The notes under the pieces: model-generated
Database searches by the model: none
What the model saw: only the letters and a program-made list of their open reading frames with translations
Told to the model about the DNA's origin: nothing
Program-made: the position numbers and the translations under genes
Shown: one piece after another, positions 1 through 64,000 of the stretch
Layout: every line of letters starts with the position of its first letter
How positions within the stretch are numbered: position 1 is the first letter of the stretch
Origin: a virus
DNA length: 64,000 nt
Virus record (IMG/VR): IMGVR_UViG_3300013117_000027
Direction: 5' to 3' (one strand)

Positions 1-2
1 AT

Positions 3-3000
3 GTTCATCTTGCTCTTGATCAAAGAAATAATAAAGTTAATCCTGATGCACAGAAATTAAACCTAATGAGATCTGCTAGGAATAAGAGAGTATTAGAGTT
101 AAAAGTTATTCAAACAGCTATCAATCTCGCTCTTGCTGGATCAAAATTAGACACAGATCATGGTAAAGATAAGTATTCAGGAACTAATCAACCAGCTTAT
201 TTATCAGACGACAAATCGTTGATAAGTGATACAAGGCTAAGAAGTTCCTTAGAAGGCGCGTCGTATCAACAACTAAGGAAGATGGCAGATCTTATAAGAA
301 AATACTTTAGACATTATACTAACGAAGAACAAATGAAACACGAAGAAGTTATCAATAAAGATACACCAAGTATACGTTTTTTCGAAGAGACTGTATACAC
401 TCTTGTTACACAGTTAATAATCTTAGGAGATGCTATAGCTGAGTTCGAATCTGGTAATCTTACTGTTACGTCATTATTAACCGACATACCTGAGATGGGA
501 TTACTAGATTGGTATAACTGGAGAAATATAGATGATATCAATGATAAGAAAATATCTTTAATGAGTGACTTCTTAGAAGAAGACACTAATAGAACTCGTG
601 GGTATAACCAAAAAATGTTTCCTACATTTAAGGTATTCTTTGTAGAAGAAGATGGTAAGACTATAAGCGTAGATGACTACTACGCTTATAACGCTGTACA
701 GTCTATAGACATTATTAAGAATAAGTATTCAGCATCTTCTACCGCTGTTATAAAATTAGGTAACGTATACGGTAATCTTACTAATAAGATATCTTTAATG
801 AAAGAATCTGATCAGATTCTAGACATACTTCTTAACCAAAGAGATAATAGAATATTCTTAGGAAGTCTAGATATTAAGCCAGGTGTTAAGATAATAGTAA
901 AAATGGGATACGGAGCTAATGATAGAGATCTTAAGATAGTTTTTATCGGTAAGGTAGTAGAGATGAGTGCTGGTCCTATCACTGAGTTAGTAGCTCAATC
1001 TTACGGTGCACAATTATCACATGAGATTACTAAGATGCACTTTGGAGTTCTTAACTCTAGAAAAGAACATGGAGATATAGCATCAGCTGTTTTAGACGCT
1101 ATACCATCATTAGATGGTCTAGGTAAACCATCACTCTTAGGATTAAATCCAGTTAATTATAGTGGAAGACGTAGCGCTTTCTATGATGGAACATTGTTTG
1201 ATAGATTCTTAATGTCTAATATAACTACAAGAGTTAATACCACGTTGTTTCAAGAAGATAATCCTAGAGATGAGAACATATACCTTCCGGTGGATCTGAT
1301 ACCTGATATTACAAAGAACGTTACATTCGACTGGATAGTTTATAATCAAACAGTATGGCAAGCTTTACATGAGTTAAGTCTTTATCACGATAATACTATT
1401 CCTATTATAAGACCTTATAATGATGGTATGTTCTCTACGTTGGATGACGCAAGAGAAACTATTGTAGTAGGTAAGAAGAGTGGGTGGTATAAACACACAG
1501 ATGCATTCAGATATACTACAAGAGATATCGATAAACTAGGTAACCTTATAGATGATTGGAACACTAAGTACTGGAAGTTCTTAATGGAATTAAGACAGAA
1601 GATACAGAAAACTAGAACTTTACTAATAGATGCACCATCTGGCCAAGCAGCTCCAAAAGATGTAATTCTTGCCGAGTACCTTGTTCAAGAAGGATTAATG
1701 AAGAAGGAAGTTCAAGAAGTAAGGAAGACTGGTATTGATGTTACTGTTACTATTACTAATTACTATCCAAGAGGCAAGTTAAAGAATTTACTTGTAGGTC
1801 TGTCTAGTAAACAGTTAGCTCTCGTAGTTACTAAAGCTATAGAAGATAATGCTCCTCAGGTAGACACTAGAAATCTTGGTACTATGCAATTACTCGTAGA
1901 CACTGTAGCTAGAGTTGTTCCAGGTATATGGGAAACTACAGCTAACAAACTAAGAACTTCTATATTAAAAGTAGGATTCAATGAAGCTATAAGTGATAGA
2001 AAAGCTGACGAAGTTATCGTCATGGAAAGTAGAGTATTTCAAAGAGCTAATTCTAGTCCAGGCACACCAACTGTTACTATAAGACATTCTATATTTGATG
2101 TTATACTTAACTTTGGTAGTGTGCCTCGACGATATGAGAATTTTGTACAAAGACTTAATGATCTTAAGCCTTATCAATTCTTAGGTGTGTCTGCTAAGGA
2201 GTTAGATAATAATCAAGATAAATTTGTTAACGATCCAAGATATAGAAAGATTCAACGTCAACATTTAATAACAGATACTAGTGATATTATATCTAACGAG
2301 ATAGTCTTATCTGAAGATTTTAACAACGCCGTGAAGGTATACTATTTATCAGAACCTAAGTTTTATACAGACTTAGGAAGTATAAGTGCTGATGATCAAG
2401 AGAAGTTATCATGGGACACTGTTAAAGCTTTTGGAGATACAAGAGATACAGACGTACGACTTCTAGAAACTTATCAGAAGAACATAGATACAAACTGGTA
2501 TGAGATACGAAAGTACAATGAGGAAGTTCTTGGTAAATATAGTACTATGTATAAGAAGAATAGAGAGTCAGATAATCAAAATAATAAGAACTATAAGATT
2601 ACAATGAACGAATTACCATCTTACAAGAAAGTTGGTATTAATCTTCTTATACGAGAAGTTGAAAAGATGTATAGAGGTAATATAACTATTATAGGAAATC
2701 CAGCTATAGAACCGATGGACATTGTTCATATAGAAGATTCTATGAATAACATGGATGGACCTATAGAGATAGAAGAAGTTATACATTCATTCTCTCCCAC
2801 AACCGGGTACACGACTACACTTACTCCTTCGTTAATAACATACGATAGAGATCCTATAGCTATGAGTGATCTTAGTGTTATACATAGAATACTTACAACT
2901 GCTGAAAGTAAGAGAAGTTCTACAAGGATGTGGGCATTCGCACAAGCAACTGCGGCTGGTATAGCTTCGACGTTCGCTATTGCTGACATAGTAGGTGGAA

Positions 3001-3425
3001 CAAAAATAGGTGGTATTATGACACTTATAGGTACTGTTCCTGCTATGGCATCTTCGTTGTGGAATATGGTTGTAGGTGTAGAGAAAAGATATAACAAGTT
3101 CATATACGATCATATGGCAAATGTGTTCGGACGTGATTGTATAAACTTCTCAGCTTTACACTACAAAGATAAACCTTATATGACAGGTTTTGGTGGTGTA
3201 GACTACACTAATATAAAGACATTAATAAATCACCAATGGCAAGGTCTTGGGGTTATAGAAAGATTAGCAACATCTAATGATGTAGAAGGTAAGTGGATTG
3301 AAAACTCAACATTCTCTAAAGATTTACCAGTATTTAAATATCTTCTTCAGGAAGATGTACCAGTTGTTGGTAAACCGTTATACTATATAATGAAATTCTT
3401 TGGAAACGATTCATGGGGACAATAG
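3..3425 (+). CDS. Large virion structural protein, baseplate hub-like C-terminal region (5'-partial)
   Basis: Frame is open from the window edge. The segment MYRGNITIIGNPAIEPMDIVHIED...IEEVIHSFSPTTGYTTTL resembles gp27/gpD-type hub proteins. It lies upstream of gp25-like and J-like genes. Confidence 0.6.
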   Translation, partial: VHLALDQRNNKVNPDAQKLNLMRSARNKRVLELKVIQTAINLALAGSKLDTDHGKDKYSGTNQPAYLSDDKSLISDTRLRSSLEGASYQQLRKMADLIRKYFRHYTNEEQMKHEEVINKDTPSIRFFEETVYTLVTQLIILGDAIAEFESGNLTVTSLLTDIPEMGLLDWYNWRNIDDINDKKISLMSDFLEEDTNRTRGYNQKMFPTFKVFFVEEDGKTISVDDYYAYNAVQSIDIIKNKYSASSTAVIKLGNVYGNLTNKISLMKESDQILDILLNQRDNRIFLGSLDIKPGVKIIVKMGYGANDRDLKIVFIGKVVEMSAGPITELVAQSYGAQLSHEITKMHFGVLNSRKEHGDIASAVLDAIPSLDGLGKPSLLGLNPVNYSGRRSAFYDGTLFDRFLMSNITTRVNTTLFQEDNPRDENIYLPVDLIPDITKNVTFDWIVYNQTVWQALHELSLYHDNTIPIIRPYNDGMFSTLDDARETIVVGKKSGWYKHTDAFRYTTRDIDKLGNLIDDWNTKYWKFLMELRQKIQKTRTLLIDAPSGQAAPKDVILAEYLVQEGLMKKEVQEVRKTGIDVTVTITNYYPRGKLKNLLVGLSSKQLALVVTKAIEDNAPQVDTRNLGTMQLLVDTVARVVPGIWETTANKLRTSILKVGFNEAISDRKADEVIVMESRVFQRANSSPGTPTVTIRHSIFDVILNFGSVPRRYENFVQRLNDLKPYQFLGVSAKELDNNQDKFVNDPRYRKIQRQHLITDTSDIISNEIVLSEDFNNAVKVYYLSEPKFYTDLGSISADDQEKLSWDTVKAFGDTRDTDVRLLETYQKNIDTNWYEIRKYNEEVLGKYSTMYKKNRESDNQNNKNYKITMNELPSYKKVGINLLIREVEKMYRGNITIIGNPAIEPMDIVHIEDSMNNMDGPIEIEEVIHSFSPTTGYTTTLTPSLITYDRDPIAMSDLSVIHRILTTAESKRSSTRMWAFAQATAAGIASTFAIADIVGGTKIGGIMTLIGTVPAMASSLWNMVVGVEKRYNKFIYDHMANVFGRDCINFSALHYKDKPYMTGFGGVDYTNIKTLINHQWQGLGVIERLATSNDVEGKWIENSTFSKDLPVFKYLLQEDVPVVGKPLYYIMKFFGNDSWGQ

Positions 3426-3436
3426 AAAGGTAAGAA

Positions 3437-4252
3437 ATGGAATATTTAGAAAATAGTCAACTGAAGTTCTTTGTAGCAGAGATAGCTTCTAGTAACTACT
3501 ATAATCAAGAGCAGAATGTTATACGTATAAAACTGCCTATAGATGATACAACATATAAGTACTTTGATATGTACTTTATTCAAAGTGTCGATTTCCCTAA
3601 CCCGGACGATCATCACGCCTTAGTTGCTACAAATCCTGATGTTATAACAGGCTTAAAGAATGCTATATTAGATGGAGACGATAGACTAGAATTAATGCCT
3701 GGTTATAAAGATCAACAGACACTAAACGAACAGATAACGTTCGGGTTTGTATGGTTAATTAATAAGAGACTTAAAACTTCTACAACAGGTTCTAATGATG
3801 GTAGTGCGGGTATGCATAATCAGAACGCATCCTCTACAACAGATACATCCAAACTTAAGTATTCGATATCTCCATCGTTAGCTAGAGACTATACTACTAC
3901 ACGAGGTAGTTCAAGAGACAACTATAATAACGAGAATATAGGTCTATTTATTACTGATAATTCTGTCACATTAAAGTCTTCTGAAGCTTCTCTAGTATTA
4001 GGACCAGACGGTATGTCTTTACTAGGACCGAAATTTGAAAGTAATACAAAAGGCGGGAAAGGCATGATGGCAGACAATCCTTTCTGTGGATGGTTCCCAT
4101 CTACGATAATGACTATACCGTTAGGTATAGAGTACATACCTAACTTTAACTATATTCTGAGTATAGGAAGTGCATGTCAACGACTTAATAAAGGGATGGC
4201 TACAATAGGTAAGGTTACCAAGAATGTTACTAACTTTATAAGGAGAAAATAA
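3437..4252 (+). CDS. Putative baseplate spike/gpV-position protein
   Basis: Synteny between hub-like and gp25-like genes; short beta-strand run IGLFITDNSVTLKSSEASLVLGPDGMSLLG. Confidence 0.4.
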   Translation: MEYLENSQLKFFVAEIASSNYYNQEQNVIRIKLPIDDTTYKYFDMYFIQSVDFPNPDDHHALVATNPDVITGLKNAILDGDDRLELMPGYKDQQTLNEQITFGFVWLINKRLKTSTTGSNDGSAGMHNQNASSTTDTSKLKYSISPSLARDYTTTRGSSRDNYNNENIGLFITDNSVTLKSSEASLVLGPDGMSLLGPKFESNTKGGKGMMADNPFCGWFPSTIMTIPLGIEYIPNFNYILSIGSACQRLNKGMATIGKVTKNVTNFIRRK

Positions 4253-4761
4253 TGGATTTATTCGGAGGACGAGTAGATGTACATATGTCTTATGATGGAG
4301 ATCTAGAGTTTGAACAAGGCGATATCAAGTTGGTACGTGGTATAGATTATATAAAGCATCTTATATACAAGGTTCTTACAACAGAAAAAGGTGATTGGAA
4401 AATATATCCTCAAGAAGGTGGAAGTCCTGTAGTATTCTTAGGTGAACAAAACACTAGGGATACAGCTAAGTTACTAGAAGGACATTTAGTATCGTCATTA
4501 TCAGAATACGTTTTACCAGCTACAGTAGAAGCCAGAGTAGTTCCTATATCTCATGACTCAGTAAAGTGTTACGTTGATATTATTATATTAGGTCTTACTA
4601 TTGCACAAGTTCCATTTATGCTTGATTATATTAACGGTATAAAGTATGAAGACTTTGACGAGACAGTAGATACGGTAGTCGCATCTAAAGAGCACAGACC
4701 GAACGATAATCGTTCGCTCACAAATCCTAATCCGTATCTAGATAGAATAAGGAGACAATAA
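4252..4761 (+). CDS. gp25/gpW-like baseplate wedge protein
   Basis: 169 aa with a DLEFEQGDIKLVRG..LTTEKGDW..YP..G pattern; immediately upstream of baseplate J. Confidence 0.7.
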   Translation: MDLFGGRVDVHMSYDGDLEFEQGDIKLVRGIDYIKHLIYKVLTTEKGDWKIYPQEGGSPVVFLGEQNTRDTAKLLEGHLVSSLSEYVLPATVEARVVPISHDSVKCYVDIIILGLTIAQVPFMLDYINGIKYEDFDETVDTVVASKEHRPNDNRSLTNPNPYLDRIRRQ

Positions 4762-6026
4762 TGGCAACACGCAGAAACTTCATAGACGTACAGAATGACG
4801 CAAAGTATAGGTTAGAGAACTTCACACCTGTAACATCTTTCGAGAATCTAAGTACTTCTATGACTCTTATAAATATACTTAGTAACGAGACAGAGAAGTT
4901 GTATGATGAAGCTGAGTATCTTTTCAGTATAAATGATATAACAAGAGCTTATGGTAGAGATCTCGATAATATAGGAAGGATTATAGGATCCGAACGAGGG
5001 GATGCTACCACATCTAATGATATGACATATACTAATTTCTATTTTTATCTTGACACGAGGTTAGGAATAGATATAGGTACGTTAATCGATAGAGTTTATC
5101 CTACAAGTACTCACTATAATATTAGACAAAGATTAGAAGATCAAGGTTATATAGATAATAAAGATGTTCCTACTCAGTTAAAACTTCCTAGAGGTATGTA
5201 CGTGTCCAGCGACGATAGACGTATACTTTATACTACAGTTGAAGACGCTTATCTAACAAATGATTCTAACGAGGTATACGTTCCTGTCATAGCAACCGCT
5301 ACAGGATCCGGACAGAATGTTGGAGCTAATGTTATTATAAAGCATTCTCTTAACGAGGTTAATATTATAAAAGATCTATCTAAGTATATACTTTGTACTA
5401 ATAGATTCCCTATTACAAACGGATCGAATACTGTAAGTGATGATGACTATAGATATAATATGTCTATTAGTAGAATAAACCTTGGTGCGAACGAGGTAGC
5501 TATACGACAAGCCGCTCTTTCTGTACCAGGTGTTAGAAACGTTCTGTTTGAGCGCGCAAGATTTGGTAATGGTACATTTAATCTTATAGTAGAAGGTGTT
5601 AGTCCTCTTGTATCAGAAGGTCTTGTTACTACAGTAAAAGAGAGAGTCCAAAGTATCGTAGGTGGAGACTCAGTATATGTTCACAGACCTGAGTACATAG
5701 GCGTTGAACTGAACTTAGATCTTATTACAGAGGTAGGTACAGATACTGATCTGTTAAGAGAGACTGTTAGAAATGATATTATATCATATATAAATGATAC
5801 TACTATAGGCGGAAGACTTATATGGAACCAATTAGTAGATATTATTATAAGAGAGGGCGTTATAGACTTTGTTCTATCTTACTACAAGTTCGGAGAATAT
5901 GACATCTTTAACAAGATAAACCTTAACCAAATAGTATTAAGACCTTCTAATCAAGGTGCTAATTATAACGAGAAATTTTATATTGATGCGGGATTGTGTT
6001 CCATCTGTGTTAGGGAGCAGGGTTAA
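4761..6026 (+). CDS. Baseplate J-like protein
   Basis: Motifs RAYGRDLDNIG, VPVIATATGSGQNVGAN, NGSNTVSDDDYR, ALSVPGVRNV. Confidence 0.85.
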   Translation: MATRRNFIDVQNDAKYRLENFTPVTSFENLSTSMTLINILSNETEKLYDEAEYLFSINDITRAYGRDLDNIGRIIGSERGDATTSNDMTYTNFYFYLDTRLGIDIGTLIDRVYPTSTHYNIRQRLEDQGYIDNKDVPTQLKLPRGMYVSSDDRRILYTTVEDAYLTNDSNEVYVPVIATATGSGQNVGANVIIKHSLNEVNIIKDLSKYILCTNRFPITNGSNTVSDDDYRYNMSISRINLGANEVAIRQAALSVPGVRNVLFERARFGNGTFNLIVEGVSPLVSEGLVTTVKERVQSIVGGDSVYVHRPEYIGVELNLDLITEVGTDTDLLRETVRNDIISYINDTTIGGRLIWNQLVDIIIREGVIDFVLSYYKFGEYDIFNKINLNQIVLRPSNQGANYNEKFYIDAGLCSICVREQG

Positions 6027-6029
6027 TGA

Positions 6030-8309
6030 ATGAACGGTAAGAATGTATATTTTTCTAATAACACTGGTAGGATTATCAATGCTGTTGTTCCTGAACACTT
6101 TAAGATGGCCAGTGACAAGACCTCTAATGGGTACAAGTATGTAAATCTTCTCTACACTATAGAAGTAGATTTACTGTACGATTATCTAGATGACGCTAGG
6201 TATAGTAATAGTCTTGAATATTTTGACTACGGAACAGACTATGATTATTTCGAGGTTACTCTTAACGAGAATGTTATTAGTGATACTGTTTATGGTGACA
6301 ATATACCTATTAAGATAACTACACAACAAGAGTTTAATGACGGATTTCCTACGCGATTTAATATTGAATCTATTATACCAGTAAGTGGAGTAAGTTATGG
6401 CGCGTTAGGAATAGAGTACGTAAGAAAAACAGCTGAGGGTTCTGGTGTTCTTCTTATTAATACTGACGTAGACGCTTCTGAAATATTTCCTTCTGGTTAT
6501 CAAACTATATCAATCAATATAGATCCTGTCGGAAGAGGTGTGTATGGTTCACCTTTATCTGGTTATAACTTTTTGGTAAGAGAACAGTCTTACGATGTAG
6601 CAGGTAATGATGAGATAATAGTCCCTCCTACAAGGCAAGAACTCTTACAGTTATATCCTGAACAAAAAAAGATATGGGCCCAGTCTGGTGTAAGTGAGTT
6701 TTCTTATAACTATTGGGTTGATCATTATACTCCTAACAATGGAGCAGTGTGGAATGACACTTTAAAAACTTGGGAAGCGCGCGGATATTCAGAAGATTAT
6801 TATCTTGATATGAATAATAACAAGGTGTACTATCGTACGTTTCTTAACAATCCACATGGTACAGGTAATTATAATGAAACGTATATGCCTTTAAAGTATG
6901 TTCCTATTAGTGGGACGTTTAAACTTTATGATCTAGATATACTTCAAAGTGGACAGCTCGTCAATATAGATGCATCAGGAACTACATTGTACATACATAG
7001 TGGTATGTATGACTTTAGTCAGTTCGATGATAGAGATGAATGGTTCTCTCCTTACAAAGGTTATGATGAAAATGTTCCTCATGAATTTATTCCTAATGGT
7101 TACAAAGAGTTAAATCCTACAGGAGTTCTTCCTGCGATTCCTTACCAAGAAGTATCTTGGGAGTTACAACACGAAGGTGCAAGAGTAGGAGACGATTTTA
7201 CATGGCAAGACGACGATACAGAACCTATTACTAATATGCTTAAGATTAAGAATGGCCAGAGTAGGTATATAGCAGAGTACTTTTATAAGATAGCTAATAA
7301 GATAGGTTACCTAACAACATTAGATTCTACCAAGTATATACGTTATGGTAATGGTAACTATACTTTCTCTATACAAGATATTACTAACAATAGACAAGAG
7401 TTTGATGTATCTTTATCCAAAGATCCTACAGATAGGAAAGCAGCTTGCTTTCATGGACTTCTTGTAAGACCATTTAGTACTATTGATCAATTAAACGTTA
7501 CTTTCGACGTTGCATCAGATCCATTAGATCTTCAGGACTCTAGTATAAATATTTACGCAAGAGCACCTAAAGTTGGAACATCTTACAGCGAGATAAAACC
7601 TATTATACATGATAAACGAACTTATATGTTTAATAAACATTGGGGAGATGTTGATCTTTCTGGAGTAGTAGATCTTCATCAAGCTACAAATGATATAGTT
7701 TCTAGTGTACCATATGGTACATATAAAGGTGTATCGCTTATACACGTTGACACTAGCGAGAATACTTACTATGAAACAATAGGTCAGTATTCTGGTTATA
7801 TGGATCTTATAACAGAAACTTCTACTAATTCTAATAGATATGTTAAGATGGGATTTAAGGTAACAAAGAGAGTTGGTGATGTAGGTGAGCAAATGCTAGC
7901 AATGTCATGTAATTCAAGCGGAGAGTTTTGGGCACTAGATCTACTTCCTAATGGAAGATTTAGAGTTAGGGATAATCTTAATACACTTATAAGTTATGAC
8001 GGTATATTTGAAGAAGGAGATAACTTTGAAAGAGAACTTATTCTTGAGCGCGATACTGATTATGATTATGGTCCAGGTTTATATCCTTACCGACTTTATA
8101 CAAGATCAACAGATACTAATCAAAGAGTAGCAGATAGTAGAAAAGATATATTTACTCAACATGGATTTGACTTAAGCGTTAACGCAAATGATCCTTCTGG
8201 AATTGTTGGTGATGTGTACGACTTTACTAAGTTATTTTACAATACATGTACTGACATAGAATATGTACAAATTTATGAAGAATCAAGGGAGTTCGTAGAT
8301 GGCCAATAA
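6030..8309 (+). CDS. Virion structural protein (baseplate/tail), Ser-Gly rich
   Basis: 759 aa, directly follows baseplate J; acidic and aromatic composition; about 13 SG dipeptides. Confidence 0.55.
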   Translation: MNGKNVYFSNNTGRIINAVVPEHFKMASDKTSNGYKYVNLLYTIEVDLLYDYLDDARYSNSLEYFDYGTDYDYFEVTLNENVISDTVYGDNIPIKITTQQEFNDGFPTRFNIESIIPVSGVSYGALGIEYVRKTAEGSGVLLINTDVDASEIFPSGYQTISINIDPVGRGVYGSPLSGYNFLVREQSYDVAGNDEIIVPPTRQELLQLYPEQKKIWAQSGVSEFSYNYWVDHYTPNNGAVWNDTLKTWEARGYSEDYYLDMNNNKVYYRTFLNNPHGTGNYNETYMPLKYVPISGTFKLYDLDILQSGQLVNIDASGTTLYIHSGMYDFSQFDDRDEWFSPYKGYDENVPHEFIPNGYKELNPTGVLPAIPYQEVSWELQHEGARVGDDFTWQDDDTEPITNMLKIKNGQSRYIAEYFYKIANKIGYLTTLDSTKYIRYGNGNYTFSIQDITNNRQEFDVSLSKDPTDRKAACFHGLLVRPFSTIDQLNVTFDVASDPLDLQDSSINIYARAPKVGTSYSEIKPIIHDKRTYMFNKHWGDVDLSGVVDLHQATNDIVSSVPYGTYKGVSLIHVDTSENTYYETIGQYSGYMDLITETSTNSNRYVKMGFKVTKRVGDVGEQMLAMSCNSSGEFWALDLLPNGRFRVRDNLNTLISYDGIFEEGDNFERELILERDTDYDYGPGLYPYRLYTRSTDTNQRVADSRKDIFTQHGFDLSVNANDPSGIVGDVYDFTKLFYNTCTDIEYVQIYEESREFVDGQ

Positions 8310-10527
8310 AGATATATTTGTTAGAGCAGTAGCATCAGGAGACGGAACAGGTCTCGACTGGTATAATGCTTATACTACATTACAAGATGCTCTTACAGAG
8401 GCAATGGCTGAGCCTGCAGCTAACACAGTTAACGTATATGTTGATGATGATATTTACACGTTGGCTTCTCTTACAGTCAGTCATAACTCAATTAATCTGT
8501 ATGGTGGTAATATTCTTACTGCTGACGTTGTTGTGTCTGGATATAATGAGATACCTGTTGGTACAACTTTTAAAAGTATTGTTTACCTAGAAGACTCAGT
8601 GTACGTACAAAGTGGTGTATTTATAACAGATTCTGTTAGGTTTATTAACTCTTCTGGAGGCTACGCTATCCAAGGTGAAGATCTTACTGACATACTTCTG
8701 AAGAAAGTTAACTTTGAAACAGACTACGGTATTGATACTAGTGGTAATCTTAGATGTGAGTTCATAAATGCTATATCGTATACTCCTCAGGAGTATACAT
8801 ATGGATTTGGAGGTTCTTACATAGCAGAGTCTGGATATTCGGACGCATTGTCTGGCAACATATTTATTAATAGTGTCGGAGAAGAGACAGTAGTTAATAA
8901 TTCCTCAATGATAGGTTACTATAACACTATAGTATTTAATGGTATCAACGACAATGAATGTATTATAGACGACGTACTTATAAAGCAGGCATCTAATGGT
9001 ATAGTTTATCAATCAGTGGGCGGTAGTGGTACATTGCGTACCAATAATATCGTTATATACGATACAGATAAATCTTTCTTATTTAAAGATACTACTATAT
9101 CAGGTGGATTAAACGGAGAGATAGGTAACTGTACATTATATACACCTTATTCATTCTCTATATCTCCTATGATAACAGGTCTTATACAGATAACAGATTC
9201 TATAATGTCCGGCGAAATGATCTACGGAGACGGTTCTCTTACTCTTACTACAGAGTACACTTTATTAGATACTACTCCCAGTGGTTACGGATTTGTTCCT
9301 GGAACAGGTATAGTCTATGGAGATCCTAAGTATATAGATGTAACAAAAGGTGACTTCAGTCTTGGAATAGGTACTGCTGACGATAGAGTATCATCTGATG
9401 GTCTTAATGTGGGATCTTATACAGAGATAGGAAGAAGTATACAATTGTCTGACTCCAAAGGATTTAGATTATCAGATTCAAGTGTAGAAGGATATGATAT
9501 GTTCTTACATAAGAGCGACGAGACCGTCGTATGGTCAGATCATATGAAAGAGATTCCTATGGCCACATTTAGAGATAATAATGGTACGTTATCGTATGTT
9601 TATAATCATACTACTACAGTAGTATTGTCTGGTGTTGTTACTATTCCTGCATTTTCTAGAGAACCTTCTTTAAACGATTGGATGTACGAATGGGACTATG
9701 AGATAATGAACAGTCCTGGTATCGAGAATAATCCTAGGATCATTCCTAAGTCTATTATAGATATTACAAATATCTTACAGAATATAGACTACGGTAAGAA
9801 TAAATCTAATATAAGCGTAAGAGCATTTAAGAATATAGATAATAGAGGCATTAGTTATGACTATGACTCTTCTAACAATACAAGTAAAATCGTATGGTCT
9901 TTGGATGGAGATCAGATGTTAACAAAGACAGACTTTTGGAACGGAAACGTTATAGATAAGTATCCACTTGTTCCTCCTATTCATCCTTCTGGTGAGAAAT
10001 TATTTATTAAACCTTCTGGACTTATACCTTATGGAGTTAATAAATATGTGACAGAGGATGATCCTGATACTATCCTAGAAAGTGTAAATGATGACGGTTC
10101 GTTTGAATGGTTATCTACAGAGAAACATAGGAAGTGGGATTTAAAAGGTATTTTAACTCATAAGGGAACTATGTATGTAACAGCATCTTTTGCTGACCAA
10201 GCATCTACAACTCCTTACGTTCTAATATATCCTAGTAGAGGTTACTATGCTGATTATCAATGTCCTGATCCTACAAAGTTAGAATTACACGATGATAACA
10301 ATGATCCAAGAGGCATAACTGTTTATGAAGACGGAAGCATTCTTATTAGCAACTACGATGTTATGTCATCCGGAATTGCTAACTATGTGAATATATTTCA
10401 CTATAAGCCATGCTTTGACTATGCTTTAAAAGAAAATAATAACTATATGAATACAAAACTTATACTTCGTGAGGCTTATGACGAAGTAACATTAGAACAG
10501 GCATTAGAAGAGCCTGATACACCATAA
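8299..10527 (+). CDS. Tail-associated protein with right-handed beta-helix (pectin-lyase-like) N-terminal domain
   Basis: N-terminal IFVRAVASGDGTGLDWYNAYTTLQDAL and closing GDPKYIDVTKGDFSL are typical beta-helix caps; propeller-like C-terminus (DPRGITVYEDGSILISN). Confidence 0.6.
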   Translation: MANKDIFVRAVASGDGTGLDWYNAYTTLQDALTEAMAEPAANTVNVYVDDDIYTLASLTVSHNSINLYGGNILTADVVVSGYNEIPVGTTFKSIVYLEDSVYVQSGVFITDSVRFINSSGGYAIQGEDLTDILLKKVNFETDYGIDTSGNLRCEFINAISYTPQEYTYGFGGSYIAESGYSDALSGNIFINSVGEETVVNNSSMIGYYNTIVFNGINDNECIIDDVLIKQASNGIVYQSVGGSGTLRTNNIVIYDTDKSFLFKDTTISGGLNGEIGNCTLYTPYSFSISPMITGLIQITDSIMSGEMIYGDGSLTLTTEYTLLDTTPSGYGFVPGTGIVYGDPKYIDVTKGDFSLGIGTADDRVSSDGLNVGSYTEIGRSIQLSDSKGFRLSDSSVEGYDMFLHKSDETVVWSDHMKEIPMATFRDNNGTLSYVYNHTTTVVLSGVVTIPAFSREPSLNDWMYEWDYEIMNSPGIENNPRIIPKSIIDITNILQNIDYGKNKSNISVRAFKNIDNRGISYDYDSSNNTSKIVWSLDGDQMLTKTDFWNGNVIDKYPLVPPIHPSGEKLFIKPSGLIPYGVNKYVTEDDPDTILESVNDDGSFEWLSTEKHRKWDLKGILTHKGTMYVTASFADQASTTPYVLIYPSRGYYADYQCPDPTKLELHDDNNDPRGITVYEDGSILISNYDVMSSGIANYVNIFHYKPCFDYALKENNNYMNTKLILREAYDEVTLEQALEEPDTP

Positions 10528-10537
10528 GGAGATTAAG

Positions 10538-11797
10538 ATGGCATATCCACAAGGTAACGCATCTCAAAATATGGACTTAGGGATTTACTCGTCTGACTTT
10601 AGTCCTGATATAACCGTAGCTGGTATAGTAGATAATCATACAACTGTAAATAAGTTAGGATTACGTAATTCATTAGGTAACCAAATTTCGTTGCTACAAA
10701 ATTTTGTATGTGAGCAATATTTAGGACGTCTATCTAGTCCTGTTGGTAGTGGATATATAAACTATCTAAGAGGTGGTCAGTATAGTAATATACATTACGG
10801 TATAGATCCAACAGGTACAGGTTCTTATACTTATGCTGAACCTGGTATCCTAATGACGAAGTATGTATACGATACTTCTACAAGTGGGGTAACTATAAGT
10901 GAGAGTGATATTAACTCTTATAGAACAATAGGAACAAGAACTTATCAAAGTAAAGCAAATGGTAGTTGGATCCAATTAAACGACTACGCAACAGATGGTA
11001 CATGGTCACAATGGGGCTCTGGACTTTTAAAAATGGTTGCAGGATATGGTAACGATAGTTCTAACTTTTCTAGTTTTATAATGAAATCTACAGGAGATAT
11101 CATCTTAGATACTGGTCCAGATCCTTACACATCAGAGGTAATAATAAGTGGTAATCTTTCCCTCCCTACAGTTAATGCTACAATGACTATACATAATGAC
11201 TTCGGTAATAATCAATTATTTATGGACGGAGCCACATTCGCACTTAATAACTATTCTACAGGCAATAATACACAACTATTTCCTAGTTCAATACAGATGA
11301 CACAAAATGCATCTATATACGGATTTAATAATTTTGCTTTGAACGGTAACGGTCCTATTATACTTAACTCAGAACGAGGATCTTTCAATGAATCTTATCT
11401 TACTATGAGTGGTGAGAATATATATATTCAAGCTGATAGAATGTTCTTAGAAGGTGAAGTATATATAAGTGGTACATTGTATAGTGATGGGGATAACAAT
11501 ATAATGCTTAGACAAAATCCTTTGATATCTTTATCACAACAAGCTTATACGTCTGTAGCAGCAGGAAATATTCTTGTAGGTTCAGGTACTACAAGCTACA
11601 TGACTTTAAAATTTGAAGAAACAGAACCTGATACAATAGAGATATACGGAAGAAATCACTTAAGATTAGGCGCACTACAAAACTTACTGTTAGGATACAA
11701 TACTAATATAATCATAGAAGGTGGACTACCATCATCTGATCCATCTGTATCAGGTGCGTTGTATGAGTCATCTGGTGTAGTAATGATCTCATTATAA
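10538..11797 (+). CDS. Putative tail fibre/spike protein
   Basis: G/S/N/T-rich beta repeats; C-terminal LPSSDPSVSGALYESSGVVMISL resembles a common phage fibre-tip motif; GGAG RBS. Confidence 0.5.
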   Translation: MAYPQGNASQNMDLGIYSSDFSPDITVAGIVDNHTTVNKLGLRNSLGNQISLLQNFVCEQYLGRLSSPVGSGYINYLRGGQYSNIHYGIDPTGTGSYTYAEPGILMTKYVYDTSTSGVTISESDINSYRTIGTRTYQSKANGSWIQLNDYATDGTWSQWGSGLLKMVAGYGNDSSNFSSFIMKSTGDIILDTGPDPYTSEVIISGNLSLPTVNATMTIHNDFGNNQLFMDGATFALNNYSTGNNTQLFPSSIQMTQNASIYGFNNFALNGNGPIILNSERGSFNESYLTMSGENIYIQADRMFLEGEVYISGTLYSDGDNNIMLRQNPLISLSQQAYTSVAAGNILVGSGTTSYMTLKFEETEPDTIEIYGRNHLRLGALQNLLLGYNTNIIIEGGLPSSDPSVSGALYESSGVVMISL

Positions 11798-11806
11798 GGA
11801 GTATAA

Positions 11807-13405
11807 ATGGCTAAGCCTGTAAAAAAGAATAGATGGACTAACGTAGATGCGTTCGCATTACTTAACGGTATAAGTACTTGGGATAAGAATTATCTTAATC
11901 TTAAGTATGTTCGTATACCTGGTGAAAGTAATATAGAACTAAGACAAAAAATTTATAATAGTCATTCAAATCCAGCTGAAGATACGTCTTTACAAAGTCT
12001 TATTCGAGGTCTTTCTAACGAGTTAAATCTTACTACATATGATATAGAATCAAAGACTACGTTTGATCTTATACGAACACCATTTCCATCAGGAGATGTT
12101 GGGATTCAAGATATATGGCTTTTCTACAAGCCACCTGGTAGTGGAGAATGGTACGAGATAGCTCCACAATTATGGGGATCTGGCTATTATACTGACTATG
12201 AAGCTAGCGAGACACAGTCTTCTGGATTTATAGTGTGGGAAGAATCTTACTATAAAGATTCGTTAGGAGTTACTACTAAGACTAGTACGTATAGTACTTT
12301 ACTAAGTGTGCTTCCTAATCCTAATCTCGAAGTTCCTCTTGTTGATAAGAGTCTCATAAAGATTATATACAATGTAAGACTTTATGATAAAGATAATAAT
12401 TCTTCTACTTATCTTTACACTGATATGCCCAACGAGTATGATGTAGATGACGATAGACTCATATATAGAATACCTTATGTTGTTCAATCAGGCGATTACT
12501 ATAATTCAGTTATAGCTTATCATCTAGATGAGGTACAAAGTTTTGCATCTGGTCTTTACTATACGTCTGGCGGTCTACCTACAGGGATGCTTTATAAGTT
12601 AAGAGACATCATAGATAATAACTTTCAACATAAATGGAAGAATGTAAGAGATAAACAATCTATATGGGATGTACATAAAGATTACAGTAAAGGTACTATA
12701 CAAAGTTTCTATGATATACCTACTGTTGTTTCTCCAGAGAATTCAGGAGAAGCATTAGATGTAGAAGATCTTTTTACCGGCGGTATAGAGTATCAAGATC
12801 CAGTACTTAATATATCAGATATATATATATCAGAAGAAGACTCTGTAGAGAGATGGTATCCTATCATGTATCCTGGCAAGTTCTATATAGGTGGTCAACA
12901 ATATTACCTAATGGAGAATCCACAGTTTTCTACTATTGAGTTATTAGATAGTTACTCGGATATATATGGTACTTGTGGTTCAGGAGTTCTACCATCTGGT
13001 ATAGAAAGATGGTATAAGATTATAACACACTTTAATAGTAATCCTTCTGGTGAAAGTTTTGTGTTTGAAGACTACAATTATAAGATACCATATAGACAAT
13101 ATGATCCTAATGACGCATCAGGTCTATATAACTTTAACACTTTGATATACAGAAAAAGACCTTATATTACAGCTGCAATGGGATATCAATTAGATCTAGG
13201 TTCTGGTGAATATAATATCGACTTTGATCAATCACCTCCTGTTATACATGTTAGTGGGGTGCATAATACAGAGTTAAACATTGTATGGGATGAGGTTACC
13301 GTTCCTAGTGGACGTATATGTAGTAACGATTATGCTGATCTTAATCCTTTAAATGGAGACAATGTAGACTTTAGTAAGTATTTCTTTGTTATAGGAGATG
13401 AGTAA
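11807..13405 (+). CDS. Virion structural protein, Ser-Gly rich
   Basis: Operon context; N-terminal DAFALLNG...RIPGESNIELRQKI resembles baseplate wedge (gpI-like) segments; 15 SG dipeptides. Confidence 0.5.
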   Translation: MAKPVKKNRWTNVDAFALLNGISTWDKNYLNLKYVRIPGESNIELRQKIYNSHSNPAEDTSLQSLIRGLSNELNLTTYDIESKTTFDLIRTPFPSGDVGIQDIWLFYKPPGSGEWYEIAPQLWGSGYYTDYEASETQSSGFIVWEESYYKDSLGVTTKTSTYSTLLSVLPNPNLEVPLVDKSLIKIIYNVRLYDKDNNSSTYLYTDMPNEYDVDDDRLIYRIPYVVQSGDYYNSVIAYHLDEVQSFASGLYYTSGGLPTGMLYKLRDIIDNNFQHKWKNVRDKQSIWDVHKDYSKGTIQSFYDIPTVVSPENSGEALDVEDLFTGGIEYQDPVLNISDIYISEEDSVERWYPIMYPGKFYIGGQQYYLMENPQFSTIELLDSYSDIYGTCGSGVLPSGIERWYKIITHFNSNPSGESFVFEDYNYKIPYRQYDPNDASGLYNFNTLIYRKRPYITAAMGYQLDLGSGEYNIDFDQSPPVIHVSGVHNTELNIVWDEVTVPSGRICSNDYADLNPLNGDNVDFSKYFFVIGDE

Positions 13406-13902
13406 TGAGACGTAAAAGAAGACCAAATCTTATAATAACTAATCGTAGTGTACTTCCATATAATATAGATGGTGATACTATGAAATTCAAGATTATATAT
13501 CGCGATGATCAACAGCAAAGTTATGTTGCTGGTATTAGTGGATACGTATATGGTAATATAGGAGTTAGTGGCGCTACTATTAATATGGGTCTATTTGTGA
13601 CTGACAAGTTTGGTCAATGTGACTTCTTATATAATACCGACTTAATAGAAGATAGGAATATAAATACTGCTAAGTTTTGGGCTTCTGGAGTTCATGAAAA
13701 TTGGGGACTAGATGTTAATTCTTGTATAGCAAGAGCAGACTATATATACATAGATCAACTAAGCGGTATTATTATAACAGCTGGTACTTGTGGAGACTTT
13801 AATGATCTTGGAACAAGATATGACTTTGATGAATTTGATGGATATAGAATAACAGAATCAGGATTAAATAATATTACTGTTATAGAAAGGCCTTGGATAT
13901 AA
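13405..13902 (+). CDS. Hypothetical structural protein
   Basis: TAATG-coupled at both ends; 5 SG dipeptides in 165 aa. Confidence 0.5.
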   Translation: MRRKRRPNLIITNRSVLPYNIDGDTMKFKIIYRDDQQQSYVAGISGYVYGNIGVSGATINMGLFVTDKFGQCDFLYNTDLIEDRNINTAKFWASGVHENWGLDVNSCIARADYIYIDQLSGIIITAGTCGDFNDLGTRYDFDEFDGYRITESGLNNITVIERPWI

Positions 13903-15986
13903 TGTCAGTAAACTTCCTTAAGAAGAAAGATGGATACGATATAAGTATGTGTCCTATAGCTACAGTACGATTAGATGGATTTAGTCCTACAAAGATAACT
14001 AAACTCATAGATTACTCTAATGATGTCCACGAGAATAGTGAAAACTATGTACAGACACAAATAATATTAGCTGATAGAGATGGAGCAGAAGATACTACTC
14101 CTATCTCAGGATTTCCTCTTACATATTATGAGACAACATTCAGATATAAGTCTACATTCTTTGTAACAGATAAAGTTAACGATAACAATGATCCTTTATA
14201 CTTTTCTTACGAGTTAAAGTTTGATGTAAACGGCGTTACAGATACAGATATAATAGAAGTATTAAAGAATAATACTACACCTTTAAGACCTGATCAGTTT
14301 AAGCTACAGTTTGGACATGTATCTCTTACAGATAACTACTATGGTACCAAGGATGCAGGATTAGATAGGTATGGAAGGGATATAGTATGGGGTCCTATAG
14401 ATGGATCTAAGAATATACATAGGGTTAGAGTTTTACTGCCTATAGATGTTGTTAATAGAAGTGATTTTTACACTGTTAGATACAATAAGAGCCTGTTTAA
14501 CATCAGTTATCCTGCTCATTTTGAGTTAATAGAGTTAACAACACTGTATACAGAGACAATAGACTGGGATATACAGGAAGATAAGGTAGTCTTACCGACG
14601 ACATCCTTTATATCTAACGTTAACACTAAGCAGCTCTACATAACAAAAGATCCTAATGCACACATAGCCGTCGAAGGTGTTATAAGTATGAACGCTGAAG
14701 GATATCAAAGTGACGCTGAGTCATCGTGGAACGCACGCATATCACACGGTTCATTTCTTACTAACCTCGATGAAAGATTTTATCAAGCTAAGTTTGTACC
14801 GATAGACGTCGATAACCCTCAAGAGAAATACCAGTTGATAACGTACGTTAATCCAAAGCTTCTCGGTGGTAACATCGTTAGAATCGAAGATGCTCCTATT
14901 CATATTACCACAGTAGACGATTTAGGTTCGCCATCTGGATATGTATATCCTTACTATGACGTGACTATCTTTCCTAAAGAGTCGTTTGATAATATTATAC
15001 CTATTGGAACATTCGGTATAGACGTAGATGGTGTTGATGTTTCAAGAATAAAGATCTCATCTATAGACAGACAAAAGGGATACATACTGTTTAATAAGCA
15101 ATTTAATCCACAAGAAGATGTAGATTTCTTCTTTTATACTGATTGTTCTAGTAAGTCTTATATATATAATCTAGAACTTAATCCTAGAATTAGTGGAGAG
15201 TATGGTATATCACATATATGTGAGAATACTATAAAGAATATAGGTGTTGCAGTAAGAGAGTCCCCAGAAGTTGGTGTCGGAGATTCTTATACTAATAGAC
15301 TAAGATATCATAGTCTTTATTTCTTTGATTATGAAGCTGTTGCTGATGACGGTCAGGTCACTTTCTACAGGGGTAACCAAATTCCGGGGCTAAGTACATA
15401 TAGTGAGGTAGGATACTTAAGATGGAATCCTTTCGACGGAAAAGAAAGTTCTACGGGACAGTTTATACCTTTATCACATGTTTCTGTTAATAGAATGTTT
15501 CCAGATATACTTACAGTGAGAGATGCTAGGATCATAGCAGGCGGTTTCACATCACAAGAACAGAAAAGGCTTAATAACGAACAAAAGAATTCATACACAG
15601 ATATAGGCTATTGGGATGGTGAACCATTACCTCACGCTGGACTTATAGTTATTCACTTACCTAGCACTATATATCCTAATCTTATAACCAAGTGGAAAGA
15701 GTCAGGTCTATTTAATCCTGACATGTATACAGATATAACAAAAGAAGAGATAGAACAACTAGCTGCAGCTAGTGGAGAAGATTATGATGAATATTATAGT
15801 AAACTTCTAGAGGGTTACTCTGTTAATAACGAGAAAGTAAAAGATCCTTACGAGACTATGTTAACTTCATGGGCTAAGAAGGAAGCATCTCATTACTTAG
15901 ATCAACTTATAAAGAAGTATATACCAGCAGGAACGCAGTATATACTATTAGATGAGAACTTTAATCAAATAAAATTGGATTTATAA
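13902..15986 (+). CDS. Virion structural protein
   Basis: Long ORF in the structural operon; start placed at the TAATG overlap rather than TTG 13893. Confidence 0.5.
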   Translation: MSVNFLKKKDGYDISMCPIATVRLDGFSPTKITKLIDYSNDVHENSENYVQTQIILADRDGAEDTTPISGFPLTYYETTFRYKSTFFVTDKVNDNNDPLYFSYELKFDVNGVTDTDIIEVLKNNTTPLRPDQFKLQFGHVSLTDNYYGTKDAGLDRYGRDIVWGPIDGSKNIHRVRVLLPIDVVNRSDFYTVRYNKSLFNISYPAHFELIELTTLYTETIDWDIQEDKVVLPTTSFISNVNTKQLYITKDPNAHIAVEGVISMNAEGYQSDAESSWNARISHGSFLTNLDERFYQAKFVPIDVDNPQEKYQLITYVNPKLLGGNIVRIEDAPIHITTVDDLGSPSGYVYPYYDVTIFPKESFDNIIPIGTFGIDVDGVDVSRIKISSIDRQKGYILFNKQFNPQEDVDFFFYTDCSSKSYIYNLELNPRISGEYGISHICENTIKNIGVAVRESPEVGVGDSYTNRLRYHSLYFFDYEAVADDGQVTFYRGNQIPGLSTYSEVGYLRWNPFDGKESSTGQFIPLSHVSVNRMFPDILTVRDARIIAGGFTSQEQKRLNNEQKNSYTDIGYWDGEPLPHAGLIVIHLPSTIYPNLITKWKESGLFNPDMYTDITKEEIEQLAAASGEDYDEYYSKLLEGYSVNNEKVKDPYETMLTSWAKKEASHYLDQLIKKYIPAGTQYILLDENFNQIKLDL

Positions 15987-18190
15987 TGGTAAAGCAATAC
16001 GATATAAAAAACAATATAAAGAGTATACAAAGTGTACTTGTTAGTGAGTCTATAAAAGAACGTTCTAATCTACAGTTACTCAAATCAGAGGAAGCTATAA
16101 GAAATGTTCTACAATCGTACTCAGATAAAATGAATGCAACAGGTGATAAACTTACAAAGTTATCTCAACATCTTGTTAATTCTAAAGATATAATATCTAA
16201 AGATAAGTTCAATGATCTGTTTAATAGTCTTTACATTGATATCAAGACCTTGTATCAACACATAGACTATGTTGATGAAGTCTTATCCCTTAATCTTCAT
16301 AGAAATAGAAAGTTCTTTAATGTTCTTAAGAAAAGGATGAGAGAGTTATGGAATAAGTTAGTTCTTACAAGACTTAATATTACAGATAGTTCTCAGTTTG
16401 ACGAATCATACTTTGAAGCATTCTCTACTATTAATTCTAAACATAGATATGTAGGAGTTTTAATAGACAAGAAATCTGGCGTAATGACTCTAGAACCAAG
16501 AGAAAGTTTTATTCATAATAAGAAATACTTAATAAAAGATATACAGACCAAAACATATCCTGTTCATAACAAAGAAGGTGGAGTTATCCATACTACTAGT
16601 TATCTTAATAGTTTTGCATCGTCTTATAGAAGAGATGGACAGCGTGACATGTTAGAGAACGGATTATGGAAAGAACAGATACTTTGTAATGATATTCCTG
16701 ATATCAAGTACGATATCAAAGATGATCTAACAGAGATAGACCAACTCTTTAAGTCTGTTAACGGTATTCTATCGTTTGTAGACATAGAGTTTACACAACC
16801 TATTCAATTTAACGACATAGAGATTGACTTATTCGGTGACTACCCTATAACGTTAGTTTCTATAATGTGTAAGAGTGAAAGCGATGGTGTTTGGCAACCA
16901 GTAAAGAAGCTTGATAGTATTGAAGTTGATAATGGGTATCAGACTTATGATAACTCAAAAGAAGAGACGGCTTTCGACGTACTTTCTATCAAGAATATTG
17001 AACGTACCAATGCTAGATTTATGAGACTAGTATTCAACCAGAACAACTACGACATCCTTGATAGCAGTGAGTTTTCTATTAAAGATCTAGAGGATAAGAT
17101 TAATAATGATCTCTCTGAAAGACGTTATGAGGTTGTTAAGTTAGATGGAGGATCTGATGATCGCCCAGCGATCCCAAAGAGTTATGATAATGACTCTCTA
17201 TATTCACAGGTAACTGACGTAATAGAAGATACTAGAAGTTTAGAGGAGACTATAACTAAAATTATAAATATATTGGAACCGACACCTAAGCTTCAGTCTA
17301 TCGACTTTAAAAAGACACTTAAGTATGAAGTTGGCGCTTGGTCTATAGAACCAAGGTACCAATCTTACTCAGGAACAGGTAAGTTTAACTCAGGAGATTA
17401 TCCTATACGTGATAGGTCACTGATCTCCGTTAACTTACTTACAAAGCAAGAAGATATAAAATATAATACTTGTAACTGGTTCGTTAGTAACCGAGGATAT
17501 AATAAACATATACCTATTATAGAAAATGATAGGAGAGTTAGAAAAGAACCTGCTTATATTATAAATCCTGATTATTTTACAGATTATACTCAAGGTACAT
17601 TTATTCACTTAGACTTACCTTCTTCTAATATAGACTTTGCTGATAATACAAAGATATGGATAAATGGCGGAAGGGAGAACGGTGGAGAACCTTATCCTTT
17701 AACAGCTTTTACTTGGATAAGACTTAATTCTACTCTTATACACATAGAAGATATACAGGATATTTATAAGAATGATTATGTTATACAATATGTGCCAGCG
17801 TCATTAGATGCAGTATATATGTATACTCTAGAGAAATTAGGAGAGGAAGAAGAAGGAGATCTTCTACCTTATGAGGTTGTAGCGTCTAGAAAATCTATGT
17901 TAAGGTACTTCCTTAGTTCGATAGATAAGACTAATGAGTACGTCATAAAGACGACGAGAGCTACTACGTTAGAGGCTGAGCTATGGTTTAGAACTAATAG
18001 ACACACTTTATGTATCACGAAGGCTGTAGAAATGTTATACAGTGATAAGATACCTCCTGCTATGAGACCGACTTTAAATGTTATCACAGGTACTAGATCT
18101 AGTAAAGACCTCATAGTGTCTAGAGATATAGATAGTAATATGGACTTACCACCAATGATGCCTATAATCATCGAAAGGGACATTACATAA
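15986..18190 (+). CDS. Virion structural protein (paralogous family with N-terminal helical segment)
   Basis: KFNDLFNSLYIDIKTLY...EAFS...IDKKSGVMTL pattern shared with ORFs at 19580, 25793 and 29267. Confidence 0.5.
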   Translation: MVKQYDIKNNIKSIQSVLVSESIKERSNLQLLKSEEAIRNVLQSYSDKMNATGDKLTKLSQHLVNSKDIISKDKFNDLFNSLYIDIKTLYQHIDYVDEVLSLNLHRNRKFFNVLKKRMRELWNKLVLTRLNITDSSQFDESYFEAFSTINSKHRYVGVLIDKKSGVMTLEPRESFIHNKKYLIKDIQTKTYPVHNKEGGVIHTTSYLNSFASSYRRDGQRDMLENGLWKEQILCNDIPDIKYDIKDDLTEIDQLFKSVNGILSFVDIEFTQPIQFNDIEIDLFGDYPITLVSIMCKSESDGVWQPVKKLDSIEVDNGYQTYDNSKEETAFDVLSIKNIERTNARFMRLVFNQNNYDILDSSEFSIKDLEDKINNDLSERRYEVVKLDGGSDDRPAIPKSYDNDSLYSQVTDVIEDTRSLEETITKIINILEPTPKLQSIDFKKTLKYEVGAWSIEPRYQSYSGTGKFNSGDYPIRDRSLISVNLLTKQEDIKYNTCNWFVSNRGYNKHIPIIENDRRVRKEPAYIINPDYFTDYTQGTFIHLDLPSSNIDFADNTKIWINGGRENGGEPYPLTAFTWIRLNSTLIHIEDIQDIYKNDYVIQYVPASLDAVYMYTLEKLGEEEEGDLLPYEVVASRKSMLRYFLSSIDKTNEYVIKTTRATTLEAELWFRTNRHTLCITKAVEMLYSDKIPPAMRPTLNVITGTRSSKDLIVSRDIDSNMDLPPMMPIIIERDIT

Positions 18191-18912
18191 TGGATGAAAA
18201 ACAGACTCTTTATCCTGAGAGTGCTTTACTAACATCGACATTTATACCTTATTACTTTGAGCCAAAGAAGGTATCAACAATAGATAGTACTCTTATTAAG
18301 GATGATAATTATACTATAGAACAAGATGTTAACGGACTATCATCTATCATATCAGTAAGAGATATACCTTATATTGATATATCTAAATATGATCACCTAA
18401 GGAAGCGTTTTTTCTGGACAGATCAGTTTGATAATAGATGGAGAGTATTTCTCCCAGGAGACTGGATAGAACAAGAGCAATCATTTTGGCCAGAAGACTT
18501 CACATATAATGTTTATCAAAGTATAGAAGGATTACTTGATGGTGATCTATGGACTGTAACATCTTTAAAGTTAGAAGACTTTAATATACAACAGTTTAGA
18601 CCTATATCTGTGAGAGTTAACGGAGTTGAACTAGAGGATGTAAGTAACTACGCAGGAGATAGAAATATTATACCTAAGTTAGACAATATAGATCCTTCTA
18701 CTAATAAACAGTTTTACTACGATATGAAGAACACTATATATACTAACCAAGATTTCGATCTTTTTGAAGATGATAATATAGAGATTACTTATTTTAAGAA
18801 CATTGATAGTGTTCAGATCTATGGAAGACTGAATACTAATGTTACAAATCTCTCATCTTACACACCGGTGGTAGATTACTACATAATAAAACTGTCTAGC
18901 CAGAACCTTTAG
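18190..18912 (+). CDS. Hypothetical structural protein
   Basis: Coupled ORF; C-terminal TPVVDYYIIK resembles the ends of neighbouring structural ORFs. Confidence 0.5.
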   Translation: MDEKQTLYPESALLTSTFIPYYFEPKKVSTIDSTLIKDDNYTIEQDVNGLSSIISVRDIPYIDISKYDHLRKRFFWTDQFDNRWRVFLPGDWIEQEQSFWPEDFTYNVYQSIEGLLDGDLWTVTSLKLEDFNIQQFRPISVRVNGVELEDVSNYAGDRNIIPKLDNIDPSTNKQFYYDMKNTIYTNQDFDLFEDDNIEITYFKNIDSVQIYGRLNTNVTNLSSYTPVVDYYIIKLSSQNL

Positions 18913-18920
18913 GAGTTTAA

Positions 18921-19580
18921 ATGCATAAAATAGATATACAACAGTTAAAACTTGATTGGGATGAATGTAGAAATTTAACACAGTTAGAAAAAATATATAG
19001 TTGTTCAAGAAAGACATTAGCTAGAAGACTTAACGGTATAGGTATAGACACAAATAAAAGACTATATCCTATTATAGAAGGTAAGAAAGAGTGTAGAGAA
19101 TGTGGTAATACATTAACTATAGACAACTTTCATTCTATAAAAGTGACTATATGCAGAAAGTGTATTAAGAAGTATAATAAACAGTATCAATGTAATAATA
19201 GATCTCATATAAATGCTAGCAGGAAACAACGTTATATCAATGATACTGGATACAGAATAGAATGTAATATAAGAAGTAGATTATGTAATGTTCTTGCTGG
19301 TAAGAATAAATCTGCTTCAACTAAAGAACTTTTAGGTTGTACAATAGATGAACTCAAAACGCATCTTCAGTCTACAGCTATTATTAATGGTTACAAAGAC
19401 TTCGATATTAATAGCTACTTAGGACATGAATATCACATAGACCATATACGTCCATGTTCTTCTTTTAATCTTAAAGATGAAGAAGAACAAAGACAGTGTT
19501 TTAACTGGTCTAACTTACAAATCCTTTCAGCTAAAGAGAATTTTAAGAAGGGTAATAAACTAACAGGACAAAATCTATAA
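18921..19580 (+). CDS. Free-standing HNH homing endonuclease
   Basis: CxxC...CxxC zinc motif, YHIDHIRPCSSF...CFNWSNLQILSAKENFKK HNH core, own AGGAG RBS; interrupts the structural operon. Confidence 0.85.
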   Translation: MHKIDIQQLKLDWDECRNLTQLEKIYSCSRKTLARRLNGIGIDTNKRLYPIIEGKKECRECGNTLTIDNFHSIKVTICRKCIKKYNKQYQCNNRSHINASRKQRYINDTGYRIECNIRSRLCNVLAGKNKSASTKELLGCTIDELKTHLQSTAIINGYKDFDINSYLGHEYHIDHIRPCSSFNLKDEEEQRQCFNWSNLQILSAKENFKKGNKLTGQNL

Positions 19581-20962
19581 TGAATAGTTACGTAAGAAAA
19601 ATAAATGAGAAGTATATATCTGATTTTAAATTTAGAATACAATCTGGTATAGCAGAGCTTGTCCGTAGTACAGATGCTACAGTTTTAAAAGTTATATTAC
19701 AAGAGGTTAATAGACTTTTTAGAATAATGTCAGGAAGACTTGTTTCAAGATTAGACATTCCTATGCCTGATAGATTCCCTGATGCTGACAAGTTTAACAG
19801 TTTTATATCTGATATAGATATAGATCTTGATAAAGTATTTACTGCTCAAGAGTTAGTCTCTAACGATGTTCAGAATGTCGTTAATTTTAACTCTCTTGAA
19901 AGAGAAAAAGCTAGAAGAAATCTAGCAGACGCTCAGAAGAAAGTTTATAATGTATATATAAAGTCTAAGATGGGTTTAGATGGTGCAACTGTTATAAGAG
20001 AAGACTTTAGAGATGATAGGTTGTATGCTGAATCTAATGGTGTACAGATAAATCTTAACAAAGAGAATCTTACACTTAAAGTAGAAGAAAGTTTTGTAGA
20101 TAGAAAGTCTGTTCATAAAGATAAGGTTGATATATATTTTACGGAGTTACCAGACGAGGGTTTCAAACTTTATCCTAATAATAGAAACTTAGCTTTAGGA
20201 TCATTCTGGAAGCGCGGTACCAGTGATATTCATTTCACTGCTAAAAACGACGAAGGAAGATACAAGACTTATATGGTAGATGAGAACGATGGAGTTAACG
20301 TCGGTAGCACTCAATTCGAAGCTGTTTATACGTACGAACAAGCATCTAATCTTAGTATCAGAGATAGAGTTGAACGCGAGTTAGGTAATTATCTTAATCT
20401 TCATCCTAGCTTTATAATGATAGACGATGCTATATCTATTCGTAGAACTTATATTACTCAGAAGTCAATGGAAGGTATAGAGGAAGTTATTAACCCTAGT
20501 ATTAAACTTGTAGTACCTTTTAAAGGAGAAGCTCCGGTTGGTACAACGTTTATAGTAGACTTAGAAGGTAACGATGCTAATGTTATTCCTACGATTGATG
20601 TTGCTAAGTCTTTTGTTTACGACGAAAATAATAGGAAAGTTAAATTTCAAAAGATACCTGATTCTAAAGTGGATGAGTACGGTAAGACAGGTAGATATGA
20701 GTTAGTCTTTAACGAACCATTAAGACCTACAAGGATGGAACTTATATGTTTCTTTAACTCTAATGCTTGGGCTGATATAACAGAATATATGATTTCTGAA
20801 TATTTATTCGAGAAAATTAAAAAGATAACTTTACAGACTAATCTAGGTAATATAGAAACTATTTTAAGAAAGAAAGCATACGTGTTCGTTGATGCTGAAA
20901 GTGATCTTTTAAATGAAAGACGTAGAGCTAACGACGTAATGCAGTTTAAAGGAGTTAAGTAA
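19580..20962 (+). CDS. Virion structural protein (paralogous family)
   Basis: KFNSFISDIDIDLDKVF...EDFRD...INLNKENLTL pattern. Confidence 0.5.
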   Translation: MNSYVRKINEKYISDFKFRIQSGIAELVRSTDATVLKVILQEVNRLFRIMSGRLVSRLDIPMPDRFPDADKFNSFISDIDIDLDKVFTAQELVSNDVQNVVNFNSLEREKARRNLADAQKKVYNVYIKSKMGLDGATVIREDFRDDRLYAESNGVQINLNKENLTLKVEESFVDRKSVHKDKVDIYFTELPDEGFKLYPNNRNLALGSFWKRGTSDIHFTAKNDEGRYKTYMVDENDGVNVGSTQFEAVYTYEQASNLSIRDRVERELGNYLNLHPSFIMIDDAISIRRTYITQKSMEGIEEVINPSIKLVVPFKGEAPVGTTFIVDLEGNDANVIPTIDVAKSFVYDENNRKVKFQKIPDSKVDEYGKTGRYELVFNEPLRPTRMELICFFNSNAWADITEYMISEYLFEKIKKITLQTNLGNIETILRKKAYVFVDAESDLLNERRRANDVMQFKGVK

Positions 20963-22366
20963 ATGTTAACAGGACTACCAGGAACTAATAAAGGCACAAC
21001 AAGAGATACAAAGTACACATATATAGCTGCGATAGATGATGAGATAACAACAGGAAATTCTAATGCGGAGTTTAAAGGTTTAAGTATATATGTTAAAGAA
21101 ACTGATACCAGACTTGATAGGAATAAGACAACCGATGTTGCCGCGTGGGAAAAGCACGAAATTAATACTCCACTTCGAGCAAGAATATTTGGGATGCAAT
21201 CTTACTATCATAGAGTTTTAAAAAAGGTGAATGTTGCTAAATGGGATAATGACATAGACGAGTTTAGTGGTAAGAATGATCTATGGGTAGTAGAAAAGAT
21301 TCCAGAGATGTGGATAGATCAGAATCAACACTATGAATATCAAAAATTGTTAGAAGATAATCTTGCTAACGATATCCATTACGATAATGACTTTAACTAT
21401 ATAGTCGATTCTGATTCGTACGGTGATGATAGTAACGGGTTATATATTATTTCTAAGAGAAATACTCTTAAAGGTAATAGAACAGATCAACTCGGTGGGA
21501 ATCCATTTAATGTAAGTATACAATCTTTTAAAGATGGAAGCAAACGTAGAGTATATCTTGTATATGTTATGGAACACACACTTATACTTCCTAAAGCTTA
21601 CTTTTGTTATAGTATAAACGGTAAGATAAGCGATTATTTTAATAAGACACCTTTATATTCTGAGAATTCTTATCAAAAAGGTAGGAGTAGATATAAACGA
21701 GATATTTCTGCTAAATATTATGTACCTGTTATAATGGAATTAAGGTACGAAGATCAAAAGATGAAGTTCAAAGCTGTAGCATCTCCTGTTGCTGATACTA
21801 ATAATAAGATTGCGGCAAGTGTTGGTGATTACGCACATAACTTTAACCTTATTCCATGGAAAAGGTACGAGAAACCTTTATTAGGCGGAAGTAGTACCCA
21901 ATGCGATGGAGATCTATATCTTCCTAGTAATAATAGATGTCTTACGTCGTCTTACCTTGATTACGAAGAAGAACATCTTATGATTATAACTACATATGAG
22001 GGAGGGAAGAGTGATACATCTTTTCCTGAACATAGACTATACGTCAGTAGATATGATACTACAAGTGAGATAGATCCTCTTCCTGATAGAATGAAATATA
22101 TAGATCTTTTATCAGTTATAAAATCTGGTGGTGGATCTCATTATGGTAACGACACTAACGTATCTTATATAGATATTACTAAGTGGCAGGATAACTATAT
22201 TATATCTGTTTCTTATGATAACGGTACGGCTACTTCTCTTCAGACCGTATTATTAAAAATGCCTGTTGGTACTAGTTATAACGAGAGTGATATAGAGTAT
22301 TACACTAAGATTAAAAACTCCGGATTTGCTGGTATACAAGGTTTAACAGAAGGATGGGCAACGTAA
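20963..22366 (+). CDS. Hypothetical structural protein
   Basis: 467-aa ORF in the operon with GGAG RBS. Confidence 0.45.
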   Translation: MLTGLPGTNKGTTRDTKYTYIAAIDDEITTGNSNAEFKGLSIYVKETDTRLDRNKTTDVAAWEKHEINTPLRARIFGMQSYYHRVLKKVNVAKWDNDIDEFSGKNDLWVVEKIPEMWIDQNQHYEYQKLLEDNLANDIHYDNDFNYIVDSDSYGDDSNGLYIISKRNTLKGNRTDQLGGNPFNVSIQSFKDGSKRRVYLVYVMEHTLILPKAYFCYSINGKISDYFNKTPLYSENSYQKGRSRYKRDISAKYYVPVIMELRYEDQKMKFKAVASPVADTNNKIAASVGDYAHNFNLIPWKRYEKPLLGGSSTQCDGDLYLPSNNRCLTSSYLDYEEEHLMIITTYEGGKSDTSFPEHRLYVSRYDTTSEIDPLPDRMKYIDLLSVIKSGGGSHYGNDTNVSYIDITKWQDNYIISVSYDNGTATSLQTVLLKMPVGTSYNESDIEYYTKIKNSGFAGIQGLTEGWAT

Positions 22367-24405
22367 TGGCATATTGGAACGAGTTACTTATAACTTGCTT
22401 AGATGAAGATGGAAGACTACGTTTATATACAATGGACGATATAGGTAGTACATCTATGACACTTGTATCTGATAGGAGTGATAAATACGATAAAGAATGG
22501 AATAAAAAACGTATAAAACAAGTCGATCCATTACCTTCTAACTTTGATTTTAATGGCAAAACTGTCGATGAAGCTTATCACCTAAAGTCTGGTAAGAAAA
22601 GATTAAGATATGACCAATGTTCAAATACATGGACATCGAAACACGATAAGACTTACTATCTTACCACATACCCTACTATCTATCTAGGTAATGTTTTTAT
22701 ACATAATGTGAGATCTTACTATGAGAATAACTATAAGATAGAAGACGATTTCTTTGGACAAGGATGGTACGATGTATCTTATGGTAATTTTACACCTCTG
22801 ACTCACGGACACCAAGAATATTTAGATAGTATAGATCATGAACAAGGGATGTTTATTAATAAGATCCAAGGACCCGGAACAGATAAGACAGATAGTATTG
22901 TTTATATTAACTCTAGAACATACAATAGTCAGTCTCAACCAGGATATAACTACGTAGTTCAACCTATTGATATTCTTACTAACTACTCAGGTGTATACTT
23001 TGGTTATCCTGAGTTTGATAATGATGATCTTGGTAATAATCTGATAGTAAAACTAAAAGATTTAGATTCTGCATCAGATACGTTACGAGATATCTCTATA
23101 AAAGGATATTTTAACGTACAACCTAACTACATGGACGATGAGTATGATGGTCAATCAGCAGGAGACGGTGGGAATGAAGTGATACTTCCTCATTTGTACG
23201 GAGCTAGTCCTAGAATGGATCATGTTACGAGCATTAGTGATGAACAAGTGAAGTTTACTGTCACGTGGGAAGATAAAGAGTACAAAGATTATACTGGTGA
23301 GAACTACACCGGTCCACATATATCTGAGAATAACTATACATTAACAGGATGGATAAATCCTACTCTTTACAAGTGGAATTCTGGTGCACCGTTGGCTTCA
23401 ACTGAGTTATACGTTAGCTATACGTTTATACCTCCTTTCTCTCAAGATCCTATTCTTACATACGGTGGAGTAGAGCAATCAGGATATGTATCAGTGTCAG
23501 AACTTGTTGTATCAGGAGAGTATGAGACTCCTGAATATATAGGTACTTGGTTACAATGGAAAGATACAGATGGAACATGGATAGATTTAGAGAGTAAACC
23601 TGATAGACATTATAGATTCGATACAGATGACTCTGCTAAGCAGATTCTAGGGTCTCCTGTACGAGCTAAGGTTGGATATGAGTTCATGGGCGGTAACGTT
23701 TATAGATACTCTAAGGAAGTATGTCCTTCTTACGATAACTACTTTGATATAAGTGAGATAACTGTAGCGTTAAGTGGTGTTAAATATGATAAACAAGCAG
23801 CTTCTAATGTTCCTTACTATCAGACATGGATACAGAGTGTTGGTGAACAGGTACAGGTTAACTCTATGGGCTCTACGTTCTTCACTGTTACAGATGTATA
23901 CGCTGAGGCAGAGTTTACTTTAGACGGAAATGCTAGAAATATACAAGGCAAGACAGTAGGATATATACCTTACCCTAAGTACATATGGTTAGTAGGCGTT
24001 AACTACGATAAGATATTCGACGCCAGTGCAAATACAAAGAACACATGGATGAGAATAACAGAAAACTTTGTTAACAAGGACAGGGTTAAAAATGGATATC
24101 AGTTAGCTTATCCTAATATAACAAGTAGTAAAGCTAATGATATGATAGATGACTGCACAGGTGGTCAGAATGTAGAGAACGCTGATGGTATAGTATGGAC
24201 CAGGTACGACGCTAGTATATGGTATGACAATCACAATGACGGTAGTTTTGATTCAAATGATTATACTATGAGTGTTAAACTAGGTGGCGGAAAATATGCA
24301 TTGTTTGTTATTGTACAAGATAGTACAGGATGGGCAACAGCTTACTGTCTTACTAATCCAAAAGATAACTACTTCGACTCGCCTACAAGATTCAAGTTTG
24401 AATAG
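22354..24405 (+). CDS. Hypothetical structural protein (alternative start 22366)
   Basis: 683-aa Y/D/G/N-rich ORF in the operon. Confidence 0.45.
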   Translation: MGNVMAYWNELLITCLDEDGRLRLYTMDDIGSTSMTLVSDRSDKYDKEWNKKRIKQVDPLPSNFDFNGKTVDEAYHLKSGKKRLRYDQCSNTWTSKHDKTYYLTTYPTIYLGNVFIHNVRSYYENNYKIEDDFFGQGWYDVSYGNFTPLTHGHQEYLDSIDHEQGMFINKIQGPGTDKTDSIVYINSRTYNSQSQPGYNYVVQPIDILTNYSGVYFGYPEFDNDDLGNNLIVKLKDLDSASDTLRDISIKGYFNVQPNYMDDEYDGQSAGDGGNEVILPHLYGASPRMDHVTSISDEQVKFTVTWEDKEYKDYTGENYTGPHISENNYTLTGWINPTLYKWNSGAPLASTELYVSYTFIPPFSQDPILTYGGVEQSGYVSVSELVVSGEYETPEYIGTWLQWKDTDGTWIDLESKPDRHYRFDTDDSAKQILGSPVRAKVGYEFMGGNVYRYSKEVCPSYDNYFDISEITVALSGVKYDKQAASNVPYYQTWIQSVGEQVQVNSMGSTFFTVTDVYAEAEFTLDGNARNIQGKTVGYIPYPKYIWLVGVNYDKIFDASANTKNTWMRITENFVNKDRVKNGYQLAYPNITSSKANDMIDDCTGGQNVENADGIVWTRYDASIWYDNHNDGSFDSNDYTMSVKLGGGKYALFVIVQDSTGWATAYCLTNPKDNYFDSPTRFKFE

Positions 24406-24413
24406 GAGAACTA

Positions 24414-25793
24414 ATGCCAAAATATAGTGATATTTTTATCAAAATTATGGATCAAGGGATTGATCCTGTTCCAATGACAATGCTGTCGAAGTGGAGTAAC
24501 GAAGGTAACTCTATTGTTCATGTTGAATCTTCTGGTCTTGTTCCTGAGAATATAGAGTTAAGAACATTACTGTATCCATCAGGTGCTGGGTTATCTAGTG
24601 CTACTATACAGTACTTACTAGATAGAGATAATACTAACATCTTGTTAGGATACGTACGGAACTCTGGGTACTATTTTAATGTACAACATTTCTATGATAA
24701 TCTTAGAAAGTATAAGTATGACCATGTAATAGCTCATGATGACCAGAATGATTACTACTTCCTAGCTTACTCAGCAAGTGCCATAGGTGAAACTTCTATA
24801 TTTCAGGAGGTTATAGCCGAGGTTCCAGGTGTAGTTCTTACAAAGCCTGCTGTTCCTAACCCTAATAACATATCGGTAGAAGCACAGGTACTGTCAGAGA
24901 ATCCTGAAGTGTCAGATATACAGTTATCTTTATACCATAAGCGAGAAATTAACAACTTCTGGTTATCAGATCCAGATCCTTACAAGGTTTATATCTGGGG
25001 TAAAGAAACTAATCTTTACTACGAGCCAGATGGCACACCTATACCGTCTCCTGGCCAGGCAACAGCTAACAACTTCTTCGAAGACTCTTTAAGTGGTATG
25101 TTTCTTACTCTTCCTTTTGTTTCAGGAGATATAGGTAGTTCTAAGAAGAGAACTTATGAGATATCTATGACTTACTATGATCAAGATGGTGATCAGACAC
25201 CGGCGATAACATTTGATACTGATAAGATCAACGAAAGTTCAGACCTTTTCGACGTAGGAGAGATAGAATCTTTCTTAGATGTTAAAGCTGAAAAGGTAGA
25301 AGAAATACCTATAAAGAAAGACGTTGTTCTAAAGAAAAGACTGGCTGTAGGAGTAGAAGATCTAGGTATAATGAACGAGTTATACTCTAAAGAAGGAGTA
25401 TACGTGTCAGAGTACTATAACCTAGACGATCCATTGTATACATTTTATATGAAAGCAGGGGAAACTCTTCCTGAAACTGACGGGTACAGTATTGTTAGGT
25501 ACTACGTACAGTTTAATAACCAGGATTGGGTAAGATTCTCTCCTGTAACAAGACTAAATGAGGTAGATGATGACGGGAACTTTTTACCAAAGTTCTTTGT
25601 TCTAGATGACCTTAATATAGGACATATATCTACACAGTTAACAGAGCTAAAGTACGACTTTCCTGTTTACTCGTTTAGGATTAGAATAGAGATAGATATG
25701 TCGTTCATGGAGACTAACAACTTTATATCTCCAGCTATAGACTATTACGAATGTCATGTGACAGATCGTAATTCATTCATGAGGGTTGAATAA
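24414..25793 (+). CDS. Hypothetical structural protein
   Basis: AGGAG RBS; C-terminal SPAIDYYE resembles neighbouring structural ORFs. Confidence 0.5.
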   Translation: MPKYSDIFIKIMDQGIDPVPMTMLSKWSNEGNSIVHVESSGLVPENIELRTLLYPSGAGLSSATIQYLLDRDNTNILLGYVRNSGYYFNVQHFYDNLRKYKYDHVIAHDDQNDYYFLAYSASAIGETSIFQEVIAEVPGVVLTKPAVPNPNNISVEAQVLSENPEVSDIQLSLYHKREINNFWLSDPDPYKVYIWGKETNLYYEPDGTPIPSPGQATANNFFEDSLSGMFLTLPFVSGDIGSSKKRTYEISMTYYDQDGDQTPAITFDTDKINESSDLFDVGEIESFLDVKAEKVEEIPIKKDVVLKKRLAVGVEDLGIMNELYSKEGVYVSEYYNLDDPLYTFYMKAGETLPETDGYSIVRYYVQFNNQDWVRFSPVTRLNEVDDDGNFLPKFFVLDDLNIGHISTQLTELKYDFPVYSFRIRIEIDMSFMETNNFISPAIDYYECHVTDRNSFMRVE

Positions 25794-28700
25794 TGAGCAT
25801 AAAGATAGAACTTTTATACGAGAAGATATTTCTTAACTTTACCACAGGAGTGTACGGTGTTCCTAAGATACCTACAGAACGTGAAATAGCTAAGAAGATA
25901 GAGGAAATCACTAAGGACGATGAAGATCCTATAACAAAGAATGTCATGCTTAAAGATGTGTTCATCGATGAGATTCATGATACTTTCGATGATGTTATAG
26001 ATGACCTTGATGTTCTTTATAATGCTATTGAGAATCAATCTATTAATATATTAGAACAACTTACTAACTCATTGAAAGAACACAATGGAGTTAAACGTGA
26101 ACTTAGAAATATAAAGTCTAGAGCTGACGATATTCGTGCAGGAAAACTGGGTAAGAATTATTTACAGTATGTTCACACAGAAAACTTCACAGATATGGAC
26201 AATCTTAATGTTACTAGGACTACAAATGATCCTGATACTAAGTCTCCTGTTGTAGATATAAAAGCAGGTACTATGTACATACCTAATGTTCTTTCTAATC
26301 TTGTAGATTTAACACATTATTATCAACGAAAATTAGACATTGTTAATACTGAATTCGTAGGTACTATAAAAGAAGCAGGGTATATGGGTATAGCAGATTC
26401 GAATATTATATTCGATGTTTCAGATGATAGACGACTTGTTTATAGAGTCCAAACAGATGTTCCGTCTGCTATGAAAACTTCGTTTGTTATACAATTAGAT
26501 CCTCAAAGAGAATCTATACAGATAAATGGTATAGCTATTAATGTTGATGCTGATAATACTGTTGGTCACTTAAGAGTTCAGTATAAAAAAGATACAGGAT
26601 GGGAAAACATCCCTGAAGTACCTATTTCGGAGATAACAAGTGATAGAATTCTATTAAGATTCGAGAACATAGAGACTACTCACCTTAAGTTTCAGTTTAT
26701 CAAACAGACACCTGATATACTAGATTCTAATGAATACTTTGTAGTGATAAATAACTTGTCTATATTTCATGCGTTAACCTATAAATCGTCTACTTATCAT
26801 TCTAAGTCTATTTTATTAGAACCTTATAATAACGAGAAACCTGTTATAGGAAATGTTGCTGTAGAGGCTAATGGGTATATTCCTGAAGGATGTGCAGCAG
26901 ACGTATACGTGTCTAAAGATAAGATTATACGTGGTTATTTTGTAGATGTTAATGATGAATATGTCCTTCCTACAAGTGCCCACGTGTATAAGTTTGTAGA
27001 AGATGAAGATCAGACTTATCCTACAAGACATGTTTTACTATCAGATATTTATAACAATTTAGAGGCTCAAGATCTTGATGATTATAGAAATATTGACTAT
27101 GACTGGCAGCTTGTTAAAAGTTTTACAGATGCTGATAGTATAAAACCAGCTATTATACAATTCATCGGTTCTGTAGACAAGGTTCCTAACGATAACAGAC
27201 TTTATAACGAACTTAATGTACTATTCGGAGATCCTGCATATACCGGTGAGTATCCTCAAAATCCTCATCCAGACAATCCAGACACATGGTTTTTATCAGG
27301 AGTAATAGATGAATCAAATCCTTATTGGGATCTTTACATGTCAGGTCTTGTAGCGTCTGGATACATAGCTAGTAGTGGTACTTATGGAGATCCTACTGGA
27401 TATCCTTTTAATTACTATGATTATTCAAGTCTTAGTTACCTTAAATTTGGAGAGATAATAGAATCTTTAGATGGATGGTACCGACCTAGTGTAGATATTG
27501 TTACTCCGTCTGGTTATAACGAGGTTATTCATGGAAGAGTTACAGAAAATGTACCAGATTATTACTTTAACGGTATACGATACTATCATGTATATAAGTT
27601 CTCATTAGATAGTAATGTAGTAGAATCTACTATAAAACTATACACTTACCAGACTGGTCCTAATACAGGCACGAGAGAAAGCTATGTATCTAATAACGGA
27701 GTATGGGTATATAATACCAAAGATGTTATAAAAAGTTTAGAATATTCTACAGCAGACCCTAATCCGTTCACAGATGATGATCCAATAGGACCTCCAGCGT
27801 CAGGTGCTATCTTGATACCTATTCCTTCTGGGGATGTATTTGTTCAAGACAGCGTTAGAGAGTTACATTATACCGGATATAATAATATACTACAGCGCGG
27901 AATACATTACGACGTCGTGTTAGACTATAGTCTTAATTGGTGGGTAGATATGTGGAAATCGCAGACTACAGAATCTTACTCTCCGTTACAGAACGTCGAG
28001 TTTACATACTCTTACAGAACAGAAGATAAATACGCTTCTTACTGGGAAGGGTACATTATAACAGGTGTAGATGGATCATTAACCGTACATCAACTGGTAG
28101 ACAGTGATAACGAAAATATTGTAAATAGAATTCTAATAGAAGATCTAGAAGGTAAGAGTATATACAACGACGTTATGGATGATGTAACAAAGATTGTGAC
28201 TATACCTAAAGGTGTTTATAGATATAAATTCTTCTGTCAGACAGACAACTATACAAAGTATGCTAAGAATAACTGGTCACCTTATTCTGATCAATTTGTA
28301 AAAACTAGTAGCGAAATGAAATTAGTGTCTAAAGTTGAACCACTTAACATAGTTGATTTTGATATCTTACTTCATAGTACACCATATGAACGCGACGATA
28401 GAGCAGCGTTAGTACATAAGAGAGACGGTAAATACCTAGTTGTTAAAGAACCATCATTAAATATAGTACAAGGATACTACTTCCACGCTGGTAAAAGTAT
28501 ATATCAAAATATTCCTGCTGATAGATCTCGTAATATAGGCCATTATCAACGTAAGTTTCTACAACATGTAGGTACTACTGGGTATTACTTAGAAGAATAT
28601 ATTACAGGTTCTAGTGGTAATATAGTTAACAGTACTACAGGAAGTCACTACAATGTAACATCTGGATATCAACAAGATCTTACCTGGAATGATGGTATAC

Positions 28701-29008
28701 TATATCCTGAGGACTTCTCTAATACACGTAATGATGTACAATACGCACAGCACTCATCTTATGGTTACTCATTACACATTGATGATGTAACAGATGAGTC
28801 TACATCTAGAGGACATTTATTTTATAATACCGCTGAAAACTTAGCCGATTTCTATACTATTACATACGGCGAAGTAGACACTGATGATCCTACAGTAGAT
28901 AGATTTCTTTATAAGATAGAGTTAAAGAGTGAACATAAGATTAATACTCCTATCTTAGAATCAGTTAAGTTTACAATGAACGTAATGGAGGAAGAATATG
29001 AGGACTAA
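25793..29008 (+). CDS. Large virion structural protein (paralogous family; SG-rich C-terminal half)
   Basis: 1071 aa; FDDVIDDLDVLY...ENFTD...VDIKAGTMYI pattern. Confidence 0.5.
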   Translation: MSIKIELLYEKIFLNFTTGVYGVPKIPTEREIAKKIEEITKDDEDPITKNVMLKDVFIDEIHDTFDDVIDDLDVLYNAIENQSINILEQLTNSLKEHNGVKRELRNIKSRADDIRAGKLGKNYLQYVHTENFTDMDNLNVTRTTNDPDTKSPVVDIKAGTMYIPNVLSNLVDLTHYYQRKLDIVNTEFVGTIKEAGYMGIADSNIIFDVSDDRRLVYRVQTDVPSAMKTSFVIQLDPQRESIQINGIAINVDADNTVGHLRVQYKKDTGWENIPEVPISEITSDRILLRFENIETTHLKFQFIKQTPDILDSNEYFVVINNLSIFHALTYKSSTYHSKSILLEPYNNEKPVIGNVAVEANGYIPEGCAADVYVSKDKIIRGYFVDVNDEYVLPTSAHVYKFVEDEDQTYPTRHVLLSDIYNNLEAQDLDDYRNIDYDWQLVKSFTDADSIKPAIIQFIGSVDKVPNDNRLYNELNVLFGDPAYTGEYPQNPHPDNPDTWFLSGVIDESNPYWDLYMSGLVASGYIASSGTYGDPTGYPFNYYDYSSLSYLKFGEIIESLDGWYRPSVDIVTPSGYNEVIHGRVTENVPDYYFNGIRYYHVYKFSLDSNVVESTIKLYTYQTGPNTGTRESYVSNNGVWVYNTKDVIKSLEYSTADPNPFTDDDPIGPPASGAILIPIPSGDVFVQDSVRELHYTGYNNILQRGIHYDVVLDYSLNWWVDMWKSQTTESYSPLQNVEFTYSYRTEDKYASYWEGYIITGVDGSLTVHQLVDSDNENIVNRILIEDLEGKSIYNDVMDDVTKIVTIPKGVYRYKFFCQTDNYTKYAKNNWSPYSDQFVKTSSEMKLVSKVEPLNIVDFDILLHSTPYERDDRAALVHKRDGKYLVVKEPSLNIVQGYYFHAGKSIYQNIPADRSRNIGHYQRKFLQHVGTTGYYLEEYITGSSGNIVNSTTGSHYNVTSGYQQDLTWNDGILYPEDFSNTRNDVQYAQHSSYGYSLHIDDVTDESTSRGHLFYNTAENLADFYTITYGEVDTDDPTVDRFLYKIELKSEHKINTPILESVKFTMNVMEEEYED

Positions 29009-29267
29009 GTTTATAACTTACAGTGAGGAGTTAAATGACGCGTTTACTGAAGCTTATTCTCACTACGTATACTTACTAGGATACGATGACTACGAAGGTA
29101 ATACTACATACAGTGGTCTATACGATATACTTGAACGTGAAGTTCAGTATAATAATCAAGAGTATATAATCTTAAGAAATGACTATATCCCTGATGAATA
29201 TAGTACTAGCATTCCTAAATATTTGGGAATGATTGATTATAAAATTAAGAAACTCGGGAGACAATAA
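28998..29267 (+). CDS. Hypothetical protein
   Basis: GGAGG RBS; coupled to the next gene. Confidence 0.5.
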   Translation: MRTKFITYSEELNDAFTEAYSHYVYLLGYDDYEGNTTYSGLYDILEREVQYNNQEYIILRNDYIPDEYSTSIPKYLGMIDYKIKKLGRQ

Positions 29268-30448
29268 TGACAACCAAGATTAATAGAAGAAAAACCTTAT
29301 CAGTATACCCTGATATAACCGAGATAGAGTATGGTTCAGCGATAGAAAGTTCAGAACTTAATAAACAACTTAGGTCTATCGAAGAGTCGGCTTTAAGAGC
29401 TATCTTAAGAGGTCGTGAACTGTCTTCTGAAGTACAAAGATTACAGTTAGGGGTTATAAAATCTTATCAAGCTATGTCTAACTTTGTTGGATCATTAGAG
29501 TATCAAGAAGATGGACTTTTATACGCTAGTACCTACGATGTAGATACTAATCTTACAGCAACTAGCGACGTTTTCTACGACTCTAACTACGGGTATACGT
29601 CTCTTAATCCTATAGGTTCTTACTCAAAGATTCCTAGAGGTGAAAACTATGACGGAAGAGTATCTCCTCAGGTTGTTATAGAGTTAGACAGTGTAGAAGT
29701 AGAACCTAACTCAGAGATATACGATGCACTTGATGGAACTAACAAAAGTTTTTGGTTACAAGAGACAGATAGCTCTTCTCATACAATAGATATACATTTA
29801 CCACCAGCTTTAACCAAGAGATTTAACTATGTGGAGTTATATCCATTTCCTTTATACGGATGCACTATAGATTCTGTAGAGTATATGCCTTTTAGAGGTG
29901 GTACACTAGAAGATGTTACAAAGAATATATACGGTATGAACCCTCTACAAGATAATAAGGGACAGGCTGTTAAGTTATACCTTTCTCCTAAAGAATACAA
30001 TGGTACAGTAAGGGTTACTGTTACTCCGTTAGATGGATACATAGGATTTAGTAATATAGATATAAAATTTCTAGATTTTGATAACACATCTAAACCTGGA
30101 TATTTACTGTTTAAAGGATTAGAAGGCAAAGACGATGGATATGGTATAACTGTCAACGAACTAACAGTAGATTGGTATTTTGATGGACCAGAAACGATGA
30201 TACTTTCAGACGAAACACCGGTTAGAATGTGGCTTTCTATTGGCGAGGTTAGTGATACAGATGGTACATTTACTTACACTACATTTAGACATCCTGTAGA
30301 GCTTGCTGATATAAGAACATTAACAGTAGATAAACCTCTTACTATTAATACTGGTGAAGTATTAGCGTTAGAATTTCAACTAAAAGAACATAATGTTACA
30401 ACACCTGTTATAAGAGGCGCTAAGATTTCTTATACGGAGACACCATAA
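29267..30448 (+). CDS. Virion structural protein (paralogous family)
   Basis: N-terminal helix followed by a discoidin/CBM-like segment (DALDGTNKSFW). Confidence 0.5.
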   Translation: MTTKINRRKTLSVYPDITEIEYGSAIESSELNKQLRSIEESALRAILRGRELSSEVQRLQLGVIKSYQAMSNFVGSLEYQEDGLLYASTYDVDTNLTATSDVFYDSNYGYTSLNPIGSYSKIPRGENYDGRVSPQVVIELDSVEVEPNSEIYDALDGTNKSFWLQETDSSSHTIDIHLPPALTKRFNYVELYPFPLYGCTIDSVEYMPFRGGTLEDVTKNIYGMNPLQDNKGQAVKLYLSPKEYNGTVRVTVTPLDGYIGFSNIDIKFLDFDNTSKPGYLLFKGLEGKDDGYGITVNELTVDWYFDGPETMILSDETPVRMWLSIGEVSDTDGTFTYTTFRHPVELADIRTLTVDKPLTINTGEVLALEFQLKEHNVTTPVIRGAKISYTETP

Positions 30449-30579
30449 TGAAAAGAATATATTTCTTGTATAGAACTACTAACTTGTTAAACAACAAAAG
30501 ATATTACGGAAAACATTCTACTGTAGATATTAACGATAGACTTAAGTCTACAAATTTTAACAATTATATGTATATATAA
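30448..30579 (+). pseudogene. Truncated GIY-YIG (Seg-like) homing endonuclease remnant
   Basis: 43-aa ORF MKRIYFLYRTTNLLNNKRYYGKHSTVDINDRL... matches only the N-terminal GIY-YIG motif; not in the ORF track. Confidence 0.65.
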
Positions 30580-30595
30580 TAGAAAGGAAATGCCT

Positions 30596-31518
30596 ATGCC
30601 ACGCCGGATATTACAACTAGACGGGGGCGGATGAGAGCTAAAGGACTTATACAGATAGCTATTCTTAAAGAGATAGAGAAAGTTACTGGAAAGAGGATAC
30701 ATGAACTGTTTGACATGATTGTTGCTACTAGTGTTGGAACAATACTAGGAGGGCCGCTGGCGTGCGGCGTTTCTGCTGTTAGCCTATTCGATACAATGTA
30801 TGAAGAGGTAGACAACGTGTTCGATACGACTTTTTGGAGGAGTATAAACTTCTTCGGAAATGGAAAGTACTCTAAGAAACCTGTTGTTAAGGTGTTAAGG
30901 AAGTATATAGACAAGAATGCTAAGATGCGTTCTACTATAATAAAACTTATATCTACATCTTACTGCGTGAATGATGGACGGAATCATTACTTTAAGTCAT
31001 GGGAGATAAAAGACGGCAGTTTAAACCTAATCGACGCCATCAATAGAAGCTACGCTGCGCCATACTACTTTGACCCGATTAATGATGATAAAGAAAAGAA
31101 GACATGGTTAGATGGAGGTATAGGGGATAGTAACTGCTCAATAGATCAAGCATGGATTGAAGCCGAGAGGTTAGGTTGGTTAAAAGATGAGGAAGTTGTA
31201 ATACTTTCCATAGGAACAGGTTATAGTGCTAAACATATACCTTATAAGAAGTCCAAGAAGTATAGAAATATCCGTAGCGTTGCTAAGGTGTATCTTAATC
31301 CTGGACAGGGTGGAGCTGCTAGAGCACAGGCGGTTGCAACAAAGATGGCAGCTGCAAGGGCTGTTGAAAGAATGGTAGATAATCTTACTATCGTAAGACT
31401 TGATACAAGGATTTTATCCAAGATAGACAAGCTAGATAAGGCTAAGTACAAAGATAAGTACGTTAAGATAGGCGAGAAGCTTGCTGCGAAACTAGATTAT
31501 AGAAAGTTAGGTTTATAA
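30596..31518 (+). pseudogene. Patatin-like phospholipase, frame broken after the DGGG loop
   Basis: MPRRILQLDGGG-stop (30596-30634), then AKGLIQ...ATSVG...AAPYYF...LDGG in ORF 30631-31518. Five extra nt (TGAGA) separate DGGG from AKG. Confidence 0.75.
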
Positions 31519-31874
31519 TGAATTATTCACCAGATTTAAGTAATAAGATAAGAGCCATGGACGCTGATATAAAGGCTTTAACGAAGAGAGTTGCAGACCT
31601 TGAAAATATACTAGGTATGTCTGTTAGTTTATCACACCTTAAAACTTCAGAAGAAGCTACTAAAGTGTTAATAAATAGCAATGCTCAGAATATAAGAGAT
31701 ATTGAAGAGAAGTTATCTAAGATAACTCTTCCAGATGACACTAGGTACTATCTAGAAGAGTCTGAGGTTCAAGATTTCAGATCAAACTTTCAAAAGCTCA
31801 ACGCATTGATGGTAGATGTTAGGAATCTGTACGATCAGATGGTTGCTTACTTAGCAAACAACACTCCTACGTAA
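31518..31874 (+). CDS. Small coiled-coil hypothetical protein
   Basis: Heptad-like helical sequence; TAATG coupled. Confidence 0.5.
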   Translation: MNYSPDLSNKIRAMDADIKALTKRVADLENILGMSVSLSHLKTSEEATKVLINSNAQNIRDIEEKLSKITLPDDTRYYLEESEVQDFRSNFQKLNALMVDVRNLYDQMVAYLANNTPT

Positions 31875-32898
31875 GTCTAACGCCTTCGTCCTCAAGACAC
31901 TTTACCCTGTAGTTACAATAAGAACATTTCTTATCGCCTGAACAGGATTGTGCTACAGGTTTACCTGTTTTATAGTTTTTACCAATGTGCTTGTTATACT
32001 TAGCAGTGGTAAGCCTTCCGCAATGAAACTCTTTATAAGCTTTATTATCATCCCACAATAGTTCATAGTCTTTAGGTGGTAACACTTGTTCTCTTATGTA
32101 AGAGTATGACTCATCGAATTTCTTGAATATATCATGAACACATATACGTAGTTCAGCTATTCTAGCCTGTTCTTGAGTAGCAACTGTAGAGTTTCTTTCT
32201 AGCTCATCGAACGATGGATGCTTCTGTGTTTCTATAGTTGTATACTCTCTACCAGACATATCTATTGGTGTTATTACTGGATAACCTTCAGCATCTAAGT
32301 CTATCTTAAAGAACATTGTTGTATAGTCGCCTCTATTAATGTACGCAAGGTATATCTCATCTACACTATGACTATCAATCTCTTCATGCATTGCTTTCCA
32401 TTTATATAACATGGCTTGCATCAAGTTGTTAGGTGCTGGTAACGGTTGACACATAGGTTCTCCCCATTTTGTACCAAATATTTTGTCCGCTTTAAAGCCT
32501 TCTACAGTCTTTATTTCGATACCTTTTACTTTTCCATCGTCAGCTATTATCTCATCGATTTTTCCGCTTAAAAGCACCTTATTCAGCGTCTCAGGCATTG
32601 TATATTCTATACGAACCTGTTCAGCAATGTGTTTGTTTGTATCTTTGAACTTTTTGATGAAGTGATCTTCATACATATTTCCAGAGTCGCAGATTCTTCT
32701 GACTCTTACAGCCATTTCATTGGTTGGTGGAACGCCCAGAGCCTTGTAAAATAGCTCTCTTTGACATGAGCCTACATTGAAGCTGCCTAGATTTGCTAAA
32801 GCCTCAGAAGGCCATCCTACGTTCACCTCACGGTAGGTAGGTTTTCTATCATTTTTGATGCGATCAATATCTTCTTTGTACTGGTCTTTTATAAACAT
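31867..32898 (-). CDS. Cas4-like PD-(D/E)XK exonuclease with Fe-S cysteines
   Basis: WPSEA..GSCQRELFY, SGKIDEII, IEIKT, QAMLY and C-terminal CSYCNYRVKC. Start moved to ATG 32898 on RBS AAAGGA and promoter position. Confidence 0.8.
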   Translation of the reverse strand: MFIKDQYKEDIDRIKNDRKPTYREVNVGWPSEALANLGSFNVGSCQRELFYKALGVPPTNEMAVRVRRICDSGNMYEDHFIKKFKDTNKHIAEQVRIEYTMPETLNKVLLSGKIDEIIADDGKVKGIEIKTVEGFKADKIFGTKWGEPMCQPLPAPNNLMQAMLYKWKAMHEEIDSHSVDEIYLAYINRGDYTTMFFKIDLDAEGYPVITPIDMSGREYTTIETQKHPSFDELERNSTVATQEQARIAELRICVHDIFKKFDESYSYIREQVLPPKDYELLWDDNKAYKEFHCGRLTTAKYNKHIGKNYKTGKPVAQSCSGDKKCSYCNYRVKCLEDEGVRLT

Positions 32899-32925
32899 AT
32901 TTTCCTTTCTATATAGTACTTTATA

Positions 32926-32954
32926 AATATACGTTATTTGCATATGATTGTCAA
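32926..32954 (-). promoter_or_regulatory. Sigma70-type promoter with TGCNAAT spacer element
   Basis: TTGACA-atcataTGCAAATaacg-TATATT, 17-nt spacer. Confidence 0.75.
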
Positions 32955-32997
32955 TACATATATAGTATAGGCTAAAATAAAAAAGTCAAAATAATCC

Positions 32998-33026
32998 TTG
33001 ACATTACCTTGCTAATCAGGTATATT
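32998..33026 (+). promoter_or_regulatory. Sigma70-type promoter with TGCNAAT spacer element
   Basis: TTGACA-ttacctTGCTAATcagg-TATATT. Confidence 0.8.
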
Positions 33027-33060
33027 AAGACTGCCGGGAGCCTTTAAAAACAGATAACAG

Positions 33061-33149
33061 ATAGATTAAAGAGATTAAAGATAGATTAAAGAGATTAAAG
33101 ATAGATTAAAGAGATTAAAGATTAAGATTGGTTACCTCTTAACCAATCT
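33061..33149. repeat. 3 x 20-bp tandem repeat followed by a perfect 10-bp inverted repeat
   Basis: (ATAGATTAAAGAGATTAAAG)x3 at 33061-33120; AGATTGGTTA-cctct-TAACCAATCT at 33125-33149. Confidence 0.9.
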
Positions 33150-33161
33150 AGAAAGTAGAAT

Positions 33162-33603
33162 ATGAGATTACAGATACAACTAGTTCCAAAAGCTCTTTGG
33201 GGGACAAACTTAAGGAGTAGATAGGAAAGTCTGATTGGAGTATAGTCTCTAAGTATGTTAGAAACAGTAATGATAATACATGTTGGTACTGTGGGGGGAC
33301 ACAAAGGGAGAGATGGATTGTCATGAAGAATGGATATACGAAGTTAGTATGACCTCTAAGACTGGTATACAACATCTACATGCTTTGAGATGTGTATGTA
33401 AGATGTGTCATAGTGTCATACACTATGGTAGATCTAAGAGAACTTTATCTAAAGATCAAATGGAAACATTAAATCTACATGCTATACGTGTAAATGGTGT
33501 GATACCACAAGCTTGGTACTTTCATCTAGCGGAAGCATTTATTAACTGGCAGAAAGCCAGTGAGACAGTTAAACAATGGATACATGATCGTAGGGGATTA
33601 TAA
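33162..33603 (+). pseudogene. HNH endonuclease with two frameshifts
   Basis: Three frames join to MRLQIQLVPKALWGTNLRS / IGKSDWSIVSKYVRNSNDNTCWYCG / DTKGEMDCHEEW...CKMCHSVIH. The second shift is in a G6 run. Confidence 0.7.
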
Positions 33604-33872
33604 TGCATAGAAGAGATGGACAGGTAGAAGTAAGAATAACAATAGAAGCTTTATGCGAGCTTATACGTACAGCTCCACACCTTAACGATAAGTGGGAGAT
33701 GTCAGATGTAGAACCTTCACATGTATACTACGAACCTAAATGTGGTATAGTACATATAGTAGGAAAGAAATGTGGAGTATCTGGTCTTAAGAAAGAAAAA
33801 GTATGCGAAGGTGGAATACGTAAATGTGTTATTGCACTTATTACTACAGAAGATTTAAAGAAAAAATATTAA
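33603..33872 (+). CDS. Hypothetical protein
   Basis: Coupled ORF with GGGG RBS. Confidence 0.5.
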   Translation: MHRRDGQVEVRITIEALCELIRTAPHLNDKWEMSDVEPSHVYYEPKCGIVHIVGKKCGVSGLKKEKVCEGGIRKCVIALITTEDLKKKY

Positions 33873-33878
33873 AAACTA

Positions 33879-33907
33879 TTGACATTTCATTGCGAATGAG
33901 GTATATT
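33879..33907 (+). promoter_or_regulatory. Sigma70-type promoter with TGCNAAT spacer element
   Basis: TTGACA-tttcatTGCGAATgagg-TATATT. Confidence 0.8.
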
Positions 33908-33938
33908 ATAACAGTAACATTCAACATAAGGAGAATGA

Positions 33939-34233
33939 ATGGATTTAACAAAACTAAAAGACGATATGCCATACAAATGGAAGCCTAACAATGCAGTAGG
34001 AAAACGAATGAACTGTGTGGCGTATGTTGACTCAAGACAGGTTCAAGATAAACTTGATCAGGTTGTCGGACCTGATAACTGGCAGGATGACTATAAAGTC
34101 ATTAATGGAAATATGTATGCAGGTGTTGGTATCAACGTAAGTAGTGATTCTTCATCACCTAGATGGGTGTGGAAGTGGGACTGTGGTACAGAAAGTAATA
34201 CAGAACAAGCTAAGGGAGAAAGTAGCGATGCCT
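33939..34233 (+). CDS. Rad52/Sak-like ssDNA annealing protein, exon 1
   Basis: AYVDSRQVQDKLDQVVGPDNW...WVWKWDCG...KGESSDA; joins exon 2 to give SDAFKRAAVKWGVGRFLY. Confidence 0.85.
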
Positions 34234-34258
34234 TGGTCGACCTTTTATAACTAACCTT

Positions 34259-34369
34259 TATTTCGAAAATAGTGATAAGTTTTATATTGAACGTTGGAGT
34301 AAAATATGAAAACAAAAATATATGTAGTGTATAAACTATATTTCGAAAATAGTGATAAGTTTTATATTG
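34259..34369 (+). repeat. 31-bp perfect direct repeat (34259-34289 and 34339-34369)
   Basis: TATTTCGAAAATAGTGATAAGTTTTATATTG occurs twice, 80 bp apart. Confidence 0.9.
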
Positions 34370-35304
34370 GTAAGACTTGTAATATGAAATCTAGAATAAA
34401 TGCTCATAAGAAGGAAGCATTAGCTAGAAAGTATAGAACATATAAAATCAATTGGCTTAGAAAACATTTACTCAATGACGAAGAGTTAAAGAGTGAGATT
34501 TTATTTAGAACTAATGACGAGCGCGAAGCTTATGATGTTGAACAAAAATTTATTATTAAGACATCTAATGATAATGTTAACTGTTCATATAATCTTCAAT
34601 ATCCATCTAATAAATCAGAAGCTGGTCTTTTAAGAATGGCTGAAATATTTGGAAAAGATTATATTATCATAAATAAACAAGGCACATTTCTATATGTACA
34701 TAGTTTATCTAGATTCAGTAGAGAGAATAATCTTAACTATAAAGATCTTAATGCTTGTGCTCGTAAAAAAATAAATTCTTCACAAGGTTATAAAGTGTTC
34801 TATAAAGATGATTGGGATGACTTTTCTGAAGAAGAGAAGCAACTTGAGATAGAAAAACATAAAAAATACAATCAATATAAAACAGAGAAGTTTAAATGTA
34901 GTGGTGATAAATATAGAAAAGAATATATTATTATAGAACCAACTGGTAATGTTACCGAAATAGTTGGATTGTCTAGATATGTTAAAGATAATAAGTTAAA
35001 TGATGGTAATATGACTTCAGCTTTAACTAATAATAAACTATATAAAGGTTATCAGGTATTTTATAAGTCTGAATGGTATGAATTTGATCAAGATACACGG
35101 ACTAAACTCATATCAAACTCTAAGAACTATCTTCCTAGAGGATCAAAGAGATATAAAATAACAGATCCAAATGATAATATCGAGATAATCGTTGGACTTA
35201 GTAACTATGCTAATAAACATAAGTTACATGCACCTTCTTTATCATCTTTAGCTACTGGTAAACTAAATAAATACAAAGGTTATAAAGTAGAAGTACTTGA
35301 ATAG
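34306..35304 (+). CDS. Intron-encoded GIY-YIG homing endonuclease
   Basis: VVYKL...FYIGKT...RINAH; three C-terminal repeats (LSR/NY..N.L...GYKV) of a NUMOD1-like DNA-binding module. Confidence 0.9.
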   Translation: MKTKIYVVYKLYFENSDKFYIGKTCNMKSRINAHKKEALARKYRTYKINWLRKHLLNDEELKSEILFRTNDEREAYDVEQKFIIKTSNDNVNCSYNLQYPSNKSEAGLLRMAEIFGKDYIIINKQGTFLYVHSLSRFSRENNLNYKDLNACARKKINSSQGYKVFYKDDWDDFSEEEKQLEIEKHKKYNQYKTEKFKCSGDKYRKEYIIIEPTGNVTEIVGLSRYVKDNKLNDGNMTSALTNNKLYKGYQVFYKSEWYEFDQDTRTKLISNSKNYLPRGSKRYKITDPNDNIEIIVGLSNYANKHKLHAPSLSSLATGKLNKYKGYKVEVLE

Positions 35305-35563
35305 GGCCTTCAGGATGGAAGTCTTGAAGCAAACTCCTCTAATTCAGGGGATACCCAAACAGATAAAGCTGTGGGCAATCCTGAGCGAAGCTCTGTAAAG
35401 AGAACGTGCAACGACTAACTGTGATGAATGTAGCAGTGTAGGCCTAAGTAGGTCGAAACGGGGAGCATCCTTTGGGATGGTGATATAGTCTAGTCTGCAT
35501 GGAAACATGCAGCTGCGAGTAATGTCGCGGGATAAGATTAACGACCTTGTCTGAATATAAACG

Positions 35564-36036
35564 TTAAGAGAGCTGCAGTTAAGTGGGGAGTTGGAAGATT
35601 CTTATACACTTTAGACATGATACTCTTAGATCAGAAAGATTACAAAGGTCGACTCAAACCTTGTACAAAAGATGGTAAGATTCTTTGGAGTGGTGATGAA
35701 ATCACTAACTACATCAATAAAACTATTAAGAATAAGAATACTAGTAAAACTTCTTACAGTAATGACCATAAACCAACTGCTGGAAGATATAATCCAGATA
35801 AAGGTGGTGCAAACGTTACGTATAGCAACAGTAGTGCTTATTCGCCTAATACTATTACTAAGGTCAAGAAACTGTCTAGAGATGGTAAGAAAGGTAAGGA
35901 AGTTCTTAAGGCTTACATACCTGCTTACAATAAAGTAAAGAAGACTGACTATAACAGTATAACGCAGTTTACTACAGACGTATTAATAAATGATCTTATA
36001 TCGTTTGTTGAGAATACACCACCAGCAGACGTGTAA
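35564..36036 (+). CDS. Rad52/Sak-like ssDNA annealing protein, exon 2
   Basis: (F)KRAAVKWGVGRFLY in frame with ORF 35617-36036; spliced product 255 aa. Confidence 0.85.
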
Positions 36037-36059
36037 TATCATAGATTACTTTCCTTTAC

Positions 36060-36095
36060 AGAGAATCTCCCTAAAAAGAGGTTCTCTTTTTTTTT
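36060..36095 (+). terminator. Intrinsic terminator
   Basis: AGAGAATCTC-cctaaaaa-GAGGTTCTCT followed by a T run. Confidence 0.75.
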
Positions 36096-36098
36096 GTA

Positions 36099-36127
36099 TT
36101 GACTTTTTTATGCTAATGTGGTATATT
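36099..36127 (+). promoter_or_regulatory. Sigma70-type promoter with TGCNAAT spacer element
   Basis: TTGACT-tttttaTGCTAATgtgg-TATATT, upstream of primase-helicase. Confidence 0.8.
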
Positions 36128-36155
36128 ATAGTGTAAAATTAAAGGAAAGGAAAAT

Positions 36156-39100
36156 ATGAATTATCAAGAAGTAATAAAAGAACTTCATGGAAAACTCGAA
36201 GACTATCTTAAGTCTCAAGGAGTTGAAATAACATCAAATGGATTCTTCTGCTGTATTCATCCGGATCATCCAGACAGATATCCTTCTGCTTCTCTTAACT
36301 ACGGTAACGAGTTAAAAGGAAAGGTATTCCACTGCTTTAGTGGTAGAAGTCATGATGGAAACATATTTACTGCTGCTCATTGGTTAGAAGGTCTACCTTT
36401 ACAAGGACATGACTTTTGGGAGCATACAATGGTAGAGCTATGTAAAAGATATAACATAGACTATGAGCCATTGGAAGTAGATGAAGGCACAAGAAGACAG
36501 TATCAAGCTTATAAAGCCACAAGAGATGCTGCTAAGATTATACATAACATGATCTATGATGGTGATGATCTGAAAGATCACGTAGGTATACGTCATCTTC
36601 TAGAAAGAGGAGTAACAAGAGAAAGTATAGAGAAGTGGGGTATAGGTGTCCTTACATCTTTCAAAGACTATAAGCACGGTATTCAACAGCTAGGCCACAA
36701 TGATGAGAACTTCCTGTACTCTAAGGACTTGATGAACAAGAATCTGTTCAACAGAGACAGCTTCATCATACCTATACATGACCACTCTTCAAGAGTTGTA
36801 GGGTTTGTTACAAGGAACTGTAGGATTAATCCTAATGATCATGTGACAAGAAAGTATATTAATACTATTAATACTGACATCTATGAGAAGGGTAGCATAC
36901 TCTTTGGATATCATAGAATAAAGAACATGAGCGGGCCTCTCTACATAGTAGAAGGTTACTTAGATGCTATCATGTTAGAGCAAGCTGGTCTACAAAAAGT
37001 TGTAGCAATAGGTGCTACTGTTCTTACTAACCATCACATTACAGAAACTTTGTTTAATGATCAGACAGATATAATACTATGTCTAGATGCTGACAAGGGT
37101 GGTGAGGATGGAGTTAAGTTAGCATTAGAAAGAATGGCGTGCTACCGTAAGTTCAACGTTACTATCATAGATCTACCTAGAGACTACGATCCTGACACAT
37201 ACGTTAGAGAGTTTGGAATAGAAGCTTTCCAAGCGTTAGAAAAGTTGTCTCCATTTGCATGGTCTTTAAAGCACAGTGAGTACAGTGACGACATGACAAT
37301 TGTAGCAGAAAAGATGATACCTATCATCGCAGCAGAAGAGTCTTCTATCACTAGACTTAGAATGATAAGAGATTTGTCTAACTATACAGCTATACCTGAA
37401 CTAGATATCAGAAGAGATGTAGACGCATTAGTATCTAAAGAAGATGATAAGTACTTACAAGGTATACGTGATATTAATCAGTATGCTGGTGCTCAGTTAT
37501 CTAGACGTAAGGTCAGTGACACTAAGAGTATTCTAAGAGATGCTCTTAATAAAGTAGAGATCTTAGACGAGAAACACAATAGTGTAAAAGATATGCAGAA
37601 TGAGTATATGAATAAGTTACAACATCTAGATAATAAGTTACAAGAAGGTGACTTTAAGTACGGACTTCTATGTCCAAAACATAAAGGTATTGAGACTACA
37701 TTAGATGGTATACCTTACTGGACTTGTATGACACTGTTCGGCGGAAGACCATCGGCAGGAAAAAGTTTGAGACCTGGAACACAGGTATTAATGTACAATG
37801 GTAATATAAAAAAGATAGAAGATGTTAAAGTAGGTGATCAATTAATGGGACCAGACTCTAATCCTAGAAACGTTCTTGCATTAGGTACAGGTGAAGAGGA
37901 GATGTATGATATCATACCTAAACGTGGCATGAAGTGGGGATGTAATGAACCACATATACTGTCTCTTCGTATGAGTTCTGATAATGGTGATGTATATAAA
38001 AAAGATGATATTATTAACTTACCAATAAAGGATTATATGTGTAAAAATACTAAGTTTAAACATCATGCTAAACAATGGAGAACTGGTTGGGAGTTACCAA
38101 CTAAACGTATACCATATGATGCATATTATATAGGTAGTTGGTTAGGTGATGGTAGTAAAGATAGTGCTGAGATAACAACTGGTGATCCAGAGTATGTAGA
38201 ATCTTACTATAAAGCGTTTGCTAATAAGTTTGGATTTAGAATGTCTAAATATCATCAAGAACGTAATACATACGTATATAGAATGTGTAAAACTTCTGGT
38301 AAAACTAATCCGCTCTTAAATTATTTAAGAGATAAGTGTTTGGTTAATAATGAGAAACGTATACCTAAAGAATACTTACATAACTCAAGAACCATAAGAC
38401 TAGAACTATTAGCTGGACTTATAGATACTGATGGATATCTTGTAAGAAAAGATTCTGGAACATATGAAATTACTACAAAATACGCACGTCTAAGAGATGA
38501 TATACTTTACCTTGGAAATTCATTAGGATTCTTATCTACATATAGTGATAAGAAAGTAACCATAAAAGAAGGAGATGTTAGAACTTACTATAGAATACAT
38601 ATATCAGGTAATATACGTGAAGTTCCAGTTAAGATAGAACGTAAGAAGTCTATAACTTCTAATAGAAGAACTAATCATCAAAACGTTGGCTTTGATATAA
38701 AACATACTGGAAAAGGTAAGTACTACGGAGTTGTTCTTGATAATGATCATCTATTCTTACTAGCAGATGGTACCGTGACACATAATACGGCTTTCATGAC
38801 AGACTTGTCTCTAGATATAGTAGAAGCTAACGACGACGCTGCTATCTTTTACATGTCTATAGACGATAACATGGATTTACTAACAACCAAGATGTTAGCT
38901 GTAAGAAGTGGTCTATCTACTACTGAGATAAAAGGTTACAAAGATCTTAGAGGTGAAGACAGAGATTCTTACCATGAAGCTATGCAGTTCTTAAAGAACA
39001 ATGCTGACAGGTTTATCATAGCTGACGCTATACAAGGAAACAGTGTAGACGCATTAGAGAATCATGTAAGATGGTTTTGTAGAGAGTTCAAAGACCAGAA

Positions 39101-39575
39101 GAAAGTGTTCTTACTAGATAACTTTCACAAACTTAGGATGGAGATAAGAGGTCAGACAAGAAAGAGCGACGCTATCAGTGATACGTCTCAACAGATTAAA
39201 GAGATTACTCAGTTAAATGACATACATATAATGTCTACAGTAGAGCTTAGAAAGCTTCAGACTAATACTGATAGACCTACAAGGAATGATATGCAAGGTA
39301 GTGCTAAGCTAGACTACGATGCAGATGTTATAGGACTTGTTCACAATGATATGCAGGTGAATAGGAATACAAGACTTGTTCACTACCAAGATGTTCACGG
39401 AAAATCGAGAGCGATGCCATGGATAGAGTTATCAATAGATAAGAACAAGATAAACGGTAAGGACTCACAGATAGTGTATAAGTACAATAAGCACAACATG
39501 CAGTTCTCCGAAGGTAGTACTAAAGACTTTTATAAGTTAAAAGATCAGATGAAACAACGTAACATAAACTTCTAA
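36156..39575 (+). CDS. DnaG-type primase / DnaB-type helicase fusion, intein-containing
   Basis: Zn finger (CCIHPDH..FHCF), TOPRIM (VEGYLD, CLDADKGG, DPD), Walker A GRPSAGK/T, helicase motifs LLDNFH, DMQGSAKLDYDAD, KNK. Confidence 0.92.
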   Translation: MNYQEVIKELHGKLEDYLKSQGVEITSNGFFCCIHPDHPDRYPSASLNYGNELKGKVFHCFSGRSHDGNIFTAAHWLEGLPLQGHDFWEHTMVELCKRYNIDYEPLEVDEGTRRQYQAYKATRDAAKIIHNMIYDGDDLKDHVGIRHLLERGVTRESIEKWGIGVLTSFKDYKHGIQQLGHNDENFLYSKDLMNKNLFNRDSFIIPIHDHSSRVVGFVTRNCRINPNDHVTRKYINTINTDIYEKGSILFGYHRIKNMSGPLYIVEGYLDAIMLEQAGLQKVVAIGATVLTNHHITETLFNDQTDIILCLDADKGGEDGVKLALERMACYRKFNVTIIDLPRDYDPDTYVREFGIEAFQALEKLSPFAWSLKHSEYSDDMTIVAEKMIPIIAAEESSITRLRMIRDLSNYTAIPELDIRRDVDALVSKEDDKYLQGIRDINQYAGAQLSRRKVSDTKSILRDALNKVEILDEKHNSVKDMQNEYMNKLQHLDNKLQEGDFKYGLLCPKHKGIETTLDGIPYWTCMTLFGGRPSAGKSLRPGTQVLMYNGNIKKIEDVKVGDQLMGPDSNPRNVLALGTGEEEMYDIIPKRGMKWGCNEPHILSLRMSSDNGDVYKKDDIINLPIKDYMCKNTKFKHHAKQWRTGWELPTKRIPYDAYYIGSWLGDGSKDSAEITTGDPEYVESYYKAFANKFGFRMSKYHQERNTYVYRMCKTSGKTNPLLNYLRDKCLVNNEKRIPKEYLHNSRTIRLELLAGLIDTDGYLVRKDSGTYEITTKYARLRDDILYLGNSLGFLSTYSDKKVTIKEGDVRTYYRIHISGNIREVPVKIERKKSITSNRRTNHQNVGFDIKHTGKGKYYGVVLDNDHLFLLADGTVTHNTAFMTDLSLDIVEANDDAAIFYMSIDDNMDLLTTKMLAVRSGLSTTEIKGYKDLRGEDRDSYHEAMQFLKNNADRFIIADAIQGNSVDALENHVRWFCREFKDQKKVFLLDNFHKLRMEIRGQTRKSDAISDTSQQIKEITQLNDIHIMSTVELRKLQTNTDRPTRNDMQGSAKLDYDADVIGLVHNDMQVNRNTRLVHYQDVHGKSRAMPWIELSIDKNKINGKDSQIVYKYNKHNMQFSEGSTKDFYKLKDQMKQRNINF
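37764..38786 (+). mobile_element. Intein (341 aa, LAGLIDADG) in the helicase Walker A motif
   Basis: GK|SLRPGTQV...LLAGLIDTDG...VTHN|T. Confidence 0.92.
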
Positions 39576-40243
39576 TGCCATATAATCAAATAAAATGTGA
39601 GACATATTGTAATAGAGCATTCGGTTGCTCTTTTTACAAGAAAGGAAATAACTATGATAAGTATATTGGGAATGGGCTTAAGAGCATTCTTATTGAATAT
39701 AAGTCAGATCGCGAAGGTGGTAACGACAGCAGTCTCTTTGATATTCTTAGTAGACAATATAAGCCACGGTACTTTGCTAAGATAGCATACAAAGAAGATA
39801 GAAAGAGAATAGAGTCTGTGTTCATTGATTGTATCAAGAACCTAGACCAGTTCTTCTCCAAGTATGAAGTGTCAGATATCTCTGGCACTTACTTGTACAG
39901 AGGAAGGATCAGAGGACAGATAGGTGCACGAGCTATCATTAAAGGTAAGGAGTACAATGTAGACTTCTCTTATAGTGATACCAAGGAGACATTTTATAAC
40001 CTCTTCTACCATTCATTCAACTCGTACCTTTATAATGTTTGTAACAATACTGAGAATGACTTACTAGTGTATATGCCTCGTACGGATACATATTACTCTA
40101 TAAAGAATAAGAACTATACTATTAAGTATGGGTTCTTGCAAGGTACTATTCAACGCAAGACATATAGACCTGGGCACCAGTGCCTTACTTGTTCGGTAAG
40201 AGGCTGTACTCCACGTCTTATAACTAATATAGAAAGGATATAA
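39575..40243 (+). CDS. Degenerate Cas4/AddB-like PD-(D/E)XK-fold protein
   Basis: N-terminal YNQIKCETYCNRAF and C-terminal RPGHQCLTCSVRGC; catalytic motif not evident. Confidence 0.45.
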   Translation: MPYNQIKCETYCNRAFGCSFYKKGNNYDKYIGNGLKSILIEYKSDREGGNDSSLFDILSRQYKPRYFAKIAYKEDRKRIESVFIDCIKNLDQFFSKYEVSDISGTYLYRGRIRGQIGARAIIKGKEYNVDFSYSDTKETFYNLFYHSFNSYLYNVCNNTENDLLVYMPRTDTYYSIKNKNYTIKYGFLQGTIQRKTYRPGHQCLTCSVRGCTPRLITNIERI

Positions 40244-40244
40244 C

Positions 40245-40433
40245 ATGAGTTGTGAAATCAGATCAAAAGGTGGAAAACTCTTAGGTCATCTATCAGATTC
40301 GTTAGACGGTGAAGATTATCTTATTGTTGATAACAAGAAGGTTCCTCTAGCAGAGGTTCAATCCAACAAGAAGCTAAAAGACGCGTTTAATGACAGTGTG
40401 AAAGATGATACTGAGGTAAAAGATGAAGAATAA
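40245..40433 (+). CDS. Hypothetical protein
   Basis: AAGGA RBS; operon context. Confidence 0.5.
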   Translation: MSCEIRSKGGKLLGHLSDSLDGEDYLIVDNKKVPLAEVQSNKKLKDAFNDSVKDDTEVKDEE

Positions 40434-40677
40434 CATCATCAATAATATAAGTATAGACAAGCTTCCTCCTGAAGTACAAGATGCTATATTGAGAGAGTTT
40501 TCAACTCTCTCGTTAAAGCATAAAGTTATTGTCTATTCTAAACTTGTACACGGACATATGTTTAAGGTGACTTCTAATGACTTTTTCAACATTAACAAGC
40601 AGACACCTAGTGTAGTGTACAGAACGTTTTTAAGGAACGTTACAGATAGAGTGAGAGGTGAATATGAATCATGTTAA
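40423..40677 (+). CDS. Hypothetical protein
   Basis: GAGG RBS; overlaps the previous stop. Confidence 0.5.
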   Translation: MKNNIINNISIDKLPPEVQDAILREFSTLSLKHKVIVYSKLVHGHMFKVTSNDFFNINKQTPSVVYRTFLRNVTDRVRGEYESC

Positions 40678-40750
40678 AGAAATTCCTAAGATAGTGAAGT
40701 ACGGGAAAAGAATACCTGTTGCAATAAATAATACTATTCCGAAAAAACAC

Positions 40751-40779
40751 TTGACTTCTGTATGCGAATCAGGTATATT
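40751..40779 (+). promoter_or_regulatory. Sigma70-type promoter with TGCNAAT spacer element, heading the glycan operon
   Basis: TTGACT-tctgtaTGCGAATcagg-TATATT. Confidence 0.75.
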
Positions 40780-40796
40780 AGAAGGGAAGATACAAG

Positions 40797-41051
40797 ATGA
40801 ATCTAAGACTAGATATAGACAAGTCAGATCTGGAACTGATGAAAGACAGAGCAATACTAGAACTAAATCCAAGCAGAAGAGAAAGAATACAGATAGCAAC
40901 AGTTCAAACGTTTCAACAACTAAAGGATACGATAGACTTCATAAGGAAGGAAAGGGAACTAAAGACGAACCTGCTTCAAAGTCTAGGAAAAAGAAAGTTA
41001 GATCCAACCAAACCAGTGATTAGTTCAACAACGTTTATAGAATTAATATAG
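40797..41051 (+). CDS. Hypothetical protein
   Basis: Downstream of the 40751 promoter, with GGGA RBS. Confidence 0.5.
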   Translation: MNLRLDIDKSDLELMKDRAILELNPSRRERIQIATVQTFQQLKDTIDFIRKERELKTNLLQSLGKRKLDPTKPVISSTTFIELI

Positions 41052-41059
41052 GAAATAAT

Positions 41060-43681
41060 ATGAAGAAAAAACTACTAATAATAGCGGACAGTATCAAGCG
41101 ACAAACTGGCTATTCTACTGTCGCTACTAACATAATCAATAACATAGACCATTCGAAGTTTGAGGTAGCCCAACTAGGTCTTGCTGATATACCTGTTGAC
41201 TATACTAAGACTAAGTTACCAGTACATCACTACTCTGTGATGAAAGATCATTCTCAGTGTTGTAAACGTGGTCACTTAATAGAATACTATAATAAAGATA
41301 CAGGTGAGCTAACTAATATTGTTCCTAACCTTACTGTAGACAATCATCCACAACAAGGTATATGTCCAAGAGGAACTAATTTACCAGGAGATGTGTTCGC
41401 ACAAGAATCAGCATTCTTTGTTATACAACACTATAAACCTGATATAGTAATAGCTATCAATGATGTATGGGCGTTGTATCATTATAATTTTCTACGTAAC
41501 AGAAAAGACTTTGTGTATGTACCTTACCTAGCAGTCGATAGTGAGTGTTTTCCAATGCACATCCATGCTCAGAAACCAGGAATGCCACCTATAGATACTT
41601 TAAAGTTTCTTGGACTGAACGATGAGACTGTAGTATTTACCAACTTCGCTAAAAAAGAGGTAGATAAAACAGTAGAACTTGCTACAGACGGTGGAAAACT
41701 TGCTAAAGATATTAAGATTATACCTCATGGTGTTGATATTTCATCTTTTAAACCTCTTGATAACAAGAAAGAACTAAGGAAGAAATATTTTCAGATAGAA
41801 GATGATAGTGTATTCTTGATAGGATGTGTTCAACGTAATCAACCTAGAAAAAGAATGGATGCTATCTTTCAAACTTTAAAGATACTTAAAGATAAGTATG
41901 AAGAAAAAGGAAGAAAGATAATGGTTCACTTTCACTGCGCTATGAATGATAACCTCGGATGGGATCTTCCGCACTTAGGAAAAGTATACGGAGTACTAGA
42001 TTCGTGTGTGTTTGATAATAAGTTATCTCCAGGAATGGGTGTACCAGTTGATGTTCTAAACGAGATTATTAATTGTTATGATATGCACTTAACTTTAACA
42101 AATTCGGAAGGATGGTGTAGTTACGGTCATACCAATGTCTTAACGGAAAGTTGTATTAAAAGATTAGATGAGATAACTGATAATGATAAAGTTATTACTC
42201 ACACAGGTAAGATAAAGAAAGTTCTTAAGCCGTTATCTAGACATTATAGTGGTGATATGATAAAAATTAAATATACTGGTGCGACAAGAGAAGTGTCTTT
42301 CACGCCTAATCATAATGTGTTAGTTCGTAGAAATGATACTAATGCGTGGGTAAGATCTGATGAGTTAACTATATCAGATAGGTTATGTTTACCTATTCCT
42401 AAATTTGAAAAACAAGATTCAATATTACATATAAAAGATCTTATTCAAGGTATAAATGTAGTCAATGAAGATGATCAACTGTTAATATTGACTGATTATA
42501 ATAAGAAAGACGGAACATATGTATCACACATTAATAAAAAGACAGTTCCCATTAAAGCTGTATGGAACATAGATGAACAAATGGCCACACTATTTGGAAA
42601 CTTTATAGCAGAAGGATCAACTAATAGTAGTCAAATAACATTTTCTATTAATGCTCAAAGAGATAATATTATTAGAAAAAATGTTATAGACTTTGCAACA
42701 AAGTTTAAACTTAAGTATAATCAATATATCATGGAAAGAAACAGAGAAAATATATCTGTAAGTTCGACGATATTATCGCATATGTTTAAATCTTTTGGAC
42801 AAGGTGCTAAGAATAAAGTAATACCTCATGAAATATTTAATATAGTTTCAGGAAATAGTAAGTTAACCAAAGCGTTATTAAACGGATTAATAGAAGGCGA
42901 TGGATGTTTTAATACACAGAATGCTATTACTTATACAACTATATCAAAAACACTGGCATACCAAGTGAAGACTTTATTTCTTAGTCTTGGCATATTTGCG
43001 AGAATATATGAACACAAAGAACGAAAATCATTTGATGTTTGGGTGCAAGGTGGAAATAATATTAATGAAATGTCTAAATGGATAGATAAGATACCTAATA
43101 ACATAAATCTTCCACAACAAAAACGTAATATTCAAACAAAACAAGATAATGATTATTTCTATCCTAAGATTAAAGGAATCATAAAAGAAGAATATAACGG
43201 TGTAGTGTATAATATAAGTGTGGAAGACGATGAGTCATATATAACTGAAGGATTTGCTGTTCACAACTGTCTTCCTATCTTAGAGACAATGAGCGCAGGA
43301 ATACCTAATGTTATAACTGACTACTCAGCTCATGGAGACTGGGCATCTGGAACAGCATTAAAGGTAAAGCTAGCGGCTAAGATACATGAAGTTAAAACTA
43401 ACCACATCAAAGGTATAGCTGACATCAACGACGCAGCTAAAAATGTGTCACTACTATATAAGTCAAAGAAACTATTGAAAGATTATCAGAAGAGATCATT
43501 AAAGCTTGCTAACAAGTTAGAATGGTCAAAGGTTTGCACTCAATGGAACAAGCTTCTAGATGAACTAGACTTAAGTAAGTTAGAAGATGGAAGATATGAT
43601 CTTACAGTAATAGAACCTGCTAACGAAAGCATTATCCCTGATAACCCAGTAACAACACCTTTTACCCTAGTGGAGGTATAG
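41060..43681 (+). CDS. GT4-family (GT-B) glycosyltransferase, intein-containing
   Basis: TGYSTV, IIPHGVD, RNQPRKR; spliced motif EGWCLPILETMSAGIP. Confidence 0.9.
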   Translation: MKKKLLIIADSIKRQTGYSTVATNIINNIDHSKFEVAQLGLADIPVDYTKTKLPVHHYSVMKDHSQCCKRGHLIEYYNKDTGELTNIVPNLTVDNHPQQGICPRGTNLPGDVFAQESAFFVIQHYKPDIVIAINDVWALYHYNFLRNRKDFVYVPYLAVDSECFPMHIHAQKPGMPPIDTLKFLGLNDETVVFTNFAKKEVDKTVELATDGGKLAKDIKIIPHGVDISSFKPLDNKKELRKKYFQIEDDSVFLIGCVQRNQPRKRMDAIFQTLKILKDKYEEKGRKIMVHFHCAMNDNLGWDLPHLGKVYGVLDSCVFDNKLSPGMGVPVDVLNEIINCYDMHLTLTNSEGWCSYGHTNVLTESCIKRLDEITDNDKVITHTGKIKKVLKPLSRHYSGDMIKIKYTGATREVSFTPNHNVLVRRNDTNAWVRSDELTISDRLCLPIPKFEKQDSILHIKDLIQGINVVNEDDQLLILTDYNKKDGTYVSHINKKTVPIKAVWNIDEQMATLFGNFIAEGSTNSSQITFSINAQRDNIIRKNVIDFATKFKLKYNQYIMERNRENISVSSTILSHMFKSFGQGAKNKVIPHEIFNIVSGNSKLTKALLNGLIEGDGCFNTQNAITYTTISKTLAYQVKTLFLSLGIFARIYEHKERKSFDVWVQGGNNINEMSKWIDKIPNNINLPQQKRNIQTKQDNDYFYPKIKGIIKEEYNGVVYNISVEDDESYITEGFAVHNCLPILETMSAGIPNVITDYSAHGDWASGTALKVKLAAKIHEVKTNHIKGIADINDAAKNVSLLYKSKKLLKDYQKRSLKLANKLEWSKVCTQWNKLLDELDLSKLEDGRYDLTVIEPANESIIPDNPVTTPFTLVEV
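42116..43267 (+). mobile_element. Intein (384 aa) in a GT4 glycosyltransferase
   Basis: EGW|CSYGHTNV...TPNH...GNFIAEG...GLIEGDG...AVHN|CLP. Confidence 0.92.
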
Positions 43682-43682
43682 A

Positions 43683-43925
43683 ATGGTATTTCCTAAAGAA
43701 TGGAAGAACTCAACATCCGAAGAAGGTAAGTATACATTTGGTAATAATGACTCACAGATAGTAAACGTTAACGACCTTGAGATAGGAGATCTATTCTTCG
43801 CAACAGACGAAGACGGAAATCTTATCGAGGATGATGATGGTAATACATTGTTTAGACTAGACGGTGATATGGATAAAGATAGATGTGGAGATTACTTACC
43901 ATGTATTCCAGTAGGAAAGGTGTAA
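43683..43925 (+). CDS. Small acidic hypothetical protein
   Basis: GGAGG RBS; operon context. Confidence 0.5.
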   Translation: MVFPKEWKNSTSEEGKYTFGNNDSQIVNVNDLEIGDLFFATDEDGNLIEDDDGNTLFRLDGDMDKDRCGDYLPCIPVGKV

Positions 43926-43926
43926 T

Positions 43927-44226
43927 ATGAGCACACAAGATTTATATAACTATGTTGCTAAAATAGAAAAGATATCCCCACGAGACGGGGATATCATAGC
44001 ACTGAAACTTAATATAAGCGAGACACAAATGAGTGAAACACTTGTTCAAAGTATAGGAGAGCTTGCTGGTTTGCTAGAAGACTATGGTATTCAAAATCCT
44101 TTACTGGTGTTAGGAAAAGATTCTTCTATAGAATCTATAGACGATAAGACTTTAGCACACCTAGGACTTGCACGTATACCTAAGACAACAGAAACAGACT
44201 CAATCGTAGACGATTTATACCAATAG
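43927..44226 (+). CDS. Hypothetical protein
   Basis: AAGG RBS; operon context. Confidence 0.5.
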   Translation: MSTQDLYNYVAKIEKISPRDGDIIALKLNISETQMSETLVQSIGELAGLLEDYGIQNPLLVLGKDSSIESIDDKTLAHLGLARIPKTTETDSIVDDLYQ

Positions 44227-44235
44227 GATATATAG

Positions 44236-45372
44236 ATGAAGATACTTGTAAGAGGACCTTACTCACAATCAGGTTTCGGCGTTGCCTGTATAGGACTTAT
44301 CAAAGTCCTGTTAAACGCTGGTCACGACGTTCAGTTTATCCCACTTAATACTAACCCAGGACAACATAAGATAGGATTCTCTCAAGAGCTTGCTACACTT
44401 ATAGATAGTCTCGTGGTAGATGAGGACGCAAAGAAACATACTGAAGTAGGAATAGATGTAGGAAGTCTTATCTATGGGCTTTCTGTTCCGCCTTTAGAAG
44501 TTGATAAGAATATACTGTACTGCACAACAGAGACAACAGACATACACGAAGACTACGTTGCTATGATGAACGAAAAGTATGATGAAATATGGACAGCTAC
44601 TAATTTTAATAAGATAGGTTTCATGTCATCTGGCGTTAGTAATACTATTAAAGTACTACCTCACGTCATAGATACTGATCACTTCAATCCGGAAGCATTG
44701 CCACTGAACATAGCTAATAAAAGAGAGTTTAACTTTGTTGCTAACTTTGATCTATCATATAGAAAAGGATTACACTTACTACTCCCAGCATATACGGAAG
44801 TATTTGATGCGGATGATGATGTTGCGTTGATACTTAAGATTACTAACAATAACTTTAAGGATAGAAATGCTGCTGTTCAAAAACTGAATGAGTTATTCTT
44901 TATGATGGATATTAATAGTAAAAAACATGCACCTATACTGTTCATGTTTGATATGTTACCAGATAACTATCTACCAGGACTTTATACAACAGGTGATGTT
45001 TATGTGGCACCTAATCTAGGGGAAGGATTCGCACTTCCTATTGCTGAGGCAATGGCGTGTGGTATTCCACCTATTGTGACAAGATGTGGTGGACCATTAG
45101 ACTATGTTAATAGTAAGAGTGGATTCCTTGTATCATTAGATAAAGAGAAATCTACTATACCTATTCAAGATCAATCATTACTACAACGTGACCCTCGATA
45201 CAGAGGAAGAAGCATCTTTAACATAGACATAGAATCTTTAAAAGAGAAGCTAAAAGATGCACACTTAAACGCAACAGAGACAAAAGAAAAAGGATTAAAA
45301 GCTAGAGAGCGTGTGCTTTCAAAGTTATCCCTAGAAGCAGTCACTAAGAAACTAGAGAAGATACTATGTTAA
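44236..45372 (+). CDS. GT4-family glycosyltransferase (no intein)
   Basis: SGFGVA, ETT, YRKG, GEGFALPIAEAMACGIP. Confidence 0.9.
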   Translation: MKILVRGPYSQSGFGVACIGLIKVLLNAGHDVQFIPLNTNPGQHKIGFSQELATLIDSLVVDEDAKKHTEVGIDVGSLIYGLSVPPLEVDKNILYCTTETTDIHEDYVAMMNEKYDEIWTATNFNKIGFMSSGVSNTIKVLPHVIDTDHFNPEALPLNIANKREFNFVANFDLSYRKGLHLLLPAYTEVFDADDDVALILKITNNNFKDRNAAVQKLNELFFMMDINSKKHAPILFMFDMLPDNYLPGLYTTGDVYVAPNLGEGFALPIAEAMACGIPPIVTRCGGPLDYVNSKSGFLVSLDKEKSTIPIQDQSLLQRDPRYRGRSIFNIDIESLKEKLKDAHLNATETKEKGLKARERVLSKLSLEAVTKKLEKILC

Positions 45373-45809
45373 GACTTAACTTAGGATGTGGATCCGTCAA
45401 ACATGACGGGTTCACTAATGTAGATATACTAGACAATGATAATGTAGATATTGTTCATGATCTCAATCAGATACCATGGCCGTTCGAAGATGAATCTATA
45501 GAGGAGATAATAGCAGAGGATGTGTTAGAACATTTACAGGATACACCAGCTATTATGAATGAAATGTGGAGAATATTAGAAGACGGTGCGACAGCAACCA
45601 TTCAAGTTCCCGACGTAATAAGAAATCCTCAATCAGCATACACCGACCCAACACATATACGTTTCTTCACCGATAGAACATTTGATTATTGGGATGAGAA
45701 TACAGAGTTTGGTGAGAAGTATGGATACTATTATGATAATAAATACTCAATTATACATAAGTCATTCCCTTACGGTAATGTAAAAGTAGTGATGCAGAAG
45801 GTGACATAA
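45366..45809 (+). CDS. Class I SAM-dependent methyltransferase
   Basis: RLNLGCG, DIVHDL, VLEHL, DPTH. Confidence 0.85.
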   Translation: MLRLNLGCGSVKHDGFTNVDILDNDNVDIVHDLNQIPWPFEDESIEEIIAEDVLEHLQDTPAIMNEMWRILEDGATATIQVPDVIRNPQSAYTDPTHIRFFTDRTFDYWDENTEFGEKYGYYYDNKYSIIHKSFPYGNVKVVMQKVT

Positions 45810-46519
45810 TGAAAACTATTACACTACCAGTAGCTACAAGACCACACTATCTTAGACAAATGCTTGACACTCTTAAAGAGAATAACCTCGAAGGTTATAA
45901 GCTATACGTTAATGCAGAACCTAATCAAGCTGTTATAGATGTTATTAGATCTGTAGACTTTATACCTACTACTGTTATAGTTAATAGAGACAGACTAGGT
46001 GTAAGACAAAATCCTTACAACTGTATCCAACGAGCGTTTGATGATGGTAGTACGTTTAATGTACACTTAGAAGATGATATAATATTATCACCAGATACAT
46101 TACAGTTAGCTTCATGGTACTATAAAGAGTACAAAGATAAACCTTTGACTCATCTTAACTATGGTATGTTTAACTATAAAAGCAATCCGGATGAACCTGA
46201 TAAGATTCAAGTTATAGAAGGTAAGTTTATAGGACTAGGATGGTGTACTTTTAAGGAGTGTTGGAATAAATGGTATAAGCCTTACTGGTTTGACGATAAG
46301 ATTAACGCAGAGGTATGGTCACCACAGACTGTTGGATGGGATTGGTCTATAGCTGCCATAGCTAAGACAGATAACCTTACATCTCTACAACCTTTAACCT
46401 CTAGGACTAACCATATTGGAAGAGTAGGTGGTACTTATTGTGGAGCAGACTTTCACGATAAAACTTTTCCGCAGATAATTATTAACGACGAAGAAGTAGA
46501 CACATTCGAGGTAATATAA
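45809..46519 (+). CDS. GT-A fold glycosyltransferase
   Basis: TRPHYL, HLEDDII, GWDWS, SRTNHIG. Confidence 0.7.
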   Translation: MKTITLPVATRPHYLRQMLDTLKENNLEGYKLYVNAEPNQAVIDVIRSVDFIPTTVIVNRDRLGVRQNPYNCIQRAFDDGSTFNVHLEDDIILSPDTLQLASWYYKEYKDKPLTHLNYGMFNYKSNPDEPDKIQVIEGKFIGLGWCTFKECWNKWYKPYWFDDKINAEVWSPQTVGWDWSIAAIAKTDNLTSLQPLTSRTNHIGRVGGTYCGADFHDKTFPQIIINDEEVDTFEVI

Positions 46520-48594
46520 TGAAAGATAAGAAACTGCTTATTACTGGAGGCACAGGTTCCTTTGGGAACGCTGTGCTAGACTTGTTCTTGCCTACTGACA
46601 TAGGTGAGATAAGAATCTTCTCTAGAGATGAGAAGAAGCAACATGATCTTAGAATGAAGCATCAGAATGATAAGATAAAGTATGTCATAGGTGATGTAAG
46701 AGACTATCAAAGTGTTAACGCTGCTATGGTAGGAGTAGACTACGTGTTCAGTGCTGCTGCTTTAAAGCAAGTACCTTCGTGTGAGTTCCATCCTATAGAA
46801 GCGGTTAAGACTAACATTCTTGGCACAGAGAACGTTCTAAATGCTGCTGTTCATAACGGCGTGAAGAAGGTTGTTTGTTTATCAACAGATAAGGCATGTC
46901 TTGATTTTCATTCACCTATTGAATTAGACGATGGTACAACTGTTAAAATATCAGATATTGTTAGAGATAAAAAATGTGTCTCAGTAAAAACATTTGATGA
47001 AGATTCTAAAAAGTTTAAGATATCGGAGACAGTTGGATGGTATAAAACTAAACTTAATGGAAGAAAAATGATTTCTATTTCTTATGAAAATGGATTAGTC
47101 CATGGTAGATATCATCAGCGCGTTTTAGCTACAGAAGATCATGATATTTTAACAAGTAAAGGTTGGAAAAGTGCTGGAACTTTATCAAATAAAGATATGA
47201 TAGTTACTAACGAATATAAACCAAATGATAAACAAAAGTGTGTTCTTCTTGGGACTATTTTAGGAGATTCATCTTTAGTTAAATCTAATAGTAATAGAGC
47301 TTATCTGAAAATGGGACATGCTAAAGATCAACTACAGTGGTTAAGACTAAAAGCGGACGCTCTAGATATGAACTATAGAAAAGATACTGTTAATATAAAT
47401 AAAGATAATAGACAAGATTTTTACAATGTATATAGCAAAAGTAGCGCATATTTAACAGATATTTACGATGATATCTATATTAATAAAGTGAAAATTATTC
47501 CAAGAAAAATGTTTGCTGAATGTTTTAATATAGATAGTAAGCTATTATTATCTACATTATTACAAGATGATGGTTGTATTACACGAGATAACTTAATAAG
47601 ACTTGCTACACATAGTTTTACAAAAGATGATGTTGAATGGTTAACAAAATATTTAACAAAGAATGGATATGAATGTAGTCCGTATAAATGTGTTGTTAAT
47701 AATGAAAAATATAATACTGTTTATTATGAAACAAGATTTACAAGACGTGGATCTAATAAACTAATCAAAGATTTACGTGGATATTTTATATTAGACTATA
47801 AGATTAACTGTGTAGATTCATTTGATAAAACTATATGGAATATAAATAATGTTAAAGAAATATATTATGGTAAAGCTATTGTTAATAATCATAAATATAT
47901 ATCAAAAGATGTATATTGTTTAGATATTAAAGATACACATAACTTTATTGTTAATAATGTAGTTGTTCACAATTGTTATCCTATCAACGCTATGGGAATG
48001 TCTAAAGCTTTGATGGAAAAGGTATCTATAGCTAAGGCTAGAACTAACATAGATACTATTATTTGTAATACAAGATATGGTAATGTAATGGGAACTAGAG
48101 GATCTGTTCTTCCTGTGTTCATTGAACAGATAAAGAGCGGTAAACCTATAACTATCACTGATCCATTGATGACAAGGTTTATGATGTCACTACAAGAGGC
48201 TGTAGAGTTGGTACTGTATGCGTTTAACCACGGATTACAAGGAGATACCTTTGTACAAAAATCACCAGCTGCGACAATAGCAGACATAACTGTGGCCATG
48301 GCTGAGATATTTAATGTTAATCCTATGTACAAGGTTATAGGCACTAGACATGGTGAGAAAAAGCATGAAGTGTTAATAGGTAAGGAAGAGATTTTGGTAG
48401 CTTCAGACCGTGGGGCTTACTACAGTGTTCCTATGAACAATAAGTCTATTAACTACCACAACTACTGTGCAGGTGATGACAGACTTACTCAAAATGAATA
48501 CTACGGTTCAGATAACACTAACAGACTTAGTGTTAAAGAACTAGTGGAGTTACTTAGTAAACAAGACTTTGTTAAGGAGGCACTAAGTGCGTAA
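46519..48594 (+). CDS. fnlA: UDP-GlcNAc 4,6-dehydratase/5-epimerase (FnlA/WbjB/CapE type), intein-containing
   Basis: GGTGSFG, FSRDEKKQ, AALKQVPSCE, STDKA, AMGMSK (Met replaces the SDR Tyr, as in FnlA/CapE), TRYGNV; spliced length 332 aa. Confidence 0.9.
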   Translation: MKDKKLLITGGTGSFGNAVLDLFLPTDIGEIRIFSRDEKKQHDLRMKHQNDKIKYVIGDVRDYQSVNAAMVGVDYVFSAAALKQVPSCEFHPIEAVKTNILGTENVLNAAVHNGVKKVVCLSTDKACLDFHSPIELDDGTTVKISDIVRDKKCVSVKTFDEDSKKFKISETVGWYKTKLNGRKMISISYENGLVHGRYHQRVLATEDHDILTSKGWKSAGTLSNKDMIVTNEYKPNDKQKCVLLGTILGDSSLVKSNSNRAYLKMGHAKDQLQWLRLKADALDMNYRKDTVNINKDNRQDFYNVYSKSSAYLTDIYDDIYINKVKIIPRKMFAECFNIDSKLLLSTLLQDDGCITRDNLIRLATHSFTKDDVEWLTKYLTKNGYECSPYKCVVNNEKYNTVYYETRFTRRGSNKLIKDLRGYFILDYKINCVDSFDKTIWNINNVKEIYYGKAIVNNHKYISKDVYCLDIKDTHNFIVNNVVVHNCYPINAMGMSKALMEKVSIAKARTNIDTIICNTRYGNVMGTRGSVLPVFIEQIKSGKPITITDPLMTRFMMSLQEAVELVLYAFNHGLQGDTFVQKSPAATIADITVAMAEIFNVNPMYKVIGTRHGEKKHEVLIGKEEILVASDRGAYYSVPMNNKSINYHNYCAGDDRLTQNEYYGSDNTNRLSVKELVELLSKQDFVKEALSA
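46897..47973 (+). mobile_element. Intein (359 aa) in the FnlA-like dehydratase
   Basis: STDKA|CLDFHSPI...ATEDH...GTILGDSS...LQDDG...VVHN|CYPINAMG. Confidence 0.92.
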
Positions 48595-49693
48595 AGTAAT
48601 GACGGTTGTAGGAACGCGACCTGAGATCATTAAACTGGCTGAGGTTATTAAGAAGTTAGATGAACACTTTGAACATATCCTTGTCCACACTGGACAGAAC
48701 TATGACTATGAACTCAATGAAGTATTCTTTAAAGACTTAGGTATACGTGAACCAGATGTCTTTCTTGATGCTGCAAGAGATACAGCTATAAGAACTATTG
48801 GGAATATTATGATGGAGATAGAAGCTCAGTTTGAAGAACATAAACCTGATGCGTTACTTATATACGGTGATACCAATAGTTGCTTATGTGCATACGTAGC
48901 TAAGAGAATGAAGATACCTGTGTTTCATATGGAAGCTGGTAATCGCTGTTTTGATCAGAGAGTTCCAGAGGAACTTAATAGGAAGGTTATAGATCACATC
49001 AGTGACATAAATATGACTGTAAGTGAGCACGCTAGGCAGTACCTTATCCAAGAAGGTATACGTCCTGAGACAGTTATAAAGGTGGGTTCATCTATGAGAG
49101 AAGTAATGTCTAAGAATATGAAACTCTTAGACTTAAATAGTACACTAAGTGATAACAGCCTAATAGAAGGAAAGTACTTCCTTGTGTCTCTTCATAGAGA
49201 AGAGAACGTAGATAGTGATAACTTCGAGAAGACTATCGATGCTTTGAACGGACTAGCGGAAAAGTACAGTTATCCTATCATTGTTAGTACCCATCCTAGA
49301 ACTAGAGCAAGACTAGATAAGAGTGGGGTAAAGTGTAACGAACTTATAAACTTTAGTAAGCCTTTCGGATTTTATGCTTACCAAGAACTACAAATGAACG
49401 CAGCGTGCGTAATATCTGACAGTGGAACTATAACAGAAGAGTGTTCTTTACTGGAGTTCCCAGCGGTTACTATAAGAGAAGCACATGAAAGACCAGAAGG
49501 AATGGACAACGGAGTACTTATAATGTCTTCCCTTGATAAGGAAAGCTTATTAGACTCAGTTAAGATAGCAACGGAGATTCCTCAAGCGCAGGAATACGTA
49601 GATGATTACTTTGTAGATGACGTGTCTTGTAAGGTGGTAAAGATTATATCTAGTTACATAGATTATGTTAATAGAACAGTATGGAGGAAGTAG
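48587..49693 (+). CDS. fnlC: UDP-sugar 2-epimerase (FnlC/WbjD/QnlB type)
   Basis: VGTRPEIIK, HTGQNYDYELN, HMEAGNRCFD, SDSGTITEE, ERPEG. Confidence 0.88.
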   Translation: MRKVMTVVGTRPEIIKLAEVIKKLDEHFEHILVHTGQNYDYELNEVFFKDLGIREPDVFLDAARDTAIRTIGNIMMEIEAQFEEHKPDALLIYGDTNSCLCAYVAKRMKIPVFHMEAGNRCFDQRVPEELNRKVIDHISDINMTVSEHARQYLIQEGIRPETVIKVGSSMREVMSKNMKLLDLNSTLSDNSLIEGKYFLVSLHREENVDSDNFEKTIDALNGLAEKYSYPIIVSTHPRTRARLDKSGVKCNELINFSKPFGFYAYQELQMNAACVISDSGTITEECSLLEFPAVTIREAHERPEGMDNGVLIMSSLDKESLLDSVKIATEIPQAQEYVDDYFVDDVSCKVVKIISSYIDYVNRTVWRK

Positions 49694-50505
49694 TGAAAGT
49701 ATTAGTTTTCGGAGCAAAAGGTATGGCTGGTTATATGATATCTAAGTACCTTAGAAGTAGAGGTCATTATGTTGTTACAGTATCAAGAGACGACGATACA
49801 GACTATACGTTCAGTATAAGATATTCTAATATCTTAGCTCATCCTTTACCAGAGTCTATCATTCAGAAAGAAGAACCTGACGTGGTTATAAATGCTGTCG
49901 GACTACTTGTGCAAGGTTGTAAAGATGATATACTATCTGGTATCCTTGTCAATACAGCGTTTCCACACATGTTAGAATACTTATCTGGATTCTATAAGTT
50001 CAAACTTATACATATAAGTACTGACTGTGTATTCTCTGGTAAGGTAGGTAACTATAAAGAGACTGACCAAACAGATGGTGAGGATAACTATGCTAAGACT
50101 AAAGCGCTAGGAGAGGTTACTGGGGAACATTCTCTTACCTTAAGAACGTCTATCATAGGTCCAGAGTTAAAAGATGGTACAGGCCTATTACATTGGTTTC
50201 TAAAACAAGATGAATGTGAAGGATGGGTCAACGCTTTCTGGTCTGGAGTTACTACACTAGAGTTAGCTAAAGCTATAGATTTCTTTATGCAATCAGATAA
50301 GACCGGATTTTATCATCTTACTTCAGACGAAAAGATATCTAAGTACGACCTACTTAAGTTAATAGCAGAGGTGTACGGCAAAGATACAAAGATATCAAGA
50401 ATAGCGGCACCTAAGTTCTGCGATAAGTCATTGTTAGATACTATCGGGACTTATACGCCACCTAGTTACTATGATATGTTAACGGAGTTAAGAGACTATG
50501 AATAG
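49693..50505 (+). CDS. RmlD-like NDP-4-keto-6-deoxysugar reductase (QnlA/WbvR type)
   Basis: GAKGMAG, HISTDCVFSG, YAKTK, RTSIIGPE; about 270 aa with no cupin domain; GTG start after GGAGG. Confidence 0.8.
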   Translation: MKVLVFGAKGMAGYMISKYLRSRGHYVVTVSRDDDTDYTFSIRYSNILAHPLPESIIQKEEPDVVINAVGLLVQGCKDDILSGILVNTAFPHMLEYLSGFYKFKLIHISTDCVFSGKVGNYKETDQTDGEDNYAKTKALGEVTGEHSLTLRTSIIGPELKDGTGLLHWFLKQDECEGWVNAFWSGVTTLELAKAIDFFMQSDKTGFYHLTSDEKISKYDLLKLIAEVYGKDTKISRIAAPKFCDKSLLDTIGTYTPPSYYDMLTELRDYE

Positions 50506-50697
50506 AATAATAGGACTAACACATAACTATCTCCCTCAAAATGGTAGCCTTCTTTGTGGTGCTATGGAAATGAATACGATATACATAAAAGTTTATGGGG
50601 ACCAGAAGACTTTTTTGATTGGAAACAAATAACTGAAACATTATTCCCTGGTTCTAACCAATACTTTATAGGAGTATGGAATGCAACAAATACCTAA
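50498..50697 (+). pseudogene. Internally deleted methyltransferase-like remnant
   Basis: MNRIIGLTHNYLPQNGSLLCG in one frame, then YGNEYDIHKSLWGPEDFFDW... in another. Confidence 0.4.
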
Positions 50698-51511
50698 GAT
50701 TATGCACCTTTATTGGGGCAGGAACAAACCGCTCAGTTTTATGAGATACCTAACTCCTTACTCGTTTGCTAAATATAATTCTGATTGGACGATTAAGATA
50801 TATTCCCCCTTGGCCCCCGGCAAAGAACCCACATGGACTAACACAACAGAAAACAAAGCTGAGTTAGATGTTGAATGTTACTTTAATCGTCTTAAAGATA
50901 TATCTAATGTTGAGATGATAGAGATAGACTTCAAGAACGATACTAATGACGTCTTTAGGTCTGATAAACTCAGGTTAGAGTTGTTGTCCACTGAAGGTGG
51001 ACTATGGTCTGACTTCGACATTTTGTACTTCAAACCTATAACACAGATGTGTGTCATAGACGCTAGTACACAGATGTGTGTCATAGACGCTAGTACATAC
51101 ATGTCTTACAATAAATGGTCAAGAGATCCTAATGATTGGTACCACTCTATCGGATTCTTACTAGCTTCTGCTAACAATAAGACTTTTAAAAAGTTAAAAG
51201 ACAAAGTAGATGAATATTTCGATGAAACTAACTATCAATGTATAGGTAGTCACATGTATAATAAAGAATTACAAGAAGGTGAGTTCTTTAATATACCTTT
51301 CGAAACTGTGTATCCTGTTCCATGGAATGCTGTTGTTAAGTTCTACACTTCTCAAATGAGATTTAAGTTAGGAACAATAGGTATACATTGGTTCGCAGGA
51401 TCTTCATTCTCTCACTCTGTAGAAGAAATATTAACAGAAGATACAATAGACGAGTATATGTATCCTGATGCAACCTTTATCAAGATAGTGAAAAAAGTAT
51501 GTTCTCAATAA
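50681..51511 (+). CDS. DXD-motif glycosyltransferase (GT32-like)
   Basis: IPKIMHLYW, SDKLRLELLSTEGGLWSDFD, IHWF. Confidence 0.85.
   Translation: MQQIPKIMHLYWGRNKPLSFMRYLTPYSFAKYNSDWTIKIYSPLAPGKEPTWTNTTENKAELDVECYFNRLKDISNVEMIEIDFKNDTNDVFRSDKLRLELLSTEGGLWSDFDILYFKPITQMCVIDASTQMCVIDASTYMSYNKWSRDPNDWYHSIGFLLASANNKTFKKLKDKVDEYFDETNYQCIGSHMYNKELQEGEFFNIPFETVYPVPWNAVVKFYTSQMRFKLGTIGIHWFAGSSFSHSVEEILTEDTIDEYMYPDATFIKIVKKVCSQ
51041..51094 (+). repeat. 27-bp perfect in-frame tandem duplication
   Basis: (ACACAGATGTGTGTCATAGACGCTAGT)x2 encoding TQMCVIDAS twice. Confidence 0.95.
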
Positions 51512-52221
51512 TAATGCCTTACTACAACAGATTCAAACATCTTAGTAATACTTTAGTATCTTTTAAGGAACACTATAGTGACTTAGAATATGAGGTATTG
51601 ATAGTAGAAGACTTTAAAAATCAAATGGATAGTGTAGAACATATAAATCTACACTCTCTTATAGAAGAGTATGAAGATGACTGTAATATAAAAGTGATTT
51701 CTTACGATAAGAATCCGTGTTACAATCCTGCTGAGATGTTTAACATAGGAGTTGAAGAAGCAAAATATGATAGAATAGTACTAACTAATCCTGAATGTTT
51801 CCACGAAAGTAATATACTAAAAGGACTAGAGAGTTACTCAATGAGTGACTACATTGTATGTGCATGTGCTTCTGTTGTAAAACAGAATCAGGTCACTAGT
51901 ATAAAAGATTTTAAGTCAATGTTTCACATGTGGTACATTCATAGCCAACACTACCCAAGGAAGTTACACTTTTGTTCTTGTATATCTAAGGATAACTATA
52001 AAGCTATTGGAGGTTTTGATGAAGAATACCTCAAAGGGATAGCATACGAAGATGACGACTTCGCGTTAAAAGTAGAGCAGGGTAAGATTAACATAGTACA
52101 TGCCGATGAACTTATAGTTCTTCATCAAGATCATTCAAGACAGTATGGTAACAGTAACTATATGCAACTTCTTAATGTTAACAAAGCCTACTTTAACAAA
52201 AAATGGGGAAGAAATGATTAA
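51499..52221 (+). CDS. GT2-family glycosyltransferase with GT7C-like C-terminus
   Basis: FSIIMPYYNR, EVLIVED, FNIGV, IGGFDEEY..GIAYEDDDF. Confidence 0.85.
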   Translation: MFSIIMPYYNRFKHLSNTLVSFKEHYSDLEYEVLIVEDFKNQMDSVEHINLHSLIEEYEDDCNIKVISYDKNPCYNPAEMFNIGVEEAKYDRIVLTNPECFHESNILKGLESYSMSDYIVCACASVVKQNQVTSIKDFKSMFHMWYIHSQHYPRKLHFCSCISKDNYKAIGGFDEEYLKGIAYEDDDFALKVEQGKINIVHADELIVLHQDHSRQYGNSNYMQLLNVNKAYFNKKWGRND

Positions 52222-52417
52222 GACGTATACGTGTACAGGATGTAAGAAAGACAACGCTAAGGTATCTATAGATCAAGGTAGTACTGATAGCAAATATGGT
52301 ATACTAGGATTAGTAGACCTGTACGACGCCAGACTTACAAAAGATATGGTTGTTTGTAACAAGTGCAAAGAAGTTATTTATAAGTATGAAGATACAAGAC
52401 ATACAAAGGACAGATAA
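52214..52417 (+). CDS. Small zinc-finger-like protein
   Basis: CTGC...CNKC; start at ATG 52214 overlapping the previous gene end. Confidence 0.5.
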   Translation: MIKTYTCTGCKKDNAKVSIDQGSTDSKYGILGLVDLYDARLTKDMVVCNKCKEVIYKYEDTRHTKDR

Positions 52418-52542
52418 TGAAAGTTAAAGTTGGAGATAAAGTATACGATGCCAAGAAAGAACCTGTGATGGTTATCTTGGAAGGCAATGATAAAGAAAAT
52501 ATAGCTAAAGAGAATCTCGAGAAATCAGATAAATATTTATAA
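52417..52542 (+). CDS. Small hypothetical protein (41 aa, possibly truncated)
   Basis: TAATG coupled, AAGGA RBS; MKVKVGDKVYDAKKEPVMVIL... Confidence 0.4.
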   Translation: MKVKVGDKVYDAKKEPVMVILEGNDKENIAKENLEKSDKYL

Positions 52543-52553
52543 AGGAACAACAT

Positions 52554-54914
52554 ATGATAAACATATATGGTCCAGTTAATAACTTGGGTTATGGGATACA
52601 TAACTCGAATATGATCAAAGCGTTACAAGATAATAACGTTGACGTTAACTTGACCCAAATAGGACAAGTACAACAGTGTAACTATTATAAAGAGTATGTA
52701 ACAAAAGCACACAATAACTATAGATCATTTGATAAGAATAATCCTAGTTTGGTAATATTTCACGATGAATATTTACATCAATCTTGCGGTAATCCTATAA
52801 TAGCTTACTCTATATTTGAAACTACCAAACTTTCAGAAAGAGCATTGTATAATCTTAACAATGTTGCTGATAGGGTGTTTACTACTACCAAGGAACACAA
52901 AGAGATCCTAATAGATAACGGTGTGACAACACCTATCTTTGTGGTACCAGAAGGTGTAGATCCTGAGTTATATAATACATCAGGCAATAAGTATATAGAA
53001 ACAGGTAAGCCTACTTATATAACAGTAGGTAAGTGTGAAGAACGTAAAAATACTGACATGATCATACGATCATTCGTAGAGACAATGCAGTACAAAGAAT
53101 GTGCACTTATAGCTCATACTTATAATGTATTTACCACTAGATTTATGTGTGAAAAGTTTAACTTCGAAGCCCTCGGATTTAAACGCACAGAGAATGGTAA
53201 TTGGATGCTTTGGAGTAATGGTATATGTGACATATATTTTACCAAACCTATAAGCGATATCAAAAAGATGAAAAGTCTCTATCTCTCAGCCAATGTGGGC
53301 ATTGCTTATTCACGTGCCGAAGGATGGGATCTACCTTGTCATTTATCTGGTACTAAAATAATAACTAATACTGGAGTTAAGAATATAGAAGATGTTACAA
53401 CTAAAGACAAATTACTAACACACAAAGGTAACTTCAAAAATGTTCTTATACCTATGAAAAAGAAAAATAAACATGATATTTATAATATCAAATGTTTTGG
53501 AAATGTATCTACTATTAATGCAACACAAGATCATCCAATATATTGTATAAAGAAATCAAATATTGATAAATATAGAGATATGTATTATATTGAGCCTGAA
53601 TGGGTGAAAGCTAAAGATATAAGAAAAGGTGATGTTATTATTAAATCTATTCCAAAAGAAATAGATACAAATACTATAATAGATCTAACAATGTTAGATA
53701 AGAATCTTTGTTATAATAATGAACATGTGTGGTATAAAGAAAGTTATAATACATCTAATAACCAATCGTATACTTCTTTATCGTCTAAATATAATACAAC
53801 CAAAGGTATATTAGAGAAAGCTTTTAAACATATATGTTTAAAAACTAATCCTAAAAAAGGTTATGAAACAGAAAAGATTTATAATCTTCTTATAAAAGAT
53901 AAGGTACAACCAAAAGAAAATATTAAATTTAATAGATACATAGATATTAAAGATATATCAAAACTTATAGGTCTTTATATAGCAGAAGGATCAAAAGATA
54001 AATCTAAAATTGTATTTACTATACATGAGAAAGAAGAACAAGAATGTCTTTCTATGATAACAAAACAAAACTGTTTCCTCTCAGATGACAATAATATATG
54101 GACCAAAAAACACAAAGACTCCAAAGCAGTAGATATATGTATTAGTGGTAAGATACTAAGTATACTTATGTGTTCTTTATGTGGAGAAAATGCACATACT
54201 AAACGTATACCTTATCAGTTATTATATGGAGATATTAGTTCTTTAAAGAATCTTACTGATTGGGCAGTGTATGGTGATGGTTATATTAACAATAATATTG
54301 TATCATATACTACTGTATCTAAACAACTTCGCGATGAAATTACAATAGCATTTGAAAGATTCGGTTACATACCTAAAATATCATATGATAATAGAGGTGT
54401 ATATACTATATGGTATAATTCTAATATTAATAATATGTCTAAAAATATCAAATGTTGGTATCATAAGTATGGAATAGCTAAGCTTGTACATAGAGTTACT
54501 AAAAATAGTGAATATAATGGGTATGTCTATAACTTTTCAGTAGATACTGACAATTCTTATACATTATGTAATGGAACTACTCACAATTGTATGGAGTTAA
54601 TGGCGTGCGGTATACCTACTATCGCCTCTAACGTTATTGGACACTCAGAGTATCTCCCTGGCTCTCCTAAGATACAACAAGATCTTATAGTAGAACCTAT
54701 TGGTAAGGAACTTGCTCAAGATGGAGTGTGGTTCCATGGAGATAAAGGAGACTGGTACACTATGAATAAAGACGATCTTTCAGAAAAACTTGAAGAAACA
54801 TTCGATGATATAGAATTATACTCTGAGCCAAGTGTAGAATTATCAGAGTATTACCATACAAATTACAACTGGTCTCTAGCTGCATTAAAAATCAGAGAGA
54901 TATTGGAAGTGTAG
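52554..54914 (+). CDS. GT4-family glycosyltransferase, intein-containing
   Basis: LGYGIH, IFETT, VPEGVD, EERKN; spliced motif AEGWDLPCMELMACGIP. Confidence 0.9.
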   Translation: MINIYGPVNNLGYGIHNSNMIKALQDNNVDVNLTQIGQVQQCNYYKEYVTKAHNNYRSFDKNNPSLVIFHDEYLHQSCGNPIIAYSIFETTKLSERALYNLNNVADRVFTTTKEHKEILIDNGVTTPIFVVPEGVDPELYNTSGNKYIETGKPTYITVGKCEERKNTDMIIRSFVETMQYKECALIAHTYNVFTTRFMCEKFNFEALGFKRTENGNWMLWSNGICDIYFTKPISDIKKMKSLYLSANVGIAYSRAEGWDLPCHLSGTKIITNTGVKNIEDVTTKDKLLTHKGNFKNVLIPMKKKNKHDIYNIKCFGNVSTINATQDHPIYCIKKSNIDKYRDMYYIEPEWVKAKDIRKGDVIIKSIPKEIDTNTIIDLTMLDKNLCYNNEHVWYKESYNTSNNQSYTSLSSKYNTTKGILEKAFKHICLKTNPKKGYETEKIYNLLIKDKVQPKENIKFNRYIDIKDISKLIGLYIAEGSKDKSKIVFTIHEKEEQECLSMITKQNCFLSDDNNIWTKKHKDSKAVDICISGKILSILMCSLCGENAHTKRIPYQLLYGDISSLKNLTDWAVYGDGYINNNIVSYTTVSKQLRDEITIAFERFGYIPKISYDNRGVYTIWYNSNINNMSKNIKCWYHKYGIAKLVHRVTKNSEYNGYVYNFSVDTDNSYTLCNGTTHNCMELMACGIPTIASNVIGHSEYLPGSPKIQQDLIVEPIGKELAQDGVWFHGDKGDWYTMNKDDLSEKLEETFDDIELYSEPSVELSEYYHTNYNWSLAALKIREILEV
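53337..54587 (+). mobile_element. Intein (417 aa) in a GT4 glycosyltransferase
   Basis: EGWDLP|CHLSGTKI...TQDHP...GLYIAEG...YGDG...TTHN|CME. Confidence 0.92.
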
Positions 54915-54965
54915 ATGTATACTATTAAGTAACTAGGTCTCATTCACCCTTATCAAGGAGCAAAC

Positions 54966-55250
54966 ATGGAAAAGAAGACCTCAAAACTATCTACAAGCAT
55001 CCAAGATAAACGCTTAGAGATACACTATGATGAGAAGGTAATCAATACCTTTAAAGGTGACATCAAGGTTAAGCTTAAAGGAAAGATTAACTGTCCTGTA
55101 CTTAACTGTAAGATTACATCCCTTGTGTGTTCTAAACTCATGGAATCCAACGGATGGCCTCGCGGAATACACCCTCATATCTGTGCTAACTTTAGATGCT
55201 ATATCAATAAAGTTATAGCTAAAAACAAAGACAAAAGAAGGAAGGGTTAA
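54966..55250 (+). CDS. Cys-containing hypothetical protein
   Basis: AAGGAG RBS. Confidence 0.5.
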   Translation: MEKKTSKLSTSIQDKRLEIHYDEKVINTFKGDIKVKLKGKINCPVLNCKITSLVCSKLMESNGWPRGIHPHICANFRCYINKVIAKNKDKRRKG

Positions 55251-55251
55251 T

Positions 55252-55776
55252 ATGAACACAAAGACAAAGAACGTATACATAATCGGCGACATCACTACAG
55301 ACACTATCAAAGAGATAGTACTAGACCTTAATGAAGATAAGAAGATAGCAGAGTTAGAAGAACTTAATATCTATATATCTTCTGCTGGAGGTGATCTCTA
55401 TGCATGTTTAGGTATGATCGACTTTATTAATTATCAACGTAAAAAGTATGGGTATAAGATTAACACATATGGACTAGGCGAAGTAGCATCAGGAGGATTC
55501 TTTATGTTCGTCTTAGGAAACAATAGGTATATGTCTCCTATGTGTAGAATATTTGTCCACGAACATATAGTGGTAGACGATGAGTGCTGGACCTATAGTG
55601 AAAAAATAAAAGAACTTAAAGAAGAAAAAATACTTAATAGGTACTATATAAAGTCTGTAGCAGACAGTCTTGATCTTAGTATAAAAGATGCAACTAAACT
55701 TCTTAGAAAAGATAAATGGCTTACTAAGAAAGAGATAGATAGGTATAATATTGTTACAGGAGACATATATGAGTAG
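55252..55776 (+). CDS. ClpP-like protease
   Basis: IYISSAGGD, GEVASGG (catalytic Ser), FVHEH. Confidence 0.8.
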   Translation: MNTKTKNVYIIGDITTDTIKEIVLDLNEDKKIAELEELNIYISSAGGDLYACLGMIDFINYQRKKYGYKINTYGLGEVASGGFFMFVLGNNRYMSPMCRIFVHEHIVVDDECWTYSEKIKELKEEKILNRYYIKSVADSLDLSIKDATKLLRKDKWLTKKEIDRYNIVTGDIYE

Positions 55777-55987
55777 CCAAGATATTAAAGAACTAATAGA
55801 ATCAATAGATGATACTCTTGTAGACGAGACAGTAGATGCTTCTCTTATTCCTACGAGGTGTTTAACATGTCTTAATAACCCTATATGTCATGGCCTGACT
55901 TCGACATTAAGTCTTGTTAAAATAGGTATAAAGGTTCAGGTAGATAGATGTAGATACTATAGGAAATCAATTGATCAGTCAGCCTAA
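55769..55987 (+). CDS. Small Cys-containing hypothetical protein
   Basis: AGGAG RBS before ATG 55769; CLTC..C...C. Confidence 0.5.
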   Translation: MSSQDIKELIESIDDTLVDETVDASLIPTRCLTCLNNPICHGLTSTLSLVKIGIKVQVDRCRYYRKSIDQSA

Positions 55988-56297
55988 ACTCACGAAACTT
56001 TTACAAGAAAAAGCTCAAGATTATAGAACATCTATAGACTTTGTTAATGCTATACATAAAGCAGGACTGAGTCAACCTTGTTGTATGATAGTAGAGCTTC
56101 TCTTTTTAAACAAGACTTACGATAGGATTAAGTTTGTTCTACTGTTCACAGACAAAGCGTTTGAGAAATACGTAGATGAACTGTACGAGTTCTTACTACA
56201 GTATGACTCTAATAAGAATACTGAACTTCTAAGATTTAAGAAAAAAGAGTCTTGGTGGACTAGACTTCTTAACTTGTTCTATAAAAAAAGGACTTAA
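55971..56297 (+). CDS. Hypothetical protein
   Basis: TTG start with AGGA RBS; last gene of the + strand block. Confidence 0.45.
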   Translation: MISQPKLTKLLQEKAQDYRTSIDFVNAIHKAGLSQPCCMIVELLFLNKTYDRIKFVLLFTDKAFEKYVDELYEFLLQYDSNKNTELLRFKKKESWWTRLLNLFYKKRT

Positions 56298-56301
56298 AGT
56301 C

Positions 56302-56487
56302 CTAATGTATTACATGTACCATTATCTTATACTTATAAGGTAACTTAGAGTACCATTGTACAAAGTCTACAATACTTTTTAGGTCTCCTCGTTCTGAACA
56401 GTCACCTGCATGTACAACGACGTCGCCGTCAGGCATCTTAAGTTTATCATGCATGCCATGTGTATCACTAATCGCTACTATCTTCAT
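56302..56487 (-). pseudogene. Truncated calcineurin-like metallophosphoesterase
   Basis: ISDTH and HAGD motifs present; stops just before the expected GNHD motif. Confidence 0.75.
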
Positions 56488-56689
56488 CGTCTGTCTCCGT
56501 ATTATACTCTGCCCAAGCTAGTAACATCTCCATCCATTCTTCTGGATACTTATCTTCATCTAGATCTATATTAAACGAAAAGTGTTGTAGATCATCTATA
56601 AGTTTATGTATAAATAGATCTAATGTTATCTTTTCTGGATGACATATCTCTGCTAACTTGCTAAGTTTTTTTCCTTTAAATGTTCTCAT
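56468..56689 (-). CDS. Hypothetical protein
   Basis: Coupled ORF. Confidence 0.45.
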   Translation of the reverse strand: MRTFKGKKLSKLAEICHPEKITLDLFIHKLIDDLQHFSFNIDLDEDKYPEEWMEMLLAWAEYNTETDDEDSSD

Positions 56690-57036
56690 TAGAATGGTAA
56701 CTCACGAGCTGTGCCACTTTCTTGCGAAGCACCTGTTACTTGGTTCTCATGATTTTGTCTGAATACTTCTTCTGGATCCATATTTTTATATTTGTTAGCG
56801 AATCCTTTTCCAACTTCTTTTATGAGTTCATCACTTAAAGAACCCATTACATTAGCGAACGCTTTCCTGGCGTCTTCCATACTCTTCTTAGATGTGTACT
56901 CATGTACAACCGAGTCATATTCATAAGTGTTAATCTTGGTATCTACTTTAATAGTAGAACTCTTTACTAACTTTATTGTGTACTCTGTCTTATTAGTGCC
57001 GAGTGTCTTCGTTGTTGTTTCTATTAACTTAAACAT
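56689..57036 (-). CDS. Hypothetical protein with ELPF C-terminus
   Basis: GGAG RBS; ends ...ARELPF. Confidence 0.5.
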   Translation of the reverse strand: MFKLIETTTKTLGTNKTEYTIKLVKSSTIKVDTKINTYEYDSVVHEYTSKKSMEDARKAFANVMGSLSDELIKEVGKGFANKYKNMDPEEVFRQNHENQVTGASQESGTARELPF

Positions 57037-57044
57037 CTTATCTC

Positions 57045-57893
57045 CTAGTAGTTTAAATATATACGTGTTATATCTTTGTACTCTTCAACAGTAGAATCAT
57101 TCATCTCTCTTAAGAGTTTTATCTCTGGGATAGAGTAAGGTCTATCGTATTCTATCCCGAATCTCATCTTGATAGTGTCTACTATATCTTTATCTAGATG
57201 TGATAACTCGTTTGTTATCATTGTTCTCATGACTGTCATTATCTCATGAGATCTATCTTCTGATGCTATGTCTTCTGTAACACCTACTATGAATGTTTCA
57301 TCTGACGCTCCAGAGTTAAGATCTATAAGTTTCATTATACTTTCTATCATATTTACTTTAAGATCAACCGCTTTATTCTTCATGACTCTGACTTTGATCT
57401 CTTCTGCTGTAGGAAGATTACCTTGAAGTTCTGTTAAGAGTTCTGAAGAAGCTTCTAGTACATTCTTGATGTTCCTTGCCATTTCTCTAGGAGCCTTAAC
57501 AAGTTTGTTCTCTTTTATAAGATCTATGATGTTCTTAAGAACGTAGTGAAAAGCAAACGTAGTGAAGTTAACTCCTACCTCAGGATCGAATCTGTCTACA
57601 GCTTCTATGATCCCTACCTGGGCTTGCTGAAAGACATCGTCTATGATAGTGTTGTTATTGATTTTCCTACAGTACTTAATAGCGTACTTCATGCCAAAGC
57701 CACCGTTAGAGATTATGATTCTATCTCTTAAAGCTTTGTACTTTTTGAACAGCGAGGGATTACCAGGCAGAAGTGTCTCCATTAAGCGGAGTTGCCTGAA
57801 GTTATCTATATTTTCTGCTTTAGGTGGGAGAGGATACTTATTTATGTATGCCTCTATTCTTTTGCGAAGTCTAGCGTATGGGTCTTTTTTCAT
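57045..57893 (-). CDS. Sigma70-family RNA polymerase sigma factor
   Basis: Region 2 DVFQQAQVGIIEAVDRFDPEVGVNFTTFA, region 3 PTAEEI, region 4-like IKMRFGIE...YSIPEI. Confidence 0.85.
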   Translation of the reverse strand: MKKDPYARLRKRIEAYINKYPLPPKAENIDNFRQLRLMETLLPGNPSLFKKYKALRDRIIISNGGFGMKYAIKYCRKINNNTIIDDVFQQAQVGIIEAVDRFDPEVGVNFTTFAFHYVLKNIIDLIKENKLVKAPREMARNIKNVLEASSELLTELQGNLPTAEEIKVRVMKNKAVDLKVNMIESIMKLIDLNSGASDETFIVGVTEDIASEDRSHEIMTVMRTMITNELSHLDKDIVDTIKMRFGIEYDRPYSIPEIKLLREMNDSTVEEYKDITRIYLNY

Positions 57894-58207
57894 TAAAGTT
57901 TCTCCACGACATTACCAGGGATCCCTTGATTATTAAACTTGTTAACAAGCTTAGCACTTTGGTCTATAACAAAGTCTGGACATTGGTAATTTCGTGAGTC
58001 TTTTATCTTGTAATCCCATATATAGTCATATAGATCGTTTTCAATACACCATACAACCATGTCTTCCTGAGTTAATTCAGAATCCCATAAGTATATATGT
58101 TTGCCAACATCTATAAGTAGTTTCAGTTCTTGTTTTAATCTTTTAATATCACTATTGAGTATTACTTTAAAGTCTATGTAAATATCTACTGCATTCTTTA
58201 TGTTCAT
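57893..58207 (-). CDS. Hypothetical protein (possible degenerate HAD-like fold)
   Basis: IYIDF...IYLW...PDFVID pattern. Confidence 0.4.
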   Translation of the reverse strand: MNIKNAVDIYIDFKVILNSDIKRLKQELKLLIDVGKHIYLWDSELTQEDMVVWCIENDLYDYIWDYKIKDSRNYQCPDFVIDQSAKLVNKFNNQGIPGNVVEKL

Positions 58208-58209
58208 GC

Positions 58210-58368
58210 TTACCTTTGTAGTTCGTTATCGAGTTGTTCTACTAAAGACATGAAGTCCTCGAAGTGTAAAGCACAGTACACGTCACTACGGTTATGTTTA
58301 AAAACAAGTAGCGGTGTAAGGTCCCTATTATCTCTAGCGCTCTGCTCCAAGGAACTCCATGTATTATT
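58210..58368 (-). pseudogene. C-terminal half of a phage Holliday-junction-resolvase-like gene
   Basis: Unlisted frame NNTWSSLEQSARDNRDLTPLLVFKHNRSDVYCALHFEDFMSL...stop; no N-terminal half nearby. Confidence 0.6.
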
Positions 58369-59159
58369 TATCTTAGTCCACCAGCTAGTCTTATACGAAT
58401 ATCTTTTTTAAAAGATTCTTCTTGAGCATCTAACCATTCTAACAACTTTATTAAACTTTTTTCTTCTAATGAACCTTTTATACTATTAGATGATTTAGAT
58501 ATCATCTGAATATTATCTTTATTAGACGGCCCACCTTTTGACACCGGAATTATATGATCAAATACCATATTTTTATATGTTACTATTCTATTAGAATCGT
58601 ACTTACATGTTTTACCATATGAATCTAATATAATCTGTCGTATATCATCTAATGTGATATTACATTCTGTGTTATACTTTTTTGATCTAGCTACCATACA
58701 TGTTTTAGCGTTAATAGATTTCTTTAATAGTTTATCAGCTATTTTATCTATATTACGTTTATGATATAACTTCAACATAGATATATATTTCTCTTTCCAT
58801 ATATCTTTGCTATGTTTCTTTCTTTTTCGTACTCGTCTTCTTTCATTCTTAACTTTTATATATTCTTTAGAAGGTGGATTTCTTTTGTTCCATGCTTTCT
58901 TTATACATTTATTTGAACAGTATTTTCGTTTATGCTTACTTTTAAACGAACCATTACAATGTGAACATATACCTGTATATAATGAACGTTCGGTTTTGTT
59001 CTTCAGTATGTTATCTTTTGAAAGTTGTTTATGTTTATCCCAATTGCCAATCTTTTTAAGATTGTTTAATATAGTTGATTTAGAGATGTTATATTTTTTT
59101 GATAACTCTCTAGTGGACTTCCCACTTATGTATTCTTTAAGAATATCATTATATAGCAT
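58368..59159 (-). CDS. Free-standing HNH homing endonuclease
   Basis: N-terminal HTH, CSHC..YCSNKC, FDHIIPVSKGGPSNKDNIQMISKSSNSIKG; own promoter and AGGAG RBS. Confidence 0.85.
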   Translation of the reverse strand: MLYNDILKEYISGKSTRELSKKYNISKSTILNNLKKIGNWDKHKQLSKDNILKNKTERSLYTGICSHCNGSFKSKHKRKYCSNKCIKKAWNKRNPPSKEYIKVKNERRRVRKRKKHSKDIWKEKYISMLKLYHKRNIDKIADKLLKKSINAKTCMVARSKKYNTECNITLDDIRQIILDSYGKTCKYDSNRIVTYKNMVFDHIIPVSKGGPSNKDNIQMISKSSNSIKGSLEEKSLIKLLEWLDAQEESFKKDIRIRLAGGLR

Positions 59160-59187
59160 ACTACTCCTAGTTTAGTTAGTATACTAT

Positions 59188-59216
59188 AATGTAGTACATT
59201 CACATACAAATGTCAA
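59188..59216 (-). promoter_or_regulatory. Sigma70-type promoter with TGYNAAT spacer element and A-rich UP tract
   Basis: TTGACA-tttgtaTGTGAATgtac-TACATT. Confidence 0.65.
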
Positions 59217-59302
59217 TAGATATTTACTTTTTTTTTTTATTTTTTAGTCTATGTGGTCCGCATCCATCGTTCTCATATGAGTGAATAGTTATCGTATATG
59301 TA

Positions 59303-59617
59303 TTAGGTTGTAGTTGCATTCTTATCCTCTATATATTCTATTGATCCACTCATGTCTTCATACTCTAAGACTCTCGATCCGAATGTGCATTGGAGCCACC
59401 TTTTAAGTATGATCGAATCATCTCCTTTGATACTATGTTTACTACTACTGCTAGCAGTAGGAACATATATCCTAGCATGGTGATTAGGACATAAAAAAAC
59501 CCTGTTAAACTCTTTATTACTTCCACCATCAGATTGTTGCTCGATGTGGTGGGACTCGATCTGTGTCCTGTGTTCTGTTTCATAGTCACATCCTGGAAAG
59601 TTACATTTATAATTCAT
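59303..59617 (-). CDS. Small HNH endonuclease
   Basis: CNFPGC, HHIEQQSDGGSN...LCPNHH. Confidence 0.75.
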   Translation of the reverse strand: MNYKCNFPGCDYETEHRTQIESHHIEQQSDGGSNKEFNRVFLCPNHHARIYVPTASSSSKHSIKGDDSIILKRWLQCTFGSRVLEYEDMSGSIEYIEDKNATTT

Positions 59618-59861
59618 CTAAAAGTTCCTGTGGTATATCTTCGTCGCAATCATTTATTTTTATTGTCATAGGTATGTTTTTAATACAGTCAAGACATATA
59701 ACATTCGTCGTATATGTAGTCATCTCATCAACATCTTCGTATACTAGTACACCTAAATGTTTATTACATATAGGACAATGTACTTGTCTTTCTACTCTTG
59801 TAAATTTGTGACTATATGCTTCTCCATGTATAAATATATGTCTAAAAGTATTAAAGATCAA
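59607..59861 (-). CDS. Small zinc-ribbon protein
   Basis: CPIC...CLDC; start uncertain. Confidence 0.4.
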   Translation of the reverse strand: MIFNTFRHIFIHGEAYSHKFTRVERQVHCPICNKHLGVLVYEDVDEMTTYTTNVICLDCIKNIPMTIKINDCDEDIPQELLDEL

Positions 59862-59903
59862 TATGTCAAATCTATTGTAAATATAATAAAATCAAGGAGT
59901 TAG

Positions 59904-60046
59904 AACGGGGGGTAGGATTCGAACCTACATACTACACATATCCTTGATGAATACCCATGTTTGGTAGCGGCGCTTCACCCGTTAGGGATCCTTTTAAGTA
60001 GGGAATTTAGAGTTCCCCGTGTCTACCATCATTCCACCACCCCCGC
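59904..60046 (-). tRNA. Amber (CUA) tRNA-like gene with 72-nt variable region
   Basis: Acceptor GCGGGGG/CCCCCGT, class II-type D arm GTGGAATGATGGTAGACAC, anticodon arm GGGAA-CTCTAAA-TTCCC, T arm GTAGG-TTCGAAT-CCTAC; no encoded CCA. Confidence 0.8.
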
Positions 60047-60051
60047 ATAAG

Positions 60052-60118
60052 TCGCACTAGCAGGAATCGAACCTACGAAACAGGACAAGAACATCCCTGT
60101 TCCCAACTCCATGGTGCA
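60052..60118 (-). ncRNA. D-armless tRNA-like element
   Basis: TGCACCA/TAGTGCG acceptor-like stem, one hairpin AACAGGG/TCCTGTT, canonical T arm GTAGG-TTCGATT-CCTGC. Confidence 0.5.
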
Positions 60119-60129
60119 AAAAAAAAAAA

Positions 60130-60256
60130 AAGACATGCTGGATTTTCACCAGCTCCACACTTACTTCGGGACCTGTTTTTCATACGTATACGATCCTCAC
60201 ATTCCACGTTACACGCGCGGTGTGGCCTAGCAGCATGAATAACATGCTTATGTCTT
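60130..60256 (-). ncRNA. Expanded tRNA-like structured RNA
   Basis: AAGACAT/ATGTCTT closing stem, GCATG-TTATT-CATGC hairpin, CCACAC/GTGTGG branched domain, T-arm-like GCTGG-TGAAAAT-CCAGC. Confidence 0.45.
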
Positions 60257-60303
60257 TTCCCAATGTATGTTACTCGTGTAAAGTACATACTATTGATAAC
60301 TGA

Positions 60304-60468
60304 TTAACCTGATCTCTCAGTGGAACATACCGTACATCTATATGATGTAGATGCTGTTGTACCTTTTAATGTAGAGTTCATTACTCGCATATTTTGGCCA
60401 TACTTACCGTCTTGGTACTGGTTAATACATTTAGGTCCGCCGTTACATTTTAAAACTTTAGCTGCCAT
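60304..60468 (-). CDS. Small Cys-rich (zinc-binding) phage protein, 54 aa
   Basis: MAAKVLKCNGGPKCINQYQDGKYGQNMRVMN...YRCTVC; below the ORF-track cutoff; overlaps the previous gene end. Confidence 0.55.
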   Translation of the reverse strand: MAAKVLKCNGGPKCINQYQDGKYGQNMRVMNSTLKGTTASTSYRCTVCSTERSG

Positions 60469-60676
60469 CTTTTTTCTTCCTTAATTTTATTGTTTTACCA
60501 CGTTTAGATTTTCTTACTACCTCTTTTATAGATAGTTTTGAGTCTCCACCACAGTCCATTGTGTCAGCAATGTCATCTGGTAGACCACAACAATCAGCAG
60601 ATAAGAAGTCACATCCACTGCAACCATACTCATCTGGTTCTTTTACTACATGAATACTATACTTTTCTGATTTCAT
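60458..60676 (-). CDS. Small Cys-rich hypothetical protein
   Basis: CSGCDF..CC...C; start at ATG 60676 after AAAGG. Confidence 0.5.
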   Translation of the reverse strand: MKSEKYSIHVVKEPDEYGCSGCDFLSADCCGLPDDIADTMDCGGDSKLSIKEVVRKSKRGKTIKLRKKKDGS

Positions 60677-60791
60677 ATATACCTTTAAGTTAGCCATGGT
60701 ACCAAGATAGTTGTCGAGCTGTGCTCCCATACACAGCGATTTAATTCAGATTGCCAGTTCACTCTGCGATAGGTTTTATTTATTTGTTCGA

Positions 60792-61625
60792 CTATAGGTT
60801 ATGTTTAAGAAGGAACTCAGGATTGATACTACCATCGTATAAGAACTTAAGTTCTAATACTTCGCTTGGTTTAATATCGATCTCATCAATATTACGTTTA
60901 GCGTTAAGTTTAGACTCGTCTAAAAGTTCATGATATGAGTATAGTTTCTTTCCTTTTCTTCCAGTTTTTTGTCTCTTACTAAATTGTTCCATAAATAGTT
61001 CTAAGTCTTCTTTAAGATAGTTTTGTCTTTCGTCTTCGAAGTTTAAAGTTGCATCGTCTCCATATAGATATAATGCTAATCTATCATATGACTTAGCAGC
61101 CTCAATCTCATCGTCATAACATTTACGATATCGTTTACCCATATATGTTATATGAGTCTCGTATGTATTAAATTTTGTAGGAAATACTCCACAATATTTG
61201 TGTGTAGTTTTTCGTTTACCTTGATGTGATATAGCTGATCTACCGTAAACTTTCTTTTTCTCTTCTTTAGACATTTCCTTAAATCTTTTAACTTGAGATT
61301 TAGACATCTTTTCACGGACTTCTTTTGAGAATACTTTTAACCCATCTTCTTGGTTTATCATGTTATAACCTATTGTAGGATCCATACTATTTAAAGTATC
61401 TATCCATCTCGCTTCAGCACGTATAAGTTCTTTTTCACATGAAACTTTTTCTACAACTTGAAACTCAAAGTTTTCAAAACCGTATTTTCTTAATGCTCTA
61501 TGAAATGCATATTCAGTATGTTTATAAGCTCTTTTATGAGTGCTTATCCGTTCTTCTAAAGACTTAGTGGTAAGACCTATATAGATCTTACTATTTACTT
61601 TGTTAGTAGCCTTATAAATATTCAT
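60792..61625 (-). CDS. Free-standing GIY-YIG homing endonuclease with AP2-like DNA-binding domain
   Basis: NIYKATNKVNSKIYIGLT..R..H, GYN, YCGV...EAAKSYD...YGDDATLNF; AAAGGA RBS. Confidence 0.88.
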   Translation of the reverse strand: MNIYKATNKVNSKIYIGLTTKSLEERISTHKRAYKHTEYAFHRALRKYGFENFEFQVVEKVSCEKELIRAEARWIDTLNSMDPTIGYNMINQEDGLKVFSKEVREKMSKSQVKRFKEMSKEEKKKVYGRSAISHQGKRKTTHKYCGVFPTKFNTYETHITYMGKRYRKCYDDEIEAAKSYDRLALYLYGDDATLNFEDERQNYLKEDLELFMEQFSKRQKTGRKGKKLYSYHELLDESKLNAKRNIDEIDIKPSEVLELKFLYDGSINPEFLLKHNL

Positions 61626-61700
61626 TATAATCCTTTCATTATACAATATCTAGACTTGTTATCCAAGTCTTATACGTTATACTATACTATAATGTTCGGA

Positions 61701-62792
61701 TTAAAGCGACCATTTTAACAAGAATTCTGGGTTCACGCATTTAAAACTGATTCTACTGTCAGTCTTAAGTCTCCATACATCTCCTTCTTGTTTAATATCT
61801 GCTAACGTACTTCTTGATTTAGAAAGTTCTACAATGTCTGTCATCGAACCAGGAAGTCTTATATCTTCATCACGTATAGGTACGTGTTGTAGATCTACCT
61901 TGGCGCACATTGTTATAAACTTATCATAAGGTACATTCTCACCTTTATCTATATCATATATGTTGAAGGCATAGAAATCTAGTTCATTAAGTCTATACTT
62001 ATTTTTTTGAATGGCAGGTCCTACTATCTCACCTTGGATAGCATAGTTGCCACCAAGACGTCTTAACTTAGATCTTATGTTCTTCTTATAAAATATTGAC
62101 CAATAGTTATTTGTTGTTGGTCTCTTGAGCCATATGTTTCTAGAACATACAAACTCTTCAGTCTTATATGTGATACCTAAGAACTTCTTACGTACCATAG
62201 CAAATGTTGCTGATTGACCGTCTAACTTTTCTGTACGATAGAATATCAAATCTTTAAAGCGTCTCACAATAGATGGAGAAGATTGTATTCTTGTTTCATC
62301 TGTCTTCTTAAGGAAGTCTGGCCATCCACCCTTACGTTTTGTTGTAAGTTTTCTGAACCATTTATACCTAAGGAAGTATTTATATATACGTCCATGTTTA
62401 GCAGCTTCTGCAGCTTGTGCAGCCATTGCTTTTTCTGTAGCAAGTTCTGGATCATGCTTAACGACGTCTAAGATATCTGTTACGTCATCACCTTCTTTAA
62501 CAGACTCTTTTAATTTATTAGGGAAAGCAGTTATTGGTAATGCTAATCCCTGAGCGGCGAATCCCATAAACTTTGCTGTCTTAACACGGTACTTTCTTGA
62601 TTCCATGAACTCAAACTGTTCCCATGGAGGAAGTATACTGTCTATTTCAAAGTATACACAACGATCACCTTCTTTAAATTCGCCCTTTTTTACTATACAT
62701 TGCCAGCCAAGTATGTATGCCTTCTCGATAGTCTTAGCGCCTTTAATAGACTCTATCTGTTTGACTATCTGTATTGATGCTAGTTTTCTCAT
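61701..62792 (-). CDS. RNA ligase (Rnl2/DRB0094-like with N-terminal OB-like domain)
   Basis: RKLASIQ, YFEIDS, motif I TEKLDGQS, QGEIVG, FYAFNI, EGDVWR, SFK. Confidence 0.88.
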   Translation of the reverse strand: MRKLASIQIVKQIESIKGAKTIEKAYILGWQCIVKKGEFKEGDRCVYFEIDSILPPWEQFEFMESRKYRVKTAKFMGFAAQGLALPITAFPNKLKESVKEGDDVTDILDVVKHDPELATEKAMAAQAAEAAKHGRIYKYFLRYKWFRKLTTKRKGGWPDFLKKTDETRIQSSPSIVRRFKDLIFYRTEKLDGQSATFAMVRKKFLGITYKTEEFVCSRNIWLKRPTTNNYWSIFYKKNIRSKLRRLGGNYAIQGEIVGPAIQKNKYRLNELDFYAFNIYDIDKGENVPYDKFITMCAKVDLQHVPIRDEDIRLPGSMTDIVELSKSRSTLADIKQEGDVWRLKTDSRISFKCVNPEFLLKWSL

Positions 62793-62798
62793 TGTTCT

Positions 62799-63059
62799 CT
62801 ACTTGTATTCGTTAATCGTTTTTATGATAATATCTTCACGATTAATACCAGCCCATCTAGTGTGCTCGTTACCTTCATCATCTATAAGAATGATTGTAGG
62901 TGTGCGTGTTATATTATACTTAGTTCTTTCCTGCGAGTCTTTCTTCGCAGCATTTACCTTTGTTACAGGTATCTCGGTCTTTGTAGATACGTTATTTAGT
63001 ATCGATTCCATTAGCCGACATGGACTACATGTGGCCTGTGAAAAGAATAATAGTCTCAT
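62799..63059 (-). CDS. Thioredoxin-like protein
   Basis: FSQATCSPC, ITRTPTIIL. Confidence 0.8.
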   Translation of the reverse strand: MRLLFFSQATCSPCRLMESILNNVSTKTEIPVTKVNAAKKDSQERTKYNITRTPTIILIDDEGNEHTRWAGINREDIIIKTINEYK

Positions 63060-63637
63060 AGTTTCTCTTTCATATGTTTTAAACATTCTTTTACTCTATC
63101 ATCCATTGTTACAGATGTTATCTCAATGAAGTTCTTACAAGGAAATAACTCTTTTAATATGAATGTTATCTTAGCATCAGCTGCAGCTCTCCACTTCTCA
63201 TCGAAGTCTCGTGCAGGTCTTACTCCATCACTCACTGGTTTTATAACAGGAGGTAGATGAAATATGATGTCGTATCTCTGAGGAGTATTTATACGTGTTA
63301 GTTTTTTAAAGGTGTCATTCATCCATATAATATGCCTGGGATCGTTAACATCCCTAAGTTCCAGAGCGTATAGATACCCTAGATGCACGGGACTGTCTGT
63401 GATAATAATGTCTACATCTTTGCCCACAGAGTCTTCCCAATCTATCTGCTTTTCCATTATTCTAAATTGGTCTAGTAAGTTTTCTACAGGACCATACTTT
63501 ACTTGGTACCTTCTAGCGTACTCTTGTATAAGTTCTATGTTCTTGTAGTCTTTTATACCTCTACATGTTCCGGAGAGAACCCTAGCTGTTGATGTCTTAC
63601 CAGAGCCAGGAGTTCCTACAAATCCTATTCTTTTCAT
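63056..63637 (-). CDS. NadR/AAA_28-like P-loop kinase/ATPase
   Basis: GFVGTPGSGKTS, EYAR, IITDSP, DGVR; start at MKRIG. Confidence 0.8.
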   Translation of the reverse strand: MKRIGFVGTPGSGKTSTARVLSGTCRGIKDYKNIELIQEYARRYQVKYGPVENLLDQFRIMEKQIDWEDSVGKDVDIIITDSPVHLGYLYALELRDVNDPRHIIWMNDTFKKLTRINTPQRYDIIFHLPPVIKPVSDGVRPARDFDEKWRAAADAKITFILKELFPCKNFIEITSVTMDDRVKECLKHMKEKL

Positions 63638-63638
63638 C

Positions 63639-63989
63639 TTATTCCTTATCGTTAAACACGATAGTCTGGTGTTTATACATTCTTCCGACAATGTTTTGTG
63701 GACCAAGATAAGTTTTATCAGTTGCTTGAGGAACTGTTTCAGCGTCGACTTGGTTAAACGTATATATCTTAGTTTTATCGTTTATACGTCTTTCCGGTGC
63801 GTTTCCACACGAAACAACTGTTACTTTGTTACTTCCTGGCGTTATAACATCTGTTGCATCTACTGTAGTATCTACTACAAGGTAGTATCCACGTCTCATC
63901 TTTTCATTGTTATGAAGTTCTGTCATTGATTCTAAGTGAAATACATCACCGGTTTCTACTTTTGATTTTCTTGGTGCTACGTGTATCAT
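63639..63989 (-). CDS. Hypothetical protein
   Basis: AAGGA RBS at the window edge. Confidence 0.5.
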   Translation of the reverse strand: MIHVAPRKSKVETGDVFHLESMTELHNNEKMRRGYYLVVDTTVDATDVITPGSNKVTVVSCGNAPERRINDKTKIYTFNQVDAETVPQATDKTYLGPQNIVGRMYKHQTIVFNDKE

Positions 63990-64000
63990 TACGTTTCCTT

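Follow-up and report, generated by a model that had tools for sequence, protein, structure and literature searches.

A Ser–Gly motif in outer virion proteins of uncultured contractile-tailed phages that may mark sites of serine O-glycosylation

Tail module and sugar-gene locus

The window, that is, the whole stretch of 64,000 nucleotides analyzed here (IMG/VR virus record IMGVR_UViG_3300013117_000027), derives from an uncultured, 140-kb phage; neither megablast nor a tblastn search with ORF 11807 matched a cultured relative, and searches via Baseplate_J gave remote matches only. Its tail module contains five consecutive ORFs directly following the gene of Baseplate_J, which is the last gene unenriched in the dipeptide Ser–Gly (SG) and marks the boundary of the SG-rich zone (Table 1). 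BLASTP among the five ORFs detected neither mutual similarity nor internal repeats or self-matches, ruling out a shared repeat or paralogy as the source of the SG dipeptides. The sugar-gene locus is composed of two intein-split core glycosyltransferase genes (41060 and 52554) and a set of accessory genes between them, encoding a GT4 enzyme, a methyltransferase, an intein-bearing FnlA/CapE-like dehydratase, a UDP-GlcNAc 2-epimerase, an RmlD-like reductase, a GT32-like protein, and a GT2 enzyme. Glycosyltransferase domains of the phage are of the GT4/GT-B type in 41060, 44236, and 52554, of the GT2 type in 51499, and GT32-like in 50681. The exteins of 41060 align end to end with a 496-aa orthologue in a relative (G002), which itself gives a weak match to PF00534.

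Table 1. Features of the tail module and the sugar-gene locus in the window
Feature	Position	Strand	SG content	Basis
Baseplate_J (gp6-like) wedge protein	4761..6026	+	1 (1.9 expected)	PF04865, E 1e-17
SG-rich outer baseplate protein, 759 aa	6030..8309	+	13	z 4.9
SG-rich tail or fiber protein, 742 aa	8299..10527	+	15	z 4.1
Ser-/Gly-rich tail protein, 419 aa	10538..11797	+	9, weak excess	z 1.7
SG-rich protein with two β-sandwich domains, 532 aa	11807..13405	+	15	z 6.9
Small SG-rich protein, 165 aa	13405..13902	+	5	z 5.1
Tail protein	13893..15986	+	weak excess in the window	z 1.3
Two more tail-module proteins, 459 and 1071 aa	24414..29008	+	moderate excess	z 2.3, 2.5
Core GT-B glycosyltransferase, intein-split (~aa 364–737, ~42149–43270)	41060..43681	+		intein and LAGLIDADG domains
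Accessory sugar genes, largely window-specific	44236..52221	+		Pfam
Core GT4 glycosyltransferase, intein-split (~aa 262–680, ~53337–54593)	52554..54914	+		domains, extein alignment

SG excess in the five ORFs

A recount reproduced exactly the numbers of SG that the initial annotation had given for the five ORFs (13, 15, 9, 15, and 5), as well as those for Baseplate_J (1), ORF 15986 (3), and the primase-helicase (6), with the hub having 5 SG where about 4 had been reported; likewise, GS occurs only 4 times in ORF 11807, always within GSG, as had been stated. The excess survives correction for composition by within-protein shuffles, 57 SG being found in the pooled five ORFs against 19.4 expected (z 9.6), although ORF 10538 is not significant on its own because its z is only 1.7. 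Among the 400 dipeptides, SG ranks first in the pooled ORFs (runner-up, z 3.4), and no other X–G or S–X dipeptide is enriched. NG (17 versus 16.7 expected), DG, TG, GS, SS, and GG are at or under expectation, with an observed/expected ratio of ~1.0 for both TG and GS, and AG is likewise without excess. Ser/Gly-rich patches are therefore rejected as the cause, since GS, SS, and GG are not raised. Avoidance of SA (0 versus 8.2 expected in the window) was also considered and rejected, because it is not repeated in the relatives. An artefact of chance or composition, for which the low z of ORF 10538 might speak, has a negligible probability and is refuted by the shuffles, by the unraised GS of identical composition, and by the replication of the excess in ~30 relatives and >100 homologues.

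The excess resides at the protein level. The Ser and Gly codons at the SG sites are used in proportion to overall codon usage, and the DNA pattern encoding SG occurs 57 times in frame 0 and 4 times in the other frames of the coding strand, so that neither a DNA repeat nor a DNA motif can account for it, in support of the earlier claim that the serine codons are varied and the sites are not DNA repeats. The local context of the sites is hydrophobic–x–(P)–S–G–hydrophobic–hydrophobic, with Pro enriched 4-fold at position –1. The flanking residues are mostly hydrophobic or Pro, and acidic residues are raised only at +1 (Glu, 2.8-fold) and –4 (Asp, 2.0-fold).

Distribution of SG among relatives and protein families

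The SG excess is common to ~30 related uncultured phages, and SG is the top dipeptide in the SG-rich ones (z 10–12.6). In every relative, the excess begins abruptly just past Baseplate_J, whose orthologues show enrichment at none of 27 loci. The portal, the enzymes, and the sheath-initiator protein are also unenriched, the major capsid protein is only weakly raised (z 1.3), and the hub and the giant proteins in the tape-measure slot show no enrichment and, in some relatives, a deficit. Enrichment extends beyond the baseplate and fiber proteins to the Big_5 Ig-like proteins and the sheath, and a Big_5 protein has a linker-like stretch carrying five SG at gaps of 4–8 residues. An SG excess as a general trait of myovirus tail proteins is ruled out by a control with 21 structural proteins of T4 (79 SG versus 72 expected).

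All 27 database homologues of ORF 6030 have elevated SG (z 2.7–8.3), totaling 225 SG versus 66 expected in 73 distinct alignment columns, and 42 aligned homologues of ORF 11807 have 457 SG versus 104 expected in 82 columns. In the same two families, GS, for which the expectation is identical, occupies only 39 and 29 columns, respectively; new SG columns are thus ~2–3 times as frequent as GS columns. Many of these SG sites are lineage-specific. For ORF 8299, the observed/expected ratio is 3–4.5 in most relatives, G001 (2 versus 1.6 expected) and L048 (3 versus 3.4) being the exceptions, and for ORF 10538 it is 1.5–2.7. Several proteins with a weak or moderate excess in the window have clearly enriched orthologues in G002 and G003, with z values of 3.5 and 5.4, respectively, for ORF 13893, and 4.3–6.1 for the two proteins encoded at 24414..29008; among 36 homologues of ORF 25793, z ranges from 0.4 to 5.9. 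Altogether, SG behaves as a Ser-specific, directional motif under selection on outward-facing virion proteins.

In SG-poor relatives, NG or DG is mildly raised where others have SG, and the affected proteins are exposed ones, as might be expected if SG replaced deamidation-prone Asn–Gly or isomerization-prone Asp–Gly turns for survival in the environment, or kept the turns uncharged. This explanation by virion-surface chemistry is quite improbable, because neither NG nor DG is depleted in the SG-rich proteins, NG even having an observed/expected ratio of 1.6 in the family of ORF 6030, and because the uncharged small pairs TG, AG, GG, and SS are not raised.

Placement of SG on predicted structures

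In the AlphaFold2 (AF2) model of ORF 11807 (pLDDT 75), ~10 of the 15 SG are located in coil and two more at the end of a strand, five or six of them immediately preceding a strand. The model of ORF 6030 is poor overall (pLDDT 52.6), and only its confident segments were used; in these, the SG at residues 307/308, 316/317, and 630/631 are in short turns joining consecutive strands. A Foldseek search of ORF 11807 against the PDB yielded no match at E 0.001 or better, and a wide fold search gave only generic Ig-like/β-sandwich matches with Z of 5.8 or less. At the SG columns of the alignments, homologues without SG have N, D, E, K, T, or indels, and in many columns the Gly stays after the loss of Ser to give KG, NG, TG, or GG. 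In the predicted structures, SG is thus positioned at turns or just ahead of β-strands, and from this position, together with the indels and polar replacements in those columns, the SG serines are probably exposed.

Part of this signal could be purely structural, since x–P–S–G before a strand fits the classical type I turn with a G1 bulge. As in tight turns, the Gly of SG ends the turn before a strand, a polar residue precedes it, and Pro is often found two residues before the Gly. It is conceivable, with a probability well below one-half, that the lineage habitually builds its β-hairpin and β-arch turns with Ser–Gly, either in two residues or as a G1-bulged type I turn, so that the excess would be a turn architecture inherited in outer proteins rich in β-sandwiches, without any modification. 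The placement of SG in turns or right before strands, the 4-fold Pro, the retention of Gly where Ser is lost, and the mildly raised NG or DG of SG-poor relatives all agree with such a habit, as does the conservation of many sites within families (e.g., S294–G295 is invariant in the family of ORF 6030). On the other hand, turn propensity favors DG and NG no less than SG and permits TG, whereas only SG is raised here, 3- to 4-fold, in mutually dissimilar proteins. The absence of an SG excess from the T4 baseplate and fiber proteins, the linker-like character of the Big_5 stretch with SG, and the ~2–3-fold surplus of new SG columns over GS columns also speak against a turn habit.

Core glycosyltransferases and the SG-less relative

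Orthologues of 41060 are present in G001, G002, G003, G005, and G006. Those of 52554 have 40–51% identity in G001, G002, and G003, and the copies in G005 and G006 are 55% identical to that of G002. By contrast, the SG-rich G002 and G003 have no orthologues of the accessory genes beyond weak partial matches (GT4 and 2-epimerase); G001 has orthologues of the GT4 gene 44236 and ORF 45809. Of the whole locus, only the two GT-B genes are conserved alongside the SG excess. The FnlA/FnlC/RmlD-like genes, GT2, GT32-like gene, and methyltransferase gene are not the determinant, because SG-rich relatives do without them, and a FucNAc-type pathway was rejected in this role for the same reason. The initial annotation had predicted a deoxyHexNAc (+187 Da) on the SG serines, a sugar that cannot define the motif, as its pathway is absent from G002 and G003, whose SG excess equals or surpasses that of the window. 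One of the core GT-B genes adjoins replication genes, and this enzyme might instead act on DNA or another substrate.

The collinear relative L001 shows an SG excess in none of its tail orthologues (for example, 3 SG versus 7.4 expected in that of ORF 25793). In the tree, L001 nests within the clade of the window on a long branch, and its SG-less state is consequently a derived loss. SG is dispensable for the fold, as the L001 orthologues are without the excess, which also argues against a mere turn habit, in which the concurrent absence of sugar genes would have to be coincidental. The 51.8-kb contig of L001, a fragment, lacks all sugar genes, both core GT-B genes included; at the place corresponding to 41060–54914 of the window, it has a gene for a 219-aa protein, after which come four small ORFs and, next, ClpP. 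Further SG-less lineages were sought in the families of ORFs 25793 and 6030, and none was found, so that the co-absence of motif and transferases relates to a single SG-less lineage represented by a fragment.

Six genomes (the window, G002, G003, G005, G006, and, with a partial excess, G001) have both the SG excess and the core GT-B pair. Although G001 retains three GT-B genes, the excess is gone from about half of its tail proteins, including the orthologues of ORFs 8299, 11807, 13405, and 13893, as a turn habit independent of the transferases would allow. The genome of G001 has a GC content of 25%. Genes common to the SG-rich genomes and missing in G001 (64% complete) are limited to small ORFs, an RNA ligase, and a ClpP-like protease, an uninformative set. 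As to the expected co-occurrence of SG with the glycosyltransferases, six genomes have both and L001 has neither, which amounts to one contrast only, with G001 partly discordant.

The motif evidence indicates selection of Ser before Gly and is silent on what is attached to it; it would also fit another Ser-directed modification, or a recognition site for a host or phage factor, that does not involve the GT-B pair (a phospho-form, acylation, cross-linking, or recognition by a chaperone or in assembly). Such a site is unlikely, given that the annotated ORFs of the window include no kinase, acyltransferase, or cross-linking enzyme, and that, of the gene sets found, the sugar locus alone is missing together with the motif.

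Proposed role of SG

We propose, at somewhat less than an even chance, that the SG dipeptides are sites at which the core transferase pair O-glycosylates serine. SG is placed in tight turns or loops of the outer baseplate, the fibers, part of the sheath, and decoration proteins of the Ig-like type, and its Ser would be the acceptor for a cytoplasmic O-glycosylation of folded or folding β-rich proteins. The conserved GT-B transferases 41060 and 52554, both intein-interrupted in the window, would be the modifying enzymes, and the additional genes of the window (the L-FucNAc-type pathway, GT2, GT32-like, second GT4, and methyltransferase) may elaborate a strain-specific glycan on this base. We infer the modification of Ser as such, its nature as a sugar, and the responsible enzyme. 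The original suggestion that SG serines are acceptors for the enzymes at 41–55 kb is supported in its general idea by the selected and dispensable turn motif, co-absent with the sugar locus in one relative, while a role of that locus at large is not supported. In its general form, held slightly more tentatively, an SG turn sequon would guide cytoplasmic O-glycosylation by the GT-B pair and coat the decoration proteins, fibers, and outer baseplate in a widespread group of contractile-tailed uncultured phages of 140–230 kb, with strain-specific sugar genes, such as the L-FucNAc-type pathway of the window, diversifying the coat.

In searches of the literature, no description of an SG sequon on phage proteins was found. 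Should glycosylation of the SG serines hold true, a sequon for phage virion glycosylation would be readable from sequence, providing a second case beside that of the mycobacteriophages, by a different mechanism. The receptor-binding apparatus of an entire group of large environmental phages would then be sugar-coated, with a bearing on host recognition, particle stability, and escape from defenses or grazers, and a function would be provided for the glycosyltransferase genes frequent in large phage genomes. Should SG be only a turn habit, it would still be a striking lineage-specific structural code, lost en bloc in one relative.

Comparison with known systems

The closest purely structural counterpart is the type I turn with a G1 bulge or the two-residue hairpin turn, which the phage SG resembles in having x–P–S–G followed by a strand and in the inter-strand placement in the AF2 models; general turn statistics nevertheless leave unexplained an exclusive 3- to 4-fold preference for Ser in one protein set of one phage group. 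Xylosylation of animal proteoglycans is, like the phage motif, Ser-specific with Gly next, though the likeness is an analogy only. Proteoglycan xylosyltransferases belong to GT14, and Pfam detected no domain of this type in the window; moreover, proteoglycan SG sites are flanked by acidic clusters and modified in the eukaryotic secretory pathway, in contrast to the hydrophobic or Pro flanks of the phage SG. The best PDB sequence match of the 496-aa core GT-B is chlorovirus B736L (PDB ID: 3oy2; E 1e-6), also a virus-encoded GT-B enzyme, with a weak and partial similarity (query residues 258–460) that carries no information on the acceptor.

According to the account in PMC12619734, glycosylation of mycobacteriophage virions by phage glycosyltransferases was shown by chemistry (Freeman et al. 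2023, Cell Host Microbe), and the glycans are located at the C-termini of capsid and tail-tube subunits. As far as that account goes, the systems are alike in that the phage is proposed to modify its own structural proteins with transferases that it encodes, but differ in that the candidate sites of the window phage are dispersed SG turns on the outer baseplate and fibers, its major capsid protein having z of only 1.3.

The bacterial autotransporter heptosyltransferases (BAHT; TibC/AAH acting on TibA and AIDA-I) resemble the phage case in another respect, namely, in the many Ser, not Thr, in short inter-strand loops, a likeness that for the phage concerns the motif position only. TibC, a cytoplasmic GT-B enzyme, attaches heptose to Ser and not to Thr within the turn loops of a β-helix, and one mapped site of TibA lies within N–S–G–G (PMC4358343). 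Correspondingly, TG is not enriched in the five ORFs and the relatives, and SG is placed in inter-strand loops of the AF2 models. Unlike BAHT, the phage enzymes match Glycos_transf_1/Glyco_trans_1_4 (GT4-like) and no heptosyltransferase family in Pfam, and the acceptors would be β-sandwich virion proteins rather than a β-helix passenger domain.

Ser-Gly excess in the tail module

All window ORFs of at least 100 aa were translated, and their dipeptides were scored against 2000 within-protein shuffles. The five ORFs directly after Baseplate_J, none of which matches a family in Pfam or PHROGs, contain exactly the numbers of Ser-Gly dipeptides (SG) counted in the initial annotation, and the contrast drawn there with four comparison ORFs also holds (see table). 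The enrichment survives correction for composition: the pooled ORFs contain 57 SG versus 19.4 expected (z, 9.6), ranking SG first among all 400 dipeptides (runner-up z, 3.4). The other X-G pairs show no such rise (NG, 17 versus 16.7 expected; DG, 14 versus 17.2; TG, 13 versus 15.9; GG, 10 versus 18.2), and the same is true of the other S-X pairs, with GS at expectation. As first noted, Ser codons are varied and DNA repeats do not account for the motif; codon choice for Ser and Gly within SG follows overall usage, and the pattern (TCN or AGY)GGN occurs 57 times in frame 0 versus 4 times in the other two coding-strand frames, so that the signal lies at the protein level. BLASTP detected neither mutual similarity nor internal repeats in the five proteins. 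Since 21 structural proteins of T4, including all baseplate and fibre proteins, show no excess (79 SG versus 72 expected), the feature is not general to contractile-tail hardware. NG is undiminished in the five ORFs and, in the 6030 family, even exceeds expectation; selection against deamidation-prone Asn-Gly is therefore an unlikely origin of SG. The SG surplus in the window's Cas4-like nuclease is probably due to chance, because its orthologues in three related uncultured phages (G001, G002, and G003) are not enriched.

Features of the window and of related phages, with SG counts
Feature	Location	Strand	SG (expected)	z	Remarks
Hub ORF, 1119 aa	66-3425		5		endolysin-like segment (phrog_20474) at aa 725-940
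Sheath-initiator (gp25-like) protein	4252				Pfam and PHROGs
Baseplate_J	4761		1		Pfam and PHROGs
ORF 6030	6030-8309		13	4.9	
ORF 8299	8299-10527		15	4.1	
ORF 10538	10538-11797		9	1.7	
ORF 11807	11807-13405		15	6.9	
ORF 13405	13405-13902		5	5.1	
ORF 15986	15986		3		
Patatin-like phospholipase	30631-31518				PF01734, E 5e-17; closes tail module
Cas4-like nuclease	31867-32943	minus	4 (0.8)	3.8	phrog_1706
Primase-helicase	36156-39575		6		intein
GT-B	41060-43681				intein-split, exteins intact
FnlA/CapE-like dehydratase	46519-48594				intein
UDP-GlcNAc 2-epimerase, RmlD-like reductase, further GT4, methyltransferase, GT32-like gene, GT2	41-55 kb locus				
GT4	52554-54914				intein-split, exteins intact
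ClpP-like protease, 174 aa	55252-55776				directly follows GT4
G002 giant tape-measure-slot proteins	116549-129684 (L013/L014)		5 (12.3), 9 (14.0)	-2.4, -1.4	
G002 Big_5 Ig-like protein	146440-147051 (L015:6440-7051)	minus	5 in linker-like stretch	4.6	beside capsid gene

Distribution in homologues and related phages

ORF 11807 has 46 metagenomic homologues (identity, 32–72%). Its 42 aligned family members contain 457 SG versus 104 expected (z, 2–9 per protein in nearly all), in 82 distinct alignment columns (27 with SG in at least five sequences, 55 rare) versus 29 for GS, for which the expectation is equal. The 6030 family has 225 SG versus 66 expected, in 73 columns versus 39 for GS, with z of 2.7–8.3 in 27 of 27 database members. 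In the frequent columns, which are polar loop positions, sequences lacking SG have Asn, Asp, Glu, Lys, or Thr followed by Gly, Asn, or Ser, or else indels.

The pattern holds constant in 27 loci from relatives and in three IMG/VR genomes that are complete or nearly so: neither Baseplate_J nor the sheath-initiator protein is enriched, the hub shows either no enrichment or depletion (0 versus 7.8 expected in L070:1639-8688), and the ORFs directly after Baseplate_J are all enriched (z, 4–7), SG being the top dipeptide in SG-rich loci (z, 10–12.6). G002, whose genome is complete, shows no enrichment in the portal, ribonucleotide reductase, or major capsid protein (z, 1.3), and its giant tape-measure-slot proteins fall below expectation, while the 920-aa sheath (z, 2.7) and the Big_5 Ig-like protein are enriched. 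From this division in G002 and the related loci, the target set is the outward-facing part of the virion. The shortfall in the giant proteins and the hub runs opposite to the outer proteins. Relatives encode hub orthologues of 2300–2560 aa. Five SG of the Big_5 protein are spaced by 4–8 residues in a linker-like stretch, outside an obvious strand–turn–strand setting.

Enrichment is absent from every tail protein of a 51.8-kb JGI contig (L001, L063, L064, L071, and L072) whose genes run collinear with those of the window between ORFs 11807 and 57893 (identity, 30–50%); its orthologues of 11807 and 25793 contain 2 versus 2.4 and 3 versus 7.4 expected SG, respectively. Because these collinear orthologues are unenriched, SG is not needed for the fold. 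This SG-less relative is nested within the window's clade in the family tree, on a long branch (1.34 versus a median of 0.36), so that its lack of SG excess is derived by loss. Its DG frequency is slightly elevated. It keeps the patatin-like phospholipase at the same position (L064:6836-7738). In G001 (25% GC), the excess is gone in the orthologues of 8299, 11807, 13405, and 13893 and retained in those of 6030, 19580, and 25793.

Structural setting of the motif

Pro is ~4-fold enriched at position -1 of SG, Val and Ile at -3 and -2, and Val, Tyr, Ile, Phe, and Leu at +1 and +2, a context that reads as a predicted strand, (P)SG, and strand. In the mostly beta AlphaFold2 model of ORF 11807 (pLDDT, 75), for which fold searches gave generic Ig-like beta-sandwich matches only, ~10 of the 15 SG fall within coil, another two at the end of a strand, and the remaining three in short helical stretches; a strand follows immediately after five or six of the 15 (e.g., 139/140, 438/439, and 466/467). 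The ORF 6030 model is of poor quality as a whole (pLDDT, 52.6); in its confident parts, SG 307/308, 316/317, and 630/631 lie in short turns joining consecutive strands. The main rival reading, that SG is a lineage-specific way of making tight turns, accounts for this position, for Pro at -1, and for the retained Gly, but leaves unexplained the sole use of Ser instead of Asp, Asn, or Thr, the restriction to one protein set, the block loss in one relative, and the new appearance of SG columns 2–3 times as often as GS columns.

Sugar-gene locus

The sugar locus at 41–55 kb is real, and consists of a core GT-B pair (41060-43681 and 52554-54914) and accessory genes (44236-52221). Neither G002 nor G003 carries orthologues of the FnlA/FnlC/RmlD-like genes, GT2, GT32-like gene, or methyltransferase, and the sole match of that gene set is a weak, partial one to the 2-epimerase in G003. 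Since both genomes are SG-rich at least to the window's level, these genes cannot define the motif, and the link to a deoxy-HexNAc pathway made in the initial annotation falls. Both GT-B genes are found in G001, G002, G003, G005, and G006. The syntenic interval of the SG-less relative (from the 219-aa protein after the primase-helicase to the ClpP-like gene) contains four small ORFs, none of which encodes a transferase, and the whole contig gave neither glycosyltransferase Pfam matches nor tblastn matches to any of 17 sugar-gene products. For the two GT-B genes, six genomes have both motif and enzymes and one has neither. This tally fits the sequon idea but amounts to a single evolutionary contrast on a genome fragment, and G001 is partly discordant, keeping the enzymes and not the motif everywhere.

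The best solved relative of the 496-aa GT-B is a chlorovirus glycosyltransferase (E, 1e-6), and distant homologues occur in a few cultured phages. Its orthologue in a 95%-complete relative (G006:C1:84569-86050) has one in-frame TAA, which might be explained by recoding, by an error in sequencing, or by a gene that is split. The four intein-bearing genes within 19 kb each have Hint or intein-splicing domains and LAGLIDADG domains, and intein-less orthologues exist in relatives. ARAGORN detected no tRNA in any part of the window. Orthologues of the ClpP-like protease occur in G002, G003, and the SG-less relative, with none in G001.

Proposed function and comparison with TibC/AAH

We propose that SG serines in presumably exposed turns would accept sugars in a cytoplasmic O-glycosylation carried out by the conserved GT-B pair (41060 and 52554), with the accessory genes diversifying the glycan. 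This sequon reading is the best supported of those considered; we infer that the serine is modified at all, and to its glycosylation we give slightly less than even credence. From the original proposal of SG as acceptor sites for the glycosyltransferases at 41–55 kb, we retain a real, selected motif that occurs in turns of outer virion proteins and has a link to two of these transferases. The finding may represent a candidate case of phage virion glycosylation, a known phenomenon; literature searches found no description of an SG sequon on phage proteins. TibC, a GT-B-fold enzyme, heptosylates serines, not threonines, in beta-helix loops, with one mapped site within the sequence N-S-G-G (PMC4358343). 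Although the phage GT-B enzymes lie outside the TibC/AAH family, TibC/AAH is the closest working analogue of the proposed phage system.

Follow-up and report, generated by a model that had tools for sequence, protein, structure and literature searches.

Why does a nuclease gene in a phage structural operon end in a copy of the C-terminus of the gene in front of it? The question is raised by a locus in the genome of an uncultured tailed phage (about 140 kb), which includes a virion and tail module; a stretch of 64,000 nucleotides of this genome was analysed (hereafter the window).

Two related gene ends flank a predicted HNH nuclease gene

An ORF of 240 residues on the plus strand (18190-18912), which lies in the tail/baseplate module and is supported by homologues, ends in KLSSQNL-TAG; we refer to it as the host gene. 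The ORF behind it (18921-19580, plus strand, 219 residues), a predicted free-standing HNH-type homing endonuclease gene, starts 8 bases past this stop and ends in KLTGQNL-TAA. Its stop shares one A with the ATG of the next ORF, a structural gene of 460 residues (19580-20962, plus strand), giving TAATG. The first-pass annotation had pointed to the two tails and to their differing codons, and both are spelled in the sequence as it described, with aaa ctg tct agc cag aac ctt tag (18889-18912) encoding KLSSQNL and aaa cta aca gga caa aat cta taa (19557-19580) encoding KLTGQNL. The peptides are identical at 5 of 7 residues, while 9 of the 24 bases differ. The host gene's C-terminal codons occur in two copies, one on either side of the endonuclease ORF; the upstream one continues the reading frame of the host gene's body. 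The one-base TAATG overlap, which had been called typical of this operon, is indeed its usual junction and is found at six further places (4252, 4761, 13405, 15986, 18190 and 25793).

The likeness of KLSSQNL and KLTGQNL exceeds chance. We compared the C-terminal heptapeptides of the window's 78 ORFs of at least 80 residues tail against tail, which gave 3003 pairs with a mean score of -6.3 (sd 5.8); the KLSSQNL/KLTGQNL pair had the top score of 25. In a second comparison, the pair scored 21, against a maximum of 19 in 2238 mismatched pairs of HNH tails and upstream-gene tails from other loci. A scan of the window's ORFs for shared N-termini, the mark of a head-end replacement, gave no adjacent pair. 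As the scans were made at the protein level, they detect in-frame tail copies only; the in-frame fusion of a nuclease and a native tail could itself be due to chance, with a probability of one in three.

The host protein matched no Pfam or PHROG family, and its AlphaFold model (mean pLDDT 62) was too poor for use as a search query. The neighbouring 734-residue gene matches PHROG 20243, a virion structural protein. The host gene and the HNH gene are both present on all five recorded contigs, at an identity of at least 99%, and these contigs represent one lineage only. No match was found in 50,697 phage records by BLASTN with the locus or by TBLASTN with the 240-residue protein, and no relatives were found in IMG/VR scans with alignments of the 240- and 460-residue proteins or in a scan of GTDB genomes. 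A protein search returned four homologues of the host gene, and a metagenome scan returned five related loci.

The 219-residue protein matches PHROG 1035, 'endonuclease VII' (E 7e-12). Its homologues were found in 54 phage records, where they are annotated as HNH endonuclease, endonuclease VII or hypothetical, and 80 homologues were found in metagenomes. The alignment shows the pattern ..HIDHI.PC...NLQIL....N..K, in which H172, D174, H175, N198 and N207 are invariant, and contains the catalytic motif of HNH (beta-beta-alpha-metal) nucleases. The AlphaFold model (mean pLDDT 85) comprises an N-terminal three-helix HTH, a Cys4 zinc ribbon and a C-terminal HNH core. Pfam gave no family at E up to 0.1, and a PDB profile search gave only a weak match, to the zinc ribbon of Hpy99I (E 0.065). 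Foldseek with the whole model returned nothing at E up to 0.001; entries containing an HNH domain appeared at E of about 3 to 6. Because neither Pfam nor Foldseek gave a significant match, the predicted nuclease function is assigned from PHROG 1035, the motif and the annotated homologues.

The HNH gene has a ribosome-binding site and a start of its own and forms a separate ORF, and an Rfam search of 18000-20400 gave no intron match. These results agree with the earlier proposal of an insertion without splicing. No intron RNA was found either here or at the GIY-YIG locus described below, and a group I intron or another structured RNA is accordingly rejected as an explanation at both. Near the HNH gene, promoter and terminator sites were no more frequent than in shuffled sequence.

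The H-N-N nuclease core terminates at K213, and 12 of 17 aligned homologues end 0 to 2 residues from that position. The nearest homologue, P0007, is a paralogue encoded outside the window in the same genome (140,858 bases). P0007 shares 80% of its last 127 residues with the HNH protein, has a different DNA-binding domain and stops exactly at the lysine equivalent to K213. Because the homologues end near K213, and P0007 exactly there, LTGQNL is a captured extension of the nuclease by six residues, written in host codons. Residues 214-219 form the only segment of the model with a pLDDT below 50; gaps in the alignment at these residues partly account for the low value.

The likeness to the neighbouring gene would be meaningless if the ending arose by chance or if a K-L-x-G-x-x-L-like ending were intrinsic to the HNH family. 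A distant homologue, P0018, does end in NKLNGKL, and the lysine of the tail is also that of the nuclease motif G-N-K. Against a family-intrinsic ending, KLTGQNL is missing from the C-termini of all 80 homologues and of every HNH ORF tabulated from IMG/VR loci; such endings at unrelated loci were what the first-pass annotation had said would speak against its reading. Against chance, the tail pair ranks first of the 3003 pairs in the window. Moreover, the DNA from 19563 onwards is collinear with an allele that lacks the HNH gene, with 20 identical bases that reach into the next gene. The homologue endings and this junction identity effectively refute both versions of the explanation, to which we attach almost no probability.

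Empty alleles identify the native gene end

The HNH gene is absent from all five related loci, in which the protein identity to the host gene ranges from 78% (L001) through 50% (L002) and 40% (L003 and L004) to 35% (L005). In every one of them the 460-residue gene directly follows the 240-residue gene and the tail abuts the next ATG. L001 has the same gene order as the window (695/734/239/460/466/680 residues) without the HNH gene, which is thus sporadic, being missing from otherwise collinear relatives. The C-terminal motif K-L-x-G-Q-x-L of the host gene is kept among the relatives. The tail is KLTGQNL in L001, P0004 and P0005, KLLGQNL in P0003, QLKGQNL in L002, KLAGQKLNV in L003 and L004, and KLRGQDLR in L005; none of these tails is KLSSQNL.

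The comparison with L001 extends to the DNA. The L001 bases ACAGGACAAAATCTATAATG (L001:7087-7106) are identical at 20 of 20 positions to 19563-19582 of the window, through the ATG of the next gene, and the alignment runs on past 19582 into the 460-residue gene. Of 24 bases, L001 shares 22 with the HNH tail and 14 with the working host tail. Because of the tails of the relatives that lack the HNH gene and of this 20-base identity, the end of the HNH ORF is identified as the native tail of the host gene, and KLSSQNL as the newcomer. The displaced native tail, (K)LTGQNL with its TAA (19560-19580), supplies the last six residues of the HNH protein, and the replacement tail, KLSSQNL with its TAG (18889-18912), is the present working end of the host gene, as the codon comparison with L001 described below also suggests. 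The first-pass annotation had expected relatives without the HNH gene to end in KLTGQNL-TAATG and had regarded empty alleles ending in KLSSQNL as evidence against it. L001 has the expected ending, with its last 20 bases identical, and the opposite ending occurs at none of the five loci.

The native tail also carries signals for the gene that follows. Its Gly codon GGA belongs to an AGGA ribosome-binding site (19565-19568), and its stop lies in the TAATG overlap. The tail's Gly codon, which may be GGA, GGG or GGT, stands 10 to 13 bases before the next ATG in all relatives and forms a ribosome-binding site with its neighbouring bases. Even L002, whose protein is 50% identical, has retained 16 of the 17 bases that end with the ATG. 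The native tail is therefore the translation start region of the 460-residue gene, and its strong conservation is partly explained by this role. In the working tail the Gly has given way to Ser (AGC), a loss seen in none of the relatives examined. Behind KLSSQNL come TAGGAG, five bases and ATG, which we read as a strong ribosome-binding site for the nuclease (AGGAG at 18911-18915; site, spacer and start at 18911-18923). The same style, TA(A/G)GGAG-spacer-ATG, is used at three more operon junctions (10527/10538, 11797/11807 and 24405/24414). Capture of the original tail together with the start signals of the next gene, as proposed in the first-pass annotation, can thus be read from the sequence in the ribosome-binding site at the Gly codon and in TAATG.

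Insertion of the nuclease gene and origin of the replacement tail

These observations make it probable that a free-standing homing endonuclease gene, the HNH gene, replaced the 3' end of the host gene as part of a cassette. It would have entered the 240-residue gene five to seven codons ahead of the stop, and the cassette would have three parts: the new gene end (KLSSQNL, TAG), then a strong ribosome-binding site, then the nuclease ORF. With its new end the host protein keeps its full length. The displaced native end stays downstream, where it continues the reading frame of the nuclease for six residues, and the nuclease ORF therefore terminates at the original stop of the host gene. The next structural gene retains its own ribosome-binding site, at the Gly codon GGA, and its TAATG, and splicing is not required. 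The comparisons above show that the HNH gene was inserted, which copy is native, that host codons lengthen the nuclease and that the start signals of the next gene survive.

The steps that led to this arrangement can be proposed as follows. The enzyme would cut the empty allele near the tail codons and spread via double-strand-break repair. The replacement tail would have come with the cassette from a more distant relative. Copying at the left end would have carried over the tail, stop, ribosome-binding site and nuclease gene of the donor; the right junction would have been sealed by short homology, leaving the recipient's tail behind the cut. At the right junction both sides do share short sequences, AAACT in frame and TAATAAA with a shift of one base. 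The recoding may in addition prevent renewed cutting of the occupied allele, or a deletion between the two repeats.

In order to characterize the replacement tail, codons were compared between the window and L001. Among codons for the same amino acid, a fraction of 0.40 to 0.45 differ synonymously in four genes. In the working tail all 5 such codons differ, against a background of 0.40, and the stop differs as well, whereas 2 of 7 codons differ in the native tail. Over the last 23 codons of the host gene we counted 12 synonymous differences in 16 codons, a level reached by 0.95% of the 3153 windows of a sliding comparison over six genes; the start of the downstream gene shows no excess of synonymous divergence. 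The pattern is consistent with a short piece of more distantly related DNA having entered along with the nuclease gene, and the statistics for a foreign origin are weak because the tail has seven codons only. Co-conversion of flanks is usual in homing (PMC2988022), and fungal cases have likewise been read as a short foreign tract arriving with the nuclease gene (PMC3630166). An exact search of IMG/VR for the left junction of the cassette gave 0 matches. The recoding may reasonably be supposed to make the occupied allele resistant to cleavage; it would be explained equally well by a foreign origin of the tail, or by selection against deletion between the repeats.

The upstream copy might instead be home-made: about 21 target bases would have been duplicated locally at insertion, and the upstream copy would then have drifted, with no foreign tail involved. 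Near-identical repeats surround a related HNH gene on the contig L018, described below, and this is the expected look of a young duplication; the loss of the Gly/ribosome-binding-site codon from the upstream copy also fits a relaxed constraint. Such drift has to account for differences in 5 of 5 same-amino-acid codons and in the stop over a background of 0.40, measured against a relative already without the element. Drift to that divergence would therefore require an insertion that predates the split from L001, followed by a precise loss in L001. Furthermore, the raised synonymous divergence covers about 23 codons and extends past the duplicated stretch. We consider local duplication unlikely, and favour a replacement tail that arrived with the nuclease gene.

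A further explanation concerns the present function of the HNH gene and leaves its origin unaffected. The nuclease could be domesticated, that is, a fixed late phage gene with, for example, a packaging-associated or exclusion role, no longer or never mobile. Its strong ribosome-binding site and its position in a tightly coupled late operon fit such a role, and because of this position the coupled translation of the next structural gene would now depend on the HNH gene. The gene is present on every recorded contig of this phage, and HNH proteins with packaging roles are known (cited in PMC12724721). Against domestication, all five relatives of the same gene order lack the gene, a paralogue with a different DNA-binding domain lies elsewhere in the genome, the genome also encodes several other homing-type nucleases and an intron, and the tail duplication is an insertion scar. 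Domestication appears improbable, somewhat more so than local duplication, and a mobile homing endonuclease gene remains our preferred reading.

Known elements and recurrence of the design

The first-pass annotation had noted that some fungal mitochondrial endonucleases supply replacement 3' ends, and such elements, termed mORFs, are described (PMC3630166). The 'gene hybrids' that they form concern atp6 in Allomyces macrogynus, atp6, atp9, cox2 and nad3 in Glomus, atp9 in Rhizopus and cox2 in Mortierella (PMC3630166). Their order is a foreign C-terminus in phase, the endonuclease ORF and the native C-terminus, which is the copy closest to the sister species (PMC3630166). The locus of the window likewise has its endonuclease ORF in the 3' part of a gene and an inserted C-terminal copy in phase. 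As in mORFs, the downstream copy is nearer to the relative (91-98% in Glomus; 22/24 bases here), and the inserted upstream copy has diverged in DNA (64-81% there; 15/24 here) with its protein conserved. The HNH locus thus has all the structural traits of a mORF, but its replicon is not a fungal mitochondrial one: because the window belongs to a tailed-phage genome, the element works like a mORF in a different host class. A second difference is that the native tail, a remnant in the fungal cases, is here translated as the C-terminus of the nuclease and carries the start signals of the next gene. In the literature searched, we found the design described for fungal mitochondria only, and no phage precedent.

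The free-standing homing endonucleases of T4 type, the Seg and Mob proteins, spread by 'intronless homing' (PMC2988022, PMC2790892). Like them, the HNH gene is a free-standing nuclease gene between conserved phage genes, is sporadic among relatives and combines a nuclease domain with a DNA-binding domain. Its signals overlap or couple with neighbouring ORFs, as at the UAAUGA of T4 mobE/nrdA, and co-conversion of flanks is expected. In the descriptions of T4 elements, these lie between genes or overlap the ORF upstream of them, whereas the HNH element lies inside a coding sequence and supplies a replacement end; a review of T4 free-standing endonucleases mentions no duplicated gene end (PMC2988022). 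Collaborative homing by F-CphI of cyanophage S-PM2 (PMC6083498) also involves a free-standing phage nuclease of the beta-beta-alpha-metal type that adjoins its target gene. There, a sequence change at the target protects the occupied allele (PMC6083498), namely a group I intron in psbA, whereas here protection is only proposed, through a recoded gene end, and no intron RNA was detected. Engineered 'home-and-rescue' drives (PMC7968924) similarly combine a nuclease with a recoded 3' end of the targeted essential gene. They are synthetic, Cas9-based and built for insects, and the likeness is one of analogy only, not of family.

The same design seems to recur in this genome with an unrelated nuclease family, behind an RNA ligase gene. 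In the tail-against-tail scan of the window, rank 2 of 3003 (score 22) was held by two adjacent genes on the minus strand. The first encodes an RNA ligase of 363 residues (61701-62792; PF21189, PF09414) that ends in CVNPEFLLKWSL-TAA, with its tail copy at 61701-61739. The second is a predicted GIY-YIG homing endonuclease gene (60792-61625; PF01541, E 4e-12) that ends in SINPEFLLKHNL-TAG, with its tail copy at 60792-60830. BLASTP aligned the two termini with 8 of 12 residues identical, and the GIY-YIG ORF ends in a recoded copy of the C-terminal motif INPEFLLK of the RNA ligase. In the listed termini of RNA ligase homologues, SFK-x-INP-x-FLLK is a conserved C-terminal motif. Phage homologues of the GIY-YIG protein align to its residues 1-187 only. 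The two DNA copies differ at 15 of 33 bases, at nearly every synonymous site. The RNA ligase relatives in IMG/VR are at most 40% identical, too distant to tell which tail copy is native. As in the fungal mORFs, two nuclease families share one design; the families are HNH and GIY-YIG here, and LAGLIDADG and GIY-YIG there. The replaced pieces are also shorter in the phage, 7 and 12 codons as compared with 17 to about 90.

A third case was found among the 80 IMG/VR loci with HNH homologues, after comparing tail against tail those with an upstream ORF on the same strand. In L018, an unrelated viral contig, a DnaB-like helicase ends in KKWYKNKN and the HNH ORF behind it ends in LDWYKNK. The DNA of these tails contains a 14-base exact repeat and a 12-base repeat; a search for an empty allele of L018 found none. 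The tail-replacement layout is therefore not general to the HNH family, yet it recurs. Some HNH orthologues have odd tails, with endings such as YELTGD, YSQPLSL and NKLNGKL, which under the same design would match the ends of their upstream genes.

The HNH locus shows how a selfish nuclease gene can settle in an essential, compact structural operon of a phage without an intron or intein: the incoming gene supplies a spare end for its host gene and puts the old end to new use, together with the ribosome-binding site of the next gene. The design is present at two loci of this phage, which involve unrelated nuclease families, and at one locus of an unrelated viral contig. A wider reading, which we put forward tentatively and hold to be possible rather than probable, is that phage free-standing homing endonucleases are commonly 'cut-and-rescue' cassettes, which pair the nuclease with a recoded replacement for the end of the essential gene that it cuts. 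The design would have been arrived at independently by HNH and GIY-YIG enzymes, and the native end would be kept for the translation signals of the neighbouring gene. Many phage nuclease genes annotated as intergenic would then actually lie inside coding sequence, and their cut sites could be read at the left edge of the retained native tail. If general, the design would redraw the boundaries of phage homing elements, make cleavage sites predictable from sequence and provide a natural counterpart of the engineered 'home-and-rescue' gene drives.

At the RNA ligase, the same design would predict empty alleles with a KHN-type tail followed by TCGAACAAAT. The likely start of the GIY-YIG gene is the ATG at 61625, upstream of which are a hairpin (61652-61670), TATAAT (61638-61643) and AGGA. 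The sequence TC(C)GAACA follows the stops of both the RNA ligase and the GIY-YIG gene.

C-terminal end of the host gene

The gene that precedes the HNH endonuclease gene (18921-19580, plus strand) encodes a 240-residue protein of the tail/baseplate module (18190-18912, plus strand). We compared its last 23 codons (18845-18912) with those of L001, the closest related locus, which lacks the HNH gene. Synonymous differences amount to 12/16 against a background of 0.40, and the synonymous divergence of this segment from L001 lies in the top 1% of windows. The segment may represent a short co-conversion tract to the left of the HNH element. At the protein level, the C-terminal 34 residues (207-240, encoded at 18808-18912) are among the best conserved of the family. 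They have no predicted structure in the monomer model (pLDDT <50), which is poor as a whole (mean pLDDT 62), and may constitute an inter-subunit contact.

A GIY-YIG gene behind the RNA ligase gene

A second case of tail swap, in which an endonuclease gene lies behind a host gene and both genes end in versions of one tail, is found at 60792-62792 on the minus strand, where a GIY-YIG endonuclease gene (60792-61625) lies behind an RNA ligase gene (61701-62792). The end of the GIY-YIG gene is a recoded copy of the conserved C-terminal motif of the ligase (SINPEFLLKHNL against CVNPEFLLKWSL), and the sequence TC(C)GAACA follows the stop codons of both genes. Two HNH-type ORFs are located in the same region, also on the minus strand: one of 263 residues with an N-terminal HTH (58368-59159; PF01844 and PF14279) and one of 104 residues (59303-59617; PF01844). 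Neither has a tail in common with a neighbouring gene. The GIY-YIG gene is served by a hairpin, a TATAAT and a ribosome-binding site of its own. Its ORF ends with TAG (60792-60794), as does the working tail of the 240-residue host gene (18910-18912), unlike most genes of the operon, which end with TAA.

Paralogue and homologues of the HNH endonuclease

P0007, encoded on the same 140,858-base genome at a site beyond the window, is a paralogue of the HNH endonuclease. Its nuclease half is 80% identical to that of the window HNH protein, whereas the N-terminal DNA-binding part differs: a zinc ribbon with a long basic linker takes the place of the HTH plus ribbon. This suggests re-use of the nuclease module in combination with a new target-recognition domain.

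Three metagenome homologues (P0018, P0009 and P0013) bear odd extensions past the conserved G/S-N/D-K end, with the endings NKLNGKL, ..YELTGD and ..YSQPLSL among them; these extensions might be captured host tails too.

A third tail-swap case was observed on an unrelated viral contig (L018, IMGVR_UViG_3300018014_000026, positions 2300-3500). There, a DnaB-like helicase ends in ..KKWYKNKN and the HNH ORF that follows it, 43% identical to the window HNH, ends in ..LDWYKNK. Exact DNA repeats of 14 bases (2320 and 3433) and 12 bases (2340 and 3471) are present, and this pair looks like a young duplication that is still without recoding.

Follow-up and report, generated by a model that had tools for sequence, protein, structure and literature searches.

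A core-plus-cassette island of sugar enzymes in an uncultured large tailed phage, with a predicted pathway to UDP-L-RhaNAc and UDP-L-QuiNAc

The window analyzed here is a 64,000-nucleotide (64-kb) stretch of IMG/VR virus record IMGVR_UViG_3300013117_000027. The carrier is an uncultured large tailed phage. Positions 41060-54914 hold an island of soluble sugar enzymes, about 14 kb in length, with all genes on the + strand. The gene set consists of three GT4 glycosyltransferases, a GT13/GT16-like GT-A, a GT32-like retaining GT-A, a GT2, a SAM methyltransferase, an FnlA-type dehydratase, an FnlC-type 2-epimerase, and an RmlD-like reductase. A preliminary description of this DNA had listed the same co-oriented genes, and the list was confirmed gene for gene. 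No tRNA genes were found in the window with ARAGORN. The features are given below by position, strand, and type.

40751-40779, + strand: sigma-70-like promoter (TTGACT, 17 nt, TATATT), 281 nt upstream of the GT4-1 ATG (41060)
41060-43681, + strand: GT4-1, core glycosyltransferase, 489 aa when spliced; PHROG 2170; conserved in all relatives
42116-43267, + strand: GT4-1 intein, 384 aa, with a LAGLIDADG_3 endonuclease, inside the EX7E motif (SEGW, C...HN, CLPILE)
43683-44226, + strand: two small acidic ORFs (80 and 99 aa) with no assigned role, conserved in L001 and L029
44236-45372, + strand: GT4-2, core glycosyltransferase; Glyco_trans_1_4 and Glycos_transf_1; EX7E intact (E263...E271)
45366-45809, + strand: compact class I SAM methyltransferase, 147 aa; Methyltransf_23/11; motif I LNLGCG present; variable cassette
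45809-46519, + strand: orf236, GT-A of the GT13/GT16 (GnT-I, POMGnT1, MGAT2) type by profile and AF2 fold
46519-48594, + strand: FnlA-type UDP-GlcNAc 4,6-dehydratase/5-epimerase, 332 aa when spliced; TIGR04130 is the best family
46897-47973, + strand: FnlA intein, 359 aa, with a LAGLIDADG_2 endonuclease, inserted directly after STDKA
48587-49693, + strand: FnlC/WbvD-type non-hydrolysing UDP-HexNAc 2-epimerase; wecB model score 217.8 against a cut-off of 210.15
49681-50505, + strand: short RmlD-like 4-reductase of the WbvR/QnlA/Mg535 type, 274 aa; RmlD_sub_bind
50681-51511, + strand: GT32-like retaining GT-A glycosyltransferase; Caps_synth above cut-off; retaining GT-A fold
51499-52221, + strand: GT2 glycosyltransferase with GT7-like features, 40% identical to the GT2 of the L151 module
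52145-52417, + strand: small Cys-containing ORF, 90 aa as listed, real start probably later; weak homologue in L001
52554-54914, + strand: GT4-3, core glycosyltransferase, 369 aa when spliced; weak GT4 matches and PHROG 2170
53337-54587, + strand: GT4-3 intein, 417 aa, with a LAGLIDADG_3 endonuclease, inside EX7E (EGWDLP, C...HN, CMELM)
54966-55250, + strand: basic Cys-rich ORF, 94 aa, with no assigned role, directly 3' of GT4-3 in relatives too

The positions of GT4-1, GT4-2, and GT4-3 are kept in all related phage contigs found, and the gap between GT4-2 and GT4-3 is either empty or holds another sugar cassette. The three GT4 genes are 42-89% identical across these relatives, whose G+C content ranges from 27 to 37%. 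In L030, L033, and L037, GT4-3 directly follows GT4-2 and there is no cassette. The gap in L001 contains a GT-A, a radical SAM enzyme, and a Cpn10; no remnant of this Cpn10-like gene was found in the 64-kb window. The gap in L032 contains a methyltransferase, a DUF5672 protein, radical SAM enzymes, and a GT-A. In L035 it contains a GT-A, a GT9-like protein, a Glyco_trans_1_2 protein, and a GT2, together with two CmcI-type methyltransferases, a B12-radical SAM enzyme, RmlC, RmlD, and an SDR. The core-plus-cassette layout, the enzyme identities, the intact catalytic motifs, and the absence of membrane segments can be read from the sequence itself. The chief addition of this analysis is the architecture, a conserved transferase core combined with an exchangeable sugar cassette. 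By such an arrangement, phages would diversify their glycan much as bacteria do their O antigens. The preliminary description did not see that the pathway is a swappable cassette within a conserved three-GT4 core.

Three of the enzymes are interrupted by inteins. All three inteins have the class 1 hallmarks, namely C1, a TxxH motif (TPNH, TEDH, or TQDH), a C-terminal HN, and a Cys at +1. Pfam identifies LAGLIDADG in all three and Intein_splicing in those of GT4-1 and FnlA, while the GT4-3 intein has a weak PT-HINT match as its only splicing-domain match. The GT4-3 and GT4-1 inteins are 25% identical to each other, and the GT4-3 insertion site lies three residues further on in EX7E. Alleles lacking the intein read SEGWGLPILE for GT4-1 (L029) and EGWDLPLMELM for GT4-3 (L001), and the predicted splice junctions of both genes match them exactly. 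An intein related to that of FnlA is present in only four other clusters, and every host is a Polysacc_synt_2 protein. The inteins interrupt the active-site motifs of FnlA, GT4-1, and GT4-3; therefore, these enzymes should function only once spliced. They provide a natural example of an operon in which three sugar enzymes are intein-gated.

The cassette transferases were typed by profile, fold, and neighborhood. The orf236 protein alone has no Pfam match. Its family profile matches POMGnT1 (1.3e-18), MGAT2 (1.7e-10), and GnT-I (6e-10), and GnT-I and POMGnT1 are the nearest structures to its AF2 model (pLDDT 97), with TMq of 0.76-0.78. It contains an E88-D89-D90 motif, in which E88 and D90 are invariant in a 39-sequence alignment. 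The GT32-like protein has no match in PDB by sequence, and its fold search returned only generic retaining GT-A matches with TM of 0.45-0.55. Its homologues adjoin the same pathway in L151, L142, L144, and L146. Homologues of the methyltransferase adjoin reductase cassettes in L144 and L221, and the enzyme is probably a sugar O-methyltransferase.

The FnlA, epimerase, and reductase genes overlap end to end, in that order. After splicing, FnlA shares 59-63% identity with FnlA of E. coli and CapE of S. aureus, and it keeps STDKA and Met-x-x-x-Lys. Its best PDB matches, found with the C-extein, are WbjB (4j2o, 9e-70) and CapE (3vvb, 8.5e-67), with YPINAMGxSK aligned. By motif and identity, the dehydratase is a true FnlA/CapE type. 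The 2-epimerase shares 49-55% identity with S. aureus CapG and with the epimerases at the FnlC position in four E. coli O-antigen loci, and on this similarity it is assigned to the FnlC/CapG subfamily. The earlier naming of these two enzymes is thus upheld by TIGR04130, the wecB cut-off, and both sets of identities.

The reductase keeps GxxGxxG, S113, and Y137-x3-K141, and has no cupin or other extra domain. Its identity is 35-40% with the reductases of E. coli O3, L136, and L138 and 26% with RmlD. No BLAST match to FnlB/CapF (E. coli WbjC, S. aureus CapF) was obtained at E of 1e-3 or below. Among 80 bacterial loci, 69 contain FnlA, a 2-epimerase, and the reductase within 6 kb, and 28 have the phage gene order. 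A tree of reductases was built by a quick search with SH-aLRT as its only support value, with long outgroup branches and with WbvR and Mg535 left out; it places the phage reductase inside a clade of short reductases that neighbor FnlA and the epimerase (SH-aLRT 94). This clade and a megaphage reductase (SH-aLRT 83) group with the reductases of E. coli O3, L136, and L138, apart from FnlB/CapF, which has a branch length of 6.1, and from RmlD, which is on long branches. The nearest clade of 30 rows has no member that could be tied to a known sugar. Reductase P0002 is 60% identical to the phage reductase.

WbvB/WbvR/WbvD of Vibrio cholerae O37 is the bacterial route to UDP-L-RhaNAc and UDP-L-QuiNAc. 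The comparison with this route was made with E. coli O3 (L134), L136, and L138. These E. coli loci and the phage share the same three adjacent enzyme families, with identities of 59-61% for FnlA, 53-55% for the epimerase, and 35-40% for the reductase. The phage pathway keeps all catalytic motifs of the bacterial route. It differs in being encoded by a tailed phage, in having FnlA split by an intein, in the order FnlA, epimerase, reductase, and in having no Wzx, Wzy, WbuC, or priming transferase nearby. L136 and L138 have the FnlA-reductase-epimerase order, as expected for L-QuiNAc. The E. coli O3 locus contains FnlA and the reductase and lacks the epimerase, and among E. coli O antigens only that of O3 contains L-RhaNAc (PMC7685785).

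A route from UDP-L-RhaNAc to UDP-L-QuiNAc is supported because the reductase groups with those of E. coli O3 and of loci with the gene order expected for L-QuiNAc, far from FnlB/CapF and RmlD; the stereochemistry at C-4 is inferred from relatives with 35-40% identity. The preliminary description had read the cupin-less reductase as pointing to L-QuiNAc/L-RhaNAc, and with the same proviso on C-4 the tree, the synteny, and the identities agree. The competing reading is that the short reductase has FnlB stereochemistry despite having no cupin domain, in which case the product would be UDP-L-PneNAc/UDP-L-FucNAc or another 6-deoxy-L-HexNAc. FnlA and the epimerase do not discriminate between the two routes because they are equally similar (53-63%, with 53-55% for the epimerase) to E. 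coli loci of the FnlABC type and of the reductase type, and the closest reductases tied to a sugar are just 35-40% identical. FnlB/CapF is about 370 aa in length and has a C-terminal cupin domain. No reductase of this size and type, which marks the UDP-L-FucNAc route, is present in the phage locus. The UDP-L-FucNAc systems examined, CapE/CapF/CapG of S. aureus and FnlA/WbjC(FnlB)/FnlC of E. coli O145 (L135, L140), share the first and third enzyme families with the phage, at 60-62% and 49-55% identity, whereas their middle enzyme, FnlB/CapF, is unrelated by BLAST to the 274-aa phage reductase. The absence of detectable similarity to FnlB/CapF, the placement of the reductase among the short reductases, and the fit of its size and gene set to WbvB/R/D and Mg534-536 (PMC9614988) make an L-FucNAc-type product improbable.

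The likeness to Megavirus noted earlier is apt, as Mg534/535/536 carry out the same three steps (PMC9614988). In the mg534-mg539 cluster of Megavirus chilensis, Mg534, Mg535, and Mg536 are 323, 270, and 370 aa in length and convert UDP-GlcNAc to UDP-L-RhaNAc and UDP-L-QuiNAc; the fibrils carry L-RhaNAc, 4-O-methyl-L-RhaNAc, and L-QuiNAc (PMC9614988). In both viruses a virus-encoded three-step route is followed by transferases, and the clade-specific clusters of Megavirinae resemble the phage cassettes (PMC9614988). Megavirus chilensis is a eukaryotic giant virus with its glycan on fibrils, unlike the tailed phage described here, whose locus is known from its genes. Mg534 has a Tyr-x3-Lys triad and matches the phage FnlA at 2.4e-20, compared with approximately 1e-67 to 1e-70 for WbjB/CapE. 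Given this far weaker match, the phage genes have a separate origin, of bacterial type.

The pathway is not confined to this phage. A related reductase is present in 92 IMG/VR contigs, found by an alignment-based scan (single-protein scans with the reductase or epimerase found none), and all three pathway genes are present in 13 of the 80 contigs examined. The same pathway with the GT32-like and GT2 genes also occurs in an unrelated viral contig of 144.5 kb. A megablast search with the complete locus found nothing similar among 50,697 phage records, and tblastn of the epimerase and reductase against phage records identified no cultured phage with the cassette. Matches of 49.5% to 'Staphylococcus phage SA ... 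Kay' were rejected as S. aureus cap-operon DNA in unverified records. No description of this rare-sugar route in a tailed phage was found in the literature. As chemistry, the route is textbook knowledge for bacteria, and one giant virus was already known to have it; the recurrence of the cassette in other large viral contigs makes the question wider than one genome. Glycobiologists could also use the enzymes as a ready means to make UDP-L-RhaNAc and UDP-L-QuiNAc.

The island sits directly downstream of a primase-helicase gene. Its promoter belongs to the same family as sites at 32998, 33879, and 36099. An identical site precedes GT4-1 in L029, and in L035 one promoter class precedes both the primase-helicase gene and GT4-1. 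These promoter calls are pattern matches that rely on the specific repeated motif; a general scan for sigma-70 promoters did not exceed chance (79 found, 85 expected), nor did a terminator scan. Kyte-Doolittle analysis of ORFs of at least 60 aa found no multi-pass membrane proteins among the real genes of the window. None of the sugar enzymes has a membrane segment by the same method, and the only hydrophobic segment of the locus is within the GT4-3 intein. The genes that define an O-antigen, capsule, or Gtr locus (priming transferase, Wzx flippase, Wzy polymerase, ABC transporter, GtrA/B/C) are absent from the window. The earlier reported absence of a flippase, polymerase, and priming transferase is thereby confirmed for the part covered, which makes up about 45% of the contig (total length about 141 kb).

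We favor, at somewhat better than even confidence, a two-layer glycan-building island with L-QuiNAc and/or L-RhaNAc as outer sugars and a virion protein as the most likely acceptor. The first layer would be the three soluble GT4 transferases that follow the primase-helicase gene and are common to all related contigs. The second would be the cassette between GT4-2 and GT4-3, which differs from phage to phage. Transcription would probably start from the sigma-70-like promoter of the replication-gene class. The FnlA-type enzyme would convert host UDP-GlcNAc to a 4-keto-6-deoxy-L intermediate, the short RmlD-like reductase would yield UDP-L-RhaNAc, and the FnlC-type 2-epimerase would yield UDP-L-QuiNAc. 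The cassette would also supply the three GT-A transferases (GT13/16-like, GT32-like, and GT2) and the small SAM methyltransferase. An oligosaccharide would be assembled in the cytoplasm; its inner part would be conserved, and its outer part would vary and carry L-QuiNAc and/or L-RhaNAc, possibly O-methylated. The acceptor would be common to the whole phage family and most likely an exposed virion protein, which is the weakest step of the scheme.

Prophage TarP is a soluble phage transferase that acts on a host polymer without phage export genes; its structure, 6h1j, is among the GT-A structure matches. The preliminary description argued from the lack of export genes for cytoplasmic acceptors, either virion proteins or DNA, over host serotype conversion. 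Virion proteins are still the most likely acceptors, but the argument is weaker than stated, since a soluble phage transferase can modify lipid-linked polymers of the host with no export genes in the phage, and since the window spans only 64 kb of the approximately 141 kb. The enzymes could therefore remodel lipid-linked LPS, capsule, or teichoic acid intermediates in the cytoplasm, which the host would then export; this could block superinfection or alter the cell surface during infection. The bacterial homologues of the pathway enzymes are all in surface-polysaccharide loci, which typically contain transferases of the GT4, GT2, and GT32 families. The promoter is of an early or middle class, and cassette diversity could mirror the diversity of host sugars. 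We nevertheless consider a host-envelope target rather unlikely. The GT4 genes are conserved across relatives that probably infect different hosts, while host acceptors vary, and the window has none of the export or Gtr-type genes named above. No integrase or other lysogeny gene was found among the scanned ORFs of the window, and a lytic phage would gain less from serotype conversion than a prophage.

The other cytoplasmic acceptor, DNA, would carry the glycan on hydroxymethylated pyrimidines, as in phage DNA-glycan gene clusters. Those clusters have sugar epimerases together with transferases that act in sequence, and genes for helicases, polymerases, and methyltransferases are found nearby (bioRxiv 10.1101/2023.12.21.572611). 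The phage locus shares this transferase and epimerase content and the replication-gene setting, lying directly 3' of the primase-helicase gene with a promoter class in common. The defining partners are nonetheless missing: no ThyS-like hydroxymethylase, TET/JBP-type (5mYOX) dioxygenase, or C5-cytosine methyltransferase was found in ORFs of at least 200 aa at 29-64 kb, the non-structural portion of the window, in the locus, or among the scanned locus genes of L001, L032, and L035. Six transferases and a methyltransferase are also far more than the mono- to trisaccharides reported on DNA would call for, and all but one of the six have an acidic pI (5.0-5.6), as do most enzymes of the locus. DNA is a very improbable acceptor, which weakens this half of the earlier proposal. 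One ORF, orf222, was considered as a dioxygenase and rejected, as its N- and C-terminal Cys pattern, judged by eye, resembles a Cas4/RecB-type nuclease.

For the preferred virion-protein acceptor, mycobacteriophages offer a model. Freeman et al. are said to have described in 2023 the glycosylation of mycobacteriophage virions by phage-encoded transferases. In a source that cites this work, the glycans are placed on the C-termini of capsid and tail-tube subunits (PMC12619734). Both systems have soluble phage transferases without export genes, and the proposed model for both is a glycan on exposed virion proteins. The phage described here has a full rare-sugar pathway and six transferases beside replication genes, and its system is known from sequence. 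The locus adjoins replication genes rather than head or tail genes and has their promoter class, a position that would suit DNA or host targets too.

A more specific and tentative reading, which we hold at less than even confidence, is that the island sets a 'virion serotype'. A fixed GT4 core glycan would sit on exposed virion proteins, and a hot-swappable cassette would diversify its outer sugars, making the island a tailed-phage counterpart of O-antigen variation and of Megavirinae fibril glycans. The outer sugars would be L-QuiNAc here, methylated rhamnose-type sugars in L035, and radical-SAM-modified sugars in L001 and L032. If the glycan is on virions, phage surface glycosylation would extend well beyond actinobacteriophages, and the locus would give a handle on how adsorption, stability, or recognition is tuned in uncultured large phages. 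Five consecutive tail-region proteins, encoded at 6030-13902, contain 57 Ser-Gly pairs where about 20 are expected, and they are put forward strictly as candidate acceptors.

The glycan locus lies on the + strand of the window, which has a G+C content of 34% and comes from an uncultured phage. Its reductase protein is present on five contigs, the longest being 140,858 bp. At its start the window has an extended + strand block in which the few family matches are to virion proteins. Downstream of this block are a gene for a patatin-like phospholipase near the locus (30631-31518), GIY-YIG endonucleases, an intein-bearing primase-helicase (36156-39575), and then the locus itself. The locus is followed on its 3' side by a ClpP-like gene and a strand switch near 56.3 kb. 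A sigma-70 region-2 protein, which may be a phage sigma factor, is encoded nearby at 57045-57893 on the - strand. All genes of the locus share one orientation, and most overlap or abut.

41060-54914, +, glycan locus, in order: GT4-1, two small acidic ORFs, GT4-2, 147-aa SAM methyltransferase, orf236, FnlA, 2-epimerase, short reductase, GT32-like protein, GT2, small ORF, GT4-3

The preliminary description had listed these genes and read a glycan locus with an L-sugar pathway from them. Family searches uphold every assignment in that list and confirm the observation. Each enzyme belongs to a known family and is unremarkable within it; what is new is the setting, a glycan island of a tailed phage in which a conserved core is combined with exchangeable rare-sugar cassettes and three of the enzymes are intein-gated. 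A limited literature search found no description of an FnlA-type route in a tailed phage.

Without its intein, FnlA has 332 aa and shares 59-63% identity with S. aureus CapE and the FnlA proteins of E. coli. Its C-extein matches A. baumannii WbjB (4j2o, 9e-70) and CapE (3vvb, 8.5e-67), while Megavirus Mg534 (2.4e-20) and the PseB type (2gn4) score far worse. The aligned C-extein contains a YPINAMGxSK stretch carrying the Met-x3-Lys signature. The 2-epimerase passes the wecB model and is 49-55% identical to CapG and the FnlC-position epimerases of four E. coli O-antigen loci, compared with about 27% for ordinary WecB.

The discriminating enzyme of the three is the 274-aa RmlD-like reductase (49681-50505). 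The glycines that bind NAD(P) do not vary, nor do S113 and Y137-x3-K141. Homologues of 270-290 aa number in the thousands, at 45-50% identity, and their alignment served to retrieve 80 bacterial and archaeal loci. The reductase, FnlA-type, and epimerase genes fall within 6 kb in 69 of the 80; 28 loci share the gene order of the window, with FnlA proteins 53-65% identical. A second, Bacillales-dominated layout (for example, L058, L059, and L074 among loci L052-L131) has the order epimerase, dehydratase, reductase, and its dehydratase is only 37-47% identical to FnlA.

Reference loci were taken from annotated E. coli genomes, located with the FnlA C-extein DNA, and RmlD and S. aureus CapF were added. 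The E. coli O3 locus contains an FnlA-like gene and a "dTDP-4-dehydrorhamnose reductase family protein" without an epimerase; among E. coli O antigens, L-RhaNAc occurs in O3 only (PMC7685785). Two further E. coli loci (L136 and L138) carry FnlA, reductase, and epimerase, as would be expected of loci for L-QuiNAc. E. coli O145 and strain N3 carry FnlA, a reductase of ~370 aa (annotated WbjC in O145), and an epimerase.

In a quick-search tree with SH-aLRT as its only support measure, the closest partner of the phage reductase is a metagenomic protein 60% identical to it. This pair is nested in a clade of FnlA-syntenic short reductases (support 94), which, along with a megaphage reductase, joins the reductases of E. 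coli O3, L136, and L138 in a larger group (support 83). A branch of length 6.1 sets FnlB/CapF apart, and long branches do the same for RmlD. BLAST identities are 35-40% to the reductases of O3, L136, and L138 and 26% to RmlD, with no match to FnlB/CapF. The proximity to the former and distance from the latter two support the sugar assigned in the preliminary description. Tree, BLAST, and synteny point to UDP-L-RhaNAc and, upon 2-epimerisation, UDP-L-QuiNAc as the most likely products, with a predicted stereochemistry at C-4. The viral precedent for this route is Megavirus Mg534/535/536 (323/270/370 aa), whose fibrils bear L-RhaNAc, 4-O-methyl-L-RhaNAc, and L-QuiNAc (PMC9614988).

Two "Staphylococcus phage SA ... 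Kay" records (OR844989.1 and OR849864.1; UNVERIFIED_ORG) contain ORFs on a 282-kb piece that are colinear with FnlA/FnlC at 49-60% identity. A CapF-sized ORF lies between them, as in the S. aureus capE-capF-capG layout. The records resemble bacterial chromosome more than phage.

Relatives were found by scanning IMG/VR and JGI metagenomes with GT4-2, and all window genes were mapped onto them. The conserved order is primase-helicase, orf222, orf84a, GT4-1, GT4-2, a gap, GT4-3, and orf94. In three relatives (L030, L033, and L037, the last on the same contig as L003), GT4-2 is directly followed by GT4-3, with no cassette. The gap of L001 is 5.2 kb and holds an orf236 homologue, three unknowns, a radical SAM enzyme, and a Cpn10-like gene. 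That of L032 holds a methyltransferase, DUF5672, radical SAM enzymes, and an orf236 homologue. The L035 gap, at least 10 kb, is a rhamnose-type cassette with a GnT-I-like GT-A, a GT9-like protein, a Glyco_trans_1_2 protein, two CmcI-type O-methyltransferases, a B12-radical SAM enzyme, RmlC, RmlD, an SDR, and a GT2. The sequence 3' of GT4-2 in L036 and L038 is unrelated. Because the sequence retrieved for L032, L035, L036, and L038 stops before any GT4-3, the right-hand boundary of the gap is visible only in the window and L001. Since gap content varies in this way, the L-QuiNAc genes are one of several alternative cassettes occupying a fixed slot.

Among 80 IMG/VR loci that encode a related reductase, 13 contain the full set of three pathway genes. 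An unrelated 144.5-kb viral contig (L151, IMGVR_UViG_3300014205_000181) bears a second phage form of the L-QuiNAc-type module, accompanied by GT32-like and GT2 genes. The pyruvyl transferase encoded there is reminiscent of Megavirus mg538.

L151 6715-15773: Anp1-like transferases, methyltransferase, reductase, FnlA, epimerase, GT32-like, pyruvyl transferase, FrhB-like, second GT32-like, GT2

GT4-1, FnlA, and GT4-3 each contain one full intein with a LAGLIDADG endonuclease.

42116-43267, GT4-1 intein
46897-47973, FnlA intein
53337-54587, GT4-3 intein

Cys1, TxxH, His-Asn, and a Cys at +1 are present in all three. Both GT4 inteins lie in the catalytic EX7E motif, with insertion points three residues apart, and intein-free alleles of relatives (SEGWGLPILE and EGWDLPLMELM) match the predicted junctions exactly. 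The two GT4 inteins are 25% identical to each other, and the FnlA intein is unrelated to them by BLAST. Among 5.8 billion proteins, the FnlA intein has only four related clusters, all with Polysacc_synt_2 hosts. The ESM Atlas contains a mostly viral, 60-member cluster of GT4 with LAGLIDADG_3. The primase-helicase intein carries a homing endonuclease (Hom_end_hint, Hom_end); it is present in L035 and L040 and absent from L001, L037, and L038. In L038 (7508-8619), GT4-1 is broken by about 1.1 kb at another position, near residue 274, which may be another mobile insertion.

The orf236 protein (45809-46519) alone has no Pfam match. A profile built from 39 homologues, all metagenomic, matches POMGnT1 (1.3e-18), MGAT2 (1.7e-10), and GnT-I (6e-10). 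Its AlphaFold model (pLDDT 97) is nearest to GnT-I and POMGnT1 (TMq 0.76-0.78), and in the E88-D89-D90 motif, E88 and D90 do not vary across the 39-homologue alignment. Profile, model, and motif thus identify orf236 as a predicted GT13/GT16-like GT-A. The GT32-like protein exceeds the Caps_synth cut-off, and a retaining GT-A fold of the GT8/GT32/GT44 kind is seen in its model (pLDDT 83.5). The SAM methyltransferase is short and retains motif I, LNLGCG. Five of the six transferases are acidic.

A sigma-70-like motif (TTGAC, 16 nt, GGTATATT) has four copies in the window, all within the recombination, replication, and glycan region.

32998 and 33879, +, motif copies
36099, +, motif copy directly 3' of a terminator-like hairpin and 5' of the primase-helicase gene
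40751 (site ends 40779), +, motif copy 281 nt upstream of the GT4-1 ATG (41060)

There are no copies in the virion-protein block of the window or on its - strand. A stricter promoter pattern gives 2 matches in the window against 0.11 expected. An identical site precedes GT4-1 in L029, and in L035 one promoter class lies 5' of both the primase-helicase gene and GT4-1. This pattern suggests that the glycan locus is expressed early or middle, alongside replication genes.

The preliminary description had favoured virion proteins or DNA over host surface polymers as acceptor, citing the lack of export machinery. No membrane segment was found in any locus protein, and this argument is partly supported. 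The GT4 core is conserved across relatives that differ in G+C and include phages without sugar-nucleotide genes, while the outer cassette varies; these features speak for an acceptor encoded by the phage and for a glycan that is exposed and diversifying, so virion proteins rank first. Five consecutive tail-region proteins (6030-13902) contain 57 Ser-Gly pairs where composition predicts about 20, with no enrichment of the reverse pair, Gly-Ser; this excess is a lead to candidate glycosylation sites. Remodelling of the host envelope is nevertheless a strong competing explanation, since host lipid-linked intermediates can serve as substrates for soluble transferases. Glycosylation of DNA has real precedents, in which sequential transferases and epimerases lie near replication genes, but the defining hydroxymethylase or dioxygenase partners were not found in any sequence scanned.

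The orf222 gene (39575-40243) is kept in all relatives, 3' of the primase-helicase gene. Its product has no match in a Pfam search; Cys residues cluster at each end (C8/C12/C18, and CxxCxxxxC close to the C-terminus) in a way reminiscent of Cas4/RecB-type iron-sulfur nucleases. A basic, Cys-rich protein of 94 aa (54966-55250), invariably encoded 3' of GT4-3 in relatives, may be a zinc-binding regulator.

Follow-up and report, generated by a model that had tools for sequence, protein, structure and literature searches.

What use could a large phage have for a tRNA-shaped gene that would read UAG, carries a variable region far beyond the class II size and sits in a genome that ends its genes with TAG? 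The gene in question, element A, is a 143-nt sequence with the anticodon CUA located on the minus strand at 59904..60046 of the window, by which we mean the whole 64-kb stretch of DNA analysed. The window, which corresponds to bases 1-64000 of a 139,679-bp JGI metagenome contig (sample 3300009320) in reverse complement, derives from a large uncultured tailed phage and encodes a baseplate wedge protein, virion proteins, glycosyltransferases, an RNA ligase, several homing endonucleases, a sigma factor and an intein-bearing primase-helicase. The last of these (36156-39575, plus strand) carries an intein-like insert at approximately residues 524-920, and this part has matches of 31-40% identity to helicase and intein regions of many unrelated phages. 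tRNA(CUA) genes of standard-code phages such as XacN1 have no known purpose (PMC5852040), and the oversized tRNA-like RNAs of phage T4 are annotated as small stable RNAs whose function is not given.

The tRNA body of element A

The Rfam tRNA model RF00005 aligns over the full length of 59904-60046 (minus strand; model positions 1-71), with a score of 41.6 bits (gathering score 29 bits) and E = 2e-5 for the 64-kb window. Element A is not detected by ARAGORN at default settings, and no tmRNA was detected in the region. The acceptor stem, GCGGGGG/CCCCCGU with a G1.U72 pair, is followed by U8 and G9; the D arm, GUGG-AAUGAUGGUAG-ACAC, is followed by G26; and the anticodon arm (GGGAA-CUCUAAA-UUCCC) and T arm (GUAGG-UUCGAAU-CCUAC) are accompanied by a discriminator U, with no encoded CCA. 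The conserved tRNA core of U8, A14, G18G19, U33, purine 37 and T-loop UUCGAAU is present, and all 21 of 21 stem pairs are standard when the class II 13:22 position is set aside. The first-pass annotation, made from the letters of the window, had described intact acceptor, D, anticodon and T arms and a UAG-reading loop, CU-CUA-AA. Both descriptions are borne out, the former by the end-to-end RF00005 match and the latter by a 7-nt loop with anticodon CUA, U33 and A37.

That annotation contained neither an origin for this body nor the counterpart of its long arm in a related phage that is described below. Among 462 distinct tRNAs from the loci fetched, the best matches to the 5' half of element A are tRNA-Leu(UAA) genes, and 17 of the 25 best D-arm matches are tRNA-Leu. 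Twenty phage tRNA-Leu(UAA) genes, comprising T4 tRNA-Leu (NC_000866 72370-72456) and 19 from IMG/VR loci, align with element A column by column through the acceptor, D, anticodon and T arms. Element A shares with this family an acceptor that begins GCG.., a class II D arm (G)GUGGAAU..GGUAGACAC, the frame of the anticodon arm and the T arm. Judged from this alignment, its body derives from the phage family of tRNA-Leu(UAA) genes. A Gly-like acceptor identity (GCG.., U73) is no more than a lead: the tally behind it was biased, because the tRNA-Gly genes were drawn mostly from a single pattern scan, and GCG also begins the genes of the Leu(UAA) family.

Element A departs from its family at several places. 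The anticodon loop reads CUCUAAA, whereas that of the family reads CUUAAAA; the D loop is 2-3 nt longer; the variable region is ~72 nt, compared with 10-17 nt in the 20 family members; and the 3' end is ..GU-U-CUA, where 19 of 21 family genes have ..G(C/U)-A-CCA. In total, at least six changes separate element A from the family, each of them unpaired or pairing-preserving, such as C72 to U, which yields a G.U pair. Set beside bacterial-type tRNA-Leu, element A possesses the class II body and a Leu-type D arm but lacks A73, having U73 instead, and has CUA in place of a leucine anticodon (NAG or YAA). For bacterial LeuRS, the chief determinant is A73. With U73 and no CCA where the family has A73 and CCA, element A has thus lost both a leucine mark and the encoded CCA. 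A73 is also named in one published study (PMC2377443).

Normal-armed relatives of this tRNA type are readily found, including Leu-type tRNA(CUA) genes with variable arms of 11-15 nt and A73 on viral or metagenome contigs (L012, L013/L030, L021/L031 and L027). Insert-bearing homologues are another matter. IMG/VR was scanned for exact patterns taken from the D/anticodon region, the T/acceptor region and element B (below), and for UACC..GGGTATTC..T-loop; no such homologue was returned. The metagenome scan gave 24 matches, of which only four distinct ones were tRNAs; each of these has arms of normal size, and the scan did not return the contig of the window itself; scans of bacterial and archaeal genomes gave 0 matches; and blastn against 50,697 phage records gave no match. 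The first-pass annotation had proposed to look for homologues with covariation in the extra arm; none of these searches yielded an insert-bearing homologue, and hence covariation evidence for the insert is lacking. Nor was a natural tRNA with so large a variable region described in the literature searched.

The enlarged variable region, the array and their relatives

Natural variable regions are 4-5 nt long, or about 10-25 nt in class II tRNAs. That of element A (59929..60000, minus strand) comprises about 72 nt, which upholds the first-pass estimate of a region far above class II size, and exceeds that of the family by ~60 nt; alignment with the 20 tRNA-Leu(UAA) genes places this extra ~60 nt at the tip of the variable arm. 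The region contains a hairpin, UACC-AAACAUG-GGUA followed by UUC, and is richer in GC (44%) than the window (34%) and the 3' flank and adjacent spacer (21%). The pairings TACT/AGTA, ATCC/GGAT, TGAA/TTCA and TACC/GGTA named in the first-pass annotation are present, but its description of the arm as structured is unsupported by folding energy: the insert folds at -12.5 kcal/mol against -14.3 +/- 2.7 kcal/mol for shuffles (z = +0.67), and for the whole of element A z = 0.06.

The insert also includes CUUAAAA, the loop heptamer of the tRNA-Leu(UAA) family, 2 nt after the anticodon arm. It is possibly a trace of a partial duplication; the chance of such an occurrence, estimated after the fact, is ~1%. 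A spare anticodon arm within the insert was rejected, as the heptamer cannot be placed as a hairpin loop and there is no 7-nt loop with U33 geometry. Further candidates for the insert were also rejected. A ribozyme, riboswitch or intron found no Rfam match at E <= 10; a repeat or mobile element is opposed by the absence of a second copy in the window and by a flanking AAGGAU repeat that is at chance level; and a small-RNA target gave, at best, complementarity of 15/16 nt within the window (E = 0.4).

Element A is the last of three tandem tRNA-like genes on the same strand, in the order C, B, A, with 4-5 nt between B and A. Element B (60052..60118, minus strand; 67 nt) consists of an acceptor stem, a long variable hairpin and a perfect T arm, with the D and anticodon arms deleted, and was detected by ARAGORN only at a relaxed threshold. 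Element C (60130..60256, minus strand; 127 nt) has a 7-bp closing stem, a D-position hairpin, a branched middle and a T-like arm, GCUGG-UGAAAAU-CCAGC, followed by 13 U; its anticodon arm is absent and its fold has z = -1.7. The T-like arm and U run of element C are also matched by a terminator scan, and the T-like arm resembles the T arm of A', a gene of the related phage L041 described below. Elements B and C cannot decode. Moving upstream from the array, two small ORFs precede a GIY-YIG homing endonuclease gene (60792..61646, minus strand; PHROG homing-endonuclease families, E = 9e-22; Pfam GIY-YIG), which lies between the array and an RNA ligase gene (61701..62792, minus strand; PF09414/PF21189; phrog_968, E = 1.6e-65) located ~1.7 kb upstream of element A. 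A search of the DNA ahead of the array detected no promoter of the sigma-70 type.

An ~80-nt element follows directly on the GIY-YIG stop codon in the window (60713-60792, minus strand) and recurs in L041 (776-862) and in a further relative, L015 (about 2434-2520). It is near-identical in these three phages, whose proteins are 66-85% identical, and takes the form GUCGAAC...AUCGCAGAGUGAACUGGCAA...GCUGUG-loop-CACAGCUCGAC. Candidate roles are those of a structured RNA, a terminator or the homing-site region of the endonuclease. The ATG of a predicted 90-aa ORF falls inside this element, and the ORF therefore probably starts later.

L041 (GCA_003358065.1), found via the 104-aa ORF, is the only relative analysed that reaches the array; identical neighbour proteins also occur on four other contigs, the longest of 140,858 bp. 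Relatives found through the RNA ligase (82% and 67% identity) have contigs that end before it, and no relative was found for the 84-aa ORF. The proteins of L041 are 66-85% identical to those flanking the array, and its flanks match the window in the GIY-YIG gene, the conserved 80-nt element, the 104-aa ORF homologue and an HNH gene; between the ligase gene and the HNH gene, gene content varies among relatives. L041 carries A' (866-966), a 101-nt tRNA-shaped gene scoring 41.2 bits, with the non-decoding loop CGUGGAG (G33) and a variable region of 30 nt, and B' (about 1039-1143, plus strand), which folds into a cloverleaf unaided and has the anticodon UAU, a 33-nt variable region, A73 and an encoded CCA. 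No counterpart of element A follows B' in L041.

Against its full-length homologue B', element B shows a 34-nt deletion between GGAGU repeats, which removed the D and anticodon arms. In the 10-bp variable hairpin and the T arm, B and B' differ by three compensatory double changes and two single changes, and 97.7% of cells are paired, compared with 41-55% when the partners are slid. The hairpin and T arm of B are thus kept by compensatory changes, and on this comparative evidence extra-long variable arms are a selected feature of this phage lineage, even in a copy that does not decode. A link between the arms of the two phages is provided by a hairpin, UACC-loop-GGGUAUUC (that is, GGUA and then UUC), common to the insert of element A and the variable region of A'. 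Counting both strands, the 64-kb window contains the octamer GGGTATTC once, within the insert, and the 2.3-kb L041 sequence contains it twice, each time within the array, against 0.07 expected. Because the motif is shared while the bodies of A and A' are otherwise as unlike as any two tRNAs, the UACC..GGGUAUUC hairpin looks like a module common to different tRNA chassis.

Expanded tRNA-like genes also occur more widely. An IMG/VR scan for a Leu-type D arm with a T loop 75-105 nt downstream recovered 26 distinct genes (34 sites) of 122-149 nt, with paired acceptors, matching T stems and, in 19 of the 26, A73; examples are found in L125 (10126-10269, minus strand), L141 (1967-2113, plus strand) and L096 (1046-1181, plus strand). 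These genes conserve a GUGGUGGAAUU-GGUAGACAC D arm, and a large central domain replaces the anticodon arm, which is present in canonical form in 0 of 26. Their recurrence suggests that large phages often rebuild tRNAs into something else. Kinship of the insert with their central domains was rejected, the best z of 3.4 in 34 comparisons not being significant.

Other expanded genes have different layouts. In L005, a 198-kb phage contig, a 131-nt gene (20530-20660, plus strand; 35.2 bits) lies inside a normal tRNA cluster and bears a ~60-nt well-paired hairpin in its variable region, a 6-nt anticodon loop, ACAUAA, and G1.U72. A tRNA-like gene with an expanded centre is present on a large-phage contig, L069. 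In the 392-kb phage contig L082, tRNA genes at 10094-10269, 10379-10556, 2740-2890 and 4729-4843 (all minus strand), including Tyr (GUA), Gly (UCC) and opal-reading (UCA) tRNAs, have anticodon-loop inserts of about 40-105 nt. Two of these inserts begin with the identical sequence CGGAAUUnUyCACCGAAACGrA, and the inserts are too short for group I introns; the insert of element A has no similarity to them. In Rfam 15, the expanded genes described here match the general tRNA model or nothing, and have no family of their own.

Stop codons and competing explanations

Read with table 11, the 64-kb window resolves into 59 non-overlapping ORFs that together occupy 94.6% of it; their stops are TAA in 42, TAG in 15 (25%, structural genes included) and TGA in 2, a tally that spans 64 of the ~140 kb of the phage contig. 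As TAG terminates 15 of 59 window genes, the phage is not recoded, in agreement with the first-pass annotation, which had treated TAG as an ordinary stop and wholesale recoding as unsupported. No gene in the window requires an in-frame TAG, and TAG-split genes are not above chance; of the 15 genes that end in TAG, 3 share their frame with the following gene, as many as chance would give. Nor are back-up stops enriched after TAG: beyond the 15 TAG codons the next stop is mostly 0-7 codons on, not above the TAA case, with a median distance of 6 codons for TAG and 3.5 for TAA. Element A is not an agent of code change, and any UAG read-through would be incidental.

Two further observations concern the stop codons. 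A thioredoxin-like ORF (62799-63086, minus strand) is terminated by TAG, with the RNA ligase gene (61701-62792, minus strand) in the same frame two codons further on. The two genes occupy different frames in L015, the 82% relative, and the in-frame case in the window is probably due to chance. TGA is nearly absent as a stop (2 of 59) yet TAG is frequent (15 of 59), which is unusual at 34% GC. The scarcity of TGA may reflect a host in which TGA is a sense codon or terminates poorly.

The locus holds a tRNA-Leu gene that appears to stand between two states: it has a full cloverleaf and a stop-reading anticodon, yet its leucine marks are lost and its arm is of domain size, and it adjoins look-alikes that are already without the decoding half. 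Our leading explanation, held tentatively and at somewhat below an even chance, is that element A is a stable mimic, derived from tRNA-Leu, that does not decode and offers its arm as a handle to a partner. Elements C, B and A would be transcribed together, and host RNase P and 3'-end enzymes would excise element A, given that its acceptor/T top half is intact. The product would persist as a tRNA look-alike with its enlarged variable arm exposed, and the arm could be grasped by a phage or host protein, or by a tRNA-directed nuclease or modifying enzyme. We rank this explanation first because the helices were kept while identity marks and loops changed, the neighbours and the genes of the relative are non-decoding yet conserved, the insert carries the shared motif and a GC content of 44%, and the window has no need for UAG reading. 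The Leu chassis is, from the 26 genes of the IMG/VR scan, widely reused in non-decoding look-alikes. On the other side, a perfect anticodon arm with a canonical loop is superfluous in a mimic, the insert has no homologue or covariation, and its fold is no better than that of shuffles. The first-pass annotation had listed a decoy among its options; this option now fits the context best, with array neighbours that do not decode and arms kept by compensatory changes, but no partner protein for the arm was identified among the window ORFs scanned.

The intact cloverleaf and canonical CU-CUA-AA loop would also suit a working amber suppressor, weak or conditional, charged by a host synthetase and reading UAG at a low level or during one stage of infection, with the arm tolerated or serving as a sequestering or recruiting handle. 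The normal-armed Leu-type tRNA(CUA) genes of L012, L013/L030, L021/L031 and L027 lend this some plausibility, as do the CUA genes of XacN1, which lack identified targets (PMC5852040), and the suppressor tRNAs in standard-code relatives of recoded phages (10.1101/2021.08.26.457843). Amber suppressors tagged with aptamers are active in E. coli (PMC7590224), and since such grafted-hairpin suppressors still translate, a long arm alone is compatible with decoding. We nevertheless regard a suppressor as doubtful. The A73 needed by LeuRS is replaced by U73, position 1:72 is a G.U pair and CCA is not encoded; a quarter of the genes end in TAG without adaptation to read-through, and no window gene needs an in-frame TAG; the array neighbours do not decode, and element A is absent from L041. 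The conditional suppressor of the first-pass annotation thus keeps a place among the explanations, weakened by the loss of A73 and CCA and by the unadapted TAG-ended genes. A more specific form of the idea, which we consider improbable, treats the arm as a naturally occurring handle on an amber tRNA that can still decode: a protein, from phage or host, that docked on the UACC..GGGUAUUC hairpin would sequester the tRNA or bring a synthetase to it, confining UAG read-through to a stage of infection.

Element A could instead be a dead gene of the tRNA-Leu family, enlarged by a variable-arm insertion or an internal duplication and decaying as element B has. The shuffle-level fold of the insert and the degraded 3' end (U72, U73 and no CCA) are consistent with decay, and its array neighbour B is a deletion derivative. 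Element A is, moreover, absent from the relative, the ligase-HNH region is variable in gene content, and CUUAAAA 2 nt past the anticodon arm hints at a partial duplication. However, no stem pair is broken despite at least six changes from the family, GC content is 44% in the insert but 21% in the neighbouring spacer, and the insert bears an array-specific motif in common with L041; we judge decay unlikely. Most improbable of all is an intervening sequence, which would splice itself out, or be excised by an endonuclease and sealed with the help of the nearby RNA ligase, to leave a tRNA of normal size. The tRNA introns of Lak megaphages (PMC6784885), the anticodon-loop inserts of L082 and the RNA ligase gene 1.7 kb upstream provide some precedent and opportunity, but the insert lies beyond a complete anticodon arm, at the variable-arm tip, rather than within the anticodon loop. 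Its 72 nt are too few for a group I or II intron, no Rfam ribozyme or intron matches at E <= 10, it does not resemble the L082 inserts, and full excision would strip a class II body of its arm. The non-canonical intron suggested in the first-pass annotation is accordingly unsupported. Were element A merely a decaying tRNA, the finding would be ordinary; were a partner of the arm found, it would give a handle on the whole class of rebuilt tRNAs.

Comparison with known systems

Among natural amber-reading genes, the suppressors of XacN1, those of phages using code 15 and the Leu-type CUA genes resemble element A in presenting a canonical CUA loop on a phage genome. XacN1 is a standard-code jumbo phage with two CUA suppressor genes whose targets have not been identified (PMC5852040), and shares the standard code with the window; suppressor tRNAs can also be present in standard-code relatives of recoded phages (10.1101/2021.08.26.457843). 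Recoded phages themselves carry in-frame TAG codons, whereas the window has none, and the Leu-type CUA genes have arms of 11-15 nt and A73, in contrast to the ~72 nt and U73 of element A.

Unexplained inserts of tens of bases are known from phage tRNA genes in the Lak megaphages, where conserved introns have been called 'enigmatic' (PMC6784885). In this respect they resemble element A; however, the Lak introns were called by tRNAscan with eukaryote settings, whereas the insert of element A lies in the variable arm. The tRNA mimic YrlA (RF02553) combines an acceptor/D/T top half with a large extra domain, which is the layout of the 26 Leu-chassis genes. In YrlA a Ro-binding helix replaces the anticodon arm, whereas element A keeps that arm and has its extra domain in the variable arm. 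Element A has no match to RF02553, and no Ro60-like gene was found among the 30 window ORFs scanned.

The T4 RNAs rnaC (species 1, 139 nt) and rnaD (species 2, 119 nt) offer a parallel in size and setting. They end a tRNA cluster that contains the GIY-YIG gene segB, and, like element A, are oversized tRNA-like genes at the downstream end of a cluster with a GIY-YIG neighbour. Against a tRNA model, rnaC scores only 17.5 bits; of a tRNA it retains just the T arm and acceptor end, with no anticodon arm, whereas element A forms a full cloverleaf; no sequence similarity was found between element A and rnaC or rnaD.

A similar architecture is found in engineered molecules, compared here together with class II tRNAs and allo-tRNAs. 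Amber suppressors that carry aptamers at the tip of the variable arm remain active in E. coli and can be sequestered when a protein binds (PMC7590224). As in element A, an amber-reading tRNA bears an added hairpin domain on the tip of a long variable arm. The engineered suppressors are man-made, with a defined aptamer and proven activity, whereas the domain of element A is natural and known from sequence alone. If its arm does serve as a handle on a decodable tRNA, element A would be a natural counterpart of the engineered aptamer-tagged suppressor tRNAs.
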